Positions 1 through 64,000 of a stretch of 64,000 bases of DNA are shown here, one piece after another (the first letter of the stretch is position 1; each line of letters opens with the position of its first letter). Location: NCBI GenBank assembly GCA_963752595.1, contig CAVVYZ010000019.1:61102-125101 (forward strand), written 5' to 3'. The DNA is from an uncultured delta proteobacterium (GTDB taxonomy: Bacteria; Desulfobacterota; Desulfomonilia; UBA1062). The position numbers were made by a program, and so were the translations under genes. The notes beneath the pieces are model-generated. The model was not told the DNA's origin and did not search any database. It worked only from the letters and a program-made list of their open reading frames with translations.

Positions 1-790
1 CCAGAGGCTTTAACCCGCGTCTGGGATAATCCTTATATATGAGTGCGGTAAAACTGTCAGCGCTGTTCAGTTTTTGGGAGAGTGAGGGGGCGAGGTAGCT
101 CCAGCAATGCCGGCCGTCGATCGTGACCTCCTGCAGGCGCGTTCTCCGCACCTGGTAGTCGTTCGCCAGTCCGGCCTGATCTGCCGTGCGAAGGGATTTT
201 ACGACCGCCTCGACGTGGCAGTTGGTTCTATAATCTCCCTGCTTGGCGGTGGCTTTTTTGATGTTTTCTTCAAAGTTGATGAATAGAATTTGATAGTCCC
301 TCGGCAGGTCCGATGGTCCGACAATCGGCAGAAGGCCCAGTGGGCCCAGAATGGTCATCCACTTGACCTCTTCGAATTCAAAGGCGACCTTTCCGGCCGG
401 TACGCTTTCTCCCAGGGCATTTATCAGTCTGGTCTTCACGTTGTACGTGGTCTTTTCCGTGCCGGGAAAGGGTATCATCCCCAGGCTGCAGAAACCTGTC
501 AGAAAAGCCGCGCGATTCATTGATGAATCATGGCTGAAATCAGTCTCGACCACCACCGGCAGGCCGGTCCACTCGTCCGTAAACAGGTTGGGATAGAGTT
601 CCCTGGAGCGTACAGCGAGTGTCTCATCTTTCCCATCGAGGCTTACGATACTGAAGCGCACGTCGCCCATTTGCAGTGTCTTGTCGCCCGAAGGCTTGAG
701 TGTGCTTACGTAGCGTGTCGAAGCACAGCCGCTCAAAGCGCTGAGTATTAGTACCGCTGCCAGCCATGTCACAGTTGTTTGAAATTTCAT
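1..790 (-). CDS. Uncharacterised lipoprotein, paralog 3 of tandem array (3' end runs off the window)
   Basis: Not in the ORF track. Manual translation from ATG 790 (GGAG RBS) is open to base 2: MKFQTTVTWLAAVLILSALSGCASTRYVSTLKPSGDK...LYPNLFTDEWTGLPV...RLQEVTIDGRHCWSYL...DYPRRGLKPL. LSGC lipobox; collinear with 806-2140 and 2239-3543. Confidence 0.9.
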   Translation of the reverse strand, partial: MKFQTTVTWLAAVLILSALSGCASTRYVSTLKPSGDKTLQMGDVRFSIVSLDGKDETLAVRSRELYPNLFTDEWTGLPVVVETDFSHDSSMNRAAFLTGFCSLGMIPFPGTEKTTYNVKTRLINALGESVPAGKVAFEFEEVKWMTILGPLGLLPIVGPSDLPRDYQILFINFEENIKKATAKQGDYRTNCHVEAVVKSLRTADQAGLANDYQVRRTRLQEVTIDGRHCWSYLAPSLSQKLNSADSFTALIYKDYPRRGLKPL

Positions 791-805
791 CCCGGACTCC
801 TTCTC

Positions 806-2140
806 CTACGGTTTTCCGGCCGCAGCATCCTTTATGGCGGCCAGGATGGGCTTGAGCACCTCGATACGCTGGCGGCACAAGACTGACAGCTCCCGGTCAG
901 GCGCAGGGTCGCCCTGGCCCTTTTCCACCTTTGTCTGCGCGCTGTCCTTGGCCCGCTCGGCCTGCTCGCTCAAATCCAGGATCGATTTCTCGATGCGGGT
1001 TGCCAGGGCCAGCAGCTCTTCACCGGTTTTTTCCTTCAGAATTTTCTGTAGTGATTTGTTCTTTGCCTCCAGCAGCACACCGTTGCTCCAGCGCAGGGTC
1101 TGGGCCTGGTCGGCTCCGGAGAGGTCCGGGGTTTCGATGAATTCCTCCAGAGGCGGCTCGTCGACAGTTCTCATCGCCACCTTTGCTGGGACGCCGTTGT
1201 CCATGAGGACACTGACAGCGGTCAGGCTCTTTGCACGGCGCAGATATCCGGTCTCCGGCATCCAGTTGCCGCTGCCGTCGCGGCGGGCTACGACTACCTC
1301 TTCATATGGCTTTGTTCCGCGCTTCGGCTGCACCTGGTACAGCAAGGCAGTGAAGGAAACCGGCCGGCTATTCTCTTTCGAGATATTCGGCGCGAGGAAG
1401 CTCCAGAAAGTGCGTCCGTCGATGGTAACCTCCTGGAGGCGTGATGCACGTGCCTTGTAGGCAGTATCAAGCAGGGCGGGATCTGCTGAACGAAGGTCCT
1501 TGACCACCGACTCGACGATGCAGTCGGCTACAAAGGTCGGGAGCTTGGTCTTTGAATAGGCATCCTCGGTCAGCGGGAAAAAGAGAAAGATGCCGTCCCG
1601 CGGCAGGTCAGCCTGTCCCGGGACCGGGATGCAGCCCAGCGGTCCGATGAGGCTTATCCACACGGCCTGCTCAATCTTGAATTTCGTATCCTTGGTGATC
1701 AGGCTTTCGCCCAGCGCATTGCGCACATCCGAGGATACCGAGAAGTCCATCGTAATCTTCCCGGGGAAAGGGATCACCCCAGCTGTCAGTGCTGTCAGAA
1801 ATGCCGATATCATCATCGAAGTCTCAGAGTACTCGGCATCGGCCTTGATCATTACCGGCAATGCCGTCCATTCGTCCGTGAAAATATCGGGGTAGAGGGT
1901 CCTGGCCCGCTGAGCCAGAAAATCCGGGGTGACAGGGTCCATCCAGGCCCCTGCCGGTAAACTGTTCTTGTCGTAAACGCCGGTATAGCTGATGAGGCTG
2001 AAACGTGCATGGCCGAGCGCGAGGTTCGTTTCGCCCGAGGGCTTCAGGGTGCTTGCCAGGCGCATCGAGCCGCAGCCGCTCATAAACATGACCATCAGGA
2101 TCATTATCATCCATTTCAAAGTTGCCCGGTACGCTTTCAT
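806..2140 (-). CDS. Uncharacterised lipoprotein, paralog 2 (444 aa)
   Basis: Signal peptide with MSGC lipobox; GGAGG-type RBS; C-terminal helical region nearly identical to paralog 1 (GDPAPDRELSVLCRQRIEVLKPILAAIK). Confidence 0.9.
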   Translation of the reverse strand: MKAYRATLKWMIMILMVMFMSGCGSMRLASTLKPSGETNLALGHARFSLISYTGVYDKNSLPAGAWMDPVTPDFLAQRARTLYPDIFTDEWTALPVMIKADAEYSETSMMISAFLTALTAGVIPFPGKITMDFSVSSDVRNALGESLITKDTKFKIEQAVWISLIGPLGCIPVPGQADLPRDGIFLFFPLTEDAYSKTKLPTFVADCIVESVVKDLRSADPALLDTAYKARASRLQEVTIDGRTFWSFLAPNISKENSRPVSFTALLYQVQPKRGTKPYEEVVVARRDGSGNWMPETGYLRRAKSLTAVSVLMDNGVPAKVAMRTVDEPPLEEFIETPDLSGADQAQTLRWSNGVLLEAKNKSLQKILKEKTGEELLALATRIEKSILDLSEQAERAKDSAQTKVEKGQGDPAPDRELSVLCRQRIEVLKPILAAIKDAAAGKP

Positions 2141-2238
2141 TGCCCCTCCTCTCTTCTCATCGGGTAATTCTTATGTCGGTTTTTCCTTTAATATCCCTTA
2201 GCCTGGTACATCGGAGTGCAGGCTCATACGCTTCTTCT

Positions 2239-3543
2239 TTACTGTTTTCCGGCTGCAGCACCCTTGATGGCAGCCAGGATCGGCTTGAGCACCTCAATGC
2301 GCTGGCGGCACAGGACTGACAGCTCCCGGTCGGGTGCAGGGTCGCCCTCTCCCTTTTCCACCATGGCCTGGGCCCGGTCCTTGGCACGCTCCGCCTGTTC
2401 GTTCAAGTCAAGGATCGACCTCTCGATGCGGGTCGCCAGGGTGAGCATCGTGTCCCTGCTTTCCTCCCGCAGCAGCTTGTCCATGGAGCGATTCTTGGCG
2501 TCGAGCAGCAGAGAGTTGCTCCAGCGTAAGACCTCGGCCCTGTCGGTCCCGGGCAGGTCCGGGGTATCGATAAAGTCCTCCAGGGGGGGCACTTCGGGCG
2601 TGCGCACCACCACCTTGACCGGGACGCCCTTCTCCATCAGGGGGCTCACGGAAGTGAGCGTGCGTGCGCGGCGCAGGTATCCGGTCACCGGCTGCCAGTG
2701 GCCGGATTCGTCGTAGCGTGCCACGATTGCCTCATCCATGGGCTTTGCACTCTGCCTGGGGTAGTCCTGGAATACGAGCAGACTGAAGGTGCTGCCCTTT
2801 TTGGGTTTGGTCACAGGGGTCATGGTGAGGAAACCCCGGCACTGCCTGCCGTCGACGGTGATCTCCTGCACGCGGGACTTCCTCTCCCGGTAGGCGGCTT
2901 CCAGCTTGATCTGGTCTGCCGATTTCAACGACCGGGCAACCGCCTCGGCAATGCACCCGGCTGCGTGGTTGTTGACCTTGTTTATCGAGACATCGGTCCG
3001 GCTCACGAAGTCTCCGCCAAAGAGACTGTCCCTTTCGAGATCCGAGAACCCGGGAACCGGTATCAAACCCCAGGGCCAGTAGCTGCACCACTCGATCACG
3101 TCTATCTCGAAGTTGTCGTCTTTCTCGTACAGACATTCGCCTAGAGAATCCATTATGCTGGTACGGACGGTAAAATCATGCTTGTAGGTCTCGGTGGTCG
3201 GTATAATCCCCAAGGTGCAGACAAGGGTGAAAAACTTGCTGAAACCGGAAGGGTTGATGTCCGATCTTTTGATATCTACATGAACCGGCAGGCTTGCCCA
3301 GTCGTCCGAGAATACACTCGGGTAGAGGGCTTTTGCCTTCTGGTCGATAACCGGAGGCAACGGCTGCACACCCGGCTTCTCGTAGTTGAAGCTCGACATG
3401 GTGAGACGCACGGGGCCGTATTGCAGGTCCTTGTCGCCCGAAGGCTTCATGGTGCTGGTGTACCGTGCCGCGCTACAGCCGCTCAAAACCATGGCAACCA
3501 GGAGCAATACCATTCCTATGACATATACACGGCAGTTCCTCAT
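2239..3543 (-). CDS. Uncharacterised lipoprotein, paralog 1 (434 aa)
   Basis: LSGC lipobox; shares blocks STxKPSG, LYPxxFxDxWxxLPV, QExTxDGR and the C-terminus with its neighbours. Confidence 0.9.
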   Translation of the reverse strand: MRNCRVYVIGMVLLLVAMVLSGCSAARYTSTMKPSGDKDLQYGPVRLTMSSFNYEKPGVQPLPPVIDQKAKALYPSVFSDDWASLPVHVDIKRSDINPSGFSKFFTLVCTLGIIPTTETYKHDFTVRTSIMDSLGECLYEKDDNFEIDVIEWCSYWPWGLIPVPGFSDLERDSLFGGDFVSRTDVSINKVNNHAAGCIAEAVARSLKSADQIKLEAAYRERKSRVQEITVDGRQCRGFLTMTPVTKPKKGSTFSLLVFQDYPRQSAKPMDEAIVARYDESGHWQPVTGYLRRARTLTSVSPLMEKGVPVKVVVRTPEVPPLEDFIDTPDLPGTDRAEVLRWSNSLLLDAKNRSMDKLLREESRDTMLTLATRIERSILDLNEQAERAKDRAQAMVEKGEGDPAPDRELSVLCRQRIEVLKPILAAIKGAAAGKQ

Positions 3544-4162
3544 TATCTTTACTCCCTTCTCTTGAGGTAATTTTCATGTCTCATGCAGTCAAAGCCCTAA
3601 ATCCTTCTGGATGCGTTGGAGTGGGAACTTCGGTGTTGATTTTATCGGCTGTCAGCAGCCTGATATTTACTATACCTTTTTAATAGACAATGAAAGGCCT
3701 CCGAGGTTTTTTTGAGAAGCCGGAATGCCCCGGAAAGAATCCTACTTCATGATTCTTATTGAAAAACAGTGAAGAAACGCAGCTCGAAGGAGTAAAGGAA
3801 TTTACCGCCTTTGCAAGGATAACGGGCATCGCGAATATTTATACTTCCGAAATGAATATGATTCAAGATATTGGAATCGATAAGTATGTTTTATCAAAAT
3901 GAGCGGCTTGAATGATACAGGAGAGAGCAAAGCTATGCCTAGTAACTAAAATTAATAATATTAGGATTGAAATGAAAAGGCAACTATTATTTGAACCTTA
4001 CACGGCGATTAAAATATATTCTTTGCAGGGAATATTCTGCGGCAATCGGTATTGGTCCCTTTTGATGCCATCAAAGGTATAAGACCAGTATAATGATGGG
4101 CACTACATCATATCTAATTGATATTATATTTTATTTAAGATTTAAATTTGGACACAAAAAGG

Positions 4163-4191
4163 TTGACAAGATATTAAATCATGAGTAGAAT
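4163..4191 (+). promoter_or_regulatory. Sigma70-type promoter for hbd
   Basis: TTGACA (4163-4168), 17 bp spacer, TAGAAT (4186-4191) in AT-rich DNA. The imperfect palindrome TGAGTAGAATTATATTCA overlaps the -10. Confidence 0.7.
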
Positions 4192-4269
4192 TATATTCAG
4201 TAAATAGATATATCAAGTGAGATTTTATTCGACACTGGTAGGACAAAATCTTTTAAAGGGGAGCTGAAT

Positions 4270-5130
4270 ATGGGAAACTTGAATAAGGTTGGAGTTGTTG
4301 GAGCCGGCATGATGGGTTCTGAGATCGCACTTTGTTTTGCGGCATCAGGCATCAATGTAGTTATTCACGAAGTATCCCTTGATCTGGCTAAAAAGGCAAA
4401 AGAACGATTAGGCGGTATTCTTGATAAATCAATTAAGAAGGGTAAGGCAACCGAAGAAGAGAAAGAACAATCGCTCAATCGAATCGAGCTGACAGATAGT
4501 TTTAAAGGCTTTGACGATGTTGATATCGTTATAGAAGCCGTGTTTGAAGATTTCAAGACAAAGACGGACGTCTTTTCCCGGTTAGACAAGATCTGTAAAC
4601 CCGGATGTATATTTGCAACCAATACATCCAGCATGCCGATAACCCTCCTGGCCACATCGGTGAGCCCGGATAGAATCGGAAAATTCTTAGGGGCACATTT
4701 TTTCTCACCGGCATTTGTCATGAAACTGGTGGAAGTTATCCCGGCGCTTGATACCGATGAGGATTCGGTAACATTCATGATGGATTCTTGTCGACTGATC
4801 AATAAGACACCCGTGCGGGTAAAAGATGTTGCAGGATTTGCCGTCAACAGACTGCTCCATGCAATGTGGGTTGAGGCATGCAGATTACTCGAAGAGGGAG
4901 TGGCAAGTCCTGAAGATATCGATGCAGCCTGTAAATTCGGCTTAGGTCATCCGATAGGCCCATTTGCCCTCATGGATTTGACCAGCAATGACTTGAACTT
5001 AAAAGTTCAGCAAATATTGTTCGATGCGTATGGAGAACGATTCAAGCCCAGGCCCGTTTTAAAACAACTGGTCGATGCAAATCATCTCGGCAGAAAAACT
5101 GGACGGGGCTGGCATAATTATAACAAATGA
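4270..5130 (+). CDS. hbd: 3-hydroxyacyl-CoA (3-hydroxybutyryl-CoA) dehydrogenase
   Basis: GAGMMG Rossmann motif, IEAVFE, ATNTSS, HFFSP, GHPIGP and GRKTGRGW; 286 aa. Confidence 0.9.
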   Translation: MGNLNKVGVVGAGMMGSEIALCFAASGINVVIHEVSLDLAKKAKERLGGILDKSIKKGKATEEEKEQSLNRIELTDSFKGFDDVDIVIEAVFEDFKTKTDVFSRLDKICKPGCIFATNTSSMPITLLATSVSPDRIGKFLGAHFFSPAFVMKLVEVIPALDTDEDSVTFMMDSCRLINKTPVRVKDVAGFAVNRLLHAMWVEACRLLEEGVASPEDIDAACKFGLGHPIGPFALMDLTSNDLNLKVQQILFDAYGERFKPRPVLKQLVDANHLGRKTGRGWHNYNK

Positions 5131-5245
5131 TCCAATGAAACAGGAATGACCGGGGCTATTTCGGCATGATAAAAAAATAGCTTTACAAAAAGCTATATTA
5201 CGTGGTGATTATAAGGAAGCTGCTATAATATAATATGGAGTAGTT

Positions 5246-6424
5246 ATGAGTGAGGACAAAAGAGCAAAAATATTAGCTTCCGCCGAAGAAATCATGTCGG
5301 AGAAAAGGCTCGCGGATACCACAATTTCAGAAATAGCCGCCAAGGCAGGGGTAGCTGATTCGGTTATTTATCAATACTTCAAAGGCAAGGAAGATATATT
5401 GTTTTCCGTGCCTGGCGAGAGGATGAAGGAAGTATTATTTTTGCTTGGAGAGCATCTGCAAGGCATTCGAGATGCTGAAAGCCGCTTGAGCAAGATGATC
5501 TGGTTTCATTTAAGGGACATAGATACTCACCCCGGATATGGCCGAATATTGCTCCTGGAGTGCAGATCTTCACCCGACTTCTATATGACGCCGGCTTATG
5601 ATCTCGTAAAGGAATATTCGGATGTCCTTTATACTATATTAAAAAATGGCGTCGAGGATGGATCATTTCGTTCTGACCTGAATGTCAAAATAGCCCGAGA
5701 TATCATACTCGGCACTCTTGATTCGGAAATAATAAGCTCTCTTGCCTTGGGCGAGATTGCAGAAGGCGCTCCGGACCATGAAGATATCATGTCATTAGTT
5801 CATGCCATGGTTACCTCGACGGCCAAGCCGATCTACAGTAAATCAGACAGGATCCTCAGGGCAGCCGAAAAAGTTTTTGCCGAGAAAGGATTCACCAAGT
5901 CGAAAATATCTGAAATTGCAAAGATTGCCGGGATCTCAGAGGCAACAGTATATGAATACTTTGAAAATAAAGAGGATGTTTTTCTCTCTATCCCTCAGAA
6001 ACGCTTCCAGGAAAACCTGGATGAACTTTCTGAAACATTCCATATAAAGCATCCTGTGAGGAAACTGAAAAGGTTTACTAAATACTATTTCTTCCTTCTT
6101 CTTACAGAAGAAGATTTCTTGAAAGTTTTTCTTCTTCAGCTCCAATTGAGTCCGCGGTTTTATGCCTCAAAATCATTCGCGAGCTTCCGGAGATATTTTT
6201 CTGTAGTTGAAGGAATCATAGAAGAAGGCAAGAAAGAAGGATATTTCAGAGCCGATGTAAATCCTCGCGTATTCAGAAATATGTTTTTTGGTGCGTTCAC
6301 TCATCTGGCACTTCGATGGGTAATGTCTCAGGATGGAAAAGAACCTGACAAAATAAAAGAAATAAAACACGCAGCAGATTTGTTCTGTTCGGCAGTTATG
6401 GCTCTTGATGGTGATGAGGATTGA
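5246..6424 (+). CDS. TetR/AcrR-family regulator with two tandem TetR units
   Basis: Two HTH regions (ISEIAAKAGVADSVIYQYFKGKED and ISEIAKIAGISEATVYEYFENKED), each followed by a C-terminal FRxD motif domain; 392 aa. Confidence 0.9.
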   Translation: MSEDKRAKILASAEEIMSEKRLADTTISEIAAKAGVADSVIYQYFKGKEDILFSVPGERMKEVLFLLGEHLQGIRDAESRLSKMIWFHLRDIDTHPGYGRILLLECRSSPDFYMTPAYDLVKEYSDVLYTILKNGVEDGSFRSDLNVKIARDIILGTLDSEIISSLALGEIAEGAPDHEDIMSLVHAMVTSTAKPIYSKSDRILRAAEKVFAEKGFTKSKISEIAKIAGISEATVYEYFENKEDVFLSIPQKRFQENLDELSETFHIKHPVRKLKRFTKYYFFLLLTEEDFLKVFLLQLQLSPRFYASKSFASFRRYFSVVEGIIEEGKKEGYFRADVNPRVFRNMFFGAFTHLALRWVMSQDGKEPDKIKEIKHAADLFCSAVMALDGDED

Positions 6425-6507
6425 AGCAATGTTTTCAAATCAGACTCGGCTTTTATCAGGAGAGAAAAAAAGGAATTCGATAAAAAAGAGCTAAAACGTA
6501 GTCAGAT

Positions 6508-6609
6508 AGGGTTCTGCCTAGAGCCGGCCAACTCGAAGCGGACGTAAGAACGATATAAGCGGGCATTGTGGGAGCCTACATAACCACAATGCCCGCTTTT
6601 TTGTTGCCC
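6508..6609 (+). ncRNA. Candidate cis-regulatory RNA/attenuator, copy A (upstream of the thiolase gene)
   Basis: Homologous to 21481-21583(-). 13-bp stem GCGGGCATTGTGG/CCACAATGCCCGC followed by a T-tract; conserved GCCGGCCAAC, GGACGTAAGA and GGGAGCC blocks. Confidence 0.7.
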
Positions 6610-6693
6610 TGATGAAGGTAAGGGTACGTATTTCATAGGTATTTAAGCAAAAATAAAAATTGATCCGTCAAAGAAAATTAAGGGAGAAAAAAA

Positions 6694-7908
6694 ATGAACA
6701 AGAAAGATGATGTCGTAATCGTAAGTGGAGTGAGAACACCATTCAGCAAGTTTGGCGGAACCTTGAAAAATATTCATAGTACAGATCTGGGTTGTGTAGT
6801 TATCAAAGAGAGTCTCAAGAGAGCAGGACTCAAAGGCGAAGATCTGGATGAACTGTACTACGGGATGTGCGATCAGGCAGAAGCGGCCCTTTATGATAAT
6901 GTAAACGGGCGACAGGCATTACTTCGCGCAGGCCTTCCTCAAACCCTGGTGTCACTCACTATAGACAGGGCGTGCTGTTCTTCGCTCTGTGCGGTTCATC
7001 TTGGAAGAAGAGCGATTTTATTGGATGAAGCAAATGTGTGTATGGCAGTGGGCGCCGAGAACATGGGCAATACCCCGCTATTGATAAACGGACATCGGTG
7101 GGGAGGAGGGATGGCGCCGCTTCTGGTTCAAGATTATCTCAATCCCATCACCTATCGGGAGTATTCTCCTTTGGGAAGAGACGCCGGAGAGATCGCAATT
7201 GAATATGGAATATCACGGGAAGAGCAGGACAAATGGGCGGTGGGTTCACAGCAGAAGTGGGCCATGGCTGACAAAGCGGGAAAATTCAAAGATGAGCTTG
7301 TGCCGGTAGAAGTACCACAGAAAAGAGCCGACCCGATCCTTTTTGACAGGGATGAGTTCCCGAAGCCGAATACCACTCTGGAAGGTCTGGCAAAATTAAA
7401 AACCATATACGGAAGCCCTACGGTAACCGCCGGTAATGCTCCGGGGCTTGATACAGGAGCTGCCGCAGTGATTATCATGAGGAGATCCAAGGCGGAAGAG
7501 CTGGGCGCTAAGCCTCTTGCCACCATCATTACAGCAGCCAGTGCCGCCAGTGAGCCAAGGAGAATGGCTGAGCTTCCCGGATTCGTAATACAGAAAGCTT
7601 TGAAGAGGGCTGACCTCAGTATCGATAAGATGGACGTTATTGAGATCAATGAGGCCTTCGCGGCAGTTACCCTTGTATCCACCAAGATTCTTGCCGGAAA
7701 TGATGAAACCAAATGGCGTGAGCTCCTGAAAAAAACGAATCCTAACGGCGGTGCAATTGCGATCGGCCATCCGGTTGGAGCAAGCGGGGCACGAATTCTG
7801 ATCACGATGATGCACGAGTTGAGGAGAAGGGGCGGCGGTTATGGAGTGTGCGGTATCTGCGGTGGTCTGGCACAGGGTGATTGTGCCATCATCAAAGTGG
7901 ATGAATAA
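6694..7908 (+). CDS. Thiolase (acetyl-CoA C-acyltransferase family)
   Basis: RTPFSKFGG, TAGNAPGLDTGAAA, EINEAFA and GHPVGASGAR. Catalytic Cys motifs are variant: DRACCSS and ICGGLAQG. Confidence 0.92.
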   Translation: MNKKDDVVIVSGVRTPFSKFGGTLKNIHSTDLGCVVIKESLKRAGLKGEDLDELYYGMCDQAEAALYDNVNGRQALLRAGLPQTLVSLTIDRACCSSLCAVHLGRRAILLDEANVCMAVGAENMGNTPLLINGHRWGGGMAPLLVQDYLNPITYREYSPLGRDAGEIAIEYGISREEQDKWAVGSQQKWAMADKAGKFKDELVPVEVPQKRADPILFDRDEFPKPNTTLEGLAKLKTIYGSPTVTAGNAPGLDTGAAAVIIMRRSKAEELGAKPLATIITAASAASEPRRMAELPGFVIQKALKRADLSIDKMDVIEINEAFAAVTLVSTKILAGNDETKWRELLKKTNPNGGAIAIGHPVGASGARILITMMHELRRRGGGYGVCGICGGLAQGDCAIIKVDE

Positions 7909-7995
7909 TGGAATGTTCCTGTTCATCAACAAAGATGGATTGAATACAGGAACAGGAACATTCGCTATTCGGTAATGAAACCGGGAGATAACGTA

Positions 7996-8760
7996 ATGAA
8001 ATATATAAAATATGAGATTGAGAATCAGATAGCAACGATAACGATCAATCGACCTGAAGTGCTGAATGCACTGAATAAAGACCTTATCGATGAGTTTGGG
8101 TTGACCATCGACAATATGATGAATGAAGGCAATGCGCGTGTTTTGATTATTACCGGCGAAGGGAAAAGCTTCGCAGCAGGTGCCGACATTGTCCAGATGA
8201 TAGAAATGAATCCTGCTCAGGCGAGAGGATTCATTTTTAGTGATGTGTTTAATAAAATCGAAGCGCTTCCGATTCCGGTTTTTGCTGCAATCAAGGGTTT
8301 TGCTCTTGGCGGCGGGTTGGAACTGGCTCTCGCGTGTGATTTTCGCATCTGCAACGCTAAAGCAAAATTAGGACTGCCGGAAATCAAGCTCGGGATTATG
8401 CCCGGGGCGGGCGGGACACAGCGTCTGCCGAAACTCATAGGATTGAGCCATGCCCGGGAAATGATCTATTTCGGCGATATCATCGATGCAGAGAAAGCGT
8501 ACCAGTGGGGTCTGTGTGATAGAGTCGTAGAGGGAGATCCTTTAGAGCAAGCGAAAGAACTGGCAGCAAAGGTTATTGAAAAATCCTCTGTCGCTCTCGA
8601 AGCGGCAAAGAAGACAATAAATTACGGTATAGATAAGGATTTGTCTTCCGGAATAGCCTTTGAAGTCATTGTATGGTCCGACCTTTTCTCCACGGCCGAT
8701 CAGAAAGAAGGGATGAGGGCGTTTCAGGAAAAGAGAAAACCTAATTTTAAAGGTAAGTAA
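7996..8760 (+). CDS. Enoyl-CoA hydratase (crotonase family)
   Basis: INRPEVLNAL, FAAGADI, GGGLELALACD and PEIKLGIMPGAGGTQRL. Start 7996 chosen for its GGAG RBS. Confidence 0.92.
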   Translation: MKYIKYEIENQIATITINRPEVLNALNKDLIDEFGLTIDNMMNEGNARVLIITGEGKSFAAGADIVQMIEMNPAQARGFIFSDVFNKIEALPIPVFAAIKGFALGGGLELALACDFRICNAKAKLGLPEIKLGIMPGAGGTQRLPKLIGLSHAREMIYFGDIIDAEKAYQWGLCDRVVEGDPLEQAKELAAKVIEKSSVALEAAKKTINYGIDKDLSSGIAFEVIVWSDLFSTADQKEGMRAFQEKRKPNFKGK

Positions 8761-8815
8761 GTGAAGTGTGGACAGATTGTGAGATGCATACCATTCGTAC
8801 GAGGAGAGTGGATAA

Positions 8816-10618
8816 ATGGAAAACAAGCTGGCTGATTTAAGAGATACTCGTTTTGTTCTTTACGAACAATTAGGAATAGAAAAACTTTGTGAAACGGAGA
8901 AATATGCGGATCATTCCAAGGAAACCTTTGAGATGATCATCGATACGGCTGAGAAACTTGCCGTGAATCAATTTGCCCCGGTCAACAGCGAGGGTGATGA
9001 GATAGGATGCGTCTTTGCAGAAGGGACCGTCAAGTGCCCTGAAGTATACCGAACTCCTTTTCAGAAATACTGCGAAGGGGGATGGATGAGTCTTCCCGAC
9101 GTATACGATGTAGGCGGCCAGAATGCACCTTTTGCTATGTACTTTGCCTGCCATGAGCTGTTCTATGCCGCGAACCATGCGTTAACCGTTTATATGGGCC
9201 TTACCCACAGCGCAGCCAAAGTCACAGAGATCTTTGGAACGGATGAGCAGAAGAGGAAATACATGCAGCCCCTGTACGAAGGAAGGTACAGCGGCACCAT
9301 GGATCTGACCGAGACCCAGGCAGGAAGCGATGTGGGTTTTGCGAGAACAAAGGCAATCAGAAATCCGGACGGTACCTATTCGATTGTCGGAGGGAAGATA
9401 TTCATCAGCAGCGGGGAGAATAATCTTACTGAAAACATCATTCATATTGTTTTAGCACGCATAGAAGGAGCACCAGAGGGGACTCGTGGTTTATCATGTT
9501 TTATCGTTCCCAAATACAGAGTCAACGATGACGGAACACTGGGTGAACCCAATGATCTTACCTGCGCGGGCGTAGAGCATAAAATGGGTATACACGGTTC
9601 TCCGACAAGCGTCCTGAACTTTGGCGACAACGGTAGGTGCAGGGGTGAACTCTTAGGACCCGAACAGAAAGGCATTATCGTTATGTTTCACATGATGAAT
9701 GAGCAAAGGGTGCTGGTCGGCTTGCAGGGTCAATCTCTGGGAAGTACCGCATATCTTCATGCTCTGGATTTCGCACGGGAACGTAAACAGGGCAGCAAGT
9801 TCGGCTCTAAGGATTTTTCACAGGTGCCCATCATAACTCATCCTGACGTGAGGAGAAATCTCATGTGGATGAAGTCGTATACCGAAGGACTGCGGGCCCT
9901 CATACTGTACACGACTTTTTGTATGGACATGGAGGCTGCAAGTACCGGCGAGGATGACAAGAAGAAGTGGCAGAATATTGTGGAGTTGCTGACCCCCATT
10001 GCCAAGGCCTATTCCACCGATAAAGGTTTTGATGTATGCACGCGGGCCATACAGGTTCATGGAGGATATGGTTATTGCAAGGAATACAAGGTGGAACAGT
10101 TCGCCAGGGACTGCAAGATCACTGCAATCTATGAGGGCACGAATGCAATACAGGCAATAGATCTGTTCGGCCGTAAGATCAAGATGAACAAGGGTGCGGC
10201 ATACAACACGGTACTATCGGAAATGAAAGCCGCGGTTGAAAAGGCCTCGGCAGTAAGCGAGCTTGCACCGTATGCCGAGGCAGTTGCACAATCCATATCA
10301 GCGCTTGAAGAGATAACACGATTTCTGATTGAAAAGTCCTCGGGCGAAGATGCGTACCTGGCATACTCCTGGGCCACGCCGTACCTTGAAATATTCGGCG
10401 ATATCGTCCTGGGATGGATGTTTATCTGGCAGGCATGGACAGCCCATGGAAGTGAGGCCGGCAGCAGCGCTAATGACAAGCAATTCTATGCCGGCAAAAT
10501 CAATACGGCAAAATTCTATATCGGGTCACTGCTTCCCGCAGTCTATGGGAAGATAGATGCCATAAAACAGTTCGACCGGTCATTCCTTGAGATAGGGGAG
10601 TCTGTCTTTCTTCCATAA
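8816..10618 (+). CDS. Acyl-CoA dehydrogenase (long, ~600-aa type with C-terminal extension)
   Basis: GTMDLTETQAGSD, GGKIFIS, EHKMGIHGSPT, IQVHGGYGY and IYEGTNAIQAIDL. Confidence 0.92.
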   Translation: MENKLADLRDTRFVLYEQLGIEKLCETEKYADHSKETFEMIIDTAEKLAVNQFAPVNSEGDEIGCVFAEGTVKCPEVYRTPFQKYCEGGWMSLPDVYDVGGQNAPFAMYFACHELFYAANHALTVYMGLTHSAAKVTEIFGTDEQKRKYMQPLYEGRYSGTMDLTETQAGSDVGFARTKAIRNPDGTYSIVGGKIFISSGENNLTENIIHIVLARIEGAPEGTRGLSCFIVPKYRVNDDGTLGEPNDLTCAGVEHKMGIHGSPTSVLNFGDNGRCRGELLGPEQKGIIVMFHMMNEQRVLVGLQGQSLGSTAYLHALDFARERKQGSKFGSKDFSQVPIITHPDVRRNLMWMKSYTEGLRALILYTTFCMDMEAASTGEDDKKKWQNIVELLTPIAKAYSTDKGFDVCTRAIQVHGGYGYCKEYKVEQFARDCKITAIYEGTNAIQAIDLFGRKIKMNKGAAYNTVLSEMKAAVEKASAVSELAPYAEAVAQSISALEEITRFLIEKSSGEDAYLAYSWATPYLEIFGDIVLGWMFIWQAWTAHGSEAGSSANDKQFYAGKINTAKFYIGSLLPAVYGKIDAIKQFDRSFLEIGESVFLP

Positions 10619-10699
10619 TGATCGGATGAAAAAATGGATGTAAATAAATAGTGAGACAGGATCTGATTTACAATTAATAAACTAAATAGGAGTGTTACC

Positions 10700-12155
10700 A
10701 TGCCGATGATGAACGCGAAGCAGTATGAAGAGTCTCTGAGAAAACTGAACCTTAAGGTATACATGTTCGGCAAGAGGGTGGAGAACGTGGTGGACGATCC
10801 GATCATCCGGCCGTCCATGAACGCGGTTGCGGCGACCTACGAGTTTGCCCACAAGCCGGAATATGAGGATATCCTGACCGCCAAGTCGCACATCACGGGC
10901 AAGAAGATCAACCGGTTCACCCACATACACCAGAGCGTGGACGACCTGGTGAAGAAGAGCAAGATGGGCAGGCTCATGGGCTCGCTCACTGCCTGCTGCT
11001 TCCAGCGGTGCGTGGGCATGGATGCCATGAATGCCCTGTCCATCACCACCCATGCCATCGATGCCAAGTACGGCACCAAGTACTACAAGAGGTTCCTGAA
11101 GTATCTGGAATATGTCCAGGAGAACGACCTGGTCTGCGACGGGGCCATGACCGACCCCAAGGGCGACCGGTCATTGTCTCCGAACAAGCAGTCAGACCCG
11201 GACATGTTCCTGCACATCGTGGAGGAGCGTCCGGACGGGATCGTGGTATCGGGCGCCAAGGCCCACCAGACAGGTGCCGTGAACTCCCACGAGATCATCG
11301 TGATGCCCACTATTACCATGCGGGAGGAGGACAAGGACTATGCGGTGTCGTTCGCGCTGCCGAGCGATGCGGAAGGCATCACCTACATCATGGGCCGCCA
11401 GTCCTGCGATACCCGCAAGCTCGAAGGTATGACCTTTGACCGGGGCAACATGTTCTATGGCGGTCATGAGGCGCTCGTTGTGTTCGATCGTGTCTTCGTG
11501 CCCTGGGAGCGCGTGTTCATGTACAAGGAATACGACTTCTCAACCATGCTCGTGGAAAACTTCGCCTCCTATCACCGCCAGAGCTACGCGTGCAAGGTGG
11601 GTGTTGGAGACGTGCTCATCGGCGCTACCCAGACCGTTGCCGAGTACAACGGTGCCGAGCGGGCCTCCCATGTGAAGGACAAGATCATCGAGATGAACCA
11701 CCTGAACGAAACGCTCTTCTGCGGCTGCATCGCCTGTGCTGCAGAAGGCCACCGGGAGCCGAGCGGAACGTACCAGAACGATCTGCTGCTTGCCAATGTG
11801 CACAAGCAGAATATCACCCGGTTCCCCTACGAGATCGCCACGGCTGGCCCAGGACATTGCGGGCGGCCTTGTGGTGACCTGCCCGTCCGCCCAGGACCTT
11901 TCCTCTCCGGAGACAGGCAAGTGGGTGGATAAATACTTCAAGACCAAGGCAGACGTCCCCACGGAACACCGGATGCGGATCTTAAGGCTCATCGAGAACA
12001 TCACCATGGGCACCGCCGCCGTGGGGTACCTTACCGAGTCCATGCACGGTGCAGGCTCACCCCAGGCCCAGAGAATCATGATCGCCAGGCTCGTCAATAT
12101 GAAACAGAAGCAGAAGGTGGCCAAGTTCCTGTGCGGCATCGACAAGGAAAAATAA
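10700..12155 (+). CDS. abfD: 4-hydroxybutyryl-CoA dehydratase (AbfD; FAD/[4Fe-4S]) with one frameshift near 11840
   Basis: Cluster-ligand motifs CFQRCVGMDA and YHRQSYACKVGVGD, plus MTDPKGDR. The C-terminus (RLAQDIAGG...ESMHGAGSPQAQ) continues in ORF 11736-12155; one extra base in GAGATCGCCACGGCTG. Confidence 0.88.
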
Positions 12156-12436
12156 GGGTCGGTCTGAAGTACTGCGGCGGATGCCGGGCTCAGTACGACC
12201 GAGAGGCTGTCGTGAATCATATGAAAGAAGCATTGAAGGATCAAGTCGAGTTCATCTCGCCCGACAGCCGGGAGGCGGAATGTATTCTTGTAGTCAGTGG
12301 ATGCAAGACAGCCTGCGCGGACGTCTCCATGCTTTCAGATCGCCGGGTCCGGTTCATCACCAGTGAAGAAGATGCTGCAGCCTGGATAGAAGAAGAGAAG
12401 CAACGTAAAAAAAACCGCTTAGGGAGGATGAAATGA
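12131..12436 (+). CDS. Small Cys-rich hypothetical protein (KYCGGC...GCxxAC)
   Basis: Fills the gap between abfD and the CoA ligase and overlaps both; clustered Cys motifs. Exact start uncertain. Confidence 0.7.
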   Translation: MRHRQGKIRVGLKYCGGCRAQYDREAVVNHMKEALKDQVEFISPDSREAECILVVSGCKTACADVSMLSDRRVRFITSEEDAAAWIEEEKQRKKNRLGRMK

Positions 12437-13938
12437 ATATTGCCAGCTTTCTGACAAACACAACGGCACGAGTTCCCGATCAGCCCGCTATTCGATTTAA
12501 GGGAAAGACAATCACTTTCCGTGAGATGAATTCCAAGGTAGACGCCATGGCCCACGGGCTCAGCAAGATGGGGCTTAAACCCGGTGACGCCTGCGTTCTC
12601 ATGACACCCGACTCACCGAACTGGCCGATTGTATATTATGCATTGGCAAAGATAGGAGCGGTCGTGGTCCCGGTAAACCCTATCTACAAAAAAAGAGAGC
12701 TTGAACATAGTTTCAAGGACTCAGGAGCAAAAGCATTCGTGGGCCACACTGACTATCTGGCGGAAGCCGGCGCTGTCCTGGATGGAATACCGGCAATTAA
12801 GATCAGAGTTGCCGAAGGCAAAAATCCGCCGAAGGGGTTTACTCCATTAAACGATCTGTTTTTGGACGATGCAGGAGAGTATCCTGTTTACCAGACCCAA
12901 CCTGATGACCCCTGGATTGTAATGTATACCAGTGGTACGACGGGGTTGCCGAAGGGTGCTGTCCTGACTCACTTCAATCTTATGAAGGATGCTGAGGTTA
13001 TCGCAGCCGTGAGGTATACGGAACCGCATGATGTTGTATTAAGCGTACTGCCTCTCTTTCACTGTTACGGGCAGACCCACTCGCTCAATATCTCTATTTA
13101 TCAGGGTCTTACTATCCTCATGTTCGATAAATTCAACGTTGAAGAGGTCTTCACGGCTATTGAAGAGGAAAAAAGCACCCTTTTGTATGCTGTCCCGACA
13201 ATGGTCAACAGGTTGGTTGAACTGGCAGCAGTCAGACCGCCGAAACGATCGGGGCTGCGCTTTTGTATCTCCGGAGGAGCATCCCTTCCTGTGGAGATCC
13301 TGCACCGCTTTGAAAGCTTATTTCATGCAACCATCTATGAGAGCTACGGGTTGACGGAATGTTCTCCGACCTGTGTGGAAAATCCTTTTGGAAGACCGCC
13401 GCGCCCGGGGTCCATCGGCTTGCCGATTCCTCCCTTTAAGACCCGTCTCGTTGATGAGAACGATCAGGATGTACCACGCGGGGATGTGGGCGAACTGCTA
13501 GTATCCGGACCCGGGGTCATGAAGGAATACCTGCACCAGCCCGAAGCCACGGCAACAACAATGAAAGGCGGGTGGCTGCATACCGGTGATCTCGCCCGGA
13601 TGGACGAGGATGGCTACATCTACATCGTAGACAGGAAGAAAGACCTGATCATCAGAGGCGGATATAATGTGTATCCACGCGAAATAGAAGAAGTTCTTTA
13701 TACCATTGAAGACGTTCTGGAAGCTGCTGTAATCGGCGTACCTCATAAAGATCTTGGAGAAGAGGTTGCAGCAGCAGTTGTGCTTCGTAAAGGCTCCACA
13801 ATGACTTCTGAAGATGTGAAACAGTATATAAAGGATCGCGTGGCAGCATATAAATACCCGAGGGTGGTGAACATCATGAAAGAATTGCCGAAAACGTCCA
13901 CCGGAAAAATTTTAAAGCGAGGTATTACTTTGAATTAA
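12433..13938 (+). CDS. Acyl-CoA synthetase (AMP-forming, long-chain-fatty-acid-CoA ligase family)
   Basis: YTSGTTGLPKG, YGLTE, WLHTGDL, DRKKDLIIRGGYNVYPREIEE and LPKTSTGK. Confidence 0.93.
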   Translation: MNIASFLTNTTARVPDQPAIRFKGKTITFREMNSKVDAMAHGLSKMGLKPGDACVLMTPDSPNWPIVYYALAKIGAVVVPVNPIYKKRELEHSFKDSGAKAFVGHTDYLAEAGAVLDGIPAIKIRVAEGKNPPKGFTPLNDLFLDDAGEYPVYQTQPDDPWIVMYTSGTTGLPKGAVLTHFNLMKDAEVIAAVRYTEPHDVVLSVLPLFHCYGQTHSLNISIYQGLTILMFDKFNVEEVFTAIEEEKSTLLYAVPTMVNRLVELAAVRPPKRSGLRFCISGGASLPVEILHRFESLFHATIYESYGLTECSPTCVENPFGRPPRPGSIGLPIPPFKTRLVDENDQDVPRGDVGELLVSGPGVMKEYLHQPEATATTMKGGWLHTGDLARMDEDGYIYIVDRKKDLIIRGGYNVYPREIEEVLYTIEDVLEAAVIGVPHKDLGEEVAAAVVLRKGSTMTSEDVKQYIKDRVAAYKYPRVVNIMKELPKTSTGKILKRGITLN

Positions 13939-13963
13939 AACCGATCTCTTTATAACTGCCCCC

Positions 13964-14056
13964 GCGGATAGCTCCGATCTGACAGCTGAGATCTGACTAT
14001 ATATCCTCCGTAAAAGGTGACGACCAGTAAATAAGATCGGAGCTATTCGCTTTTTT
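13964..14056. repeat. 17-bp inverted repeat enclosing a 53-nt foldable spacer, followed by T6
   Basis: GCGGATAGCTCCGATCT (13964-13980) versus AGATCGGAGCTATTCGC (14034-14050), 16/17 complementary. Confidence 0.75.
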
Positions 14057-14079
14057 GGATCGGGAAAGTCACGAACTGA

Positions 14080-14138
14080 AAGCCCCCTCTCCCCTCCCTT
14101 TCCCCTGTTTCGGGGGGAAAGGGCAAGGGAGAGGGGGC
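14080..14138. repeat. REP-like purine/pyrimidine hairpin between convergent genes
   Basis: GCCCCCTCTCCC..CCCTTTCCCC / GGGGAAAGGG...GGGAGAGGGGGC; shares AAGCCCCCTCTCC with 62610-62622. Confidence 0.65.
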
Positions 14139-14171
14139 ATCTCCACTTGTGAATTCAACGTTGACGAATAA

Positions 14172-15329
14172 CTAGAACAACCTCGAAGAATCGGTCATGA
14201 GGGCCTTACCTGCAACCATACGGTTGATCTGGTTGGTTCCTTCGAAGATCTGGGTTAATTTGGCATCCCGCATGAGCTTCTCGACGACAGAACCCTTCAT
14301 ATAACCCGAACCGGCCAACACCTGAACTGCATCGGTCGTGACCTTCATCGCTGCATCAGATGCGAAATATTTGGCAGAAGCAGCCTCTTTCGAGCATCGG
14401 ATGTTGTTGTCAAGCATCCAGCCGACCTGCAAATAGAGTGCGCGAGATGCCATGACAAGAGTATTCATGTCTGCGAGCATGAATTGCACCGCCTGGAAAT
14501 TTCCGATGGGCTGGCCGAACTGAACCCGCTCCTTTGCGTATGCTACAGATTCATCAAGCGCTCTCTGGGCGATTCCGGTGGATACCGCAGTAATATTTGC
14601 ACGTCCTCTGTCGAGGGCCATCATGGCAAGCTTGAAACCTTGGCCTTCGCCACCGATGAGGTTTTCCTTGCTGAGTTCGACGTTGTCGAAGAACAGTTCA
14701 GCAACATTCATTGCCCGGTGCCCCATCTTATCCTCGATCCGCCCTACGGTTATTCCCGGGGTGTTCCGGGGTACGGCGAAACAACTGATACCCTTTGTCC
14801 CCTTGCTTTTATCCACCGTGGCAAACAGGCACAATAAATCGGCATATTGACCGTTCGTTATGTAACACTTGGAGCCGTTCACCACGTAGCCGTCGCCCTT
14901 TTTTAAGGCCGTTGTATTCATTATTCCCGCATCGGACCCGGCATGGGGCTCTGTGAGGCAAAAACATCCGCTCCGGTAACTCTTCGTCATATCTCCGATG
15001 AATTTCTTTTGCTGATCCACGGTCCCGCCCAACTGGATCGCTCCCATGGACAAGTGGGATATTCCGATTATCTGCGATATGGCGCAGCACTCGTAATTCA
15101 ATGCCTCGGTTACCAGATAATGTTCGAGATACGACATTCCCGATCCGCCGTATTCCTTTGGTATGTTGGTATACATCAATCCGGCCTTGTACGCTTCTTT
15201 GAGAATCTCTTCGGGATACGTGCCGTCCCTGTCATATTCAATAGCTACCGGCCGGATCCGATCTTTTCCGAACTTTCTTGCAAGATTTAATATACTTTTC
15301 TGTTCGTCGCTTAAGCTGAAATCTATCAT
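14172..15329 (-). CDS. Acyl-CoA dehydrogenase (short-chain/butyryl-CoA type)
   Basis: FCLTEPHAGSDA, NGSKCYITNG, EDKMGHRA, ERVQFGQPI and RDAKLTQIFEGTNQI. ATG 15329 has a GAGGT RBS. Confidence 0.93.
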   Translation of the reverse strand: MIDFSLSDEQKSILNLARKFGKDRIRPVAIEYDRDGTYPEEILKEAYKAGLMYTNIPKEYGGSGMSYLEHYLVTEALNYECCAISQIIGISHLSMGAIQLGGTVDQQKKFIGDMTKSYRSGCFCLTEPHAGSDAGIMNTTALKKGDGYVVNGSKCYITNGQYADLLCLFATVDKSKGTKGISCFAVPRNTPGITVGRIEDKMGHRAMNVAELFFDNVELSKENLIGGEGQGFKLAMMALDRGRANITAVSTGIAQRALDESVAYAKERVQFGQPIGNFQAVQFMLADMNTLVMASRALYLQVGWMLDNNIRCSKEAASAKYFASDAAMKVTTDAVQVLAGSGYMKGSVVEKLMRDAKLTQIFEGTNQINRMVAGKALMTDSSRLF

Positions 15330-15433
15330 AGTCAATACCTCACTTCCTTTGATGTAGAATTAATGGCCCTGGTGATTCATTTTTACCGTACGCTCACCTG
15401 TATATCCTATCAGCACCTCATTCGGTTCATCTT

Positions 15434-16201
15434 CTATATGAACCCGTATGCGGTCCATCCCCCATCGATATTCACAACCGATCCGGTCATATAGGTCGAC
15501 TCGTCACCGGCCATGTACACCGCCAAGCCTGTTATTTCTTCCACATTGCCTATCCTTCTCTGCGGAATGCGCTTCTTCAGGGACTCCGTATCCAATTTCC
15601 CCTGCTGCTCGAGCTGTTGAATAAACTCAGTATTCAAGTATCCCGGGGCAATTGCATTCACGCGAATATTTTTTTCCGCCCATTCGGCGGCCAGAACCTT
15701 GGTAAGCATATTGACTGCCGCCTTGCTTGAACAATAGGCAGCCCGTTGAGGCACCGGACTATCACCAAATGATGACGAAATGTTTATAATGCATCCGCCG
15801 CTCTTTCTGTCGATCATATGTCTCGCAACGGCCTGACTGCAGAAGAATACTCCGGAAAGATTCGTGCTTACGGCATTATTCCAGTTTTCGTGCGACAGGC
15901 TTTCCGAAGGGCTTACCATCGGGATCCCGGAATTGTTGATCAGGACATCTATCTTTCCGTAGCGCTCAACCGTTTCGTTTACTGCGTTCTGAATGCTTTC
16001 ACCATCTTTCACATCCATCCTGATTGGGTATGCTTCACCGCCGGATGCATTGATCTCGCTGCAGAGATCTTTCAGTAAATCATACGAGCGCCCGGTCAGA
16101 ACAACGGATGAGCCCTCTGAAGCAAATCTCACGGCAAACGCCTTCCCAAGACCTTTGCTTGCGCCTGTGATGATGGTGATCTTGTTCTGTAATAAACCCA
16201 T
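15434..16201 (-). CDS. SDR-family oxidoreductase
   Basis: TGASKGLG, NNSG, YCSSK (YxxxK), IRVNAIAPG and IDGG. Confidence 0.92.
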   Translation of the reverse strand: MGLLQNKITIITGASKGLGKAFAVRFASEGSSVVLTGRSYDLLKDLCSEINASGGEAYPIRMDVKDGESIQNAVNETVERYGKIDVLINNSGIPMVSPSESLSHENWNNAVSTNLSGVFFCSQAVARHMIDRKSGGCIINISSSFGDSPVPQRAAYCSSKAAVNMLTKVLAAEWAEKNIRVNAIAPGYLNTEFIQQLEQQGKLDTESLKKRIPQRRIGNVEEITGLAVYMAGDESTYMTGSVVNIDGGWTAYGFI

Positions 16202-16310
16202 TTGCCCCTCCTGCCTTGTCCGGATTCTCCTTAAAAGCGATCTCTCTCGGTTTGATTCAACTGCCTGTATTTATGAGGTTAAATATAGTTCATTCTTTTG
16301 CTTTATGCCT

Positions 16311-16778
16311 CTACGCACGCTTGATCATGAGCGTTTTATATCCGGACTGGACGATCACATTGTTCTGATTCAACAGTTCTAAATACAGCCTTATTATGCC
16401 GCGGTCCTTTCTGGTTTTGCTGGGTACTTTCCCGGCAACTTTCACCTTTGCCCGGATTGTGTCTCCAAAGAATATCGGGGCTGCAAATTTCCAGTCGTCA
16501 ATACCAAGAAAGGCGATAGCAGTACCGTCAAGAAACCCGGTCCGAAACAGAAGCCCGTGGGATATCGACAGCCCGAGCAGTCCATGGGCAATCCTTCTCC
16601 CGAACTGATTGCCCTTCGCAACCTCTTCGCTGGTGTGCAGCTCATTATAATCGCCGGTCATCCCGGCAAACATCACCACATCGGTCTCGGTTATCGTTCT
16701 GGAGCGAGTTTCAAACTCTTCGTTTTCGTTCCATTCATCAAAGTATTTCCCGTTCACTTTTATATCCTTCTCTCGCAA
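16311..16778 (-). CDS. MaoC-like (hot-dog fold) dehydratase / R-specific enoyl-CoA hydratase
   Basis: RTITETDVVMFAGMTGDYNELH...FGRRIAHG...PIFFGDT hydratase-2 motif. Confidence 0.88.
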   Translation of the reverse strand: MREKDIKVNGKYFDEWNENEEFETRSRTITETDVVMFAGMTGDYNELHTSEEVAKGNQFGRRIAHGLLGLSISHGLLFRTGFLDGTAIAFLGIDDWKFAAPIFFGDTIRAKVKVAGKVPSKTRKDRGIIRLYLELLNQNNVIVQSGYKTLMIKRA

Positions 16779-16799
16779 TAAGCGTTGATAACGTTTGAA

Positions 16800-17900
16800 T
16801 TACCCGACCCTTCTCCTGCCGCGGCCTTTGGCGTCAGCCAGTTTCATGCCTGCGATGACCAGCTCCGTCGTCACGGGCACGGGCTCGTTGTGTATGGTCT
16901 GCTTCTCGGAACAGGCGATCGAAGCGGCTTTCACCAGATCCTCTTCAGATACGTCATTCAGGCCGAGGTCGCCCAATGTCGTGGGCAGGCCGACCGATTC
17001 GCAGAATGAATACACCCCGTCGATCACTTCTGACGGTTTGTCTGTCATGAACAATGAGGCCAGTAAGCCGAAGGCAACCTTTTCTCCATGATAAGAGGAA
17101 TGCTCCCTGTCGAGTGCATTCAGCCCGTCCTGGATAGCGTGAGCCGCAGCAAGCCCCCCGCTCTCGAAACCGATTCCGCTCAAGAGGGTATTGGCCTCTA
17201 CGATATGCTCCAGCGCAGGCGTTACCACGTGATGTTCGCAGGCGGTCTTTGCGGATGCCCCATATTCAAGAATCGTCTCATAACAGAGGCGGGACAGGGT
17301 CTGGGATGTCATGGAGCTTATGTCCCCGGCCATGGTCTTTGCGTATTTGATCCTGCATGATTCCGCCTCAAACCACGTCGCCAGCGCATCCCCCATGCCT
17401 GCGACCAGGAGCCTGACCGGAGAGTTTGCGATGATCTTCGTGTCGACCAGAACGACGTCAGGGTTCCGTCGAAGTGCGATTACCCGTTTTATCTGCCTGG
17501 TCTCACTCCGGTATATAATGGAAAGGGCACTGCAGGGAGCATCCGTCGAGGCAACGGTCGGTGCAATGATAACGGGAACGTTCATCAGATGTGCAACCGC
17601 TTTGGCAGCATCGAGTGTCTTGCCGCCTCCAAGGCCCACTATGACATCACACGGCGGATCCCCTGCAATTGCCGCCAGCCGGGTTATTTCTTCATCGGAA
17701 CATTCACGCCCGAATTTCTCAACTGTTATAGACGCTGCTTCTTCGAGGGAAGGACGGATCTCAGGGAGGATATGATCGAACACCGAAGGACTGCAGATGA
17801 GAAATCCCTTTTTCCCATAGTGAGGAATCAGTTTCTTCAAGCGCAGAATCGCGTCATATCCTTGGATGTATCTGCCGGGGAATAGTGTCGTCGTGATCAT
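16800..17900 (-). CDS. gldA: Glycerol dehydrogenase family (metal-dependent polyol dehydrogenase)
   Basis: FPGRYIQG, GGGKTLD, PTVASTDAPCSALS, GDALATWFEA, GFESGGLAAAHAI and HGEKVAFG. Confidence 0.88.
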   Translation of the reverse strand: MITTTLFPGRYIQGYDAILRLKKLIPHYGKKGFLICSPSVFDHILPEIRPSLEEAASITVEKFGRECSDEEITRLAAIAGDPPCDVIVGLGGGKTLDAAKAVAHLMNVPVIIAPTVASTDAPCSALSIIYRSETRQIKRVIALRRNPDVVLVDTKIIANSPVRLLVAGMGDALATWFEAESCRIKYAKTMAGDISSMTSQTLSRLCYETILEYGASAKTACEHHVVTPALEHIVEANTLLSGIGFESGGLAAAHAIQDGLNALDREHSSYHGEKVAFGLLASLFMTDKPSEVIDGVYSFCESVGLPTTLGDLGLNDVSEEDLVKAASIACSEKQTIHNEPVPVTTELVIAGMKLADAKGRGRRRVG

Positions 17901-18159
17901 GTGGAGCCATTCACTCCTTTTTAATACTCCTTGCCCAAAACCTGTCCATTAACGATCAGTTAACGCACCATGAGCAAGGCAATATGATTCTTGGGATTGA
18001 GGCCCATATCATGAAAGAAACAAGAACAGCCGCCCGGCCTTCTACACTGCCGATATGATCTGTTTCTCCTGTTTCAGTCATGATACAGGCCCGTTTGTCG
18101 AGGTTTAAGTTCTCATACCCGTTTCAATAATTGATTCCTGTTTTTTCCTGAAAATTACA

Positions 18160-19482
18160 TCATCCGCCAATACCATAAATCAGGTTCGGCAGCCACAGTG
18201 CTATCTGCGGGAAAATCGACACGATGGTCAGGCCGAGCAACTGCAGAATGATGAAAGGAATAATGGACATGTAGATGTCCTTGATCATGACTCCTTCGGG
18301 CGCGATGCTCTTGAGATAGAAGAGGTTATACCCGAACGGAGGCGTAATGTAGGCACACTGCATGTTCATGATGAAGACGATGCCGAACCACACGGGGTCG
18401 AATCCCATGACAGCCACGATGGGCGTGAGAATGGGAGCCGTGATCATGACAATGGCCGATGGGTCGAGCAGCATGCCCAGAGCGAAGAATACGGCCTGGA
18501 TGATAAAGAAGGCCCCCCAATATCCGAACGGCAGGTCCTGCACCAGACTGCTGATGAACTCCGATGCACCCAGCGCCATGTAGATGGTGGAGAAACAGTA
18601 GGCGCCGATAACGATCCACATCACCATACCGGTCAGCTTCAGGGTTCCAAGCGAGATGTCCCTGAACATTTTCCAGGAAAACTGCCCGCTCGCGATCATT
18701 AAAATGAAACTACCCGCACAGCCGACCGCCGCGCCTTCGGTCGGCGTAGCGACACCCGTGAAGATCGTGCCCAGAACAGTGCAGATGAGGAGCAAAGGCC
18801 CAATAACAGCCTTTGTCGCCAATATTTTTTCCTTGAAGGAAAGGAGCTCGTCTTCGGGAATGCCGGGACCTTTCGAAGGGTCTATCTTGCATACGGCAAG
18901 GGTGTAACCGATGTACAGGGATGCCAGCAGAAGCCCGGGCAGAATACCGCCTGCAAAAAGCCTCCCGATCGAAACCTGGCAGATCATGCCGTAGATGATC
19001 ATCGTGATGCTTGGGGGAATCAGAATGCCCAGAGCGCCGCCGGCACCGATGCCGCCGAGGGCCAGCTTCTTGTCGTAGCCCCTGGAAAGCATTGCCGGCA
19101 GGGCGATGAGACCCATGGTAATGGTGCCGGCCCCGCCGATGCCGGTCATTGCGGCAAAGAGCGTGCACACGATGATGGCGGCAACCGCCAGGCCCCCGCC
19201 CATCCGACCGCTCCACACATAAAAGGCATTGAAGAGCTTGTCCGCGATGCCCGAGAACTGAAGGATGAAACCCATGAGCACAAAGAGCGGAACGGAGAGA
19301 AGGCCGAACGACATCATGGCCTTCCCGAAGATCAGGGTGGGAATGACAGACATCGCGTCGGGCCACAGGAAAAAGGTAAAGATAACGCCGATGGACCCCA
19401 GCACGAACGCGATAGGAAGCCCCGAGCACAGACCGGCGACCATGGCAACCGTCAATAAGATGGTAATCGTCCCGGGCTCCAT
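18160..19482 (-). CDS. dctM: TRAP transporter large permease (DctM)
   Basis: Multiple transmembrane segments; VPLFVLMG, GALGILIPPS, TPTEGAAVG and ITPPFGYNLF. Confidence 0.93.
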   Translation of the reverse strand: MEPGTITILLTVAMVAGLCSGLPIAFVLGSIGVIFTFFLWPDAMSVIPTLIFGKAMMSFGLLSVPLFVLMGFILQFSGIADKLFNAFYVWSGRMGGGLAVAAIIVCTLFAAMTGIGGAGTITMGLIALPAMLSRGYDKKLALGGIGAGGALGILIPPSITMIIYGMICQVSIGRLFAGGILPGLLLASLYIGYTLAVCKIDPSKGPGIPEDELLSFKEKILATKAVIGPLLLICTVLGTIFTGVATPTEGAAVGCAGSFILMIASGQFSWKMFRDISLGTLKLTGMVMWIVIGAYCFSTIYMALGASEFISSLVQDLPFGYWGAFFIIQAVFFALGMLLDPSAIVMITAPILTPIVAVMGFDPVWFGIVFIMNMQCAYITPPFGYNLFYLKSIAPEGVMIKDIYMSIIPFIILQLLGLTIVSIFPQIALWLPNLIYGIGG

Positions 19483-19988
19483 TATTCTACCTTCCTTTCC
19501 TTGTCGGTGAGCGTCAAAATATCCTGCATAATCAGTGCGATCCCTTCAAGGAGCAATAGAACCGCCCCAAGGGGTATCATGAGCTTGACCGGCCAGATTA
19601 TCGGCGACCAGGTGCTGATCGATCTCTCATTCAGCTCGATCGCACGCATCGCAAAGTCCCATCCAAGCCACAGGATGATCACGGCAAAAACGAAGAACGC
19701 GGGAAACGTGATGAGGCTTGCGATCGCCTTTCCCCGTGGCGACAGTTTGACGTAGAAAAGGTCCATATTCACATGGGCCTTCTCCTTCAGCGCATAGGCC
19801 CCGCTTATAATGGTGAGCACGCCAAACACCATAACGCTGATTTCGTGTGCCCAGATGGTGGGTTTGTTGAATACGTTTCTCATTATGAGTTCCCATACGA
19901 TGATCACGGTAAGGATCCATGGAAACCACATGAGAACCATACCGCTCACATCTACTATTTTTGAGATGATCCGGATAAGTGCACGCAT
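19482..19988 (-). CDS. dctQ: TRAP transporter small permease (DctQ)
   Basis: About 4 transmembrane segments; PTIWAHE and AYALKEKAHVNMD; lies between dctP and dctM. Confidence 0.9.
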   Translation of the reverse strand: MRALIRIISKIVDVSGMVLMWFPWILTVIIVWELIMRNVFNKPTIWAHEISVMVFGVLTIISGAYALKEKAHVNMDLFYVKLSPRGKAIASLITFPAFFVFAVIILWLGWDFAMRAIELNERSISTWSPIIWPVKLMIPLGAVLLLLEGIALIMQDILTLTDKERKVE

Positions 19989-20098
19989 TATAGTATCTTC
20001 CTCACTTTCTCAAAGGCCATTGTACTCAGGAACGATTCAGAAATGATAGAGGAGGCATCACCGCCGGGATGCCGGAAGCGTGCCCCCTCCTGATCAAA

Positions 20099-21169
20099 CT
20101 ATTTCAGATAGCCCATTGTTCTCATGTAATTCTTTGTCATCTCCACGAGCTTGGCCGATGCGGGGCTTCTTTGTGCCTCTTTCGCCCACAATTCCTGGGC
20201 AGCCTTCTCGGCTTTTGCCAGCTCTGCGCCACTGAGTGTGTTCATTTTTACCCCGGCCTTTTTCATCTGGGCCAGACCCCACTGCTCACCCGTCCAGTTC
20301 TGGTGGTAAGTATGGTTCAACCCGGCGATGATCATTGCCTGCTCAAGGGCTACCTTGAGGTCGGCAGGCAGCGAGTTCCATGCCCTCTGGTTCACGATCA
20401 CGTTAGCAGTGTTGATGGGCATGATCGGGGGCCACAGGAAGTACTTGGCAACTTCATGGAACTTCACGCTGTGCATTGCAATAGCGCTGCCCCAGCTCAC
20501 CCCGTCGAGGGCGCCAGTCTGAAGAGAGGTATAGGTTTCTTCGCCGGGGATAAACACGCCGTTGCCGCCGAATTTCTCGATCCAGTTCATCATCAGACCG
20601 GATGCCCGGACCTTCTTGCCCTTGATATCGTTGAGGGTGTTGATGGGAGTTCTGAACATGAATGAGCCGGGCCAGCAGTCAACACCGGTGGTGAGCAGAT
20701 ATACGCCCTGTTTTTGATATTCCGGCCTCAGTACGTCGATTGCCCGCCAACCGCCGAAGATGTTCGGCAGCTTCTTTCCATACATGAAGTTGTACAGCTC
20801 GTTCGGGGTCCTGATTCCGAAAGGAAGACCGTACTCTACGGCTGCTGCCGGAATGACGCCCTGATAGGTATAAGCAGACGCGAGGCCGATCTCAACAACG
20901 CCCATCTTCACGGAATCCAATATATCCGGGGTTGCCACCAGCTCGCCGCCCCAGTACATTTTGATCTGCAGACGCCCGTTTGTCATGGCGGGAAGAGTTT
21001 TGGTGAGCATCTCTACGTAATATTGCATCCCGGGCTCAGCGGCGCTGCGCCATGCCTGCATCTTCCACTTGTAAACTTTCTGCGCAGGTTGCGCAGCATC
21101 ACATGGAAAAGAGCTGCTGAGGAATACCGCTAAAGCTAGAAGCACAATCCCTAGAACCTTGTTTTTCAT
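20099..21169 (-). CDS. dctP: TRAP substrate-binding protein (DctP)
   Basis: Signal peptide from ATG 21169 (GGAGG RBS); KWKMQ, TNGRLQI, DIKGKKVRA and ETYTSLQTGALDG. Confidence 0.9.
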   Translation of the reverse strand: MKNKVLGIVLLALAVFLSSSFPCDAAQPAQKVYKWKMQAWRSAAEPGMQYYVEMLTKTLPAMTNGRLQIKMYWGGELVATPDILDSVKMGVVEIGLASAYTYQGVIPAAAVEYGLPFGIRTPNELYNFMYGKKLPNIFGGWRAIDVLRPEYQKQGVYLLTTGVDCWPGSFMFRTPINTLNDIKGKKVRASGLMMNWIEKFGGNGVFIPGEETYTSLQTGALDGVSWGSAIAMHSVKFHEVAKYFLWPPIMPINTANVIVNQRAWNSLPADLKVALEQAMIIAGLNHTYHQNWTGEQWGLAQMKKAGVKMNTLSGAELAKAEKAAQELWAKEAQRSPASAKLVEMTKNYMRTMGYLK

Positions 21170-21480
21170 AAAAGCCTCCCTCGATTTTGTATGTATTATC
21201 GTTAATCTTTTCCAACATATTCCCTGCATATTGACAAATCCCATGAAGCTACATGAATCACTTCCCGGATACCTTCCGAGGCAAAACAGAATGCTATCCC
21301 ACACCCTCATCTATCAGCACCAGCAACACCAGCTTAACGACATCAATGTTATCAGCCTTTCCCAAGAATATTTCACCATGCGCTACCCGGAACATAATTA
21401 TATTTAATTGTTATTTTTATTGAATCTAATTCTATCCGGTCCTTGCCTTGCATCCGCCATCCCATTTATTTCACATCGCC

Positions 21481-21583
21481 GGGCAACAAAGAGAGCGGGC
21501 ACTATGGTAATGTGGGCTCCCACAGCGCCCGCTCTCTTTGCTCTTACGTCCACCCCGGGTTGGCCGGCCCGGAGTTGAACCCT
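21481..21583 (-). ncRNA. Candidate cis-regulatory RNA/attenuator, copy B (upstream of the TRAP operon)
   Basis: Reverse complement aligns to 6508-6609 at about 78/103 positions; 17-bp stem GAGAGCGGGCGCTGTGG/CCATAGTGCCCGCTCTC followed by TTTGTT. Confidence 0.7.
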
Positions 21584-21626
21584 TTATTCCCTAATCGTTC
21601 ATTCCGTCATGAAAACTCCTCTGTCC

Positions 21627-21935
21627 TCATGCATTGCCGTCTATTTCCCAGCCGTCACTAGTACGGTTCTTCTGCCCCTTCACAACGGAGCACAGGAGAT
21701 CCGTCACGTGATTAAGTTCTGCAGCTAACGGCTTCCCTGCTATCCGGCAACTATTCATATGGGCGCGGAACGCCCCTTGGGAGAATTCATTCTGCGGAAA
21801 TACATCACGGCTTGAGCCATCTTTAAGGGTTATACGGCGAGTGAGCATTTCGATATCTGCTGCGAAGGAACAGATAGTAGGCTTTAGTATACCCTTGTAA
21901 TTTTTATTAGCATTAATAATGTCATGTTGTTGCAT
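21627..21935 (-). CDS. Small hypothetical protein (~102 aa from ATG 21935)
   Basis: Open frame between a consensus-like promoter and RNA copy B, with purine-rich sequence upstream of the ATG. No recognisable domain; start uncertain (ORF track starts at 22007). Confidence 0.45.
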   Translation of the reverse strand: MQQHDIINANKNYKGILKPTICSFAADIEMLTRRITLKDGSSRDVFPQNEFSQGAFRAHMNSCRIAGKPLAAELNHVTDLLCSVVKGQKNRTSDGWEIDGNA

Positions 21936-22007
21936 TGAACCTGCCCTTCTCTCCTCTATATCGGGATGGGTCATCTTGCCAAAACCAACAACAAGCTTTG
22001 AATCCAT

Positions 22008-22063
22008 ATCAAATCAATAATGTGATTTGATAAATTTATAGATCAATAGTGAGATTCGGTCAA
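22008..22063 (-). promoter_or_regulatory. Sigma70-type promoter plus downstream operator-like palindrome
   Basis: Minus strand TTGACC (22063-22058), 17 bp, TATAAA (22040-22035); ATCAAATCA-N6-TGATTTGAT at 22008-22031. Confidence 0.65.
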
Positions 22064-22406
22064 TACTTATTTGTTTTAATTTTATCACTTATATTATTCT
22101 CTGTTTTATCATGTAGTTGTTTATTTTCTTCATATCTAGAGTCCCTTTTGTGTCATTGTTTAACCTGAATTTTATTTTTTTTGGAAGGTTATCGAGTGAT
22201 CATGTTGGCTTTTCTTCACCATACCGGGCCAGGAGAACAATAAGGAATCAAGGGTTCTTCCCAATCGGTTCTTCTCCAAATAATGCTTGATTTGGGAATA
22301 AAGGTAAATATTGACTAATCTTCTGCAACTGCTTACAGATAATGATGCCCTCTCCCATGCTCATCAGTAAAAGGAGAGATGCTTGGGGCAGACTGAAAAA
22401 ATGATT

Positions 22407-22832
22407 CTATCCTTTGCCAGGATTCTCGGCTGATACCTCGGACCAGATCCTATCGAGGACACCGTTTGCAAACGCGGGAAAGCGGGGCGATCCGAATCGT
22501 TTTGCCAGCTCGATCCCCTCGTTGATCACAACCTTATACGGGATGTCGGTTTTAAAGATCAGCTCATAGGCTGCAATGCGCAGGATGTTTCTGTCCGTTG
22601 TGGACATCCTGCTTACCGACCAGTTGTTCGAGGCTTTCTCGATATGGGCATCAATGTCGCGCAGATGGGTATAGACCCCGTCTATGAGGTCCTGTGCGTA
22701 CGGGACGACATCCTTGTCTTCGGCGAAATGATCAAAGAAATCTTTGCAGGTTTCCGTGTTGTGATCTCTCGTGATGTCAACCTGGTACAGGTACTGTAAT
22801 GCTATTTCACGTGCTTTTGTCCTGAGTCTCAT
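22407..22832 (-). CDS. nusB: Transcription antitermination factor NusB
   Basis: RTKAREIALQYLY, DRNILRIA, VINEGIELAKRFG and FANGVLD; follows ribH. Confidence 0.95.
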   Translation of the reverse strand: MRLRTKAREIALQYLYQVDITRDHNTETCKDFFDHFAEDKDVVPYAQDLIDGVYTHLRDIDAHIEKASNNWSVSRMSTTDRNILRIAAYELIFKTDIPYKVVINEGIELAKRFGSPRFPAFANGVLDRIWSEVSAENPGKG

Positions 22833-22840
22833 ACTAACGA

Positions 22841-23305
22841 TCAGATCTGCGCATAGAGGTCGATCATCTCGAGCAGGGCCATAGCAGCATCGAAGCCCTT
22901 GTTCCCGGATTTCGTACCTGCGCGCTCAATGGCCTGCTCTATGGTATCGGTAGTGAGGACTCCGAAGATCACCGGGCACGGGGCATCCAAAGACACATGG
23001 GCGACTCCCTTGCTGACCTCTGCCGCCACGTAGTCGAAGTGTGGGGTCGAGCCTCTGATAACGGCACCGAGGCAGATGACGCCGTTCGTCTTCTTGCCCT
23101 CTGCAAGCTTCTTCGCAACCGGTGGGATCTCGAATGCACCGGGGACGCGGATGATCGTGATATCCTTTTCCTCTACGCCGTGCCTTTTCAATGCATCCAT
23201 GGCCCCGTCGATGAGCCTTGCAGTGATGAAATCATTGAACCTGCTCGCAACAATAGAAACCTTCTTGCCCTTGCCGGTCAGTTTTCCTTCAACCATATTC
23301 GCCAT
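22841..23305 (-). CDS. ribH: 6,7-dimethyl-8-ribityllumazine synthase
   Basis: [29 protein letters not shown] and [11 protein letters not shown]. Confidence 0.97.
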
Positions 23306-24507
23306 TACACGACCTCCAGTATGTGTCCCATCTTTTCTTTCTTGGTCTGCAGATACTTCTTGTTCTCCTCAGTGGGCGGTATCTCTATCGGCACCCGGTC
23401 AACAATCTCGAGGCCGTAACCTTCCAGACCGATGATCTTCTTGGGGTTGTTCGTCATCATCTTCATTTTCTTCACACCGAGGGCCACCAGGATCTGGGCG
23501 CCGATGCCGTAATCCCGCAAGTCCGGGGCGAAGCCGAGCTCCACATTCGCCTCGACCGTGTCGCGGCCTCGCTCCTGGAGGTGGTAGGCCTTGAGCTTGT
23601 TGATCAGGCCGATTCCCCTGCCCTCCTGGCGCATGTAGACGATCACGCCCTTGCCTTCTTCTTCGATCATCTCCATGGCGCGGTGCAGCTGATCGCCGCA
23701 GTCGCAGCGGAGCGAATGGAGCACGTCTCCGGTGAGGCACTCCGAATGCACCCTCACCAGCACCGGCTCTTCAGGGTCGATTTCTCCTTTCACCAACGCC
23801 ACGTGTTCCTTGTGGTCGATGTCGTTGTCATAGCCGATGAGATGAAAATTGCCGTAAGGCGTGGGCAGATTCGCCCTGACTACTTCCCTCACCAGGATCT
23901 CATTTTTCATCCGGTAGGCAATGACGTCTGCAATGGTGCAGATCCTTAAGGAGTGCTCTCTTGCAAACACTTCGAGCTGCGGCCTCCTGGCCATGGTCCC
24001 GTCGTCGTTCATGACCTCGCAGATGACGGCGCCCGGTTTCAGGCCAGCCATCCTGCACAGGTCTACCGAACCTTCGGTCTGGCCGGTGCGGACGAGCACC
24101 CCGCCCTCGCGGGCACGCAAGGGAAACACGTGGCCCGGACGTGCAAGGTCGTCGGCCTTGGCGTCCTCTGCTATGGCGGTGCGGATGGTAATGGCGCGGT
24201 CGGCAGCGGAGATCCCTGTCGTGACCCCCTTCTTCGCCTCGATGGAAATGGTGAAGCCGGTGCCGAACTTGCTTGTATTGTCCCGGACCATGAGCGGGAG
24301 ATTGAGCCTGTCTGCGATATGCGAGTCAAGGGCGAGGCAGATGAGGCCCCGCCCGTATTTTGCCATGAAATTGATCGAGTCGGAAGTGACGAATTCCGCG
24401 GCCATGGTGAGGTCTCCCTCGTTCTCACGGCCTTCATCATCCACCAGGATGATCATCCTGCCTTGTTTCAGTTCCTCAATAGCTTCTTCAACGGTGCACG
24501 TTGGCAT
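23305..24507 (-). CDS. ribBA: Bifunctional DHBP synthase / GTP cyclohydrolase II
   Basis: [34 protein letters not shown] and QEGRGIGL. Confidence 0.97.
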
Positions 24508-24518
24508 GGAACTACTCC

Positions 24519-25154
24519 TTATATAAATCCCTGCTTCTTGAGAAGTGCCTCAAGGGTTGAATCATCTTCTCTTTTCAGCAGTCTCTCGACGTATTTACCG
24601 ATCACGTCAAATTCGAGGTTCACCCTATCACCGGGTGTTTTGAGTGTCAAGGAAACCGATCGGGCGGTATGGGGAATGATATTGACCTCAAAGGTGTCTC
24701 CCTTGATCTCGTTGACCGTGAGAGACACACCGTCGATGGCGATCGATCCCTTTTCGATGATGTAATGGGAGAACTTTTTGTCGAACCGGAAACTCATCCG
24801 GACAGACTCGCCTGCGCTCCCTTTATCCTGAACGGTTCCCATGCAGTCCACATGGCCGAGCACGAGGTGGCCGCCAAGGCGTCCCGACAAGGTCATGGCC
24901 CGCTCGATATTCACCTTTGCCCCGGGGCGTAAACTGCCCAGGGTGGAACGGGAAACGGTTTCGGCCGATGCGGTCGCCGTGAACCGTGACCCTTCCAGGG
25001 TAGTTGCGGTGAGGCACACCCCATCCACGGCGAAGCTGTCGCCGATTTTATCGTTCTTAAGGTCCATGCCGGTATCGATTGTCAGTTCATAGCCCTGCTT
25101 GAAGGGCCGGATACTCACCACTTTTCCGAGTGCTTCGATGATACCCGTGAACAT
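24519..25154 (-). CDS. ribE: Riboflavin synthase
   Basis: [34 protein letters not shown] and VNLEFD. Confidence 0.96.
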
Positions 25155-26228
25155 CTATTCCTCCAGATGAGCGGTTATGAGCACATCGCTCCCGATAGTT
25201 CTCGCCTCCGATATCACAAGGGGCAAAGATTCTGCAACCGTATCGGGCGGTTTCCAGGATACGATGGGGACGCCTCCGCCCAGGAGCCTCGGCGCAACGA
25301 AGATGAGCAGCTCGTCGAAGAGGCGCGACCGGATAAGGCTCGAAAGGATGGCGCTTCCTCCCTCCACGAGAACCGAGTGCAGGCCCTTTTCGCCCAAGAT
25401 CTTAAGAATGTCTTCCCAGAGGAAATGGCCGTCCGGGCCTATCGGAAGCCGGATGACCCGTACCCCGCTCTTTACGACACCCGGCCTGCTCTGCGGATCG
25501 GCTGCGGTGAGCACCACGGCGCTGTCTCCCAGGCACTTCGCCTTTTCCGGAATCGCATACCGGGGGTCGATAATGACCCGCAAGGGATCCCTTCCACCCC
25601 GGACACGGCAGGTGAGGAGCGGATCGTCCCGGGTAACCGTGCCGATGCCCACGAGGATGGCATCCACCTGGTTCCTGAGCTCGTGCACATAGAGCCTGGA
25701 TGCCTCGGAGCTGATCCACTTCGAGTCGCCGGAGGGGGCGGCGATCCTGCCGTCGAGCGTCATGGCTGCCTTGGCGATCACGAAGGGCTTTTTCTGCTCC
25801 ATCCATTTTGCATACCAGGAGATGAGCTTGTCGGTCTCTTTCCTGGCTGTTCCGACCACGACCTTGACCCCGTTCTCCCGTAAGATCCGTATGCCCGAAC
25901 CTTGAACCACGGGATTGGGATCCACGCTGCCCACCACGACCCGTGCAATGCCTGCCTCGAGGACGGCTTTTACGCAGGGTGGGGTCTTGCCGTAGTGGGA
26001 GCAGGGCTCCAGGGTAACATAGAGGGTAGCGCCCCTGGCATCCTCAGAAGCTGCATTGAGCGCGAACACCTCGGCATGGGGAAGGCCTGCCCGGGGGTGG
26101 AATCCTTCGCCGATAACGTGTCCGTCCTTGACGACGACCGCACCGACCGGAGGATTGGGCGCCGTCCTGCCCAGGCCTTTCCGCGCCAGCGTAACGGCCC
26201 GCCGCATGTACCGGGAATCGCCCTTCAT
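25155..26228 (-). CDS. ribD: Bifunctional pyrimidine deaminase/reductase RibD
   Basis: [30 protein letters not shown] and VEGG. Confidence 0.96.
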
Positions 26229-26681
26229 GGCTTTTTGTCACCGAAGCCCTGGATCTCGTCGACGAAATCCCTCACATCCTTGAACTCGCGGTACACGGAA
26301 GCAAACCGCACATACGCAACAGGTCGAGGCGGTGAAGGGCTTCCATGACCTTTTCCCCGATGTAGGAAGAAGGGACCTCGCGGTCCCATTTAGCTTGGAT
26401 ATCGTGGATGATCGAGTCCTTGACCGACTCGATTTCCTCAATGCTCACGGGCCTTTTTTCACATGCGGTGGTGATGCCGGAGATCACCTTTTGGGGTCGA
26501 AGGCCTCTCTCCTGCCATCTTTTTTGATCACCATCGGCACCGATTCCTCGACCTTTTCATAGGTGGTGAACCGGTACGCGCACTTGATGCATTCCCGCCT
26601 GCGCCGAATGGAGCAGCCATCCCGGCTTATCCTGGACTGGATAACCTTGTCTTCAAGCCCAGAACATCTGGGACAGCGCAT
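26225..26681 (-). CDS. nrdR: Transcriptional repressor NrdR (frameshifted in this sequence)
   Basis: MRCPRC...[16 protein letters not shown]...[12 protein letters not shown]; ATP-cone pieces and YREFKDV occur in other frames; TGA overlaps the ribD ATG. Confidence 0.9.
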
Positions 26682-26684
26682 GTA

Positions 26685-27942
26685 TTACCCCAAATCCCGG
26701 TAGATCGGGAACTGGTCCGGAGAGGGCTCCGACCTTCTTCCTCACCTTCTCGATCACCGCTTCGTCGCCCTTGGCGTCGACGACCCTGGCGATAAACGAT
26801 GCCACCTGCTCCATCTGGGCTTCCTTCATGCCCCGCGTGGTGAGCGCGGGCGTGCCCGAGGCGGATGCCGGAGGTGACGAACGGGCTCTTGGTCTCGAAG
26901 GGGATGGTGTTCTTGTTGACCGTGATCCAGGCCTTGTCAAGGAACGCCTCGGCATCCTTGCCCGTGATGTCCTTGTTGGTGAGGTCCACGAGCATGAGGT
27001 GGTTGTCCGTGCCGCCGGAAACGAGGGCGAAGCCGCGGGCCATCAGAGCCGTCGGCCATGGCCTGCGCGTTCTTGATGATCTGCTGCTGGTAGGCCTTGA
27101 ACTCGGGCGTCAGGGCCTCTTTGAGCGCCACGGCCTTGGCGGCGATGACGTGCATGAGCGGGCCGCCCTGCATGCCGGGGAACACCCTGGAGTTGAGCGT
27201 CTTGGCATGCTCTTCCTTGCACAGGATCAAGCCGCCCCGCGGCCCGCGCAAGGTCTTGTGGGTCGTGGTGGTGACGAAGTCGGCGTAGGGCACCGGGCTC
27301 GGGTGAAGGCCGGCGGCGACCAGGCCGGCGATGTGGGCCATGTCCACCATGAAGTAGGCGCCCACCTCGTCGGCGATCTCGCTGAAGAGCTTGAAATCGA
27401 TGATCCGGGGATAGGCGCTGGCGCCGGCGATGATGAGCTTGGGCTTGTGCTTCTTGGCCAGGTCGCGCACCTCGTCGTAGTCGATGCGGTGCGGTGTCCT
27501 GCCGGACGCCGTAGGCAACGACGTTGTAGAGCTTGCCCGAGAAGTTCACCGGGCGCCCATGGAGAGGTGGCCGCCGTGGGGCAGGTTCATGCCCGAGATA
27601 CGTGTCGCCCGGCTGGAGGATGGCTGAAGTAGACCGCCATGTTGGCCTGGGAGCCGGAATGGGGCTGGACATTGGCATGGTCCGCCCCGAAGAGCTTCTT
27701 GGCCCGCTCGATGGCGAGGTCTCTCGGCCACGTCCACATACTCGCAGCCGCCGTAGTAGCGCTTTCCGGGGTAGCCTTCGGCGTACTTGTTGGTCATGAC
27801 GCTGCCCTGGGCTTCCAGCACGGCCTCGGCAGACGAAATTCTCGGAGGCGATGAGCTCGAGCTTGTTCCGCTGGCGGCCCAGTTCATCCATGATGGCTTT
27901 GTAGACTTCCGGATCGGTTTTTTTCAGGTTTTCCATATTCAT
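26685..27942 (-). CDS. glyA: Serine hydroxymethyltransferase (several frameshifts)
   Basis: Fragments across frames: [58 protein letters not shown] and SGIRLG. Confidence 0.92.
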
Positions 27943-27959
27943 AGCTTGATCTCCTCTCG

Positions 27960-28417
27960 ATTAGATCTGTGATCTTTTTTGTCACCCGGCTTAAATCCTC
28001 GATCTTGTTCAGCCGCTGGGTGCCTTCCGCCCTCGAAATCCGTCCTGAGCCAGATCTCCACGATATCCTGGGCAATGGCGGGCCCGAGGACCCTTCCTCC
28101 CAGGATCAGGCAGTTCGAGTCATTGTGCATGCGGACATGCGTGCGGAAAAGGCATCGTCGCAGAGCGTTCCCCGAACGCCCGGGATCCGGTTGGCGCAGA
28201 TGGACATGCCGATCCCGGTCCCGCAGATGAGCACGATGCGGTCGCACCCGCCTTTGAGGAGCATGGATCCAGGGCCTTGACGGCATAATCCGGGTAATCG
28301 ACGGAGTCGGGAGTGTCCGTACCCAGATCGATCACTTCGCAGTTGTGCTTTGTCAGGGTCTCTATTACGGCCCTTTCAGCGCAGACCGCCATGGTCGCAG
28401 GCAAGTGCGATTCGCAT
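27960..28417 (-). CDS. rpiB: Ribose-5-phosphate isomerase B (frameshifted; 3' end approximate)
   Basis: [42 protein letters not shown] and FEGGRH in successive frames. Confidence 0.88.
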
Positions 28418-28420
28418 TCT

Positions 28421-29651
28421 CTATCCTTTCCCGAATCATCAAGGATACGTTCTGACCGCCGAAGCCGAAGGAATTGTTCAGGCAGTATGATACCTCGGCG
28501 CGTAACAGCCTTGTTGGGTATATAATTCAGATCGCATTCAGGGTCAGGATTGTCAAGGTTGATGGTGGGCGGAGATGGAGCCGTGCTGCATGGCAAGGAT
28601 GCAGATTACGGCCTCCAGGCTTGCCGCCCCGCCGATGAGGTGGCCGGTCATGGATTTGGTGGAGCTGATGGGGACTGAGCTTGCATGATCGCCGAATACC
28701 TTTTTGACGGCAAGCGTCTCGATCTTGTCATTGAGCTGGGTGGAGGTACCGTGGGCATTGATATATCCGATATCGGAAGGCGCTATGCCCGCATCCCGTA
28801 TCGCTTTCTCAATGGCGTACACTACCGCTGTACCTTCAGGGTCCGGCGCGACCATGTGGTAGGCATCCACGCTCATGCCGATGCCCTTAGAGCACCGCAA
28901 GGATCTCTGCACCCCTGGCATGTGCCTTGTCATAGTCTTCCAGCACGAGGACTGCCCCGCCTTCGGACATGACGAAGCCGTCCCGATCGATGGAGAAGGG
29001 GCGGCTCGCCTTCCTCGGCTCGTCGTTTCTGGTGGAAAGCGCCCTCATGGAAGCGAATGCCGCGATGGAAAACGGTGTAAGGCACGCCTCCACGCCTCCT
29101 GCCACCATGCAGTCGGCATCGCCTGCCTGGATAAGCCGGGTTGCGATGGCGATGGCATGGCCTCCGGTTGCGCATGCGGACGAGAGGCTGAAACCGGGAC
29201 CCTTTGCCTGGATTCTCTTGGCGAGCTCTGCAGGACCTGTGTTCGTGATGAACATGGGGACGGTCATGGGCGAGACCCTCCGGGCCCCGCGGGTATGGAA
29301 AATGTTCATCTGCTCTTCGATGGTAGCCATTCCGCCTGAACCGGAGCCGATGAGCACGCCGATCCTGTAGCCGGGATACGTATCAGGCGTCAGGCGTGCG
29401 TGCCGGTATGCATCGAGACCGGCAGTGAAAGCCATCTGGGAATACCGGTCCATGTGGCGCAGTTCTTTGTTCCCCAGGTACCGGCCCGGATCGAACCCTG
29501 CAGCTCTCCCACCGAAAGTGACCGGCAGCTCGGAAAATTCCTGAACTGAGTCTATGCCTGAATTTCCTTGTACGAGGTTATCCCAGAGGGTCCTGGTATC
29601 GCTGCCGAGAGGGGATACTACACCTATTCCGGTGATAGCGATCTGCTTCAT
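28421..29651 (-). CDS. fabF: Beta-ketoacyl-ACP synthase II (frameshifts in the 3' third)
   Basis: ITGIGVVSPLG, SACATG, DRDGFVMSEG, YINAHGTST, STKSMTGH and NSFGFGGQN. Confidence 0.92.
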
Positions 29652-29658
29652 GCAGGAA

Positions 29659-29892
29659 TCATAGCTTTGATTTGACGTAATTGATGGCATCCTTTACAAA
29701 CTTGATTTTTTCAGCCTCCTCATCGGGAATCTCAATGTTGAATTCCTCTTCCACGGTCATGATGAGCTCGACCAGGTCAAGGGAGTCTGCACCGAGATCA
29801 TCGGCAAAGGACATCTCGGCCGTGATGTCGGCGACATCCTTGTCCAGCTGCTCCGCGATAAGCTCAATGATGCGTTGTGCAACATCTACCAT
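29659..29892 (-). CDS. acpP: Acyl carrier protein
   Basis: [12 protein letters not shown] phosphopantetheine site; 77 aa, acidic. Confidence 0.97.
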
Positions 29893-29935
29893 GAATACAG
29901 TCCTCCTTTATCTTTCTATAGCCTCTTCGTAAGAA

Positions 29936-30677
29936 TCATGTATAAAGCCCGCCATCAATAATGAGAACCTGACCCGTGATATAAGAGCTCAAATCAGAAC
30001 AGAGAAAGGCAACCGCCCCCGCGACATCGCCCGGACTACCGATCCGCCTCAGCGGGATCTGCCCGACCAGATGGGCCTGCATCCATACCCCTGGTCATAT
30101 CGGTTTCAACCAGACCCGGCGCCACGGCATTCACGAGTATCCCCTTCGGTCCCAGCTCTTTCGCAAGGCTCTTGGTAAAGCCGATGAGCCCTGCCTTGGT
30201 TGCGGCATACACGCTCTGCCCCGCATTGCCACCCAAACCAACAATGGAAGAAATATTTACAATTCTTCCACACTTCTGCTTTAGCATAGAACGCGAAGCG
30301 TGAAAAGAACATAAAATTGAACCCTTAAGATTTACACTTACCATGTCGTCAATATCGCTGCTTTTTACCCTGAGCAGGAGGCCGTCCTTTGACATGCCTG
30401 CATTGTTCACCAGGATATCGAGACGGCCGTGACGGCTCACGATATCCTGGAATGCCTGCTTCACCTGTTCCTCACCGGTGATATCGAAGCACAAGGCCTC
30501 GGCGCTCCCGCCCGAACCCTGGATGGAACGCACCACCTCTTCGGCCTTGTCTTTATTTTCCCGGTAATTCACCACCACATGGGCACCGCAGGATGCAAGC
30601 GCTGCTGCGATGGAAGCGCCGATCCCCCGGGATGCGCCCGTGACCAGGGCAATTTTGTTTTTGAGATCAATGACCAT
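29936..30677 (-). CDS. fabG: 3-oxoacyl-ACP reductase (frameshift near 30060)
   Basis: [24 protein letters not shown]; C-terminus [14 protein letters not shown] in a shifted frame ending at TGA 29936. Confidence 0.92.
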
Positions 30678-31521
30678 AGGCGGTTATTACCTCCACGCGT
30701 GCATCCGGGACGATCTTCCTGACCATGGGTGCGAGCACGGATTTCGGCCCGATCTCGATGAAACGGTCGATCCCTTTTGCGGCTGCGTATCTGACGGATT
30801 TCTCCCACTGGACCGATGAGACGAGCTGATCGGCCAGGAGATCTTTGATTTTCTCCGGAGCTGATTCTTCTCCGGCAACAGCGTTGAAAACCATGCGGGT
30901 TTTTGGGCTTTGTATGCGGACGCTTTTCAGATATTCCCGCAAGGATTTCCGGGCCGGCTCCATGAACGGGCAGTGCGACGAAACGGCCACGTTCAAGGGG
31001 ATAATCTTTTTGGCCCCCTTTTCTTTCAGCAACGGGGCGGCTTTTTGCATTGCGGATGCGGTGCCGGAAATCACGATCTGTGAGTTGGTGTTGATATTGG
31101 CTACCCAGACGCCGTCCAGCGCCTCAAGCACTTCAGATACACCGTCGGCGGACAATCCCAGCACGGCAGCCATGGCGCCTTCTCCCTGAGCCATGGCGTT
31201 TTCCATGGCAGACGCCCTGGCACTGACCAGTGTGTAGCATTCCTGCAGAGAGAGTGCGCCCGAGGCTACGAGGGCCATATATTCGCCGAGGCTGTGGCCC
31301 ATTACCAGTGCAGGGGTATTTAACGCGCAGGAATCCCAGAGAGCTGCAGTAACCGCGAACACAGCCTTCTGAGCATTGATTGTTTGTGTAAGTATGTCTT
31401 CCGGGCCTTCTGCCATGAGGCTGATGAGGGCATCATCACCGATCCAGTTCAGGTCGAGCCCCACCGACATACCCGGGAATTGAGTACCTTGACCTGGGAA
31501 TATCAGGCAATACGGCATCAC
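30667..31521 (-). CDS. fabD: Malonyl-CoA:ACP transacylase
   Basis: FPGQG, GHSLGEY, ANIN..QIVISG, SHCPFM and FIEIGP. Confidence 0.95.
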   Translation of the reverse strand: MMPYCLIFPGQGTQFPGMSVGLDLNWIGDDALISLMAEGPEDILTQTINAQKAVFAVTAALWDSCALNTPALVMGHSLGEYMALVASGALSLQECYTLVSARASAMENAMAQGEGAMAAVLGLSADGVSEVLEALDGVWVANINTNSQIVISGTASAMQKAAPLLKEKGAKKIIPLNVAVSSHCPFMEPARKSLREYLKSVRIQSPKTRMVFNAVAGEESAPEKIKDLLADQLVSSVQWEKSVRYAAAKGIDRFIEIGPKSVLAPMVRKIVPDARVEVITAYGH

Positions 31522-31530
31522 ATACCTTTA

Positions 31531-31713
31531 TCAGGATTCAGAGACCTTGATCACCTCTTTGCCGTTGTAGTATCCGCAGGCTTTGCAGATCCTGTGCGGG
31601 GACTTGGGCTCCTTGCAGTTGGGGCAGAAGGATGACGCGGGTGCGTCGATCGCATCATGTGCTCTGCGCTTGTCTCTTCTTGTTCCTGAGTGTCTCCTCT
31701 TTGGTAAGGGCAT
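31531..31713 (-). CDS. rpmF: 50S ribosomal protein L32
   Basis: MPLPKRRHS..RRDKRR, CPNC...HRICKACGYY. Confidence 0.96.
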   Translation of the reverse strand: MPLPKRRHSGTRRDKRRAHDAIDAPASSFCPNCKEPKSPHRICKACGYYNGKEVIKVSES

Positions 31714-31717
31714 TGCT

Positions 31718-32278
31718 TTACTTCCTCCTGATCTTATCTTTGAGATCCCCTAATTTCTGCATCCTGGGATCTACCGGCGTTTCACAGCGGCACTCTTCCC
31801 GGTTGAGATTAGCCCCGCATCCGGGGCAGAGGCCTTTGCATTCTTCGTTGCATATATACCGGATGGGCAAAGCCAGAACCAGCTCGGAAACAATGTAATC
31901 GCCTAAGCGGACATTCTTCCGGTAATATCCGGTCTCACTGCTCGACCTTTCTGCCTCAAGATCTTTGGCCATCTCCGGCAGCGCAGGTATATAGTCGGTA
32001 TCGAGATGAAGTTCCACCTTGTGGGTCATGGGCTCCAGGCACCTCGAGCAGAACGTATCAACCTCTCCGTGGATGTCCACATCGGCGTGGATGGTATCCG
32101 AACCCTCTTCCCGCTCCACTACGTAATGAACGTGAAAGGGCTTGGAGACCTTCAGGTCCTCGTCCTTGAAGACCTCGCTCATGACCTCGGGCGAGATGGA
32201 GACCTCGTTTTCGATCCCTGCCTCCGGAATTGTCTCCGGGGCGATAATGATATCTTCCAAACGCTTTATCTTTTCCAC
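31718..32278 (-). CDS. YceD/DUF177 family protein
   Basis: CSRCL, LALP and CKGLCPGCGANLN...C.C...DPR; directly upstream of rpmF. Confidence 0.92.
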   Translation of the reverse strand: MEKIKRLEDIIIAPETIPEAGIENEVSISPEVMSEVFKDEDLKVSKPFHVHYVVEREEGSDTIHADVDIHGEVDTFCSRCLEPMTHKVELHLDTDYIPALPEMAKDLEAERSSSETGYYRKNVRLGDYIVSELVLALPIRYICNEECKGLCPGCGANLNREECRCETPVDPRMQKLGDLKDKIRRK

Positions 32279-32404
32279 AATTCACAAGCTACTATTTCAT
32301 AGTTGGGAGTTTGTCAAGAAGACATGCTTCGTAGGAAGAAGAAAATATATCCAATGGCTATGAAGTATTGACACGACCACCAGGGGCGTATAGGGATAGT
32401 TCAC

Positions 32405-33313
32405 ATGAATATCGGAATTACTGCGTGGCTCGACGGACAATTCATCGATTGCTCCCAGGCGACTGTCCCCCTCCTCTCCCACAGCTTCAGCAGGGGCTCC
32501 GGCGTTTTCGAGGTCATGGCGGTCACGTCCGCGATCAAAGGTCCTGCCTTCTTCTGTCTTCAGGAACACGTGGAACGGTTCTTTTACAGCGCCGAGCAGG
32601 CCTACATGGAGCTTCCCTATACGAAAGAGGCCATCACGAAAGCCCTCACCGAGCTTGCGCGGAAAAACTCCGTAAAGAACGGCCTCGCAAAATTCTATGC
32701 CTACTACCCGGACATCGAGCTCGGCACGACGCCATCGAATCATATCTCGGTCGCCATCTTCTGCCTTGATTATTCCCATCCGGGCATCAGGTGGCACACG
32801 CCCAGTGAGAGCGTGACCGTGGGCATCTCCAAGTACCGCAAGCTGCATCCGTTAACCACCTCGGTCCACGCAAAGGTTGCCGGGAATTATGTGAACGGAT
32901 ACCTGGCCCGCATGGAGATCAAGCGCAGGGGCTTTGACGACGTGCTCATGCTGGATACGAACGGTTTCGTCGCAGAAGGACCGACCTCCAATATCTTCCT
33001 CATCAGGGGCACGAGCGTAGAGACACCCACTATCGAAAGTGTGCTGCCCGGCATCACCAGGAGGGTGATCATGGAGATCCTCGACGACATGGGATATCCG
33101 GAAAAGGAATCCCACATCCGACCCGAAGACCTTCAGAAGTATGAGGAAGCCTTCTTTTCCGGCACCCTGAACCCGGTCCTGCCCATCGCACGGATCGAGA
33201 ACAAGGAGTTTACCTGCCCCGGCCCCATGACGCGCGAGATCCAAAGCCGGATGAAAGAAGTGCTGGCCGGAAAATCCCAGCGGTACGAAAAGTTCCTGAC
33301 CTATATTTTATAA
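32405..33313 (+). CDS. ilvE: Class IV aminotransferase (branched-chain amino acid aminotransferase-like)
   Basis: GVFE, HVERF, AKVAGNYVNG (PLP lysine), EGPTSNIF, LPGITR and EAFFSGT. Confidence 0.85.
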   Translation: MNIGITAWLDGQFIDCSQATVPLLSHSFSRGSGVFEVMAVTSAIKGPAFFCLQEHVERFFYSAEQAYMELPYTKEAITKALTELARKNSVKNGLAKFYAYYPDIELGTTPSNHISVAIFCLDYSHPGIRWHTPSESVTVGISKYRKLHPLTTSVHAKVAGNYVNGYLARMEIKRRGFDDVLMLDTNGFVAEGPTSNIFLIRGTSVETPTIESVLPGITRRVIMEILDDMGYPEKESHIRPEDLQKYEEAFFSGTLNPVLPIARIENKEFTCPGPMTREIQSRMKEVLAGKSQRYEKFLTYIL

Positions 33314-33486
33314 AGAAGCCGGTATCTTTAAATTATAAGAATCGTACCGGACAGGCCTTTTCCCTTATCACCGAAGCGAGTGTTTCGATTTAAAAATGCT
33401 TGAGCAAGAACCGTTGAGCCCCTGATTATCCAGGCCTATTACCTCTTGACAACCGTCCGCAATCGTCATAGATACTTTTTTCATGT

Positions 33487-33562
33487 TCCTCGGTAGCTCA
33501 ATTGGCAGAGCGGGTGACTGTTAATCACTAGGTTGCAGGTTCAAGTCCTGCCCGGGGAGCCA
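33487..33562 (+). tRNA. tRNA-Asn(GTT)
   Basis: 76-nt cloverleaf: TCCTCGG/CCGGGGA acceptor stem, GGTGA-CTGTTAA-TCACT anticodon arm, GGTTCAAGTCC T-arm, encoded CCA. Confidence 0.97.
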
Positions 33563-33793
33563 AATTCTTTTGGTTACGGGTTCTGCCCTTTCTTCTCCCT
33601 CGCTCCATTTTTTATTCAATGCATGATGTCTCACAGGCTCATCAGTACAGTTCCCCACCCAAGCGAACCGTTATTCGGATCTGAGGCGCGATAGCATATT
33701 TACCTGTACCTGTATCAGACTGTCCCATTGTACCCATTTGGCGCTATCCGATCATCCCGAAGAATCACTTGTATCTTTCGCCATGAAAGACTT

Positions 33794-36535
33794 TTATTTC
33801 CTGGTCTGCATTCGTCCTTTTCTCCTGAACCAGAGCCTCATGAGAGCCTTTTCCAGCTCCACCAGCAGGAACACGGCAAGGCCCGCCCCTATGATCCAGC
33901 CCCATTCCACGGCGGGGATAGGGACCGTTCCGAACAGTCTATGGGACACGCCCAGGTAGGTGAAACCGAGCTGGAATATGACAAGCACGGCGACTGCGAT
34001 CAGCGCCGGGTTGTTGCCTCTAAAGACATGGAAGCCCAGCGCTGAGCTCGTGAGGAAGCGCGTGTTGAAAAGATAAAACATCTCGCCTGCCACCAGCATG
34101 TTCACGGCCACGGTCCGGGATGCCTCGATGCTCGCCCCGGACCCGAGTCGCTCGTTGAATAGCATGATCACGGCTGCCCCGATAATTACGGAAACGAAAA
34201 CGATGCGCCAGAGCAGGTATCCGGAGAGGATCGGTTCATCGGGCTGCCTGGGCGGGCGCTGCATGATGTCCTTTTCTGCGGGCTCAAAGGCAAGGGCAAG
34301 GGCAAGGGTCACGGAGGTTATCATGTTCACCCACAGGATCTGAATCGGCGTTATGGGGAGGGATTCGAAGAGAATGATCACGGCGGTGATGACAACGAGC
34401 GATTCGGCCCCGTTGGTGGGCAGGATAAACAGGATCGTCTTGACCAGATTGTCGTAGATGGTCCTGCCCTCTTCCACGGCCTTCTCGATGGTGGCAAAGT
34501 TGTCGTCGGCAAGGACCACGTCCGACGCCTCCTTGGTGGCCTCGGTCCCTTTGATGCCCATAGCTATGCCCACATCGGCCCGCTTGAGCGCCGGTGCATC
34601 GTTGACGCCGTCGCCGGTCATGGCCACCACGTGGCCCCTTGACTGCAGCGCCTCCATGATGCGCAGCTTGTGCTCCGGGCTGGATCTGGCGAAGACATCG
34701 TTCTCTTCTACCAGGCGGACCAGCTCCGGGCCTTCTGCCTTCTCAAGGTCTCTGCCGGAAACTGCATTCCGGCCGTCACCGATTCCCATGGAAGCAGCGA
34801 TGCTGCGGGCTGTTAAGACGTGGTCGCCGGTGATCATTTTGACCTTGATGCCTGCATTGCGGCATTTTTCAATGGCGATAGCGGCCTCCTGGCGTGGCGG
34901 GTCGATGATACCCACGAGCCCGAAAAGTGTCAGACCCCTGATATCCACTTCCTTGAAGGATCGGGCATTGCCGGCCTTTTTTACGGCAATGGCCAGCACC
35001 CGGTGACCGCTTTCAGCCAACTCCTCCTCGCTCTTTGCCCATCTTTTCCTGTCCAGGGGCGCTTCCCCCAGCCCCGTTCGCTGGGTCGCGCACATGTCCA
35101 GCACACGTTCGGGTGCACCCTTGACATAGGCAACGGATTCTCCACCCGGCTCACGGTTCAGGCTTGCCATATAGCGCCGTTCAGATTCAAAGGGGATCTC
35201 ATCCAGCCTGGGGCGGATTTCCAGCTCCTCACTCCGGGTCATCCCTGCCTTGCCTGCGAGCACTAGCACGCTTGCCTCAGTGGGCATTCCCTCGATGACC
35301 CAATTGCCGTTCTCCCGGCGCAAGCGGGCGTCACTGGCCAACAGCCCTGCCCGTATGAGGTCGATCAGCAAGGGATCTTTCCTTGGTGAGACACTCCGGC
35401 CTTTGAGAATGAACTCGCCTTCCGGCTTGAAGCCCACCCCTCCCACCGAGTAGATCCCGTCAAGGAATGCAACCCTGGATACGGTCATCTCGTTACGGGT
35501 CAGTGTCCCGGTCTTGTCCGAGCAGATGACCGTTACCGAGCCGAGAGTTTCTACTGAAGGCAGCCTGCGGATGATGGCATTCTGCCTGGACATGCGCTGC
35601 ACACCCAAAGCCAGCGTGATAGTGATGACTGCGGGAAGCCCTTCGGGAATGGCTGCCACAGCCAGGCCGACCACGATCATGAACATGTCCTCGGCAGCGA
35701 AACCGCGCAGGAAGTATCCCAGCGCAAATACCACCGCACTGAGCAGCACGATGGCTACAGAGAGAATGCGGCCGAAGGAATCGATCTTGCTCAGGAGCGG
35801 CGTACTCATCACCTCCACCCGGGCGACCATCTCGCTGATGCGGCCGATCTCGGTCCGGCTTCCCGTGGCCGTCACCACGCCCTGAAGCCTGCCGCTGGTG
35901 ACCACCGTGCTTGAGTAGGCCATGTTTTTCCTGTCACCCAAAGACGCATCCTCATCAACGGGCTCGACCTGCTTGTCCACCGGTTCGGATTCGCCGGTCA
36001 GTGCAGCCTCCTCCAGCTGTGCGTTCCGGGCGCTCAAAATTCTCAAGTCTGCCGGTACTCGATCTCCGGATTTCAGCATCACGATATCGCCGGGGACAAC
36101 CTCTTCTGCAGGGATTTCGCGTTCCTCGCCGTCTCGCCGCACCGTGGCCTTTAGCGAGAGCATGCGCCGGATAGACTCCATTGCCTGCTCGGCCTTACCC
36201 TCCTGGATAACGCCGATAATCGCATTGATGATCACAACGCCAAGTATGACGCCGGTATCAGCCCACTCGGCCAGAAAAGCCGTGAAGAATGCGGACCCCA
36301 AGAGGATATAGATGAGCACGTTGTTGAACTGGTTGAAGAATTTTATCAATATCCCGGGTTTCTTTTCGAAGGGCAGCTCGTTGGGCCCGTACTCCTCCAG
36401 CCTCTGCCGGGCCTCATCCCTGCTCAACCCATGCTCGCCGGCACGCAGGATTGACAAGACCCCGTCTCTTTCCATGGCGTGCCAGGGCAGTATCTGACTG
36501 TTCCCGTTCCGGCCTGTTGTTTCGTCCTTCATCAT
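33794..36535 (-). CDS. Cation-transporting P-type ATPase (P2A, Ca2+-type)
   Basis: LTGES, AIPEGLP, CSDKTGT, KGAPE, MITGD, MTGDGVNDAPAL and QILWVN. Confidence 0.93.
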   Translation of the reverse strand: MMKDETTGRNGNSQILPWHAMERDGVLSILRAGEHGLSRDEARQRLEEYGPNELPFEKKPGILIKFFNQFNNVLIYILLGSAFFTAFLAEWADTGVILGVVIINAIIGVIQEGKAEQAMESIRRMLSLKATVRRDGEEREIPAEEVVPGDIVMLKSGDRVPADLRILSARNAQLEEAALTGESEPVDKQVEPVDEDASLGDRKNMAYSSTVVTSGRLQGVVTATGSRTEIGRISEMVARVEVMSTPLLSKIDSFGRILSVAIVLLSAVVFALGYFLRGFAAEDMFMIVVGLAVAAIPEGLPAVITITLALGVQRMSRQNAIIRRLPSVETLGSVTVICSDKTGTLTRNEMTVSRVAFLDGIYSVGGVGFKPEGEFILKGRSVSPRKDPLLIDLIRAGLLASDARLRRENGNWVIEGMPTEASVLVLAGKAGMTRSEELEIRPRLDEIPFESERRYMASLNREPGGESVAYVKGAPERVLDMCATQRTGLGEAPLDRKRWAKSEEELAESGHRVLAIAVKKAGNARSFKEVDIRGLTLFGLVGIIDPPRQEAAIAIEKCRNAGIKVKMITGDHVLTARSIAASMGIGDGRNAVSGRDLEKAEGPELVRLVEENDVFARSSPEHKLRIMEALQSRGHVVAMTGDGVNDAPALKRADVGIAMGIKGTEATKEASDVVLADDNFATIEKAVEEGRTIYDNLVKTILFILPTNGAESLVVITAVIILFESLPITPIQILWVNMITSVTLALALAFEPAEKDIMQRPPRQPDEPILSGYLLWRIVFVSVIIGAAVIMLFNERLGSGASIEASRTVAVNMLVAGEMFYLFNTRFLTSSALGFHVFRGNNPALIAVAVLVIFQLGFTYLGVSHRLFGTVPIPAVEWGWIIGAGLAVFLLVELEKALMRLWFRRKGRMQTRK

Positions 36536-36649
36536 AGGATATCGCTCCGTGTGAAAGTCAGTGTGATCATGATGGTCGCTGCGCAAACGTTACTTGGATA
36601 AATAAATAATGGGATAACAGGCAGGTGGCAACTTGGCTGCTGTGCGATC

Positions 36650-36691
36650 TTGACACCGGGGGAGATAAAATATTAGGTTAGCTAACCTAAT
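36650..36691 (+). promoter_or_regulatory. Promoter with a perfect 20-bp palindromic MarR-type operator
   Basis: TTGACA at 36650-36655; ATTAGGTTAGCTAACCTAAT (36672-36691) covers the expected -10 region, 15 bp before the marR-family ATG. Confidence 0.75.
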
Positions 36692-36706
36692 GTTGAGGGG
36701 GTATGC

Positions 36707-37261
36707 ATGGAATCTACAACGGAAGCCGAACCGTCGAAGCACCGCCAGGATTACGACCTCGATGAGCTTGCTTTAAGAGTCATGATGCGAAGCACACGCT
36801 TCATCCGGCAGATCATGGAGCCTTTTTTCTACAGCTTGGGAATAAGCCTGTCCCAGTGGGTGATGATGCGCATCATGCTTAAGCATGAAGACGAGACGGG
36901 CGGGCCTGTGCGGATGGTCGATCTCTGCGGCAAGCTCATGATCAGGCAGCCTACCCTGACCGCCGTGATCAACAGGCTCGTGCTGCTCGGCCTGGTAGAA
37001 CGCGTCTCCCGGGCAGAAGCGTACCGCGGAAGGTTTGTCGCTTTGTCTCCGGAAGGGAGGGCATTGGTGAATAAAGCGCACGAGATGCACCGTGTAAACA
37101 TTCAGGGCTTGTTCCGCGTCTGGAACGATGATGATAAAGAGCGGATCCTCGAGTTGTTTGAAAGGCTGGAGAATCACCTGATGGACACTATCAGGCAGTA
37201 TCAACAATCCGGACACGGCCGGGCTGATTACAAAGGGAACGCCTCCAGGGGTAAATCATGA
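36707..37261 (+). CDS. MarR-family transcriptional regulator
   Basis: GISLSQW, PTLTAVINRLVLLGLVER and VALSPEGR winged-HTH pattern; heads an efflux operon. Confidence 0.85.
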   Translation: MESTTEAEPSKHRQDYDLDELALRVMMRSTRFIRQIMEPFFYSLGISLSQWVMMRIMLKHEDETGGPVRMVDLCGKLMIRQPTLTAVINRLVLLGLVERVSRAEAYRGRFVALSPEGRALVNKAHEMHRVNIQGLFRVWNDDDKERILELFERLENHLMDTIRQYQQSGHGRADYKGNASRGKS

Positions 37262-38607
37262 AGAGAATTATTACATGGGTTATGATAATCGCTTTTGTCG
37301 GGGGAGCTGCCACCTGCGGTGCCTTATGGTCGCGCTCCTCGAAAAAAGGGAATACGAACTACCGCACGGCCCTGGTCAGACAGGGCGATCTTGCGGAAAC
37401 CATCGGCGCCACGGGCACGGTCGAGCCGGAAGACCTGATCGACGTCGGCGCACAGGTTGCCGGGAGGATCACCGAGTTCGGCAAAGACCGTTCCGGAGCT
37501 GAAATCGATTACGGCTCCGAGATAAAGGCGGGCGCGGTCATGGCCCGCATCGACGACACGGTCTACCGTGCACAGATGGAACAGGCCGAGGCGGCATTGA
37601 ACAGTGCATACGCCGGTCTCGATCGCGCCAGGGCAGACCTTCTGCAGTTAACGGCGAAGAACAATCAGGCCAGGGGCGACTGGGAGCGAGCCCAAAAGCT
37701 GGGTCCATCCGATGCGCTGTCACTGAGCGCTTACGAGGGGTACAGGTCGGCAGCCTCTATCGCTGAGGCAAGCCTTCAGATGGGCAAGGCCGCGATCAGG
37801 CAGGCCGAAGCAAGCATTGTCCAGGCAAAGGCCGACCTCAACCGCGCAAACCAGAATTTGAGCTACTGCACCATCACCTCCCCGGTTGACGGCATCATCA
37901 TCGACCGGCGGGTGAATATCGGCCAGACCGTAGTAGCCAGCCTCAATGCCCCGAGCCTCTTCCTCATTGCCAAGGACTTGAAACGGGTACAGGTCTGGGT
38001 CGCGGTCAATGAGGCGGATATCGGGAACATCCACCCCGGCCAGAGGGCCACCTTCACCGTGGATGCCTACCCCGATGAGCAGTTCCAGGGCAGGGTCGGA
38101 AAGATCCGCCTGAATGCAAGCATGACGCAGAACGTGGTGACCTATACGGTCGAGGTGGCCACGGATAATTCCGACGGCCGGCTCCTGCCGTATCTTACGG
38201 CCAACATGCTGTTCGAAACATCACGGAAGGATAATGTGCTCCTGGTTCCGAGCCAGGCCCTGAAATGGACTCCGCCCGATGAAGCGGCCAAACAGGCTAA
38301 AGATGCCCGTCAGCAGGACGGAAGTCTACGTGCAGACCGTGTTGCCGCCTCCTCTTCTGCCAAGGGATCACGCGATCAGGGTTCGGGAAAGGGAACCGTC
38401 TGGATTCCGGATGGAGCAAACGTAAGGCCCGTCCAGGTCCGTATCGGGATCAGAAGCGGCACTGAGACCGAGGTCAGCGGGCCGGACATCAAGGCGGGCA
38501 TGGCCGTAGTGATCGGCACGAAGTCCAATACAGAAAAAGAACAGCCGAAAGGCTCGACCAATCCTTTCGTGCCCCAGCTTCCGAATCGTGGCGGCAAAAG
38601 GCACTGA
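37258..38607 (+). CDS. MacA-like periplasmic adaptor (membrane fusion protein)
   Basis: ATGTVEP...VGAQVAGRI, coiled-coil hairpin, ITSPVDG, GQTVVASLNAPSLF and NVVTY. Confidence 0.92.
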   Translation: MKRIITWVMIIAFVGGAATCGALWSRSSKKGNTNYRTALVRQGDLAETIGATGTVEPEDLIDVGAQVAGRITEFGKDRSGAEIDYGSEIKAGAVMARIDDTVYRAQMEQAEAALNSAYAGLDRARADLLQLTAKNNQARGDWERAQKLGPSDALSLSAYEGYRSAASIAEASLQMGKAAIRQAEASIVQAKADLNRANQNLSYCTITSPVDGIIIDRRVNIGQTVVASLNAPSLFLIAKDLKRVQVWVAVNEADIGNIHPGQRATFTVDAYPDEQFQGRVGKIRLNASMTQNVVTYTVEVATDNSDGRLLPYLTANMLFETSRKDNVLLVPSQALKWTPPDEAAKQAKDARQQDGSLRADRVAASSSAKGSRDQGSGKGTVWIPDGANVRPVQVRIGIRSGTETEVSGPDIKAGMAVVIGTKSNTEKEQPKGSTNPFVPQLPNRGGKRH

Positions 38608-38662
38608 TCGGGGATACCGTGCCGGGACGCTCCGGAACCTGGAACAAGGAGACGCATACGCA

Positions 38663-39379
38663 ATGGATCTCATCGCACTCAAAAGTATCCATAAGGTCTA
38701 CCACTTAGGCGAGATCGACGTTCCCGTTCTGAAGGGGATTTCCATGGTCATATCCCAAGGCGAGATGGTCTCGCTCATGGGCGCATCCGGCTCGGGAAAG
38801 AGCACGCTGATGAACATCCTCGGCTGCCTCGACCATCCCAGCTCGGGGCAGTATCTCCTCGAGGGCATCGATGTAACGACGCTTTCCGCCGACGAACATG
38901 CGGAGATCCGCAACTCGAAGATCGGCTTCATTTTTCAGAATTTCAATCTCCTGCCCCGCACGAGCGCTCTGGAGAACGTGATGATGCCGCTGGAATACCA
39001 TCACGGCGGCCTGCCCGCGCGCGAGTGCAGGCAGAGGGCCGAGGCGCTGCTCGAACGGGTGGGCTTGAAAGACCGGATGCACCACCACTCTTCGCAGCTC
39101 TCGGGCGGACAGCAGCAGCGCGTCGCAATCGCGCGCGCACTCGTCAACAGGCCGTCGATCCTGTTTGCCGACGAGCCTACCGGCAACCTCGATTCACACA
39201 CCAGCCGCGAGACACTGGAGATGTTTCAGGAGCTCAACACGAATGACGGCATCACCATCATGGTTGTGACGCACGATGCGGAAGTTGCCCACTATGCGCG
39301 GCGCATCATCCATGTGCGTGACGGACTTATCGTGGATGGGGCATATCATGCCGAGGACGGCCCGGGAGAGCACTCATGA
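38663..39379 (+). CDS. ABC transporter ATP-binding protein (MacB/LolD type)
   Basis: [33 protein letters not shown] and VTHD. ATG 38663 has an AGGAG RBS. Confidence 0.94.
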
Positions 39380-40755
39380 AGGTCCTTCGTTCCTCACGCA
39401 CCGCATTGCGAGCTTTGAGCCGCAACAAGACCAGGGCAGTGCTCACTACCCTGGGGATCGTCATCGGCATTGCCGCAGTGATCGCCATGATGGAGATCGG
39501 CCAGGGCGCATCGCTGGCAATCCAGAAAACCATATCCAGCATGGGTTCCAACAATCTGCTGATCTTCCCCGGATCGACCACTTTCGGCGGCGCCCACTCC
39601 GGCTCAGGCTCGGGTGTGACTTTGACCGCCGAAGACTGCGAGGCAATCCTGGCCGAGTGTCCGGATGTCCTGGAGGCCGCACCGACCGTACGGACCAATG
39701 CTCAGGTTGTTTTTGCCGGACGGAACTGGGTGCCCAACTCCATATATGGGTCTTCGAAAGCATACCTCAATGTGCGGGACTGGCAGGAGCTCTCCGAGGG
39801 GGATGCATTCACCGACCGTGACATCCGCAATGCGAGCAAGGTGTGCCTGATAGGCCAGACCATCAAGCGTGAGCTGTTTCAGAACGAATCCCCGGTAGGC
39901 CATGAGATCCGCATCAACAATATCTCGTTTCGGGTCGTCGGCGTCCTCTCAGCCAAAGGAGCCAACCTCATGGGAATGGACCAGGATGACGTCATCCTCG
40001 CGCCCTGGACCACCATCAAGTACCGCGTTTCAAACCGGAGATCATCAACCACCACGGCATCAGCCTCTTCGACGAGTTCGGGCAGCTCCGAGCAGGTCAA
40101 TACCCTGAACAACCTCTACCCCTCGCAGCAGGTTTCCCTCTATCCCAAAACATCCGCTGCCCAGCAGGCCAATACTCCCATGCCCGTCCGGTTCGCCAAT
40201 ATCGATCAGATCATCGTATCCGCTTCTTCTGCAGCTTCCATTCCCCGGGCCATGGACCAGATAACCAAACTCCTGCGCGAACGCCATCATCTCCGCCCCG
40301 ATGAGGAAGACGATTTCACCGTCCGCGACATGACCGAGCTGACCAAGACCCTGACCTCCACCTCCACGCTCATGACCCGCCTGCTGCTCATCGTGGCGCT
40401 CATCTCGCTCATCGTTGGGGGCGTGGGCATCATGAACATCATGCTCGTCTCGGTCACGGAGCGCACCCGCGAGATCGGACTGAGGATGGCCGTCGGTGCA
40501 AAAGGCCGGGACATCCTGGCCCAGTTCCTGCTGGAAGCGGTAATCCTCTGCCTGGCAGGCGGCGTAATGGGCATCCTGCTCGGCCGGGGCATCTCCACAC
40601 TCATCTCATCCATCCTTCGCTGGCCGACCGAGATCTCCGTGCCGGCCATTGTCCTGTCCGTGGTAGTGGCAGGCACCGTGGGCATCGTTTTCGGGTTCTA
40701 CCCTGCCTGGAGGGCCTCCCGGCTGGATCCCATCGAAGCGCTCCGCTATGAATGA
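39376..40755 (+). CDS. ABC transporter permease (MacB/FtsX type)
   Basis: LTTLGIVIGIAAV, VGGVGIMNIMLVSVTERTREIGLRMAVGA and LDPIEALRYE; Ser/Thr-rich periplasmic insert. Confidence 0.94.
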   Translation: MKVLRSSRTALRALSRNKTRAVLTTLGIVIGIAAVIAMMEIGQGASLAIQKTISSMGSNNLLIFPGSTTFGGAHSGSGSGVTLTAEDCEAILAECPDVLEAAPTVRTNAQVVFAGRNWVPNSIYGSSKAYLNVRDWQELSEGDAFTDRDIRNASKVCLIGQTIKRELFQNESPVGHEIRINNISFRVVGVLSAKGANLMGMDQDDVILAPWTTIKYRVSNRRSSTTTASASSTSSGSSEQVNTLNNLYPSQQVSLYPKTSAAQQANTPMPVRFANIDQIIVSASSAASIPRAMDQITKLLRERHHLRPDEEDDFTVRDMTELTKTLTSTSTLMTRLLLIVALISLIVGGVGIMNIMLVSVTERTREIGLRMAVGAKGRDILAQFLLEAVILCLAGGVMGILLGRGISTLISSILRWPTEISVPAIVLSVVVAGTVGIVFGFYPAWRASRLDPIEALRYE

Positions 40756-40774
40756 CCATAAGGATTTGACGACT

Positions 40775-42253
40775 ATGAAAAAACTCCATACTTCGAACAT
40801 CCGCTCACTGAAAATATATCTCACCGCCGTCTCCGCCATCCTGCTGCTCGCGGGCTGTGCCATAGGCCCCGACTTCAAACGGCCGTCCCCGGATGTCCCG
40901 CAGCAGTGGATTGGAACTCAGGCAGGACCCGGGCAGGAGAGCACGGCCGCATCAGCGGCGCTGGCCTCCTGGTGGCTCACGTTCAACGACTCCGGCTTAA
41001 GCTCTCTCATCGAGCGGGGCATCAGGTCCAACCTTGACCTCAAGATCGCCGGCCAGCGCATCAGGCAGTCCCGGGCAGCCTTGAGCGGCGCCTCTTCCGG
41101 CGTTTGGCCCAGCCTGGATGCGAATGCCCGATACCAGCGCAGTGGTACACATTCCCCGAGCGATCCAGAAGACCGGTCAGGCACAGGTGCAGGAACAGGA
41201 TCCGGTTCAGGGAACTTCTATCGCTTAGGCCTCGACTCCAGCTGGGAACTGGATCTTTTCGGCGGGGTCAGGCGCAGCGTCGAGGCGGCCCAGGCAGAGG
41301 CAGATGCTTCCGTTGAGAACAGGCGTGATGTCCTCGTGAGCCTGGTAGCTGAAATCGGCATCGATTACATCGATCTCCGGGGCCTCCAGGAGCAGCTGAT
41401 GATCACCCGTGAAAACCTGAAAATTCAGGAACGCTCCGCACAGATTACCAGGAAACGCTTCGATGCCGGCTTTGCGGGCGCCCTGGATGTAGCCAATGCA
41501 GAGGCACAGGTCGCAACCACGAGGGCACAGATTCCCTCGCAGGAGGCCACGATACGGCAGACCGTCTACCGGCTCGGCCTGCTGCTTGGCGAAAACCCTG
41601 CTGCGCTGGTCGATGAGCTGAGCCCCGAGAAGCCCCTCCCGTCCATCCCCGGCAGGATTCCCCCGGACCTGCCGTCCAAGCTGCTCGAAAGGCGCCCCGA
41701 TATCCGCATGGCCGAAGCACGGTTCCACGCGGCCACCGCGAGGATCGGCGTCGCCAAGGCAGATCTCTTTCCCAGGTTCTTTCTGACAGGCACGGCAAGC
41801 CTCCAGGCGAACGAGCTGGAGTCATGGAGCAGGTCGATCACCCGCCTCTGGTCCATAGGCCCTTCGGTCAGCTGGAACATATTAAACGGCAGTCTCACGC
41901 GGTCCAGGATCGAGGAGAACAGGGCTCTGGCCGAGCAGTCCCTTCTTGAATACCGGAAAACCATCCTTGCAGCGCTGCAGGAAGTGGAAAGCGCCCTCGT
42001 TGCATTTGATAAAGAGGCAGAGCGGCAGGTATCGCTGCAGGCCGCCGTGGATAGCAGCCGTCACGCCGTGGACCTCGCGGAGCGCCTGTATGTAGGGGGT
42101 CAGAACGACTTCCTTTCCGTGCTCGTCTCGCAGAGGTCGCTCTACGCATCACAGGCAGAACTGGCCCGGAGCCGTGACAGCAATGCCGCCAATCTGATCG
42201 CCCTGTACAAGGCGCTGGGCGGAGGCTGGGAATCTGTGCAGACAACGGAATGA
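40775..42253 (+). CDS. Outer-membrane efflux lipoprotein (NodT/TolC family)
   Basis: LAGC lipobox, SWELDLFG, LLERRPDI and LYKALGGGW. Confidence 0.93.
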   Translation: MKKLHTSNIRSLKIYLTAVSAILLLAGCAIGPDFKRPSPDVPQQWIGTQAGPGQESTAASAALASWWLTFNDSGLSSLIERGIRSNLDLKIAGQRIRQSRAALSGASSGVWPSLDANARYQRSGTHSPSDPEDRSGTGAGTGSGSGNFYRLGLDSSWELDLFGGVRRSVEAAQAEADASVENRRDVLVSLVAEIGIDYIDLRGLQEQLMITRENLKIQERSAQITRKRFDAGFAGALDVANAEAQVATTRAQIPSQEATIRQTVYRLGLLLGENPAALVDELSPEKPLPSIPGRIPPDLPSKLLERRPDIRMAEARFHAATARIGVAKADLFPRFFLTGTASLQANELESWSRSITRLWSIGPSVSWNILNGSLTRSRIEENRALAEQSLLEYRKTILAALQEVESALVAFDKEAERQVSLQAAVDSSRHAVDLAERLYVGGQNDFLSVLVSQRSLYASQAELARSRDSNAANLIALYKALGGGWESVQTTE

Positions 42254-42288
42254 GACACCCGGCAACTGCAGACATCCATAGATAATGG

Positions 42289-43479
42289 CTACTCCCTGCT
42301 GCAATCGACCAGGGGTTTTGATTTTGCACCTTCGTGATATACTGTATAATTGAACGTTGCCGTTGCTGTCTGACCGATTAATGGCCTCATGAGCAGTACC
42401 ACCCTGCATTTCTGATCAGACTTGATCCTCAGGGTGCCGGGCCTGCCGGGGCGTATGATCTTTTCAGCCAAAGGCTTGAATCCCGGGAACAGGGTGCTGT
42501 TCACATATGCACGTGCTACTTTTTCGGCATCTCTTTCACAGACGAGCGAGACTCTTACACCGCCTTCGACTGCTTTGAAGCGGGCGGTGATTGGCTTGTC
42601 CGTGTCGAAAGGCCCGGCTGCCAGCATGCTGCCGGTATGGAGCACGCCCCTGCCGTTCGCCGGATACGGCTTTCCGGGAGTGGCGTTTTCGGGGAGCTCT
42701 CCTGCCGGGAACGTCCCGAGCTTGAAGTAGTGCTTGCCGCTGCAGAGATCGACGATCAGCGTCAGACCGCTGGATAGTTTCGACTGGAACAAACGGCCGC
42801 CCTGCTTCCTGATGGTCTTTTCAGCCCTCTCCTCAGGGGATTTGCCCGTGATCGACCCGGCAATCCCGACAATGGACGACCAGATGCTGTCGGGATCGAC
42901 GTCGATACCTCCCCTGACTCTGAGATTCACGTCCACCGGCTGAGTCGGGACGAACCACAGGGTAAGGATATGCTCTGCCTGGTCATATGCCGTATCAAAG
43001 GTACCGACCATTGAGATATCCACGGCAAACTTGGCGTTATCTTCTACCTTGAACGTGGCCCCGAGTTGCTCTTTGCCCCGGGAAATCCACTGCCAGCCTA
43101 TTCCTGACAGGTCAATGCGTAAGTGCTTCGGATCGATCTCTCGGGCATTGCAGGTATCGATCCTGATCACTCCGGTATTCGCCTTTTTGCTCCCTTCCGG
43201 TGAAGATCCTCCCGAAGACAGCAGGTGATACCGGCCCTTGAGGCGTTCACAGACATTGTACGCCGCAAGATCGATCATCAGCGCCTTCAGGCTCTCCATC
43301 TCCCTGCTCACGGTTTTGCCTTCAGGTACTTGCGGTTCCTGATTCTTTTGAATACCCTCGGTTGGCTGAAACTCGGCATTCTGATCGGCGGCCCTGTTCT
43401 GGAATGTGCTGCATGCCCACACCGAGGCCGATATAGCAGCAGCGAGTGCGATCATCCTTAAAGATCCGGCAAACATCAA
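42289..43479 (-). CDS. Uncharacterised probable lipoprotein with several cysteines
   Basis: 396-aa ORF with AGGAGG RBS and a signal peptide ending VWAC; no recognised domain. Confidence 0.75.
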   Translation of the reverse strand: MMFAGSLRMIALAAAISASVWACSTFQNRAADQNAEFQPTEGIQKNQEPQVPEGKTVSREMESLKALMIDLAAYNVCERLKGRYHLLSSGGSSPEGSKKANTGVIRIDTCNAREIDPKHLRIDLSGIGWQWISRGKEQLGATFKVEDNAKFAVDISMVGTFDTAYDQAEHILTLWFVPTQPVDVNLRVRGGIDVDPDSIWSSIVGIAGSITGKSPEERAEKTIRKQGGRLFQSKLSSGLTLIVDLCSGKHYFKLGTFPAGELPENATPGKPYPANGRGVLHTGSMLAAGPFDTDKPITARFKAVEGGVRVSLVCERDAEKVARAYVNSTLFPGFKPLAEKIIRPGRPGTLRIKSDQKCRVVLLMRPLIGQTATATFNYTVYHEGAKSKPLVDCSRE

Positions 43480-43582
43480 TAGCTGCCTCCTTTACATACA
43501 ATATACAATCCCCTATCCTTATTAAAAGATTCTCACCTGCGGCACTCACCACAATACACGAGCAAAAGAGGGATTTTTTTCC

Positions 43583-46261
43583 ATGGAAAAGACAACCCGG
43601 AATTCACTGCTCTGGCATACAATGCCTGTTGATGCAATATATCCCCAGCTTAAATCCGCACCATCCGGATTGACCAATGAAGAGGCAACCAGGCGCCTGG
43701 AGGAGCACGGACCGAATGAACTGGAAACATTGGATAGAATCTCTCCCTGGATGATACTGCTCGAACAGTTCAAGAATGTGCTGATCATCATCCTCCTTAT
43801 TGCCGTCATCATCTCTGCTTTCCTGGGTCATGCGATCGAAGCCGCAGCCATTGCCGTTATCGTGCTGTTTGCCGTACTGCTGGGCTTCGTTCAGGAATAC
43901 CGCGCCGAACGCGCCATCAAGTCTTTGCGCCGCATGGCCGCTCCTACCGCGAGTGTCCTGCGCGAGAAACAGGAGATCGAAGTCCCGGCGCGAGAGCTTG
44001 TGCCCGGAGATATCGTGTTGCTGCGGGCAGGGGATAGAATTCCTGCCGATGCCAGATTAATTGAGGCAATCAACCTGCAGATAGAAGAGGCAGCCCTGAC
44101 GGGCGAGTCTGTTCCGTCGGAAAAACAGACAGCCCCCTTCGATGATCCCGATCTGGCGCTGGGCGATCGGAAGAACATGACCTATGCCGGCACGGCAGCG
44201 AGCTATGGCAGAGGTCGGGCGATTGTCACGGCGACAGGTATGGCCACGGAATTCGGCAAGATAGCCAAGATGCTGCAAACGGTCAAGACAGAAAAGACTC
44301 CCTTGCAGGAAAACCTGGATAAGGTCGGAAGCGTGCTGGCCCAGGCAGCCTTTGTCATCGTAGGAATGATCGTGATTCTTGGCCTGCTTCGAGGACAGCC
44401 GTTTATCGATATGCTCATCTTCGGCATAGCACTCGCCGTTGCCGTTGTCCCGGAGGCATTGCCTGCAGTGGTCACCATTTCTCTTGCGATCGGCGTTCAG
44501 AGAATGGTGAAGCGGCATGCGCTCATGCGCCGCCTTCCGGCAGTAGAGACACTCGGCAGCACAACCATCATCTGCACGGATAAGACCGGCACGCTGACAA
44601 AAGACGAGATGACGGTCAGGAAGATCTTCACGGCTGGAGAGATGATCGATATTTCAGGCACAGGCTATGAGCCCAAGGGACAGTTCCTGCTTGGCGGCCT
44701 TCCCGTCGAACCATCTTCCCCGATGAAACAGTTGCTGAAGGTAGCTGTCCTCGCCTCTGATGCGCATATTGTATTTAACGAGTCCGATAACCGCTGGCAG
44801 GTAAAAGGCGACCCGACAGAAGGGGCCTTGGTAGTTGCTGCTGCCAAGGCAAACTTAAGTAAAACCACCCTCGATGCAGATTTCCCCCGCATGAACGAAA
44901 TCCCGTTCACTTCCGAAACCAAGCGTATGACTACGCTGAACGCCGGACCCGAGGGAGTGATCGCATGCTCCAAAGGGGCACCGGAAATCATCCTGGATTC
45001 CTGCAGCTCTCTCTTGACGGCAACCGGAGAGACACCGCTCGATTTCGAGAAACGGCGCATGATCCTCGATGCCGGCCGCCGGATGGCAGGCGATGCGCTG
45101 AGGGTCCTAGGTGTGGCGTTCAAACCGGGCGCAGAGCTGGAGACCTCAGAGCAGGGCATGACCTTCCTCGGACTGGTGGGGATGATCGACCCGCCGCGCC
45201 CCGAGGCGAGATCCGCTATTCAGACATGCGAGCAGGCAGGCATCAAACCGGTGATGATCACAGGCGATCATCCGCTCACTGCCCAGGCAATAGCCCACGA
45301 CCTGGGCCTTCTTAAGACCGGCCGGGCAGTCACAGGGGCTGAGCTGCAAGCGATGAGCGAGGAAGAATTCGATTGCGAGGTCGATCATATCGAGGTCTAT
45401 GCCCGCGTCTCCCCGGAGCATAAGCTTCGCGTGGTAACCGCCTTGCAGAAGAAAGGCCATATTGTGGCAATGACGGGCGACGGAGTGAACGACGCTCCCG
45501 CCCTGAAAAAGGCAGATATCGGAATCGCGATGGGGATCACCGGCACAGACGTTACCAAGGAAGCCGCAGCAATGATGCTCACGGACGACAACTTTGCATC
45601 TATCGTCGCGGCAGTGGAAGAAGGCCGCGGAATCTTCGACAACATAAAGAAATACCTCATGTATCTGCTCTCGTCCAATATCGGGGAAATCGGCCTCATG
45701 GCAGGGGCCTCGCTGTTGGGGATGCCTCTCCCTTTAAGCGCTGTTCAGATCCTGTATGTTAATCTCGCAACCGACGGCTTGCCTGCCCTTGCCCTCGCGG
45801 TAGACCCACCCGAACCCGACCTCATGCACCGCCCGCCGCGCAACCCGCGTGAAGGCATTTTCACCAAACCGGTAATTACCCTTATGGTTGCGGGAGGAGC
45901 CTGGTCGACACTCATCAATCTCCTGCTCTTTGGATGGATGCTCGGCTCAGGAAGAGGCATTCAAGAGGCGATGACCATGACATTCGTTTCACTGGTCTTG
46001 ATTCAGTTCCTCAAGGCCTATAATTTCCGTTCCGAACATTATTCGGTCTTGAAACGTCCGTTCGCCAACAAATGGTTGAACCTTGCTATCCTCTGGGAAC
46101 TGGCACTGTTAGCTCTTGTCATATATATACCGGTCCTGCAGAAACCGTTCGGTACGTTCACTCTCACGACGATAGACTGGATGATCATCATCGGTTTGTC
46201 GATCAGCATTGTGCCGGTACTGGAGCTGGCAAAGTGGCTGCAGCGGCGCACTAGTGTTTGA
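43583..46261 (+). CDS. Cation-transporting P-type ATPase (P2A type), second paralog
   Basis: LTGES, VVPEALP, CTDKTGT, KGAPE, MTGDGVNDAPAL and QILYVNLATD. Confidence 0.93.
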   Translation: MEKTTRNSLLWHTMPVDAIYPQLKSAPSGLTNEEATRRLEEHGPNELETLDRISPWMILLEQFKNVLIIILLIAVIISAFLGHAIEAAAIAVIVLFAVLLGFVQEYRAERAIKSLRRMAAPTASVLREKQEIEVPARELVPGDIVLLRAGDRIPADARLIEAINLQIEEAALTGESVPSEKQTAPFDDPDLALGDRKNMTYAGTAASYGRGRAIVTATGMATEFGKIAKMLQTVKTEKTPLQENLDKVGSVLAQAAFVIVGMIVILGLLRGQPFIDMLIFGIALAVAVVPEALPAVVTISLAIGVQRMVKRHALMRRLPAVETLGSTTIICTDKTGTLTKDEMTVRKIFTAGEMIDISGTGYEPKGQFLLGGLPVEPSSPMKQLLKVAVLASDAHIVFNESDNRWQVKGDPTEGALVVAAAKANLSKTTLDADFPRMNEIPFTSETKRMTTLNAGPEGVIACSKGAPEIILDSCSSLLTATGETPLDFEKRRMILDAGRRMAGDALRVLGVAFKPGAELETSEQGMTFLGLVGMIDPPRPEARSAIQTCEQAGIKPVMITGDHPLTAQAIAHDLGLLKTGRAVTGAELQAMSEEEFDCEVDHIEVYARVSPEHKLRVVTALQKKGHIVAMTGDGVNDAPALKKADIGIAMGITGTDVTKEAAAMMLTDDNFASIVAAVEEGRGIFDNIKKYLMYLLSSNIGEIGLMAGASLLGMPLPLSAVQILYVNLATDGLPALALAVDPPEPDLMHRPPRNPREGIFTKPVITLMVAGGAWSTLINLLLFGWMLGSGRGIQEAMTMTFVSLVLIQFLKAYNFRSEHYSVLKRPFANKWLNLAILWELALLALVIYIPVLQKPFGTFTLTTIDWMIIIGLSISIVPVLELAKWLQRRTSV

Positions 46262-46617
46262 AGGCCATCTCCTCTTGAGCCCTATCAGGCCTTCCCACCT
46301 CCCGCCTGGAAAGGCGCCTTTGCGTAACACAGTCCGGGACAGGCTCGGCAGAATCGGCGGCAGCGGCTGCTTTTTCAGGGCATCATCGCAGTTCTCTCAG
46401 CAACTCCTTCATTTTATGGTCTTAGCACCCCATTTCTGGTGCATCCACCATTCTTTTATCAAAATATGCGCCGCCGACTTATTTATCTCATAGGCACTTC
46501 TCATTAATGTTTGAATAATATCTTCTTATTATATCTTTATCAAAACATACTGCTCGTTGGCACAGTACTGGCTTATGCAACTATGGATCTATATGTAATC
46601 ATCTTCGGGAGGAATTT

Positions 46618-46845
46618 ATGGAAGCTGCAAAGAACATCATACAATGCTCGTGCGGGGCGATTTCGGATGTCGTATGCGAAGGATGCGGCAAGACGGTATG
46701 CAGCGGGTGTTTTACCAGACAGACCTGCACGTTCGATGCAAATAATATCGTCATTAAACATTACTGCCCGCAGTGTGCCCATGATATCAGGAAAAACGTG
46801 TGGAGAGAACTCTACTGGAAAAACCTCGCCGCACTGTCCGTCTAA
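46618..46845 (+). CDS. Small Cys-rich zinc-finger-like protein (B-box-like spacing)
   Basis: GGAGG RBS; CSC-x7-CEGC-x4-CSGC...HYCPQC; 75 aa. Confidence 0.7.
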   Translation: MEAAKNIIQCSCGAISDVVCEGCGKTVCSGCFTRQTCTFDANNIVIKHYCPQCAHDIRKNVWRELYWKNLAALSV

Positions 46846-46894
46846 GCTAAATTTTCAGGCGAGATCCAAGCCATTATTGCCGGGCTGACCTGCA

Positions 46895-48346
46895 GTGGTG
46901 ACTGTTTTTGATCATCCAACCGGATACCGCCTCCTTTCAAGGATCGATCGGGAAAAGCTTCAAAAAGATTTATCATCTCCCCTTTCTCCTGCCGATACAG
47001 TCAGTGCTATGGAAAATGTATTCAGATTAGAAGATATAACCTTCCCGCTCCTGATGAAAGACACTATCGAGAGCCTTTTCACCGGGATTATCTTTGTCTC
47101 ATCGGATCGGTGGAAAAAAGGGCTGATCTTTAAAGAAGGGACTCTCTGCGCCATTCAGTCCAACAAGACCGAAGAACTCCTCGGTCATATCCTTGTGCAG
47201 ATGGGCACCATAACCGAAAGTGAAAATGAAAAATCGCTTGAACAGTCCCGGCTGGAGCGCAGAAAACAGGGCGGGATCCTTCTTGAGATGGGACTCATCG
47301 AGCCCAGAGAGATCAGTGAAGCGATCAAACGGCAGTTTGTCACGAGGTTCATGGATATTTTCTCATGGGAAACCGGGAGCGTTCAGAAGGTTGTGAAGGA
47401 TCAGATCGATAAAAGCCCGGATATCACGAAAAACGAGTTCCTCCGCGTGGTTCGAAGGGGAGTGATGGAGAATACCCCCTTTTCGACCATCATTACCGCA
47501 CTCACCCCTCACGCGGATGCCATACCAAAAAAGTTAGTCGAGAGCTTTCCGCCGGATCTGGGGTTGAGCATAGACAACGTCGATCAGTTCAAGGTTTCCG
47601 AGCTTCTCCTCCTGGGCCAGGACCCGCCGAAAGCACTTCTTGCGGTGTACTGCACCGGCCTTGCAACCTTTGAGGAGAGCAAGCACAAGGCCCTCATAGA
47701 AAGTTTAAGGAAGACGCTGCGCACGATCAAAGATCAGGACCCGCTCCAGATCCTGGGCGTAGACCAGGGTATGTCCGAAGGAGGCCTGAAACGGGCATAT
47801 ATCAAGCTGGTCAAAGCAAATCACCCCGATACCTATTCCTATGCGGATGATCCTGAGGTGAAACGGATCGCAAACGAAGTATTCACCGAGATACAGAAAT
47901 CCTATACAGCGGTTATGAGGGCTCGGGAAGGCAGACCCTCCGAGGAACCGGCGGGGATAGATGAAACCCTCCAGGCAGAGATCTTCTACAGCAACGGCAT
48001 GGAAGCGCTGAAGGCGAAAGACTACACCAAGGCCCTTGATAACTTCCGCATCTGCGTCAAGATGAAGCCCGACGAGCGGATCTTCTTCGAATGGTATGTA
48101 AAGACCATGTTCCTGAGATGGCAGAATACCGGGAAAGGAAACGGTTTCGAGATCAAGTCGGCCATCAGGGAAGGAACGGGTAAGTTTCCGAGCTCGGACA
48201 CCCTGTATCTTGTCCTGGGCTGGGTTCTGAAAAAAGAAGGATCCAACAGGGCTCCGGAGGCATTCAGAAAAGCGCTCCAGCTCAATAGGAATAATCAGGA
48301 TGCCCAGCGCGAGATGAGGCTGTATACTTTGAGGACAACGAAGTAG
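46895..48346 (+). CDS. DUF4388-like N-terminus + DnaJ (J) domain + TPR protein
   Basis: LEDITFP...TG...LIFKEG and LGHILV segments; J domain ILGV...LKRAYIKLVKANHPD; C-terminal TPR-like helices. Start may be ATG 47009. Confidence 0.8.
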   Translation: MVTVFDHPTGYRLLSRIDREKLQKDLSSPLSPADTVSAMENVFRLEDITFPLLMKDTIESLFTGIIFVSSDRWKKGLIFKEGTLCAIQSNKTEELLGHILVQMGTITESENEKSLEQSRLERRKQGGILLEMGLIEPREISEAIKRQFVTRFMDIFSWETGSVQKVVKDQIDKSPDITKNEFLRVVRRGVMENTPFSTIITALTPHADAIPKKLVESFPPDLGLSIDNVDQFKVSELLLLGQDPPKALLAVYCTGLATFEESKHKALIESLRKTLRTIKDQDPLQILGVDQGMSEGGLKRAYIKLVKANHPDTYSYADDPEVKRIANEVFTEIQKSYTAVMRAREGRPSEEPAGIDETLQAEIFYSNGMEALKAKDYTKALDNFRICVKMKPDERIFFEWYVKTMFLRWQNTGKGNGFEIKSAIREGTGKFPSSDTLYLVLGWVLKKEGSNRAPEAFRKALQLNRNNQDAQREMRLYTLRTTK

Positions 48347-48361
48347 GGGTAAGGCGGCATT

Positions 48362-48637
48362 TTAGGATTCCTTCTTCTCCAGAAGCGTTCTCACCCGGGG
48401 CGGGAGGTAAATGTAATCCGGATTTACCCGTGATATGGCGTCGAGAATGAGCCGGTTCCGCTCAGGCAATGGTGCGTGGGCATCATAAACCACCATGATC
48501 CGTTCTTTGTACCGGCAGATACCGCCTCTACGGTTGATCTTATCTTCAATGATCTCGATCCCTGCATTCCGCGCCGTTTCATAGAGGAGTGCAAAGAGCT
48601 CTTTATGATTTACTGAGGCTTTTCGTAGCGATGTCAT
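48362..48637 (-). CDS. Hypothetical protein
   Basis: 91-aa ORF overlapping the upstream stop by 4 bp; GGICR and YLPPRVRTLL segments. Confidence 0.7.
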   Translation of the reverse strand: MTSLRKASVNHKELFALLYETARNAGIEIIEDKINRRGGICRYKERIMVVYDAHAPLPERNRLILDAISRVNPDYIYLPPRVRTLLEKKES

Positions 48638-49404
48638 ATCCTGCCGAAATCATCCTCGACCCGGACGATGTCGTCCTCTCCGAAGTAATTACCCTGCTGG
48701 ACTTCGATAAAGACAAGTTCCTGGTCTCCTATGTTTTCAATCCTGTGCGCTTTTTCATGGGGTATATCGATAGCCTCTGTCGGGGCGAGCTTCATATCGA
48801 CCTCGCCGACGGTTACGAGCGCCTGACCGGATATGATGATCCAGTGCTCTCTCCTCTTGCCGTGGTACTGGAGGCTCAGGCGCTTCCCCGGAAGCACAGT
48901 GATCCGCTTGACCTTATGGTCGTCTCGATCATCGGAGAGCACTTCAAAGCTTCCCCAGGGCCGCTTCTCTTTCTTCTTGCCGATCGCCATGACCCGAGAG
49001 TAGACGTCCAGATAGAACCGCACCCTGTCGCCGGCGAATGTATCGATCCCCGGGATGCCCTTGAGTCCTATGGATTCCACGGGCACATGCTCTGAGACGA
49101 AAAAGCTCGTGCCGCCTGCTGCCCGGAACAGAGCCATATCTTCCTCGCTCAGGATCTCGGGAATGGAAGATATCATGAGCTTGCCGGTCATGTTCGCAAA
49201 AAGTAAACCCAGCCCGCCCGTGAAATTATGGATAAGATCGTACCGGGCTGCCTTCTTCAGGAAGGCGCCTGCCTGAGTCAGCGATACTGCAGGCTCTGCA
49301 GAAGATTGAATCGTATGTACTTCAACCTCCATCCCTGCAGACTCCAACCCGCGGAAGAATTCCTCCGGCAACGAGGATTCCCCGACAAGAATGCCCACCT
49401 TCAT
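48634..49404 (-). CDS. Mannose-6-phosphate isomerase type II-like cupin with an N-terminal extra domain
   Basis: C-terminal RPWG, VKRITVLPGKRLSLQYH..R.EHW, HRIEN and EVQQG.YFGEDDIVR.EDDFGR; GGAGG RBS. Confidence 0.85.
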   Translation of the reverse strand: MKVGILVGESSLPEEFFRGLESAGMEVEVHTIQSSAEPAVSLTQAGAFLKKAARYDLIHNFTGGLGLLFANMTGKLMISSIPEILSEEDMALFRAAGGTSFFVSEHVPVESIGLKGIPGIDTFAGDRVRFYLDVYSRVMAIGKKKEKRPWGSFEVLSDDRDDHKVKRITVLPGKRLSLQYHGKRREHWIIISGQALVTVGEVDMKLAPTEAIDIPHEKAHRIENIGDQELVFIEVQQGNYFGEDDIVRVEDDFGRI

Positions 49405-49454
49405 GCCCTATCCTCCAATAAAATAAGAATATATCGCCGGACCGGCTCATAGCA

Positions 49455-49487
49455 AGAAAAAAGAGGAGACATCGCTGTCTCCTCTTT
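49455..49487 (-). terminator. Intrinsic terminator of the acs-etf-oxidoreductase operon
   Basis: AAAGAGGAGACA-TCGC-TGTCTCCTCTTT hairpin with a T-run on the minus strand, about 35 bp after the stop at 49522. Confidence 0.75.
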
Positions 49488-49521
49488 ATGTTTGATTCAG
49501 GGGTTTTGATTATAAAATAAA

Positions 49522-51677
49522 CTAACTTGCTGCTTCTTTATCATCCGTGTCGTTTGATTTTATTTCAATCCCTGCTGCCTTGGCTACAAGCACGGCGATA
49601 TCGATAGCCTGGAGCTTCTCCGAGAGTTCGAGCTCCTTGATGCCGTCCGAGAGCATGGTGTAGCAGAACGGGCATGCAGTGCATACGGTCTTGGCACCCG
49701 CAGCCTCGACCTCTTTGGTGCGCTTCTGGTTGATTCTCGATCCGAGGTCCTCTTCCATCCACATCCTGCCGCCGCCGGCGCCGCAGCAGAAGCTCTTGGC
49801 ATGGTGGCTCGCCATCTCGACCATGCTGCCGGCCCCGATGGCCTTGAGGATGTTTCTGGGCTGGTCATAGATCTTGTTGTATCTGCCCAGATAGCAGGAG
49901 TCGTGATAGGTGATGGTGCCGAGATCGCCGACGGGCTGATTCAGCTTGAGCTTGCCTTCTTTGATGAGCTTGTCGAGGATTTCGGTGTAATGGTACACGT
50001 TGAAATTGCCGCCGAGCTCTTTGTAGTCGTGCTTCAGCGTGTTGTATCCGTGCGGGCACATGGTGATGATCTTCTTACGTTGTACCCCTTGAAGGTCTCG
50101 ATGTTCGCCATGGCAAGCGCCTGATAGATATACTCGTTTCCGATCTTCTTGGCCGAGTCGCCGCAGCAGCCTTCCTCGGTGCCGAGGATCGCGAAATCGA
50201 GGCCTGCAGCCTTGAAGATCTTGGCAAGGGAAAGGGCAACCTTCTTGTTCAGGTCGTCGAAAGAACCTGCGCAGCCGACGTAGAAGAGGTACTCGGCTCC
50301 GCCCTTCTCGGACATGAGGGGAATGTCATGACCCTTGGCCCAGTCAGCCCTTACATGGGCCCCGATGCTCCACGGGTTGGAATTGTTCTCCATGCCCTTG
50401 AATACATCCAGTACCTCGGCCGGGAAATCGGATTCCATCATGACCATGTAGCGCCTGAGCTCGATGAGTTTCGGGAACTGGTTGACGTAGCACGGGCATG
50501 CCTCTACGCAGGCCATACAGGTGGTACAGGCCCAGATGGTGTCCTTGTCGATGGCATCGCCGATCAGTGCCGGTCCGGTGTACTCCTCGTCGGCCAGGAT
50601 CCGGTAATTGCCGTTCGAATCCATGGCAAACTTTGCCTTCTGCTCCATATAGGTGCGCATACTCTGGATCACATCCCTGGGCTTCAGCGGTTTGTCGGTG
50701 TTGAAGGCAGGGCAGACTTCCACGCAACGGCCGCAGCGGACACAGGCCTCGGCGTCGAAGAGGTCTTTCCAGGAATATTCTTCGAGTTTATGAATGCCGA
50801 ACGTCTCGGCATTTTCAAACATCTCAGGCGGCATCACCTTGATGGGCGGGTTCTGCACGTCAGCCCGCAGGAAGATGTTGACCGGAGCCAGGAAGATGTG
50901 GAGCAGCTTCGAGTATGCAATGTATACAATGAACCCGAGGGCGCCGAGGACATGGACCCACCAGATCACCACATGGGTATTCTTGATTGCCTGAATGCTC
51001 ATCCCCGAGAACAGGAAGGCAAGGATGCGGCCTCCCGGAGAGGTCCAGATGTACTGGTACATCGGGCTTGCGGGATTTGCTTCCGTTGCCTGTATTCTCA
51101 AGCCTTCGACCACGAATCCGGTCACGAGGATAGCAAGGATGAACCACAGAATGAGCTTGTCCTCGCCCTTCTCATCGAGCCATTTGGGCTTCATGACGTA
51201 TCTTCTGTACAGCGCCATGAGTATGCCGATGATGGCGAGGATACCGAAGACGTCGGCAAAAAGTGAGAGGCCGAGATAGAACCCGTCTTTCATGAACCAT
51301 ACATGCCAGATGGGCCAGATGACATCGGCCTGGACGAAAACTACGGCGGTGGTAATGGCAAGCGCGATGAACCCCCAGAGAATAAATGAATGGAAAATGC
51401 CCTGATACGGCTCTCTTAATATCTTCTTCTGGGCGAAAACATCGACCACTGCATACCATAACCGATCCCATGGTTTATTGAGCCTGTCTATTTCCGGCCC
51501 CTTTGCATTCATGACCACCTTGAGGCGGGTAAAAAATCCGCTCTTGGCAAGACCTTGGAAGAACAAAAGAAATGCACCCACCACGATTACATAGAGGAGA
51601 ACCTGCTCTGTCGGAAAGCCAGGCCCCAGGATGTTCCAAAAAACCTCTCTCGAAATTTCCGCTCCAGATCCGTGCAT
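49522..51677 (-). CDS. Membrane-bound FeS oxidoreductase (NarI-like TM domain + 2 FeS motifs + CCG domains; DUF224/FadF/EMO type), frameshift near 50070
   Basis: Transmembrane domain with His residues (HSFILWGF, WWVH, SKLLH); CVRCGRCVEVCP and CTTCMACVEACP; GCCG and FCCGAGGG; CPH.YNTLK continues in ORF 49522-50061. Confidence 0.88.
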
Positions 51678-51702
51678 AGTAGCCCCCTGAATCATTATTT
51701 CT

Positions 51703-51729
51703 ATGGGATGGGGGAGACCCCCATCCCAT
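51703..51729. other. Strong intra-operon hairpin between etfA and the FeS oxidoreductase gene
   Basis: ATGGGATGGGGG-AGA-CCCCCATCCCAT, 12-bp perfect stem with no T-tract. Confidence 0.7.
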
Positions 51730-51739
51730 GTTTTACTTC

Positions 51740-52708
51740 CTAGCCTTTAACCTTTTTGATCTCGTCGATCAGTGCTGGAACAACATTGAAGAGGTCATCC
51801 ACGACACCGTAGTCGGCCTTGGTGAAGATCGGCGCTTCGGCGTCCTTGTTGATGGCAACGATGACCTTGGATGTGCCCATACCGGCCAGATGCTGAATGG
51901 CGCCGGAAATACCGCAGGCAATGTACAGATTCGGGCTGACCGTCTTACCGGTCTGGCCTACCTGATACCGGTGTGCTCTCCAACCTGCGTCGACAGCGGC
52001 CCTGGATGCACCGGTCGTTGCTGTGGGTCCGAAAAGTTTCGCGAGATCTTCGAGCATCTTGAAGTTCTCGGGTCCCTTCATACCGCGGCCGCCGGATACG
52101 ATGATCTCGGCTTCCGTCTGATCGGGCTCGTTGGTCTGGGCGAGCTCTACGCTCTTCACGACTGCCTTGATTTTCGATGCATCGAGGCTCACCGCTACCT
52201 TTTCGACGGCGCCTGCACCTGCAACCTCTTTCACGGCGAATGAGTTGGGGCGGACGGCGATAACCTGAGGATCTGCAAGTGCCTCGACCATGGCATATGC
52301 CTTACCTGCGTACACCGGCCTCTTGGCAACGATCTTATCGCCGTTTTTCTGGAGGTCGACGCAGTCGGAGATGGCGCCGACTTTGAGTCTGGCAGCCACT
52401 GCGGGAATGAAATCCTTTCCCTGTGCTGTTGCGCTTGCAAGGATAACAGACGGTTTCACTTTGTCAGCCACCTGTGCAAAAGCCTGCACAAACGCTTCGG
52501 GCACGTAGTTCTCAAACTCCGGACCATCGACTACATATATCTTATCTGCACCAAACTTTGCAAGCTGAGAAGCGAGCCCTTCGGCGCCTTTGCCGATAAT
52601 TACTGCTGAAACCTCTCCTCCGAATTCCTTGGCCTTGCTTGCTACCTCAAAAGAGCCTTTCTTGATTTCGCCCTTCTGGACTTCTGCGTAAATAAGTGTT
52701 CCTGGCAT
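51740..52708 (-). CDS. etfA: Electron transfer flavoprotein alpha subunit
   Basis: IIVSGGRG, GASRAAVDAGW, QVGQTGKTV, GISGAIQHLAGM and AINKD. Confidence 0.96.
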   Translation of the reverse strand: MPGTLIYAEVQKGEIKKGSFEVASKAKEFGGEVSAVIIGKGAEGLASQLAKFGADKIYVVDGPEFENYVPEAFVQAFAQVADKVKPSVILASATAQGKDFIPAVAARLKVGAISDCVDLQKNGDKIVAKRPVYAGKAYAMVEALADPQVIAVRPNSFAVKEVAGAGAVEKVAVSLDASKIKAVVKSVELAQTNEPDQTEAEIIVSGGRGMKGPENFKMLEDLAKLFGPTATTGASRAAVDAGWRAHRYQVGQTGKTVSPNLYIACGISGAIQHLAGMGTSKVIVAINKDAEAPIFTKADYGVVDDLFNVVPALIDEIKKVKG

Positions 52709-52725
52709 CTCTCTTCACCTCCCTC

Positions 52726-53503
52726 TTAGACTATCTTCACGTCTTCATGAAGAATTCTGGCAAGTTCTTTCGCCTTTGCTGCTGCGTCGTCGCCCGCTAT
52801 TTTCTTTCCTGCCTGGCGCGCCGGCGGCAAGCTCATCTCTTTGACAGCGGTCTTCGGGCCCTTCGGCTACGCCGAGAGCTGCAGCCGTTTTCGCATCGAC
52901 GGGCTTCTTCTTTGCCTTCATGATACCGGGAAGAGATGCATACCTGGGCTCATTGAGGCCCTTCTGTGCCGAGAACACTGCCGGAAGCGGTACTTCGACC
53001 ACTGCCACGCCGCCTTCGACTTCTCTGGTCACGGTTGCCTTGCTCTTGTCGGCTGCCACGTCGAACTTGATCACCATGGTGACCACGGGGATGCCGAGCA
53101 TTTCGCCGAGCATCGCGGGAACCTGGCCTGAGTCGTCGTCAATAGCCTGTTTGCCGACGAAAACCGCATCGTACGTAAGACCCTTAATTGCTGCTGCCAA
53201 TGCTGCTGCAGTCGCATACGGATCGGCCTTTTCGGCATATGCAGCGTCATTGACGTGAACAGCAGTATCGGCGCCCATGGCGAGCGCTGTGCGGATAGCC
53301 TCGATAGCTCTGTCCGCGCCCAAGGATACGACCGTTACCGCACCTGCCTTCATCTTCTCTTTCTGGCGAAGTGCTTCTTCAACTGCGAACTCATCGTACG
53401 GATTCATTACCCATTTGACACCATCCTGTACAATACCTGCGCCCTGAACCTTGATCAGAGTTTCGGTATCAGGTACCTGCTTAATGCAAACTACTGTATT
53501 CAC
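52726..53503 (-). CDS. etfB: Electron transfer flavoprotein beta subunit (frameshift near 52855)
   Basis: CIKQVPDT, MNPYDEFAVEEA, ALAMGAD, GKQAIDDD and NEPRYASLPGIMKAKKK; true C-terminus LHEDVKIV-stop lies in a shifted frame. Confidence 0.94.
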
Positions 53504-53583
53504 ATTATCCTCCTTCCTACATATTTATATTAGCCTAGAGGCCTGTTTCCCTAACCCACCTGTGTTTGAGACGAGCCCAAACT

Positions 53584-55561
53584 TTACTTATCCCTGAAAT
53601 CCGGCTTCCGCTTATTCAAGAATGCGTTCAAGCCTTCTTTTGCATCGTGCGATATGGCCACCCTGGCAAAGTTCTCTGACTCGATCAGAAGACCGTCTTC
53701 AAAGGTAACCTCGAGCCCGGTGCTGATGGATTCCATGGCGGCACCAACTGCTATGCGGCTTTTTGCTGCGATAACCCCGGCAAAGGCCTTTGCTTCGTCC
53801 ATGAGCCGGTCCTGGGGGACTACCTTGTTCACAAGGCCCATCTCATAGGCATCTTTCGCGCTGTAATGGGACCCGGTGAGGATCATCTCCATGCCCTTTG
53901 CCTTTCCCACGATCCTGGGAAGGCGCTGGGTGCCTGCAAACCCCGGGATGAGGCCGAGCGTGATCTCGGGCAGGCCGAGCCGGGCCTTGTCGGAGGCTAT
54001 GCGCATATGGCACGACATGGCAAGTTCAAGGCCGCCTCCGAGGCAGAAGCCGTTGATCACTGCTATGATCGGCTTGTTCGAGCCCTCTATCGTGTTCGTC
54101 ATGAGATAGCCGCGGTTTGCGAGATTGATCCCGTCGTCATATTCCTTGAAGGCCTGCAGCTCTTCGATGTCGGCACCGGCTACGAATGCCTTGCCTTTAC
54201 CGGTCAGGAGGATGACCCGGACCTTCGGATCTGCCACGGCCTCGAGCACGGCCCTCGTGATGTCCGCCTTGGTCTTTCTGCTGATGGTATTCATGGGCGG
54301 ATTATCGATGGTCATGACTGCAACGCCGTCGGCATCGGTCTCATAGGTGCAGTTATTGAATGCGCTCTGCCCTTTTGCAAGTTCGGATATCATACCCGGT
54401 GCGGTAAACCGTTCAGGGCCGTATTCACTCGCCAGAGAAATCATGAGGTCGCTGACGATATCCCAGCCGATTTTTTCGGCGAAATGCAAGGGACCCCAGG
54501 CGACCTTGCTGGGGAAATTCGTGCCGTAAACCATGCCGCTATCGATGTCATTGGCCGAAGCCAGCCCGTCCGCAAGGATGTAGAGCGCTTCCCTGATCTG
54601 GACAGCCATCAGCCTCTCGGGAGAAAAGGCAAGATCGCTCGTATTGTTGTCTTTCCACCACTTCTTGAGGAAATCTTCCACATCTTTCGATGGAACCCTG
54701 GCGCTGGATGAGTAATCGTAGAAGCCCTTTCCTGTCTTCTGTCCGAGTGCCTTCTTCTTTTCCAGGGTTTTGAGCAGCTCAGGGATCGGCGTCCTGGAAC
54801 CGTACGCATCTTCAAGGGTCTTGGATGCATGCAGACCGACATCGAGGCCCACCAAATCCCACAGGGCAAAGGGACCCATGGGCATGCCGAAGGCGACCAT
54901 GGCCTCGTCGATCTCTTCTACGCTGCCCTCGCCTTCCATCAGCGAGAACACGGCCTCGTTCATATACGGCATGAGGATCCTGTTCACTACAAACCCCGGG
55001 CCGTTCTTCACCTTGATAGGTTCCTTGCCGATCCTGCCCGAGAACGCCATGCATGGTATCGATTATGTCTTTTGAGGTATTCTCGTCGTAGATAACCTCG
55101 ACGAGCTTCATGATGTGGGCCGGGTTGAAGAAATGCAGGCCTACGAAACGCGACTTATTCTTCAGCTTTTTCGAAATCTCAGGAAGCGAAAGCGTTGACG
55201 TGTTCGAGGCCAGAATCGTCCTCTCCGGGCAGATCCCTTCGAGCTCGGCGAAGATATCCTGTTTGAGCTTAATGATCTCGGGAACCGCCTCTATGACCAG
55301 ATCCACCTCGCCGAAGAATTTCTTGTCATACTTGACGGAGCCTTTGAGAAGGCCCTGCAGTTCATCGGCCTTCTTTTGGTCCATCTTCCCCTTCTTTACC
55401 AGTTTGCCGTAGATCTCTTCAGAATGCTGTACTGCCTTATCAATGAACTTCTGCTCAATGTCCTTGATAAAGCATTCGATCCCTACGCTGGAAAGGAGGT
55501 GCGCAATGCTGCCTCCCATGGCTCCTCCGCCTATGACGGCGGCTTTTTTGATCTGAAGCAT
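53584..55561 (-). CDS. Bifunctional 3-hydroxyacyl-CoA dehydrogenase (N-terminal) / enoyl-CoA hydratase (C-terminal), FadN-like; frameshift near 55052
   Basis: GGGAMG, IEAVPE, ASNTS and HFFNP (ORF 54812-55561) join PGFVVNR, PMGPF, FVAGADI, GGGLELAM and PGFAGTQRL (ORF 53584-55050). Confidence 0.88.
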
Positions 55562-55562
55562 T

Positions 55563-56165
55563 TTACCCTCCGATCTCCTTGCCGTTTTTCACAAACCCTG
55601 TGAGAAAGGAGTTGCCTACCATAGTCGCAACTTCATGTACGTCAAAGCGTTTCCTTCTGGCGGTAACAAGATATGTGGACAACTCGTCCAGGGAACCGAA
55701 AATGACGCGAGCACAGATGTCCGGTTTGAGATCGGTCTTGAATATTCCCTGGTCCTGACCCTGGGCAACGATGTCTGCGATAATGTTGAGATAAGCAAGA
55801 AAATGTTTGTTTTTGTATTCCCTCATGAATTTATTCGATTGCCTGAGCTCTACCTGGATAACCTCGGCAAGAGCCCTGTCCGATTCAATAATTGACAGAT
55901 GATTGTCACAGAAAGCGATTATTTTTTCTCGAGGGTCCACGATGTTCTCGAGTTTTGATTTCACAGACATGATGATCCGGTTGAGTTCCTCTTCGAAGAG
56001 TGAGATGAGAATGTCATCCTTGTTCTTGAAATAGAGGTATATGGTTCCATCCGCCACATGCGCCTCTCTCGCAATCTCGGAGACCTTGGAGTTATAGAAA
56101 CCTTCCATAGCAAAGACATGCTTGGCGGCATTCAGTATCATTCGGTATTTTTCTTCGCCTCTCAT
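55563..56165 (-). CDS. TetR-family regulator resembling Bacillus FadR (YsiA)
   Basis: KYRMILNAA...SKVSEIAREAHVADGTIYLYFKNKDDILISLF and ELRQS; lies inside a beta-oxidation/ETF operon. Confidence 0.88.
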   Translation of the reverse strand: MRGEEKYRMILNAAKHVFAMEGFYNSKVSEIAREAHVADGTIYLYFKNKDDILISLFEEELNRIIMSVKSKLENIVDPREKIIAFCDNHLSIIESDRALAEVIQVELRQSNKFMREYKNKHFLAYLNIIADIVAQGQDQGIFKTDLKPDICARVIFGSLDELSTYLVTARRKRFDVHEVATMVGNSFLTGFVKNGKEIGG

Positions 56166-56276
56166 TTGGTCCCTTCCTTACGATAAAAAACCAACATGAT
56201 AACGTACCATATGTGTTTTATGATAAACTGAGGGTTCCGCCTGTTGAACGGAACCCCCGTTTGTTTCTTTTAAAAC

Positions 56277-58238
<1,962 letters not shown>

Positions 58239-58281
58239 GTAACGCCTCCTGTAAAGAATATAATTTGCTACGTATCGATTC

Positions 58282-58332
58282 TTTATAGCGAAAGAGACAA
58301 GAGAGGTCAAGGAAAAATGAATGGTCATTCAT
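58282..58332 (-). promoter_or_regulatory. acs promoter and adjacent FadR-like operator
   Basis: Minus strand TTGACC (58310-58305), 17 bp, TATAAA (58287-58282); palindrome ATGAATG-GT-CATTCAT at 58317-58332. Confidence 0.7.
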
Positions 58333-58363
58333 CAAAGAAAAGGGAACCCTTTCATGCTTTCAT

Positions 58364-58391
58364 TTGTCATACTACCGGATTGTGCTATAAT
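58364..58391 (+). promoter_or_regulatory. Sigma70-type promoter for the divergent exported-protein gene
   Basis: TTGTCA, 16 bp, TATAAT with an extended TGn -10 element. Confidence 0.6.
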
Positions 58392-58423
58392 GCGCTTTAA
58401 TGAATCGTGTTTGGGGAGATAAA

Positions 58424-59671
58424 ATGAAAATATCATTGGTTTTATCGGCTTTATTTCTCTTTTTCTTCGGCCTTCACTCCGCCTTCGCCTTTGATGTCAA
58501 CGTGGATATCAAAGGCCCGCAGGATCTCGTCATGCTGAAGGACGGGATAAGCAAGACCATCACGGCCAGGTGCCTTGCAAAGAACGTCGGAACCGGGTCG
58601 GACTCGCCGCTGAACGTCTCCATCATTCAGCTCGGAGACACCATCTCTTTTGACGCGGTTCTCGATACAAACCCCCCAAAGGCATTCCACCTGGACCTGA
58701 AAGGCACGGGCGAGCTGTCTTCAGCCATCGATCAGATGATCGCCGAGATATTCACGGCCCCGCCCATGAAGAGCGCAGGAGAGGAAGAGCCGGCTGTCCG
58801 GATACCTCCCCAGGCAGTACATCCCGAGATCACGCTCCCCTTTGTCGCAACGTCATGCGCCGTTGTGAATGATACAATCTATATCAGCAGCGAAGACTCC
58901 ATGTATAAGATCGTGAGCGGCAAGGCCAAACCGTACTGGAAACCACCGGTTGCTTCCAGGATTTACCGCCTCTATCCCTATCAGGGAGCGGTCCTCGCCA
59001 TAACCGACAAAGCGAATTCCTTTCATACCTATATGGTTCAGGACGGCACGGTTACCAAGAGCTGGAATCGCTGCGTCGTCCCCGTTGAAGGCGGCCTTGT
59101 GGCGTCAAGGGTCTTTACGGATCTGGATTTTTCCGATGGGATAAACCGGTGGTCGAAGCCGGAGACCATTGAAGGAAATCCGGTACAAATTCCGGAAGGC
59201 CAGGATATCCTCTCGATGCTCTTAAGCGATGTCTCGCCTTCGGCAAACGGAGGTGAGATCGTGACCTTTGACAATTCTTCTCATCTTGCCATCCTCAACG
59301 GCAAGCAGTCCCTATGGGCCTCCGACACAAGGTTCAGCACCCTGCCCCTTTACCTGACCACCAGAGAGAGAGACCGGATGAATAAGAAGGACCCCCAGAT
59401 TCGCTTCTACCTCAAGCCGAGGATTCTCCTTAAGGGCAAGGATATCATTACCGTTCAGAATGAGGAAGGCATGTCAAAACTGCTGGGAAACGTGAAGATG
59501 TACGACTCATCACGGATCCTGGCCTACACCCCGGATGAGTCCGAGTTCACGGAAAGAGAACTCGCTACGATTCGGAATTACTACTGTGCGGACATCGCCC
59601 TTGACAAAGGCGATATCCTCGCGCTGGTAGTGAAGAAATCAACGAGCTTTATACAGCGTATCGACCTATAG
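58424..59671 (+). CDS. Exported hypothetical protein (beta-rich, possibly propeller-like C-terminus)
   Basis: Sec signal peptide MKISLVLSALFLFFFGLHSAFA; GGAG RBS; long ORF with its own promoter. Confidence 0.75.
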   Translation: MKISLVLSALFLFFFGLHSAFAFDVNVDIKGPQDLVMLKDGISKTITARCLAKNVGTGSDSPLNVSIIQLGDTISFDAVLDTNPPKAFHLDLKGTGELSSAIDQMIAEIFTAPPMKSAGEEEPAVRIPPQAVHPEITLPFVATSCAVVNDTIYISSEDSMYKIVSGKAKPYWKPPVASRIYRLYPYQGAVLAITDKANSFHTYMVQDGTVTKSWNRCVVPVEGGLVASRVFTDLDFSDGINRWSKPETIEGNPVQIPEGQDILSMLLSDVSPSANGGEIVTFDNSSHLAILNGKQSLWASDTRFSTLPLYLTTRERDRMNKKDPQIRFYLKPRILLKGKDIITVQNEEGMSKLLGNVKMYDSSRILAYTPDESEFTERELATIRNYYCADIALDKGDILALVVKKSTSFIQRIDL

Positions 59672-59681
59672 AGAAAGAAGC

Positions 59682-59882
59682 CTAAAGCGGGAAGAGGCCC
59701 TTTTTCTTTTTCCCGGCTTCTCCAGGCTTGTTCTGTTTATCGAGCTCGGATTCGAGCTCACTGTCTTTCACGGTAAGGTCTCTGCTGAAATCGGCGCAGT
59801 GGATGCCCGCGCCTTTATTGAATTTCTTCTTACAGTCAGCTCTCCAGGCACATATTGGGCATAACGATCTATCCATTGTCAT
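59682..59882 (-). CDS. Small Cys-motif hypothetical protein
   Basis: CPICAWRADCKKKF...HCADFSRD; AGGA upstream of the ATG; co-oriented downstream of waaA. Confidence 0.6.
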   Translation of the reverse strand: MTMDRSLCPICAWRADCKKKFNKGAGIHCADFSRDLTVKDSELESELDKQNKPGEAGKKKKGLFPL

Positions 59883-59986
59883 AATTTTCCTAATAAAGGG
59901 CAATGGTGATATTGTCAACGAGAAACAGGGATTTACAAAAGATTATCCTTAATCGCCCTTGGCAGTGATACTGGAGGATGAACCGC

Positions 59987-61228
59987 CTATACGAGATATC
60001 TTTCCAAAGCATCGAGGTATCGCGCCGTCACCCCTTTCTGTTTCTCCAGCAGATAGCGCGCTTCCTGGGCAAGATCGTAATATTTATCGGGCTGGGTGAT
60101 GATATCCACGATCGCGTCCCCCAGTTCCCTCGAATTATATATGCAAATGGTAAACCCCTGGACCACTTCCAGTGCCCACAGGAAATTATCCATGTGTGGG
60201 CCGTGGATCGTTGCAACTCCCCAGGCTATGGGCTCAAGGATATTCTGTCCGCCCAGGTCTTTCAGGGACCCTCCCACAAAGGCCGCATCCGATGCTCCGT
60301 AGAGGCTGAAGAGCTCTCCCATGGTATCGACGATGAGCAGGTCGGTTTCCTGCTCCATCCTGCTCCTCAAGCACCAGCCTAATTCGCTCTGCTCGGCAAG
60401 CTCGGCCAGAAGGCCGATCTGCCCGGGATGCCTCGGTGCAAGAATGGCGAACAGGTCCGGAACTTCCGAAGATGCTTTTTTCACAGCATCAACGACCATC
60501 TCTTCCTCGCCATCTCTGATGCTTCCCGCTATGAAGACGGGCCTGTCTTCGACTCCGAGGTCTGCCCTCATCTCATCTCGTTTGTTTAAGTCCACCTGAG
60601 ACAGGCTGTCGAGCTTCAGGTTTCCCAGTGTTTCCACCTTCATTGCACCAAGCCGTGAAAATTTCAGGGCATCGCTTTCCGCCATCGCCAATACCCGGAC
60701 GCCCGTAAGTATTCTTTCAGCCAGACGCGGGGCAAGAGAATATCTCCGGAAAGAACGCTCCGTCATACGTGCGTTCACGATGATAACCGGGATATCCAGG
60801 CGCTGTGCAGCCATGATCATATTCGGCCACAGTTCCGTTTCCACGATGATGAGGGCCTTTGGAGAGAGCTTACGGAAATAGCGCTTCATAATGAAGGCGG
60901 CGTCAAAAGGCAGGGGCATTACCGCGTCCAGTTCCGTTATCGACGATGCCACCTGCCTGCCTGTTGCCGTCATGGCGCTCAGGCAGACGAACAGCGCCGG
61001 GTTTGCCCCTTTGAGCGCCTTGACCAGCCCGGAGACGGCCTTTACCTCGCCTACCGATGCCGCATGCACCCAGATGACCGGCCTTCCGGCCGGAATACGG
61101 GGAAGCCTGAAACCCAGCCTCGAGGCTATGGTGCCTCTGAAATTGGGGTGACGTGAGAGAATGAGCCCCGCCGGCCAGACGAGAAGAGCAATCAGGATGC
61201 GGTATAAGAGGATCAGGACTCGCTCCAT
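59987..61228 (-). CDS. waaA: 3-deoxy-D-manno-octulosonic acid (Kdo) transferase
   Basis: WVHAASVGE, ETELWPN, NARM, GNLKLD, APRHP, DTMGEL and GGQNILEP. Confidence 0.94.
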   Translation of the reverse strand: MERVLILLYRILIALLVWPAGLILSRHPNFRGTIASRLGFRLPRIPAGRPVIWVHAASVGEVKAVSGLVKALKGANPALFVCLSAMTATGRQVASSITELDAVMPLPFDAAFIMKRYFRKLSPKALIIVETELWPNMIMAAQRLDIPVIIVNARMTERSFRRYSLAPRLAERILTGVRVLAMAESDALKFSRLGAMKVETLGNLKLDSLSQVDLNKRDEMRADLGVEDRPVFIAGSIRDGEEEMVVDAVKKASSEVPDLFAILAPRHPGQIGLLAELAEQSELGWCLRSRMEQETDLLIVDTMGELFSLYGASDAAFVGGSLKDLGGQNILEPIAWGVATIHGPHMDNFLWALEVVQGFTICIYNSRELGDAIVDIITQPDKYYDLAQEARYLLEKQKGVTARYLDALERYLV

Positions 61229-61929
61229 GAAGCCAGCACCCTTTCCTTGTCCTCGGGTGTATTGATCTCGAGGTATTGACCTGAAGCAATGATTACCTTG
61301 ATCGGGATGCCGTTTTCCAGAGCACGCAGCTGTTCGAGGGATTCCGTTTCTTCCAGGGGCGTAGGCTCCATGCTGGTAAAACGCTGAAGCGTCTCGGAGC
61401 TGAACCCGTACATGCCGATATGCTTCAGGATTTCGATGCTTACTGCCGAGCGTTTGTACGGGATCGTGGACCTGGAAAAATAGAGCGCAAAACCTTTAAG
61501 ATTGCAGACCACCTTCACGCAGTTCGGATCGTCATATTCCTCCGGTTTCGCCGGTGTGGCGACCGTGACCATGGCGAGGCCCATCCTTAACGCCCGTGCA
61601 ATCTCGGACAAGGCAATTCTGTCGAGCACCACCTGGTCTCCCTGGACATTGATCACGGCATCTGCAGACAGCCCCATGGCCGCCTGGGCCACCCTGTCCG
61701 TTCCGGACCTGCACTCGGGGCTCGTCATGACCACGGGAGCCCCGAAGGAGGCTGCCGCATCGGAGATCCGCTTGTCATCTGTGGCAATGAGGACATCATC
61801 GATATCAGTGCATGCCCTGACCTGTTCATAGATCCTCTGGATCATGGACTTGCCCGCGATATCGGTCAGCGGCTTGCCGGGAAACCGGGACGATTCATAC
61901 CGCGCCGGGATTATGGCTATTACCTTCAT
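61213..61929 (-). CDS. kdsB: CMP-Kdo synthetase
   Basis: IIPARYESSRFPGKPL, SGTDR, NVQGD, ALYFSRS and ESLEQLRALENG. Confidence 0.95.
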   Translation of the reverse strand: MKVIAIIPARYESSRFPGKPLTDIAGKSMIQRIYEQVRACTDIDDVLIATDDKRISDAAASFGAPVVMTSPECRSGTDRVAQAAMGLSADAVINVQGDQVVLDRIALSEIARALRMGLAMVTVATPAKPEEYDDPNCVKVVCNLKGFALYFSRSTIPYKRSAVSIEILKHIGMYGFSSETLQRFTSMEPTPLEETESLEQLRALENGIPIKVIIASGQYLEINTPEDKERVLASWSES

Positions 61930-61930
61930 T

Positions 61931-62476
61931 TTACAGCTCCCTTCTCGCTTCCAGATCTTCAAGCGCCCTGACATGCGCCTCATACGAAGCCCTGTTATAC
62001 AGGACCATGCGCACGAGCCTGATGCCGGTATCGCCGGACAGGAAATCCCTGATGGCCGTGATCGATGTCAGAGCAGCCTCGGTCACCGGGTAGCCGAAGA
62101 TCCCCGTGCTCAAGGCGGGAAAGGAGATGGACCTCACTCCGTTCGCATCGGCAACCTTCAGCGAGTTCACATAGCAGGAGCGCAGGAGGACAGGATCTTC
62201 ATCCGACCCGCTGTACACGGGGCCTACCGTATGGATGACATATGTGTTCGGCAGATTGTATCCTTTCGTTATCTTGGCCTCGCCGGTCTTGCAGCCGCCG
62301 AGGTTTTTACATTCCTCCCACAAACCAGGGCCTGCCGCCTTGTGTATGGCTCCGGCCACGCCGCCGCCGGGTGCAAGCCTTGAATTGGCTGCATTCACCA
62401 CCGCATCCGTATCCTGGTTAGTGATGTCTCCCACCACGAACTGCAGTTTCGATGCCCCTATGGATATTTCTTTCAT
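61931..62476 (-). CDS. Macro-domain protein (O-acetyl-ADP-ribose deacetylase/YmdB-like)
   Basis: GDIT, VNAANS.L.PGGGVAGAIH, VIHTVGP and FPALSTGIFGYP. Confidence 0.92.
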   Translation of the reverse strand: MKEISIGASKLQFVVGDITNQDTDAVVNAANSRLAPGGGVAGAIHKAAGPGLWEECKNLGGCKTGEAKITKGYNLPNTYVIHTVGPVYSGSDEDPVLLRSCYVNSLKVADANGVRSISFPALSTGIFGYPVTEAALTSITAIRDFLSGDTGIRLVRMVLYNRASYEAHVRALEDLEARREL

Positions 62477-62609
62477 ACATGGTCCTTTATATTCATGAAA
62501 GTATACTATATCCGTTATGAATCGAATTTCTCTACTACAACCAATGACCGATTATTGCAATCATCCCATGTGCTTCATAAAAACCCTTGTAATGGGGAAC
62601 CCCTTAAGC

Positions 62610-62655
62610 AAGCCCCCTCTCCTTATTCCTCTCCCGCGAGTGGAGAGGAATAAGG
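62610..62655. repeat. REP-like hairpin, second copy
   Basis: AAGCCCCCTCT followed by CCTTATTCCTCTCC-N7-GGAGAGGAATAAGG (14-bp stem). Confidence 0.6.
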
Positions 62656-62721
62656 GAATCATCTGATTGACATAATTCTTTGGGCCGTATCAGACGGTCA
62701 GCCAGACAATGGAGGTGAACA

Positions 62722-63099
62722 ATGGACATGAATGCCCTGATCGGAAAAATCAGGATGCACGAAGACTTCCACAAGGTGGGAATGATCCTGTGCCATAACG
62801 GCGTGGTTAGAGGAACGTCCAGAGACGGCTCGGCGGTGAGTTCGGTCGACGTAAAGGCCGACTGGGAGGCGATCAATGCCGTCGTTGCGGAGCAGAAAGC
62901 CAGGCCCGGGATCCTCGAGATCCTCGTAGAGGTGAACGAGGGACTTCTCGCGGTGGGAGACGACCTTCTCGCAATAGTAGTCGCCGGAGATATACGGGAG
63001 CATGTGATCGCGGTACTGACGGATACCCTCAATGCCATAAGGCGAAAGGGACCCACAAGCAGGAGAACCGGTAATACATATCAGGCGGCCTTAACTTAA
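62722..63099 (+). CDS. moaE: Molybdopterin synthase catalytic subunit (MoaE family)
   Basis: GMILCHNGVVR, EG.LAVGDD and VVAGDIR; GGAGG RBS. C-terminus may be affected by an indel. Confidence 0.8.
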   Translation: MDMNALIGKIRMHEDFHKVGMILCHNGVVRGTSRDGSAVSSVDVKADWEAINAVVAEQKARPGILEILVEVNEGLLAVGDDLLAIVVAGDIREHVIAVLTDTLNAIRRKGPTSRRTGNTYQAALT

Positions 63100-63297
63100 G
63101 CTAGATCTTTCTGGGCCCTGGCTTTGAGCCTTCTCATTTCCGCGATCAGATTGTCCTGGTCATACTTCCGGGATAAGGTCGATCATGGCCTCTTCGAAAA
63201 AATCATTGAGATTGCGGTCAAAAAGCACGGATAACGCCCTGAATTCATCCAGGATAGTCTCGTTCACGCGAGTGTTGAATGCAACCTTCTTCGGCAT
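63096..63297 (-). CDS. Ribbon-helix-helix DNA-binding protein (one frameshift near 63170)
   Basis: Manual translation MPKKVAFNTRVNETILDEFRALSVLFDRNLNDFFEEAMIDLI, then RKYDQDNLIAEMRRLKARAQKDLA-stop after removing one base; strand-helix-helix pattern. Confidence 0.65.
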
Positions 63298-63438
63298 TGT
63301 TGCAATTTATCATGCAAGAAAATAATAAGTCAACAAAGCTTAGAGCATCCGGGAGAATCCATTTCAAATACTTTTCTTTTTCCTATGCAATGACCTTCGA
63401 CTCATCTATCCCAATATGATAGCAGATCAACGTTGCGT

Positions 63439-63514
<76 letters not shown>

Positions 63515-63770
63515 TTTTTTATAGACATTAAAAAAAAGCCAATTGTGCAGTAAATGTGCAGTTGGTTTTTTCATTTATTCACTCTTGATGAACCCAATAG
63601 ATCTTATATGCTTACCTTGGCGACCTGTTTCGAGAGTAGAGATCTTTTTTCAAGATCTTCACTCCTGTTCAACCATAGATTACCTCACGATAGCTAAGCG
63701 GAAGAAATGTGGCTATTGCAGTCCAAATGGGCAATATGCACGATTTTTTTCCAGGATCCTTACAGTCCAC

Positions 63771-64000
63771 CTATTCCGAGAGGACGGGAAAAGCCTGTGT
63801 CCGATGGAAAAATACCCTTCCCACGCCGTATATGATCAGGGCTGTCCACACGATCCCAAAGCCGATGGCCTGCGAGGGTGTAAAGGGCTCGCGATATAGG
63901 AAACCCCAAGCAAGGAAGATTGGATGGTAGGGGCGATGTACTGCAGGATGCCCATATAGGAGAGGGGCATGCGTCGGGCGGCCGAAGAAACAGCGATAGA
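63771..64000 (-). CDS. rarD: 3' end of an EamA-family transporter, RarD-like (partial, with indels)
   Basis: Minus-strand fragments AARRMPLSYMGILQYIAPTIQ and YREPFTPSQAIGFGIVWTALIIY...SE-stop. Confidence 0.8.
   Translation of the reverse strand, partial: YRCFFGRPTHAPLLYGHPAVHRPYHPIFLAWGFLYREPFTPSQAIGFGIVWTALIIYGVGRVFFHRTQAFPVLSE

Follow-up and report, generated by a model that had tools for sequence, protein, structure and literature searches.

The DNA analysed here is a 64,000-nt stretch from an uncultured delta proteobacterium (contig CAVVYZ010000019.1; hereafter the window). In the window, there are two convergent acyl-CoA operons, each carrying one copy of a non-coding element, A or B (Table 1). 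Copy A lies mid-operon, ~2.3 kb downstream of the candidate promoter at 4163. Copy B is separated by ~310 nt from the likely start of dctP at 21169, and a TATAAT is found within the gap. For the 126-codon ORF preceding B, a protein search gave a single further homologue; the ORF is probably not the regulator and was rejected as such; genome G004 has a counterpart of this ORF (46%/71 aa).

Table 1. Positions in the window of the two RNA copies, their parts and the surrounding genes
Feature	Position	Strand	Basis or remark
σ70-type promoter candidate TTGACA-17-TAGAAT, operon containing A	4163..4191	+	consensus match only
3-hydroxyacyl-CoA dehydrogenase	4270..5130	+	
Tandem TetR, FadR(YsiA)-like regulator, directly 5′ of A	5246..6424	+	NF053878 above cut-off
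Copy A, whole RNA element	6507..6611	+	85.4 bits, model R2
A, P1 5′ strand (partner 6606-6610 only in read-through RNA)	6508..6512	+	MFE and family covariation
A, hairpin P2, GGCC loop 6526-6529	6513..6542	+	family loop GRYN
A, conserved junction CGNAAG	6543..6548	+	
A, terminator hairpin (6557-6571 with 6584-6598) and U-tract 6597-6605	6557..6605	+	
A, decoy hairpin P3b position (6562-6565 with 6573-6576)	6562..6576	+	sequence; 3/4 pairs here
A, decoy hairpin P3a, GAGC tetraloop	6567..6580	+	competing hairpin of the original prediction
Thiolase, enoyl-CoA hydratase, acyl-CoA dehydrogenase, HpaB-family protein (frameshifted), acyl-CoA ligase, behind A	6694..13938	+	
TRAP dctPQM, glycerol dehydrogenase-like, MaoC dehydratase, SDR, acyl-CoA dehydrogenase, behind B	14172..21169	-	
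Copy B, whole RNA element	21479..21584	-	81.3 bits
B, tail	21484-21481	-	
B, long hairpin, weak U-tract 21494-21485	21542-21485	-	
B, junction	21548-21543	-	
B, hairpin P2, loop GGCC 21565-21562	21578-21549	-	
126-codon ORF before B	21627..22007	-	poorly conserved

The original prediction placed two ~100-nt copies at these positions and in this gene context, and both points hold. The similarity of A and B, counted by hand as ~78/103 positions, is real: the global identity is 76%, and blastn, run genome-wide, aligns the two with 79.5% identity over 88 nt (E 8e-15). The pair is also the longest inverted repeat in positions 1-24000 of the window (75% over 95 nt). Both copies fold far better than shuffled sequences (z −4.5 and −6.6), and nhmmer and a covariance model find A and B as the only full-length copies in the 4.12-Mb genome, which is 84% complete. 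A terminator scan calls A (−25.6 kcal/mol) and does not call B, whose U-tract is weak.

An RNA family of phage virion operons

Searches for relatives of A and B retrieved 182 distinct sequences (172 clusters at 90%), nearly all of them intergenic and in sense orientation within phage morphogenesis operons. Specifically, the elements sit just 5′ of capsid, scaffold, portal or tail genes in many unrelated bacteriophages, whose named hosts are mostly Desulfobacterota, and they also adjoin terminase-type packaging genes. Among 100 elements with enough flank, a crude ORF heuristic places a sense gene downstream of 96 and upstream of 86, and a sense stop within 120 nt of 77. The genes downstream of 80 cluster representatives comprise 29 for named virion proteins, 16 from unnamed phage families and 35 with no hit, and include no metabolic enzyme; at least 7 of the 80 encode low-copy portal or head-tail adaptor proteins. 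One copy per record is the rule (30/33), and the remaining 3/33 hold two, in some cases ~5-6 kb apart on one strand. The better fold is on the sense strand in 174 of the 182 relatives.

The family searches held parts of the motif fixed, with every part freed in at least one search, and relatives differing in several parts simultaneously lay out of their reach. The scan of the genome collection covered 25/64 parts, and 4 of its 119 matches were real; model searches of the relatives' genomes scored 26-73 candidates per genome and may have missed copies. A pattern drawn from the A/B loop led to 12 viral loci, all chance matches, while blastn gave no match to cultured phages and only 29-nt chance matches to plasmids.

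The suggestion that the element might belong to the atoC motif was not upheld, since no Rfam family matched (Rfam 15 covariance models, gathering score). Rfam reports two tRNAs only on the window, only sub-threshold miRNA/snoRNA-type noise on the two copies at E<=10, and no match over the element on 20 phage loci. Full-text searches of the literature turned up no description of the motif, although it may be listed anonymously in the supplementary alignments of PMC10690425 (8,495 IMG/VR candidates), PMC5737381 and PMC11109978; the accessible part of the tables of PMC10690425 contains none of the contig ids or motif words tried. Judged by sequence comparison, A and B belong to an uncatalogued folded-RNA family of phage virion operons.

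Covarying and mutually exclusive helices

Absence of covariation among homologues had been named as evidence against a structured RNA; instead, double-sided changes occur at 22 of the 26 pairs, a level that 0 of 500 shuffles reaches. Pairing amounts to 84% at the true register and to at most 53% in slid controls. The architecture backed by covariation begins with hairpin P2, whose loop is GRYN, followed by the CGNAAG junction and a terminator hairpin that ends in a U-tract. Covariation also backs two small hairpins, P3b and P3a, each of which excludes the terminator by overlapping its 5′ arm, and a closing stem, P1, that can form only after read-through. Comparative analysis thus shows the position and strand of the element, its five helices and which of them exclude one another. 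The original prediction of a covarying, strand-specific cis-acting RNA with a putative terminator is supported.

In 89 relatives, P2 is 30 nt long in 55, P3a is paired in 84-87, the upper stem of the terminator pairs with its own loop letter in 88, and the P3 base pairs with the tail in 83. P3a is the UGUGG-GAGC-CYACA hairpin that had been proposed to compete with the terminator, and it is real. P3b is perfect in 123 of 127 relatives (permutation mean 69, maximum 82) through multi-base swaps (GGCA/UGCC, GGCU/AGCC, GGUC/GACC, GGCC/GGCC and AGCC/GGCU), although a few inherited types could partly account for this covariation. The U-tract has at least 7 U in 8 nt in 118/127, partly by construction of the filter. 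Two other proposed pairings are not conserved across the family: full pairing of 5′ GGUUC is seen with the proximal 5-mer in 26/182 relatives and with the terminator loop in 53/182, and GGCCAAC and GUUGCC are both present in only 8/182. The loop GGGAGCCYACAU, described as conserved, is the same in A and B because of recent common descent; family-wide, it consists of covarying pairing partners rather than a fixed sequence.

The most invariant bases, GGGU/GCCC, UC/GA and CGNAAG, lie together at a junction that only read-through completes, and a role in the termination decision is therefore not required of them. The P2 loop varies (GGCC, GAUC, GACG, GGCA, GGCG), while loop 2 stays GWGC; no loop-loop covariation was detected, and mutual information gives the P2 loop no outside partner. 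Kissing between the two loops was rejected, since the P2 loop varies independently of loop 2. The left- and right-hand loops of phi29 pRNA are complementary, and the element differs from it in lacking loop-loop covariation. Upstream, an A-rich, G-poor stretch is conserved at −7 to −3 (A 0.74, 0.58, 0.82, 0.66, then U 0.58) and is weak in copy A. A promoter directly 5′ of the element was rejected: a −35 signal is absent, and the first and last T are not fixed in the A-rich hexamer. Resemblance to the boxA consensus is confined to the 3′ half.

A candidate conditional terminator and its alternatives

No protein is common to more than 7/14 phage records, of which 6/14 are incomplete and in which small divergent proteins could escape detection, and no Q, NusG or ANTAR domain occurs among 147 small ORFs of 8 records; a shared phage antiterminator was thus not found. 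With the stand-alone RfaH-like NusG paralogue of the source genome (G000:C9:92877-93377) as query, rather than the housekeeping NusG, the 14 phage records gave no match. ANTAR was not detected in the source genome (84% complete), where the control also gave no signal. Furthermore, intrinsic terminators downstream of the element are at background (across 9 records totalling 171 kb, 8 in sense and 10 in antisense). The lack of a protein shared by more than 7/14 records, together with downstream terminators at background, points to a gate that acts locally and is tripped by something from the host. This partner, probably RNA polymerase, an elongation factor or an RNA-binding protein of the host, is sought there for two reasons: the RNA recurs in unrelated phages that have no detectable protein in common, and hosts reuse it by itself. 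We therefore favour, at a probability of about 0.45, the reading that this RNA of phage virion operons, with its two adopted chromosomal copies, works as a conditional stop for transcription, lifted by a factor that the host encodes.

In the proposed mechanism, RNA polymerase would enter from upstream, and P2 would be the first to fold. The 4-bp P3b would then catch the 5′ arm of the terminator, hiding the G-C base of the terminator stem, until further emergence of RNA allows the 5-bp P3a to displace P3b and free that base. By default, the 3′ arm would zip up the −23 kcal/mol terminator, and polymerase would stop in the U-tract; a partner reading the P2 loop and CGNAAG would hold a decoy in place during transcription of the U-tract, resulting in read-through. 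The read-through RNA would refold to a closed three-way junction, which may mark or protect the scaffold, capsid or tube message. In the source genome, copy A would gate entry to the thiolase operon, and copy B may only terminate or insulate. The weakness of the decoy hairpins (−4.0 and −3.8 kcal/mol) counts against a conditional terminator of this kind, as do the position of the most invariant bases at the junction described above and the dispensability of the element on host chromosomes. A bolder version, which we consider doubtful, is a protein-free checkpoint RNA by which unrelated Desulfobacterota phages tie virion synthesis to host state, with a two-decoy relay sensing a host metabolite or polymerase directly, and which has been domesticated at least three times for host catabolic or surface genes. 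To our knowledge, late-gene switch-on in phages of anaerobic Desulfobacterota is undescribed. The family is a compact, well-aligned RNA with >170 diverse sequences, every helix of which can be broken and repaired in vitro, and its two covarying decoys and a fold present only in read-through RNA exceed the usual terminator/antiterminator pair.

The element could instead be an unregulated device, in which the decoys set a fixed, kinetically tuned leak, and cleavage at the A-rich stretch just 5′ of P1 leaves a read-through RNA protected by the closed junction, enriching scaffold, capsid and tube messages. The conservation of that stretch without a −35 signal, the pairing of the 5′ end by P1, the predominance of high-copy virion proteins downstream and the failure to find a trans factor are in its favour. 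We nonetheless hold it to be rather unlikely, since a strong terminator before the most needed genes would be costly unless it can be opened, some downstream genes encode the low-copy proteins noted above, and the stretch is weak in copy A. Gating of late operons is the textbook job of lambda N/Q-like antiterminators, and at lambda pR′-tR′ with Q, as at the element, a terminator guards entry into virion genes. A site at which a small phage antiterminator, evolving fast and made late, opens this first terminator would suit the usual single site per phage, and such proteins are hard to detect; it is made improbable by the presence of the same RNA in phages whose head modules are unrelated and among which no common small protein was detected, by the occurrence of Arg/Lys-rich small ORFs in only 5/14 records (crude scan), and by host operons that use the RNA without a phage. 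Moreover, unlike the lambda gate, the element is mid-operon rather than promoter-proximal, goes with no detected Q-like protein and itself encodes alternative folds. Still less probable is a put/EAR-like RNA binding RNA polymerase in cis and keeping it processive along the 20-30 kb of the morphogenesis operon, with the hairpin as a loading pause or checkpoint. Such an RNA would make a phage protein unnecessary and would match the host-clade specificity, the mid-operon intergenic site and the fixed length of P2. The element resembles HK022 put and Bacillus subtilis EAR as a phage or intergenic cis RNA that has no phage protein dedicated to it and that probably works only with the polymerase of its host, but it has its own strong terminator, few terminators downstream, no adjacent promoter signal and, in some records, a second copy on the same strand. 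According to the accessible part of PMC9378689, put acts without a phage protein, through the β′ zinc-binding domain, and a pause, not a terminator, lies behind putL.

The original prediction raised a ligand-controlled switch; such a small-molecule riboswitch would have an aptamer overlapping the terminator in guanidine-IV or HMP-PP style and would sense CoA, an acyl-CoA or an energy or signalling nucleotide. As far as the available portions of the sources describe it, the guanidine-IV (mepA/GGAM-1) riboswitch has the same two-hairpin-plus-terminator geometry (10.1101/2020.10.21.349134), namely a 5′ hairpin, a linker and a small second hairpin incompatible with an intrinsic terminator (10.1101/2020.10.21.349134, PMC7736828, PMC11611296). 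Acyl-CoA enzymes also follow 2/3 host adoptions. However, guanidine-IV, compared by description only, has invariant loop bases that kiss, whereas loop 2 of the element covaries with local partners, and the element adds another decoy hairpin as well as a stem that closes once read-through has occurred. Neither loop-loop covariation nor a guanidine-related downstream gene was found, the conserved core closes only after read-through, and the regulated genes are overwhelmingly virion genes; we regard a riboswitch as quite improbable. For riboswitch hunting, the case is a caution that twin copies before related metabolic genes may stem from a phage element, not ligand sensing. In ANTAR/EutV sites, a second hairpin overlaps the 5′ arm of the terminator and is held by a partner, as the element would require, and ANTAR target RNAs follow a rule of two hexaloops with A1 and G4, which the loops CGGCCA and GGWGCC miss. 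Stem-loops of selective RNA processing and stabilisation, as presented in the accessible text of PMC4423207, likewise lie ahead of or between genes for multi-subunit complexes, but are simple, whereas in the element the junction is conserved and the hairpins exclude one another. A selfish repeat (REP/MITE) or DNA-level site is hardly credible, even though the element occurs patchily and seems to have been lost cleanly in some close relatives: the many randomly oriented copies expected of a repeat were looked for, and the genome holds two, with 96/100 relatives in sense orientation. G-U pairs, moreover, number 799 in sense and 413 in antisense, and the alternative folds covary.

Copies on host chromosomes

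The element is present beside 7 of 26 thiolase homologues. With 19/26 lacking it and the family at home in phage virion operons, the proposed acyl-CoA-linked switch is not supported. In two close relatives (G002 and G008:C170), the TetR-thiolase junction is without the element, which is thus dispensable there; G006, G007, G008:C221 and G010 have lost both P1 and the junction, and P3b is imperfect in the chromosomal copies. By this comparison, the chromosomal copies are a recent adoption of a phage element that is decaying in some relatives, and they clearly illustrate how a regulatory RNA of phages can be taken over by a host, since close relatives show it intact, in decay or absent. Two more host adoptions, both metagenomic and independent, place the element before a class III CoA-transferase gene (L632) and before a BspA-type LRR gene (L611).

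Two copies of the element and their chromosomal relatives

Both predicted RNA copies, A and B, were recovered where they had been placed; they are 76% identical and fold well past shuffled sequences, and the genome contains no further full-length copy. Copy A lies, as described, downstream of a tandem FadR-like TetR gene and upstream of a thiolase-led beta-oxidation operon. Copy B follows a 126-codon ORF of poor conservation and precedes a TRAP transporter operon. The terminator of copy A was called by a terminator scan, 85 nt ahead of the thiolase, and a consensus promoter candidate lies 2.3 kb upstream. Copy B has a weak U-tract, and a TATAAT is located between it and dctP, so copy B may not serve the TRAP operon as a leader.

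Blastn against 100 relatives detected the element in genomes G003, G004, G006, G007, G008 and G042. A model built from eight sequences extended the finds to G010, to a further copy in G004, of the B type, and to G022 with three copies. Identity to copy A in five genomes is 74–91% across the core and 48–77% in the flanks. The element lies upstream of the thiolase in 7 of 26 homologues of the window thiolase, all within the nine with at least 89% identity. The TetR–thiolase gap is 266–298 nt where the element is present; the same junction lacks it in G002 and in contig C170 of G008, with a gap of 66–71 nt. In G042 the upstream gene differs, yet the element still adjoins the thiolase; no B copy was found at the TRAP genes of this genome. 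G006, G007, G008 (contig C221) and G010 retain the 5′ hairpin (P2) and the terminator but show drift at the 5′ end, in the junction and in the tail. We read the chromosomal copies as stemming, probably, from one recent acquisition, after which copies decayed and were lost.

Two loci with a tandem TetR occur in G008: the element comes next at C221, and at C170 the thiolase follows directly and the element is absent. In G004, a fragment upstream of the B-type copy appears, by its motif, to resemble the DndD C-terminus, suggesting that the island there borders a defence-island remnant. The block GATCCGTCAAAGA is kept in the window's genome (G000), G003, G004 and G007, in a spacer otherwise divergent among them. 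An imperfect inverted repeat (23 nt, 83%) flanks the 126-codon ORF, and touches the first bases of copy B; it could have arisen by chance or be the scar of a mobile element.

Coordinates of the element copies and of neighbouring or related features
Feature	Location	Strand
Copy A	window 6507–6611	+
Copy B	window 21479–21584	−
Conserved block just 5′ of thiolase ribosome-binding site	window about 6665–6677	
Inverted repeat	window 21581–21603 and 22282–22304	
Tandem lipoprotein-like genes	window 806–2140 and 2239–3543 (third copy ends near 737)	−
Frameshift in HpaB-family gene	window about 11830–11850	
glyA, rpiB, fabF, fabG	window 26627–27942, 27939–28286, 28553–29690, 30036–30677	
RfaH-like NusG paralogue	G000:C9:92877–93377	
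DndD-like fragment, G004	L280:197–436	
Host adoptions and LuxR-type regulator genes	L611:286–1278 and L632:1–558	
Phage copy lacking terminator domain	L141:1196–1250	
Element in decayed prophage	L282 (G137:C1:1110675–1110781)	

Occurrence in phages

The three G022 copies sit in prophage morphogenesis modules. Viral contigs were scanned with four patterns that differed in the motif part left free; the scans yielded 23 true elements among 33 loci, 41 full and one truncated among 48, at least 90 passing among 101 distinct (45 of 64 database parts covered) and 62 distinct elements out of 82 loci. Scanning of metagenomes (24 of 64 parts covered) gave at least 70 distinct passing elements among 120 loci, two of the 70 appearing false by eye. 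The merged set comprises 182 distinct elements in 172 clusters. Of 33 records, 30 carry the element once and three carry it twice. A genome scan gave 4 true matches out of 119 (Syntrophus, Syntrophaceae, Thermodesulfobacteriota and a 3.8-kb contig in a Bacteroidales bin), and a copy is also present in three of 150 genomes from the phylum to which the window belongs, in all three in a phage-like context.

Among the downstream ORFs of 80 cluster representatives, 29 encode named virion proteins (major capsid 13, portal or adaptor 7, scaffold 6, protease 1, fibre 1, cement 1), 16 belong to phage families without a name, and no match was obtained for 35, many of which look scaffold-like or tube-like to us. 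Downstream of the metagenome elements, 35 of 58 ORFs match the phage set and only two are Pfam-recognised host-type genes, encoding a class III CoA-transferase (locus L632) and a BspA-type LRR protein (locus L611). On inspection of the sequences, a LuxR-type regulator gene precedes each of these two metagenome host adoptions.

One phage copy, at locus L141 directly 5′ of a scaffold-like gene, keeps P2 and the junction and has lost the whole terminator domain; we label it, from its sequence, a natural always-on variant. Locus L282, in a single-contig genome, holds an intact element in a decayed prophage head module with a truncated protease gene, a possible intermediate of adoption.

RNA architecture

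In a 42-sequence MAFFT alignment, 84% of cells pair and 22 of 26 pairs show double-sided changes, a result approached neither by slid controls nor by 500 shuffles, which leave relatedness in place. In 89 elements gathered without fixing the P2 loop, this loop reads GGCC (66), GAUC (7), GACG (5), GGCA (4), GGCG (3) or otherwise (4). The terminator upper stem pairs with its own loop letter in 88/89, and the two bases 3′ of the CGNAAG junction pair with the two bases 5′ of the tail GCCC in 83/89.

The short hairpin originally proposed to compete with the terminator (P3a) is borne out by four covarying pairs (84–87/89), after which pairing ends (next pair, 19/89). Mutual information recovers this hairpin and the pairings given above, and links the P2 loop to no partner outside it. 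The other proposed pairings, of the 5′ GGUUC with a proximal segment (26/182) or the terminator loop (53/182) and of GGCCAAC with GUUGCC (8/182), are not general. Of 137 elements, 10 could not be parsed; in the other 127, a third hairpin, P3b, was perfect in 123, versus a permutation mean of 69. Sharing strands, the terminator and the two hairpins exclude one another; mean energies are −4.0 kcal/mol for P3b, −3.8 for P3a and −23.0 for the terminator. The closing stem P1 and the base of P3 require bases past the U-tract; no −35 signal was seen upstream of P1.

Candidate mechanism, related systems and other features of the window

Conservation of the U-tract and selection for two decoys suggest that the terminator can be evaded; folding would proceed, as read from sequence, from P3b through P3a to the terminator. 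Intrinsic terminators downstream of the element are at background level, favouring a local gate over processive antitermination. Since a local gate is favoured and hosts reuse the RNA, we prefer a host partner that would tip the balance between termination and read-through (probability about 0.45). Counting against such a partner, the invariant bases are located at the junction, which is complete only after read-through. A model of processing and protection, for which the A-rich, G-poor stretch directly 5′ of P1 would offer a site, is unlikely. A divergent phage protein as the partner is more doubtful still. No protein is common to more than 7 of 14 phage records, the one shared by seven presumably being a tyrosine recombinase by its motifs, and 147 small phage ORFs contain one weak Mor match and no Q, NusG or ANTAR domain. 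The host genome encodes a stand-alone RfaH-like NusG paralogue (166 aa), a candidate partner.

The element is real and is uncatalogued in Rfam: Rfam 15 has no match for copy A or copy B, contrary to one option of the original prediction, and none was found at 20 phage loci. The acyl-CoA riboswitch first proposed gives way to what would be, in our judgement, the more interesting reading, a putative switch for the late genes of phages that hosts have taken over for their own use. The element is like ANTAR sites in geometry and the lambda late gate in position, but does not fit the ANTAR loop rules, and no protein of the Q/N type was detected for it in the phage records searched. It is also like guanidine-IV in geometry, but does not qualify as a member by the features described in PMC7736828, 10.1101/2020.10.21.349134 and PMC11611296. 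No description of the motif was found in the literature, including the accessible portions of PMC5737381, PMC11109978 and PMC10690425 (with tables 3–6 of the last, as far as available); three large alignment supplements were outside reach.

Elsewhere in the window, the tandem paralogous lipoprotein-like genes have lipobox-like N-termini, are about 79% identical across 300 nt of their 3′ ends and match nothing in Pfam or NCBIfam. A frameshift interrupts the HpaB-family gene, and glyA, rpiB, fabF and fabG are seemingly split or truncated, which suggests assembly indel errors rather than pseudogenes.
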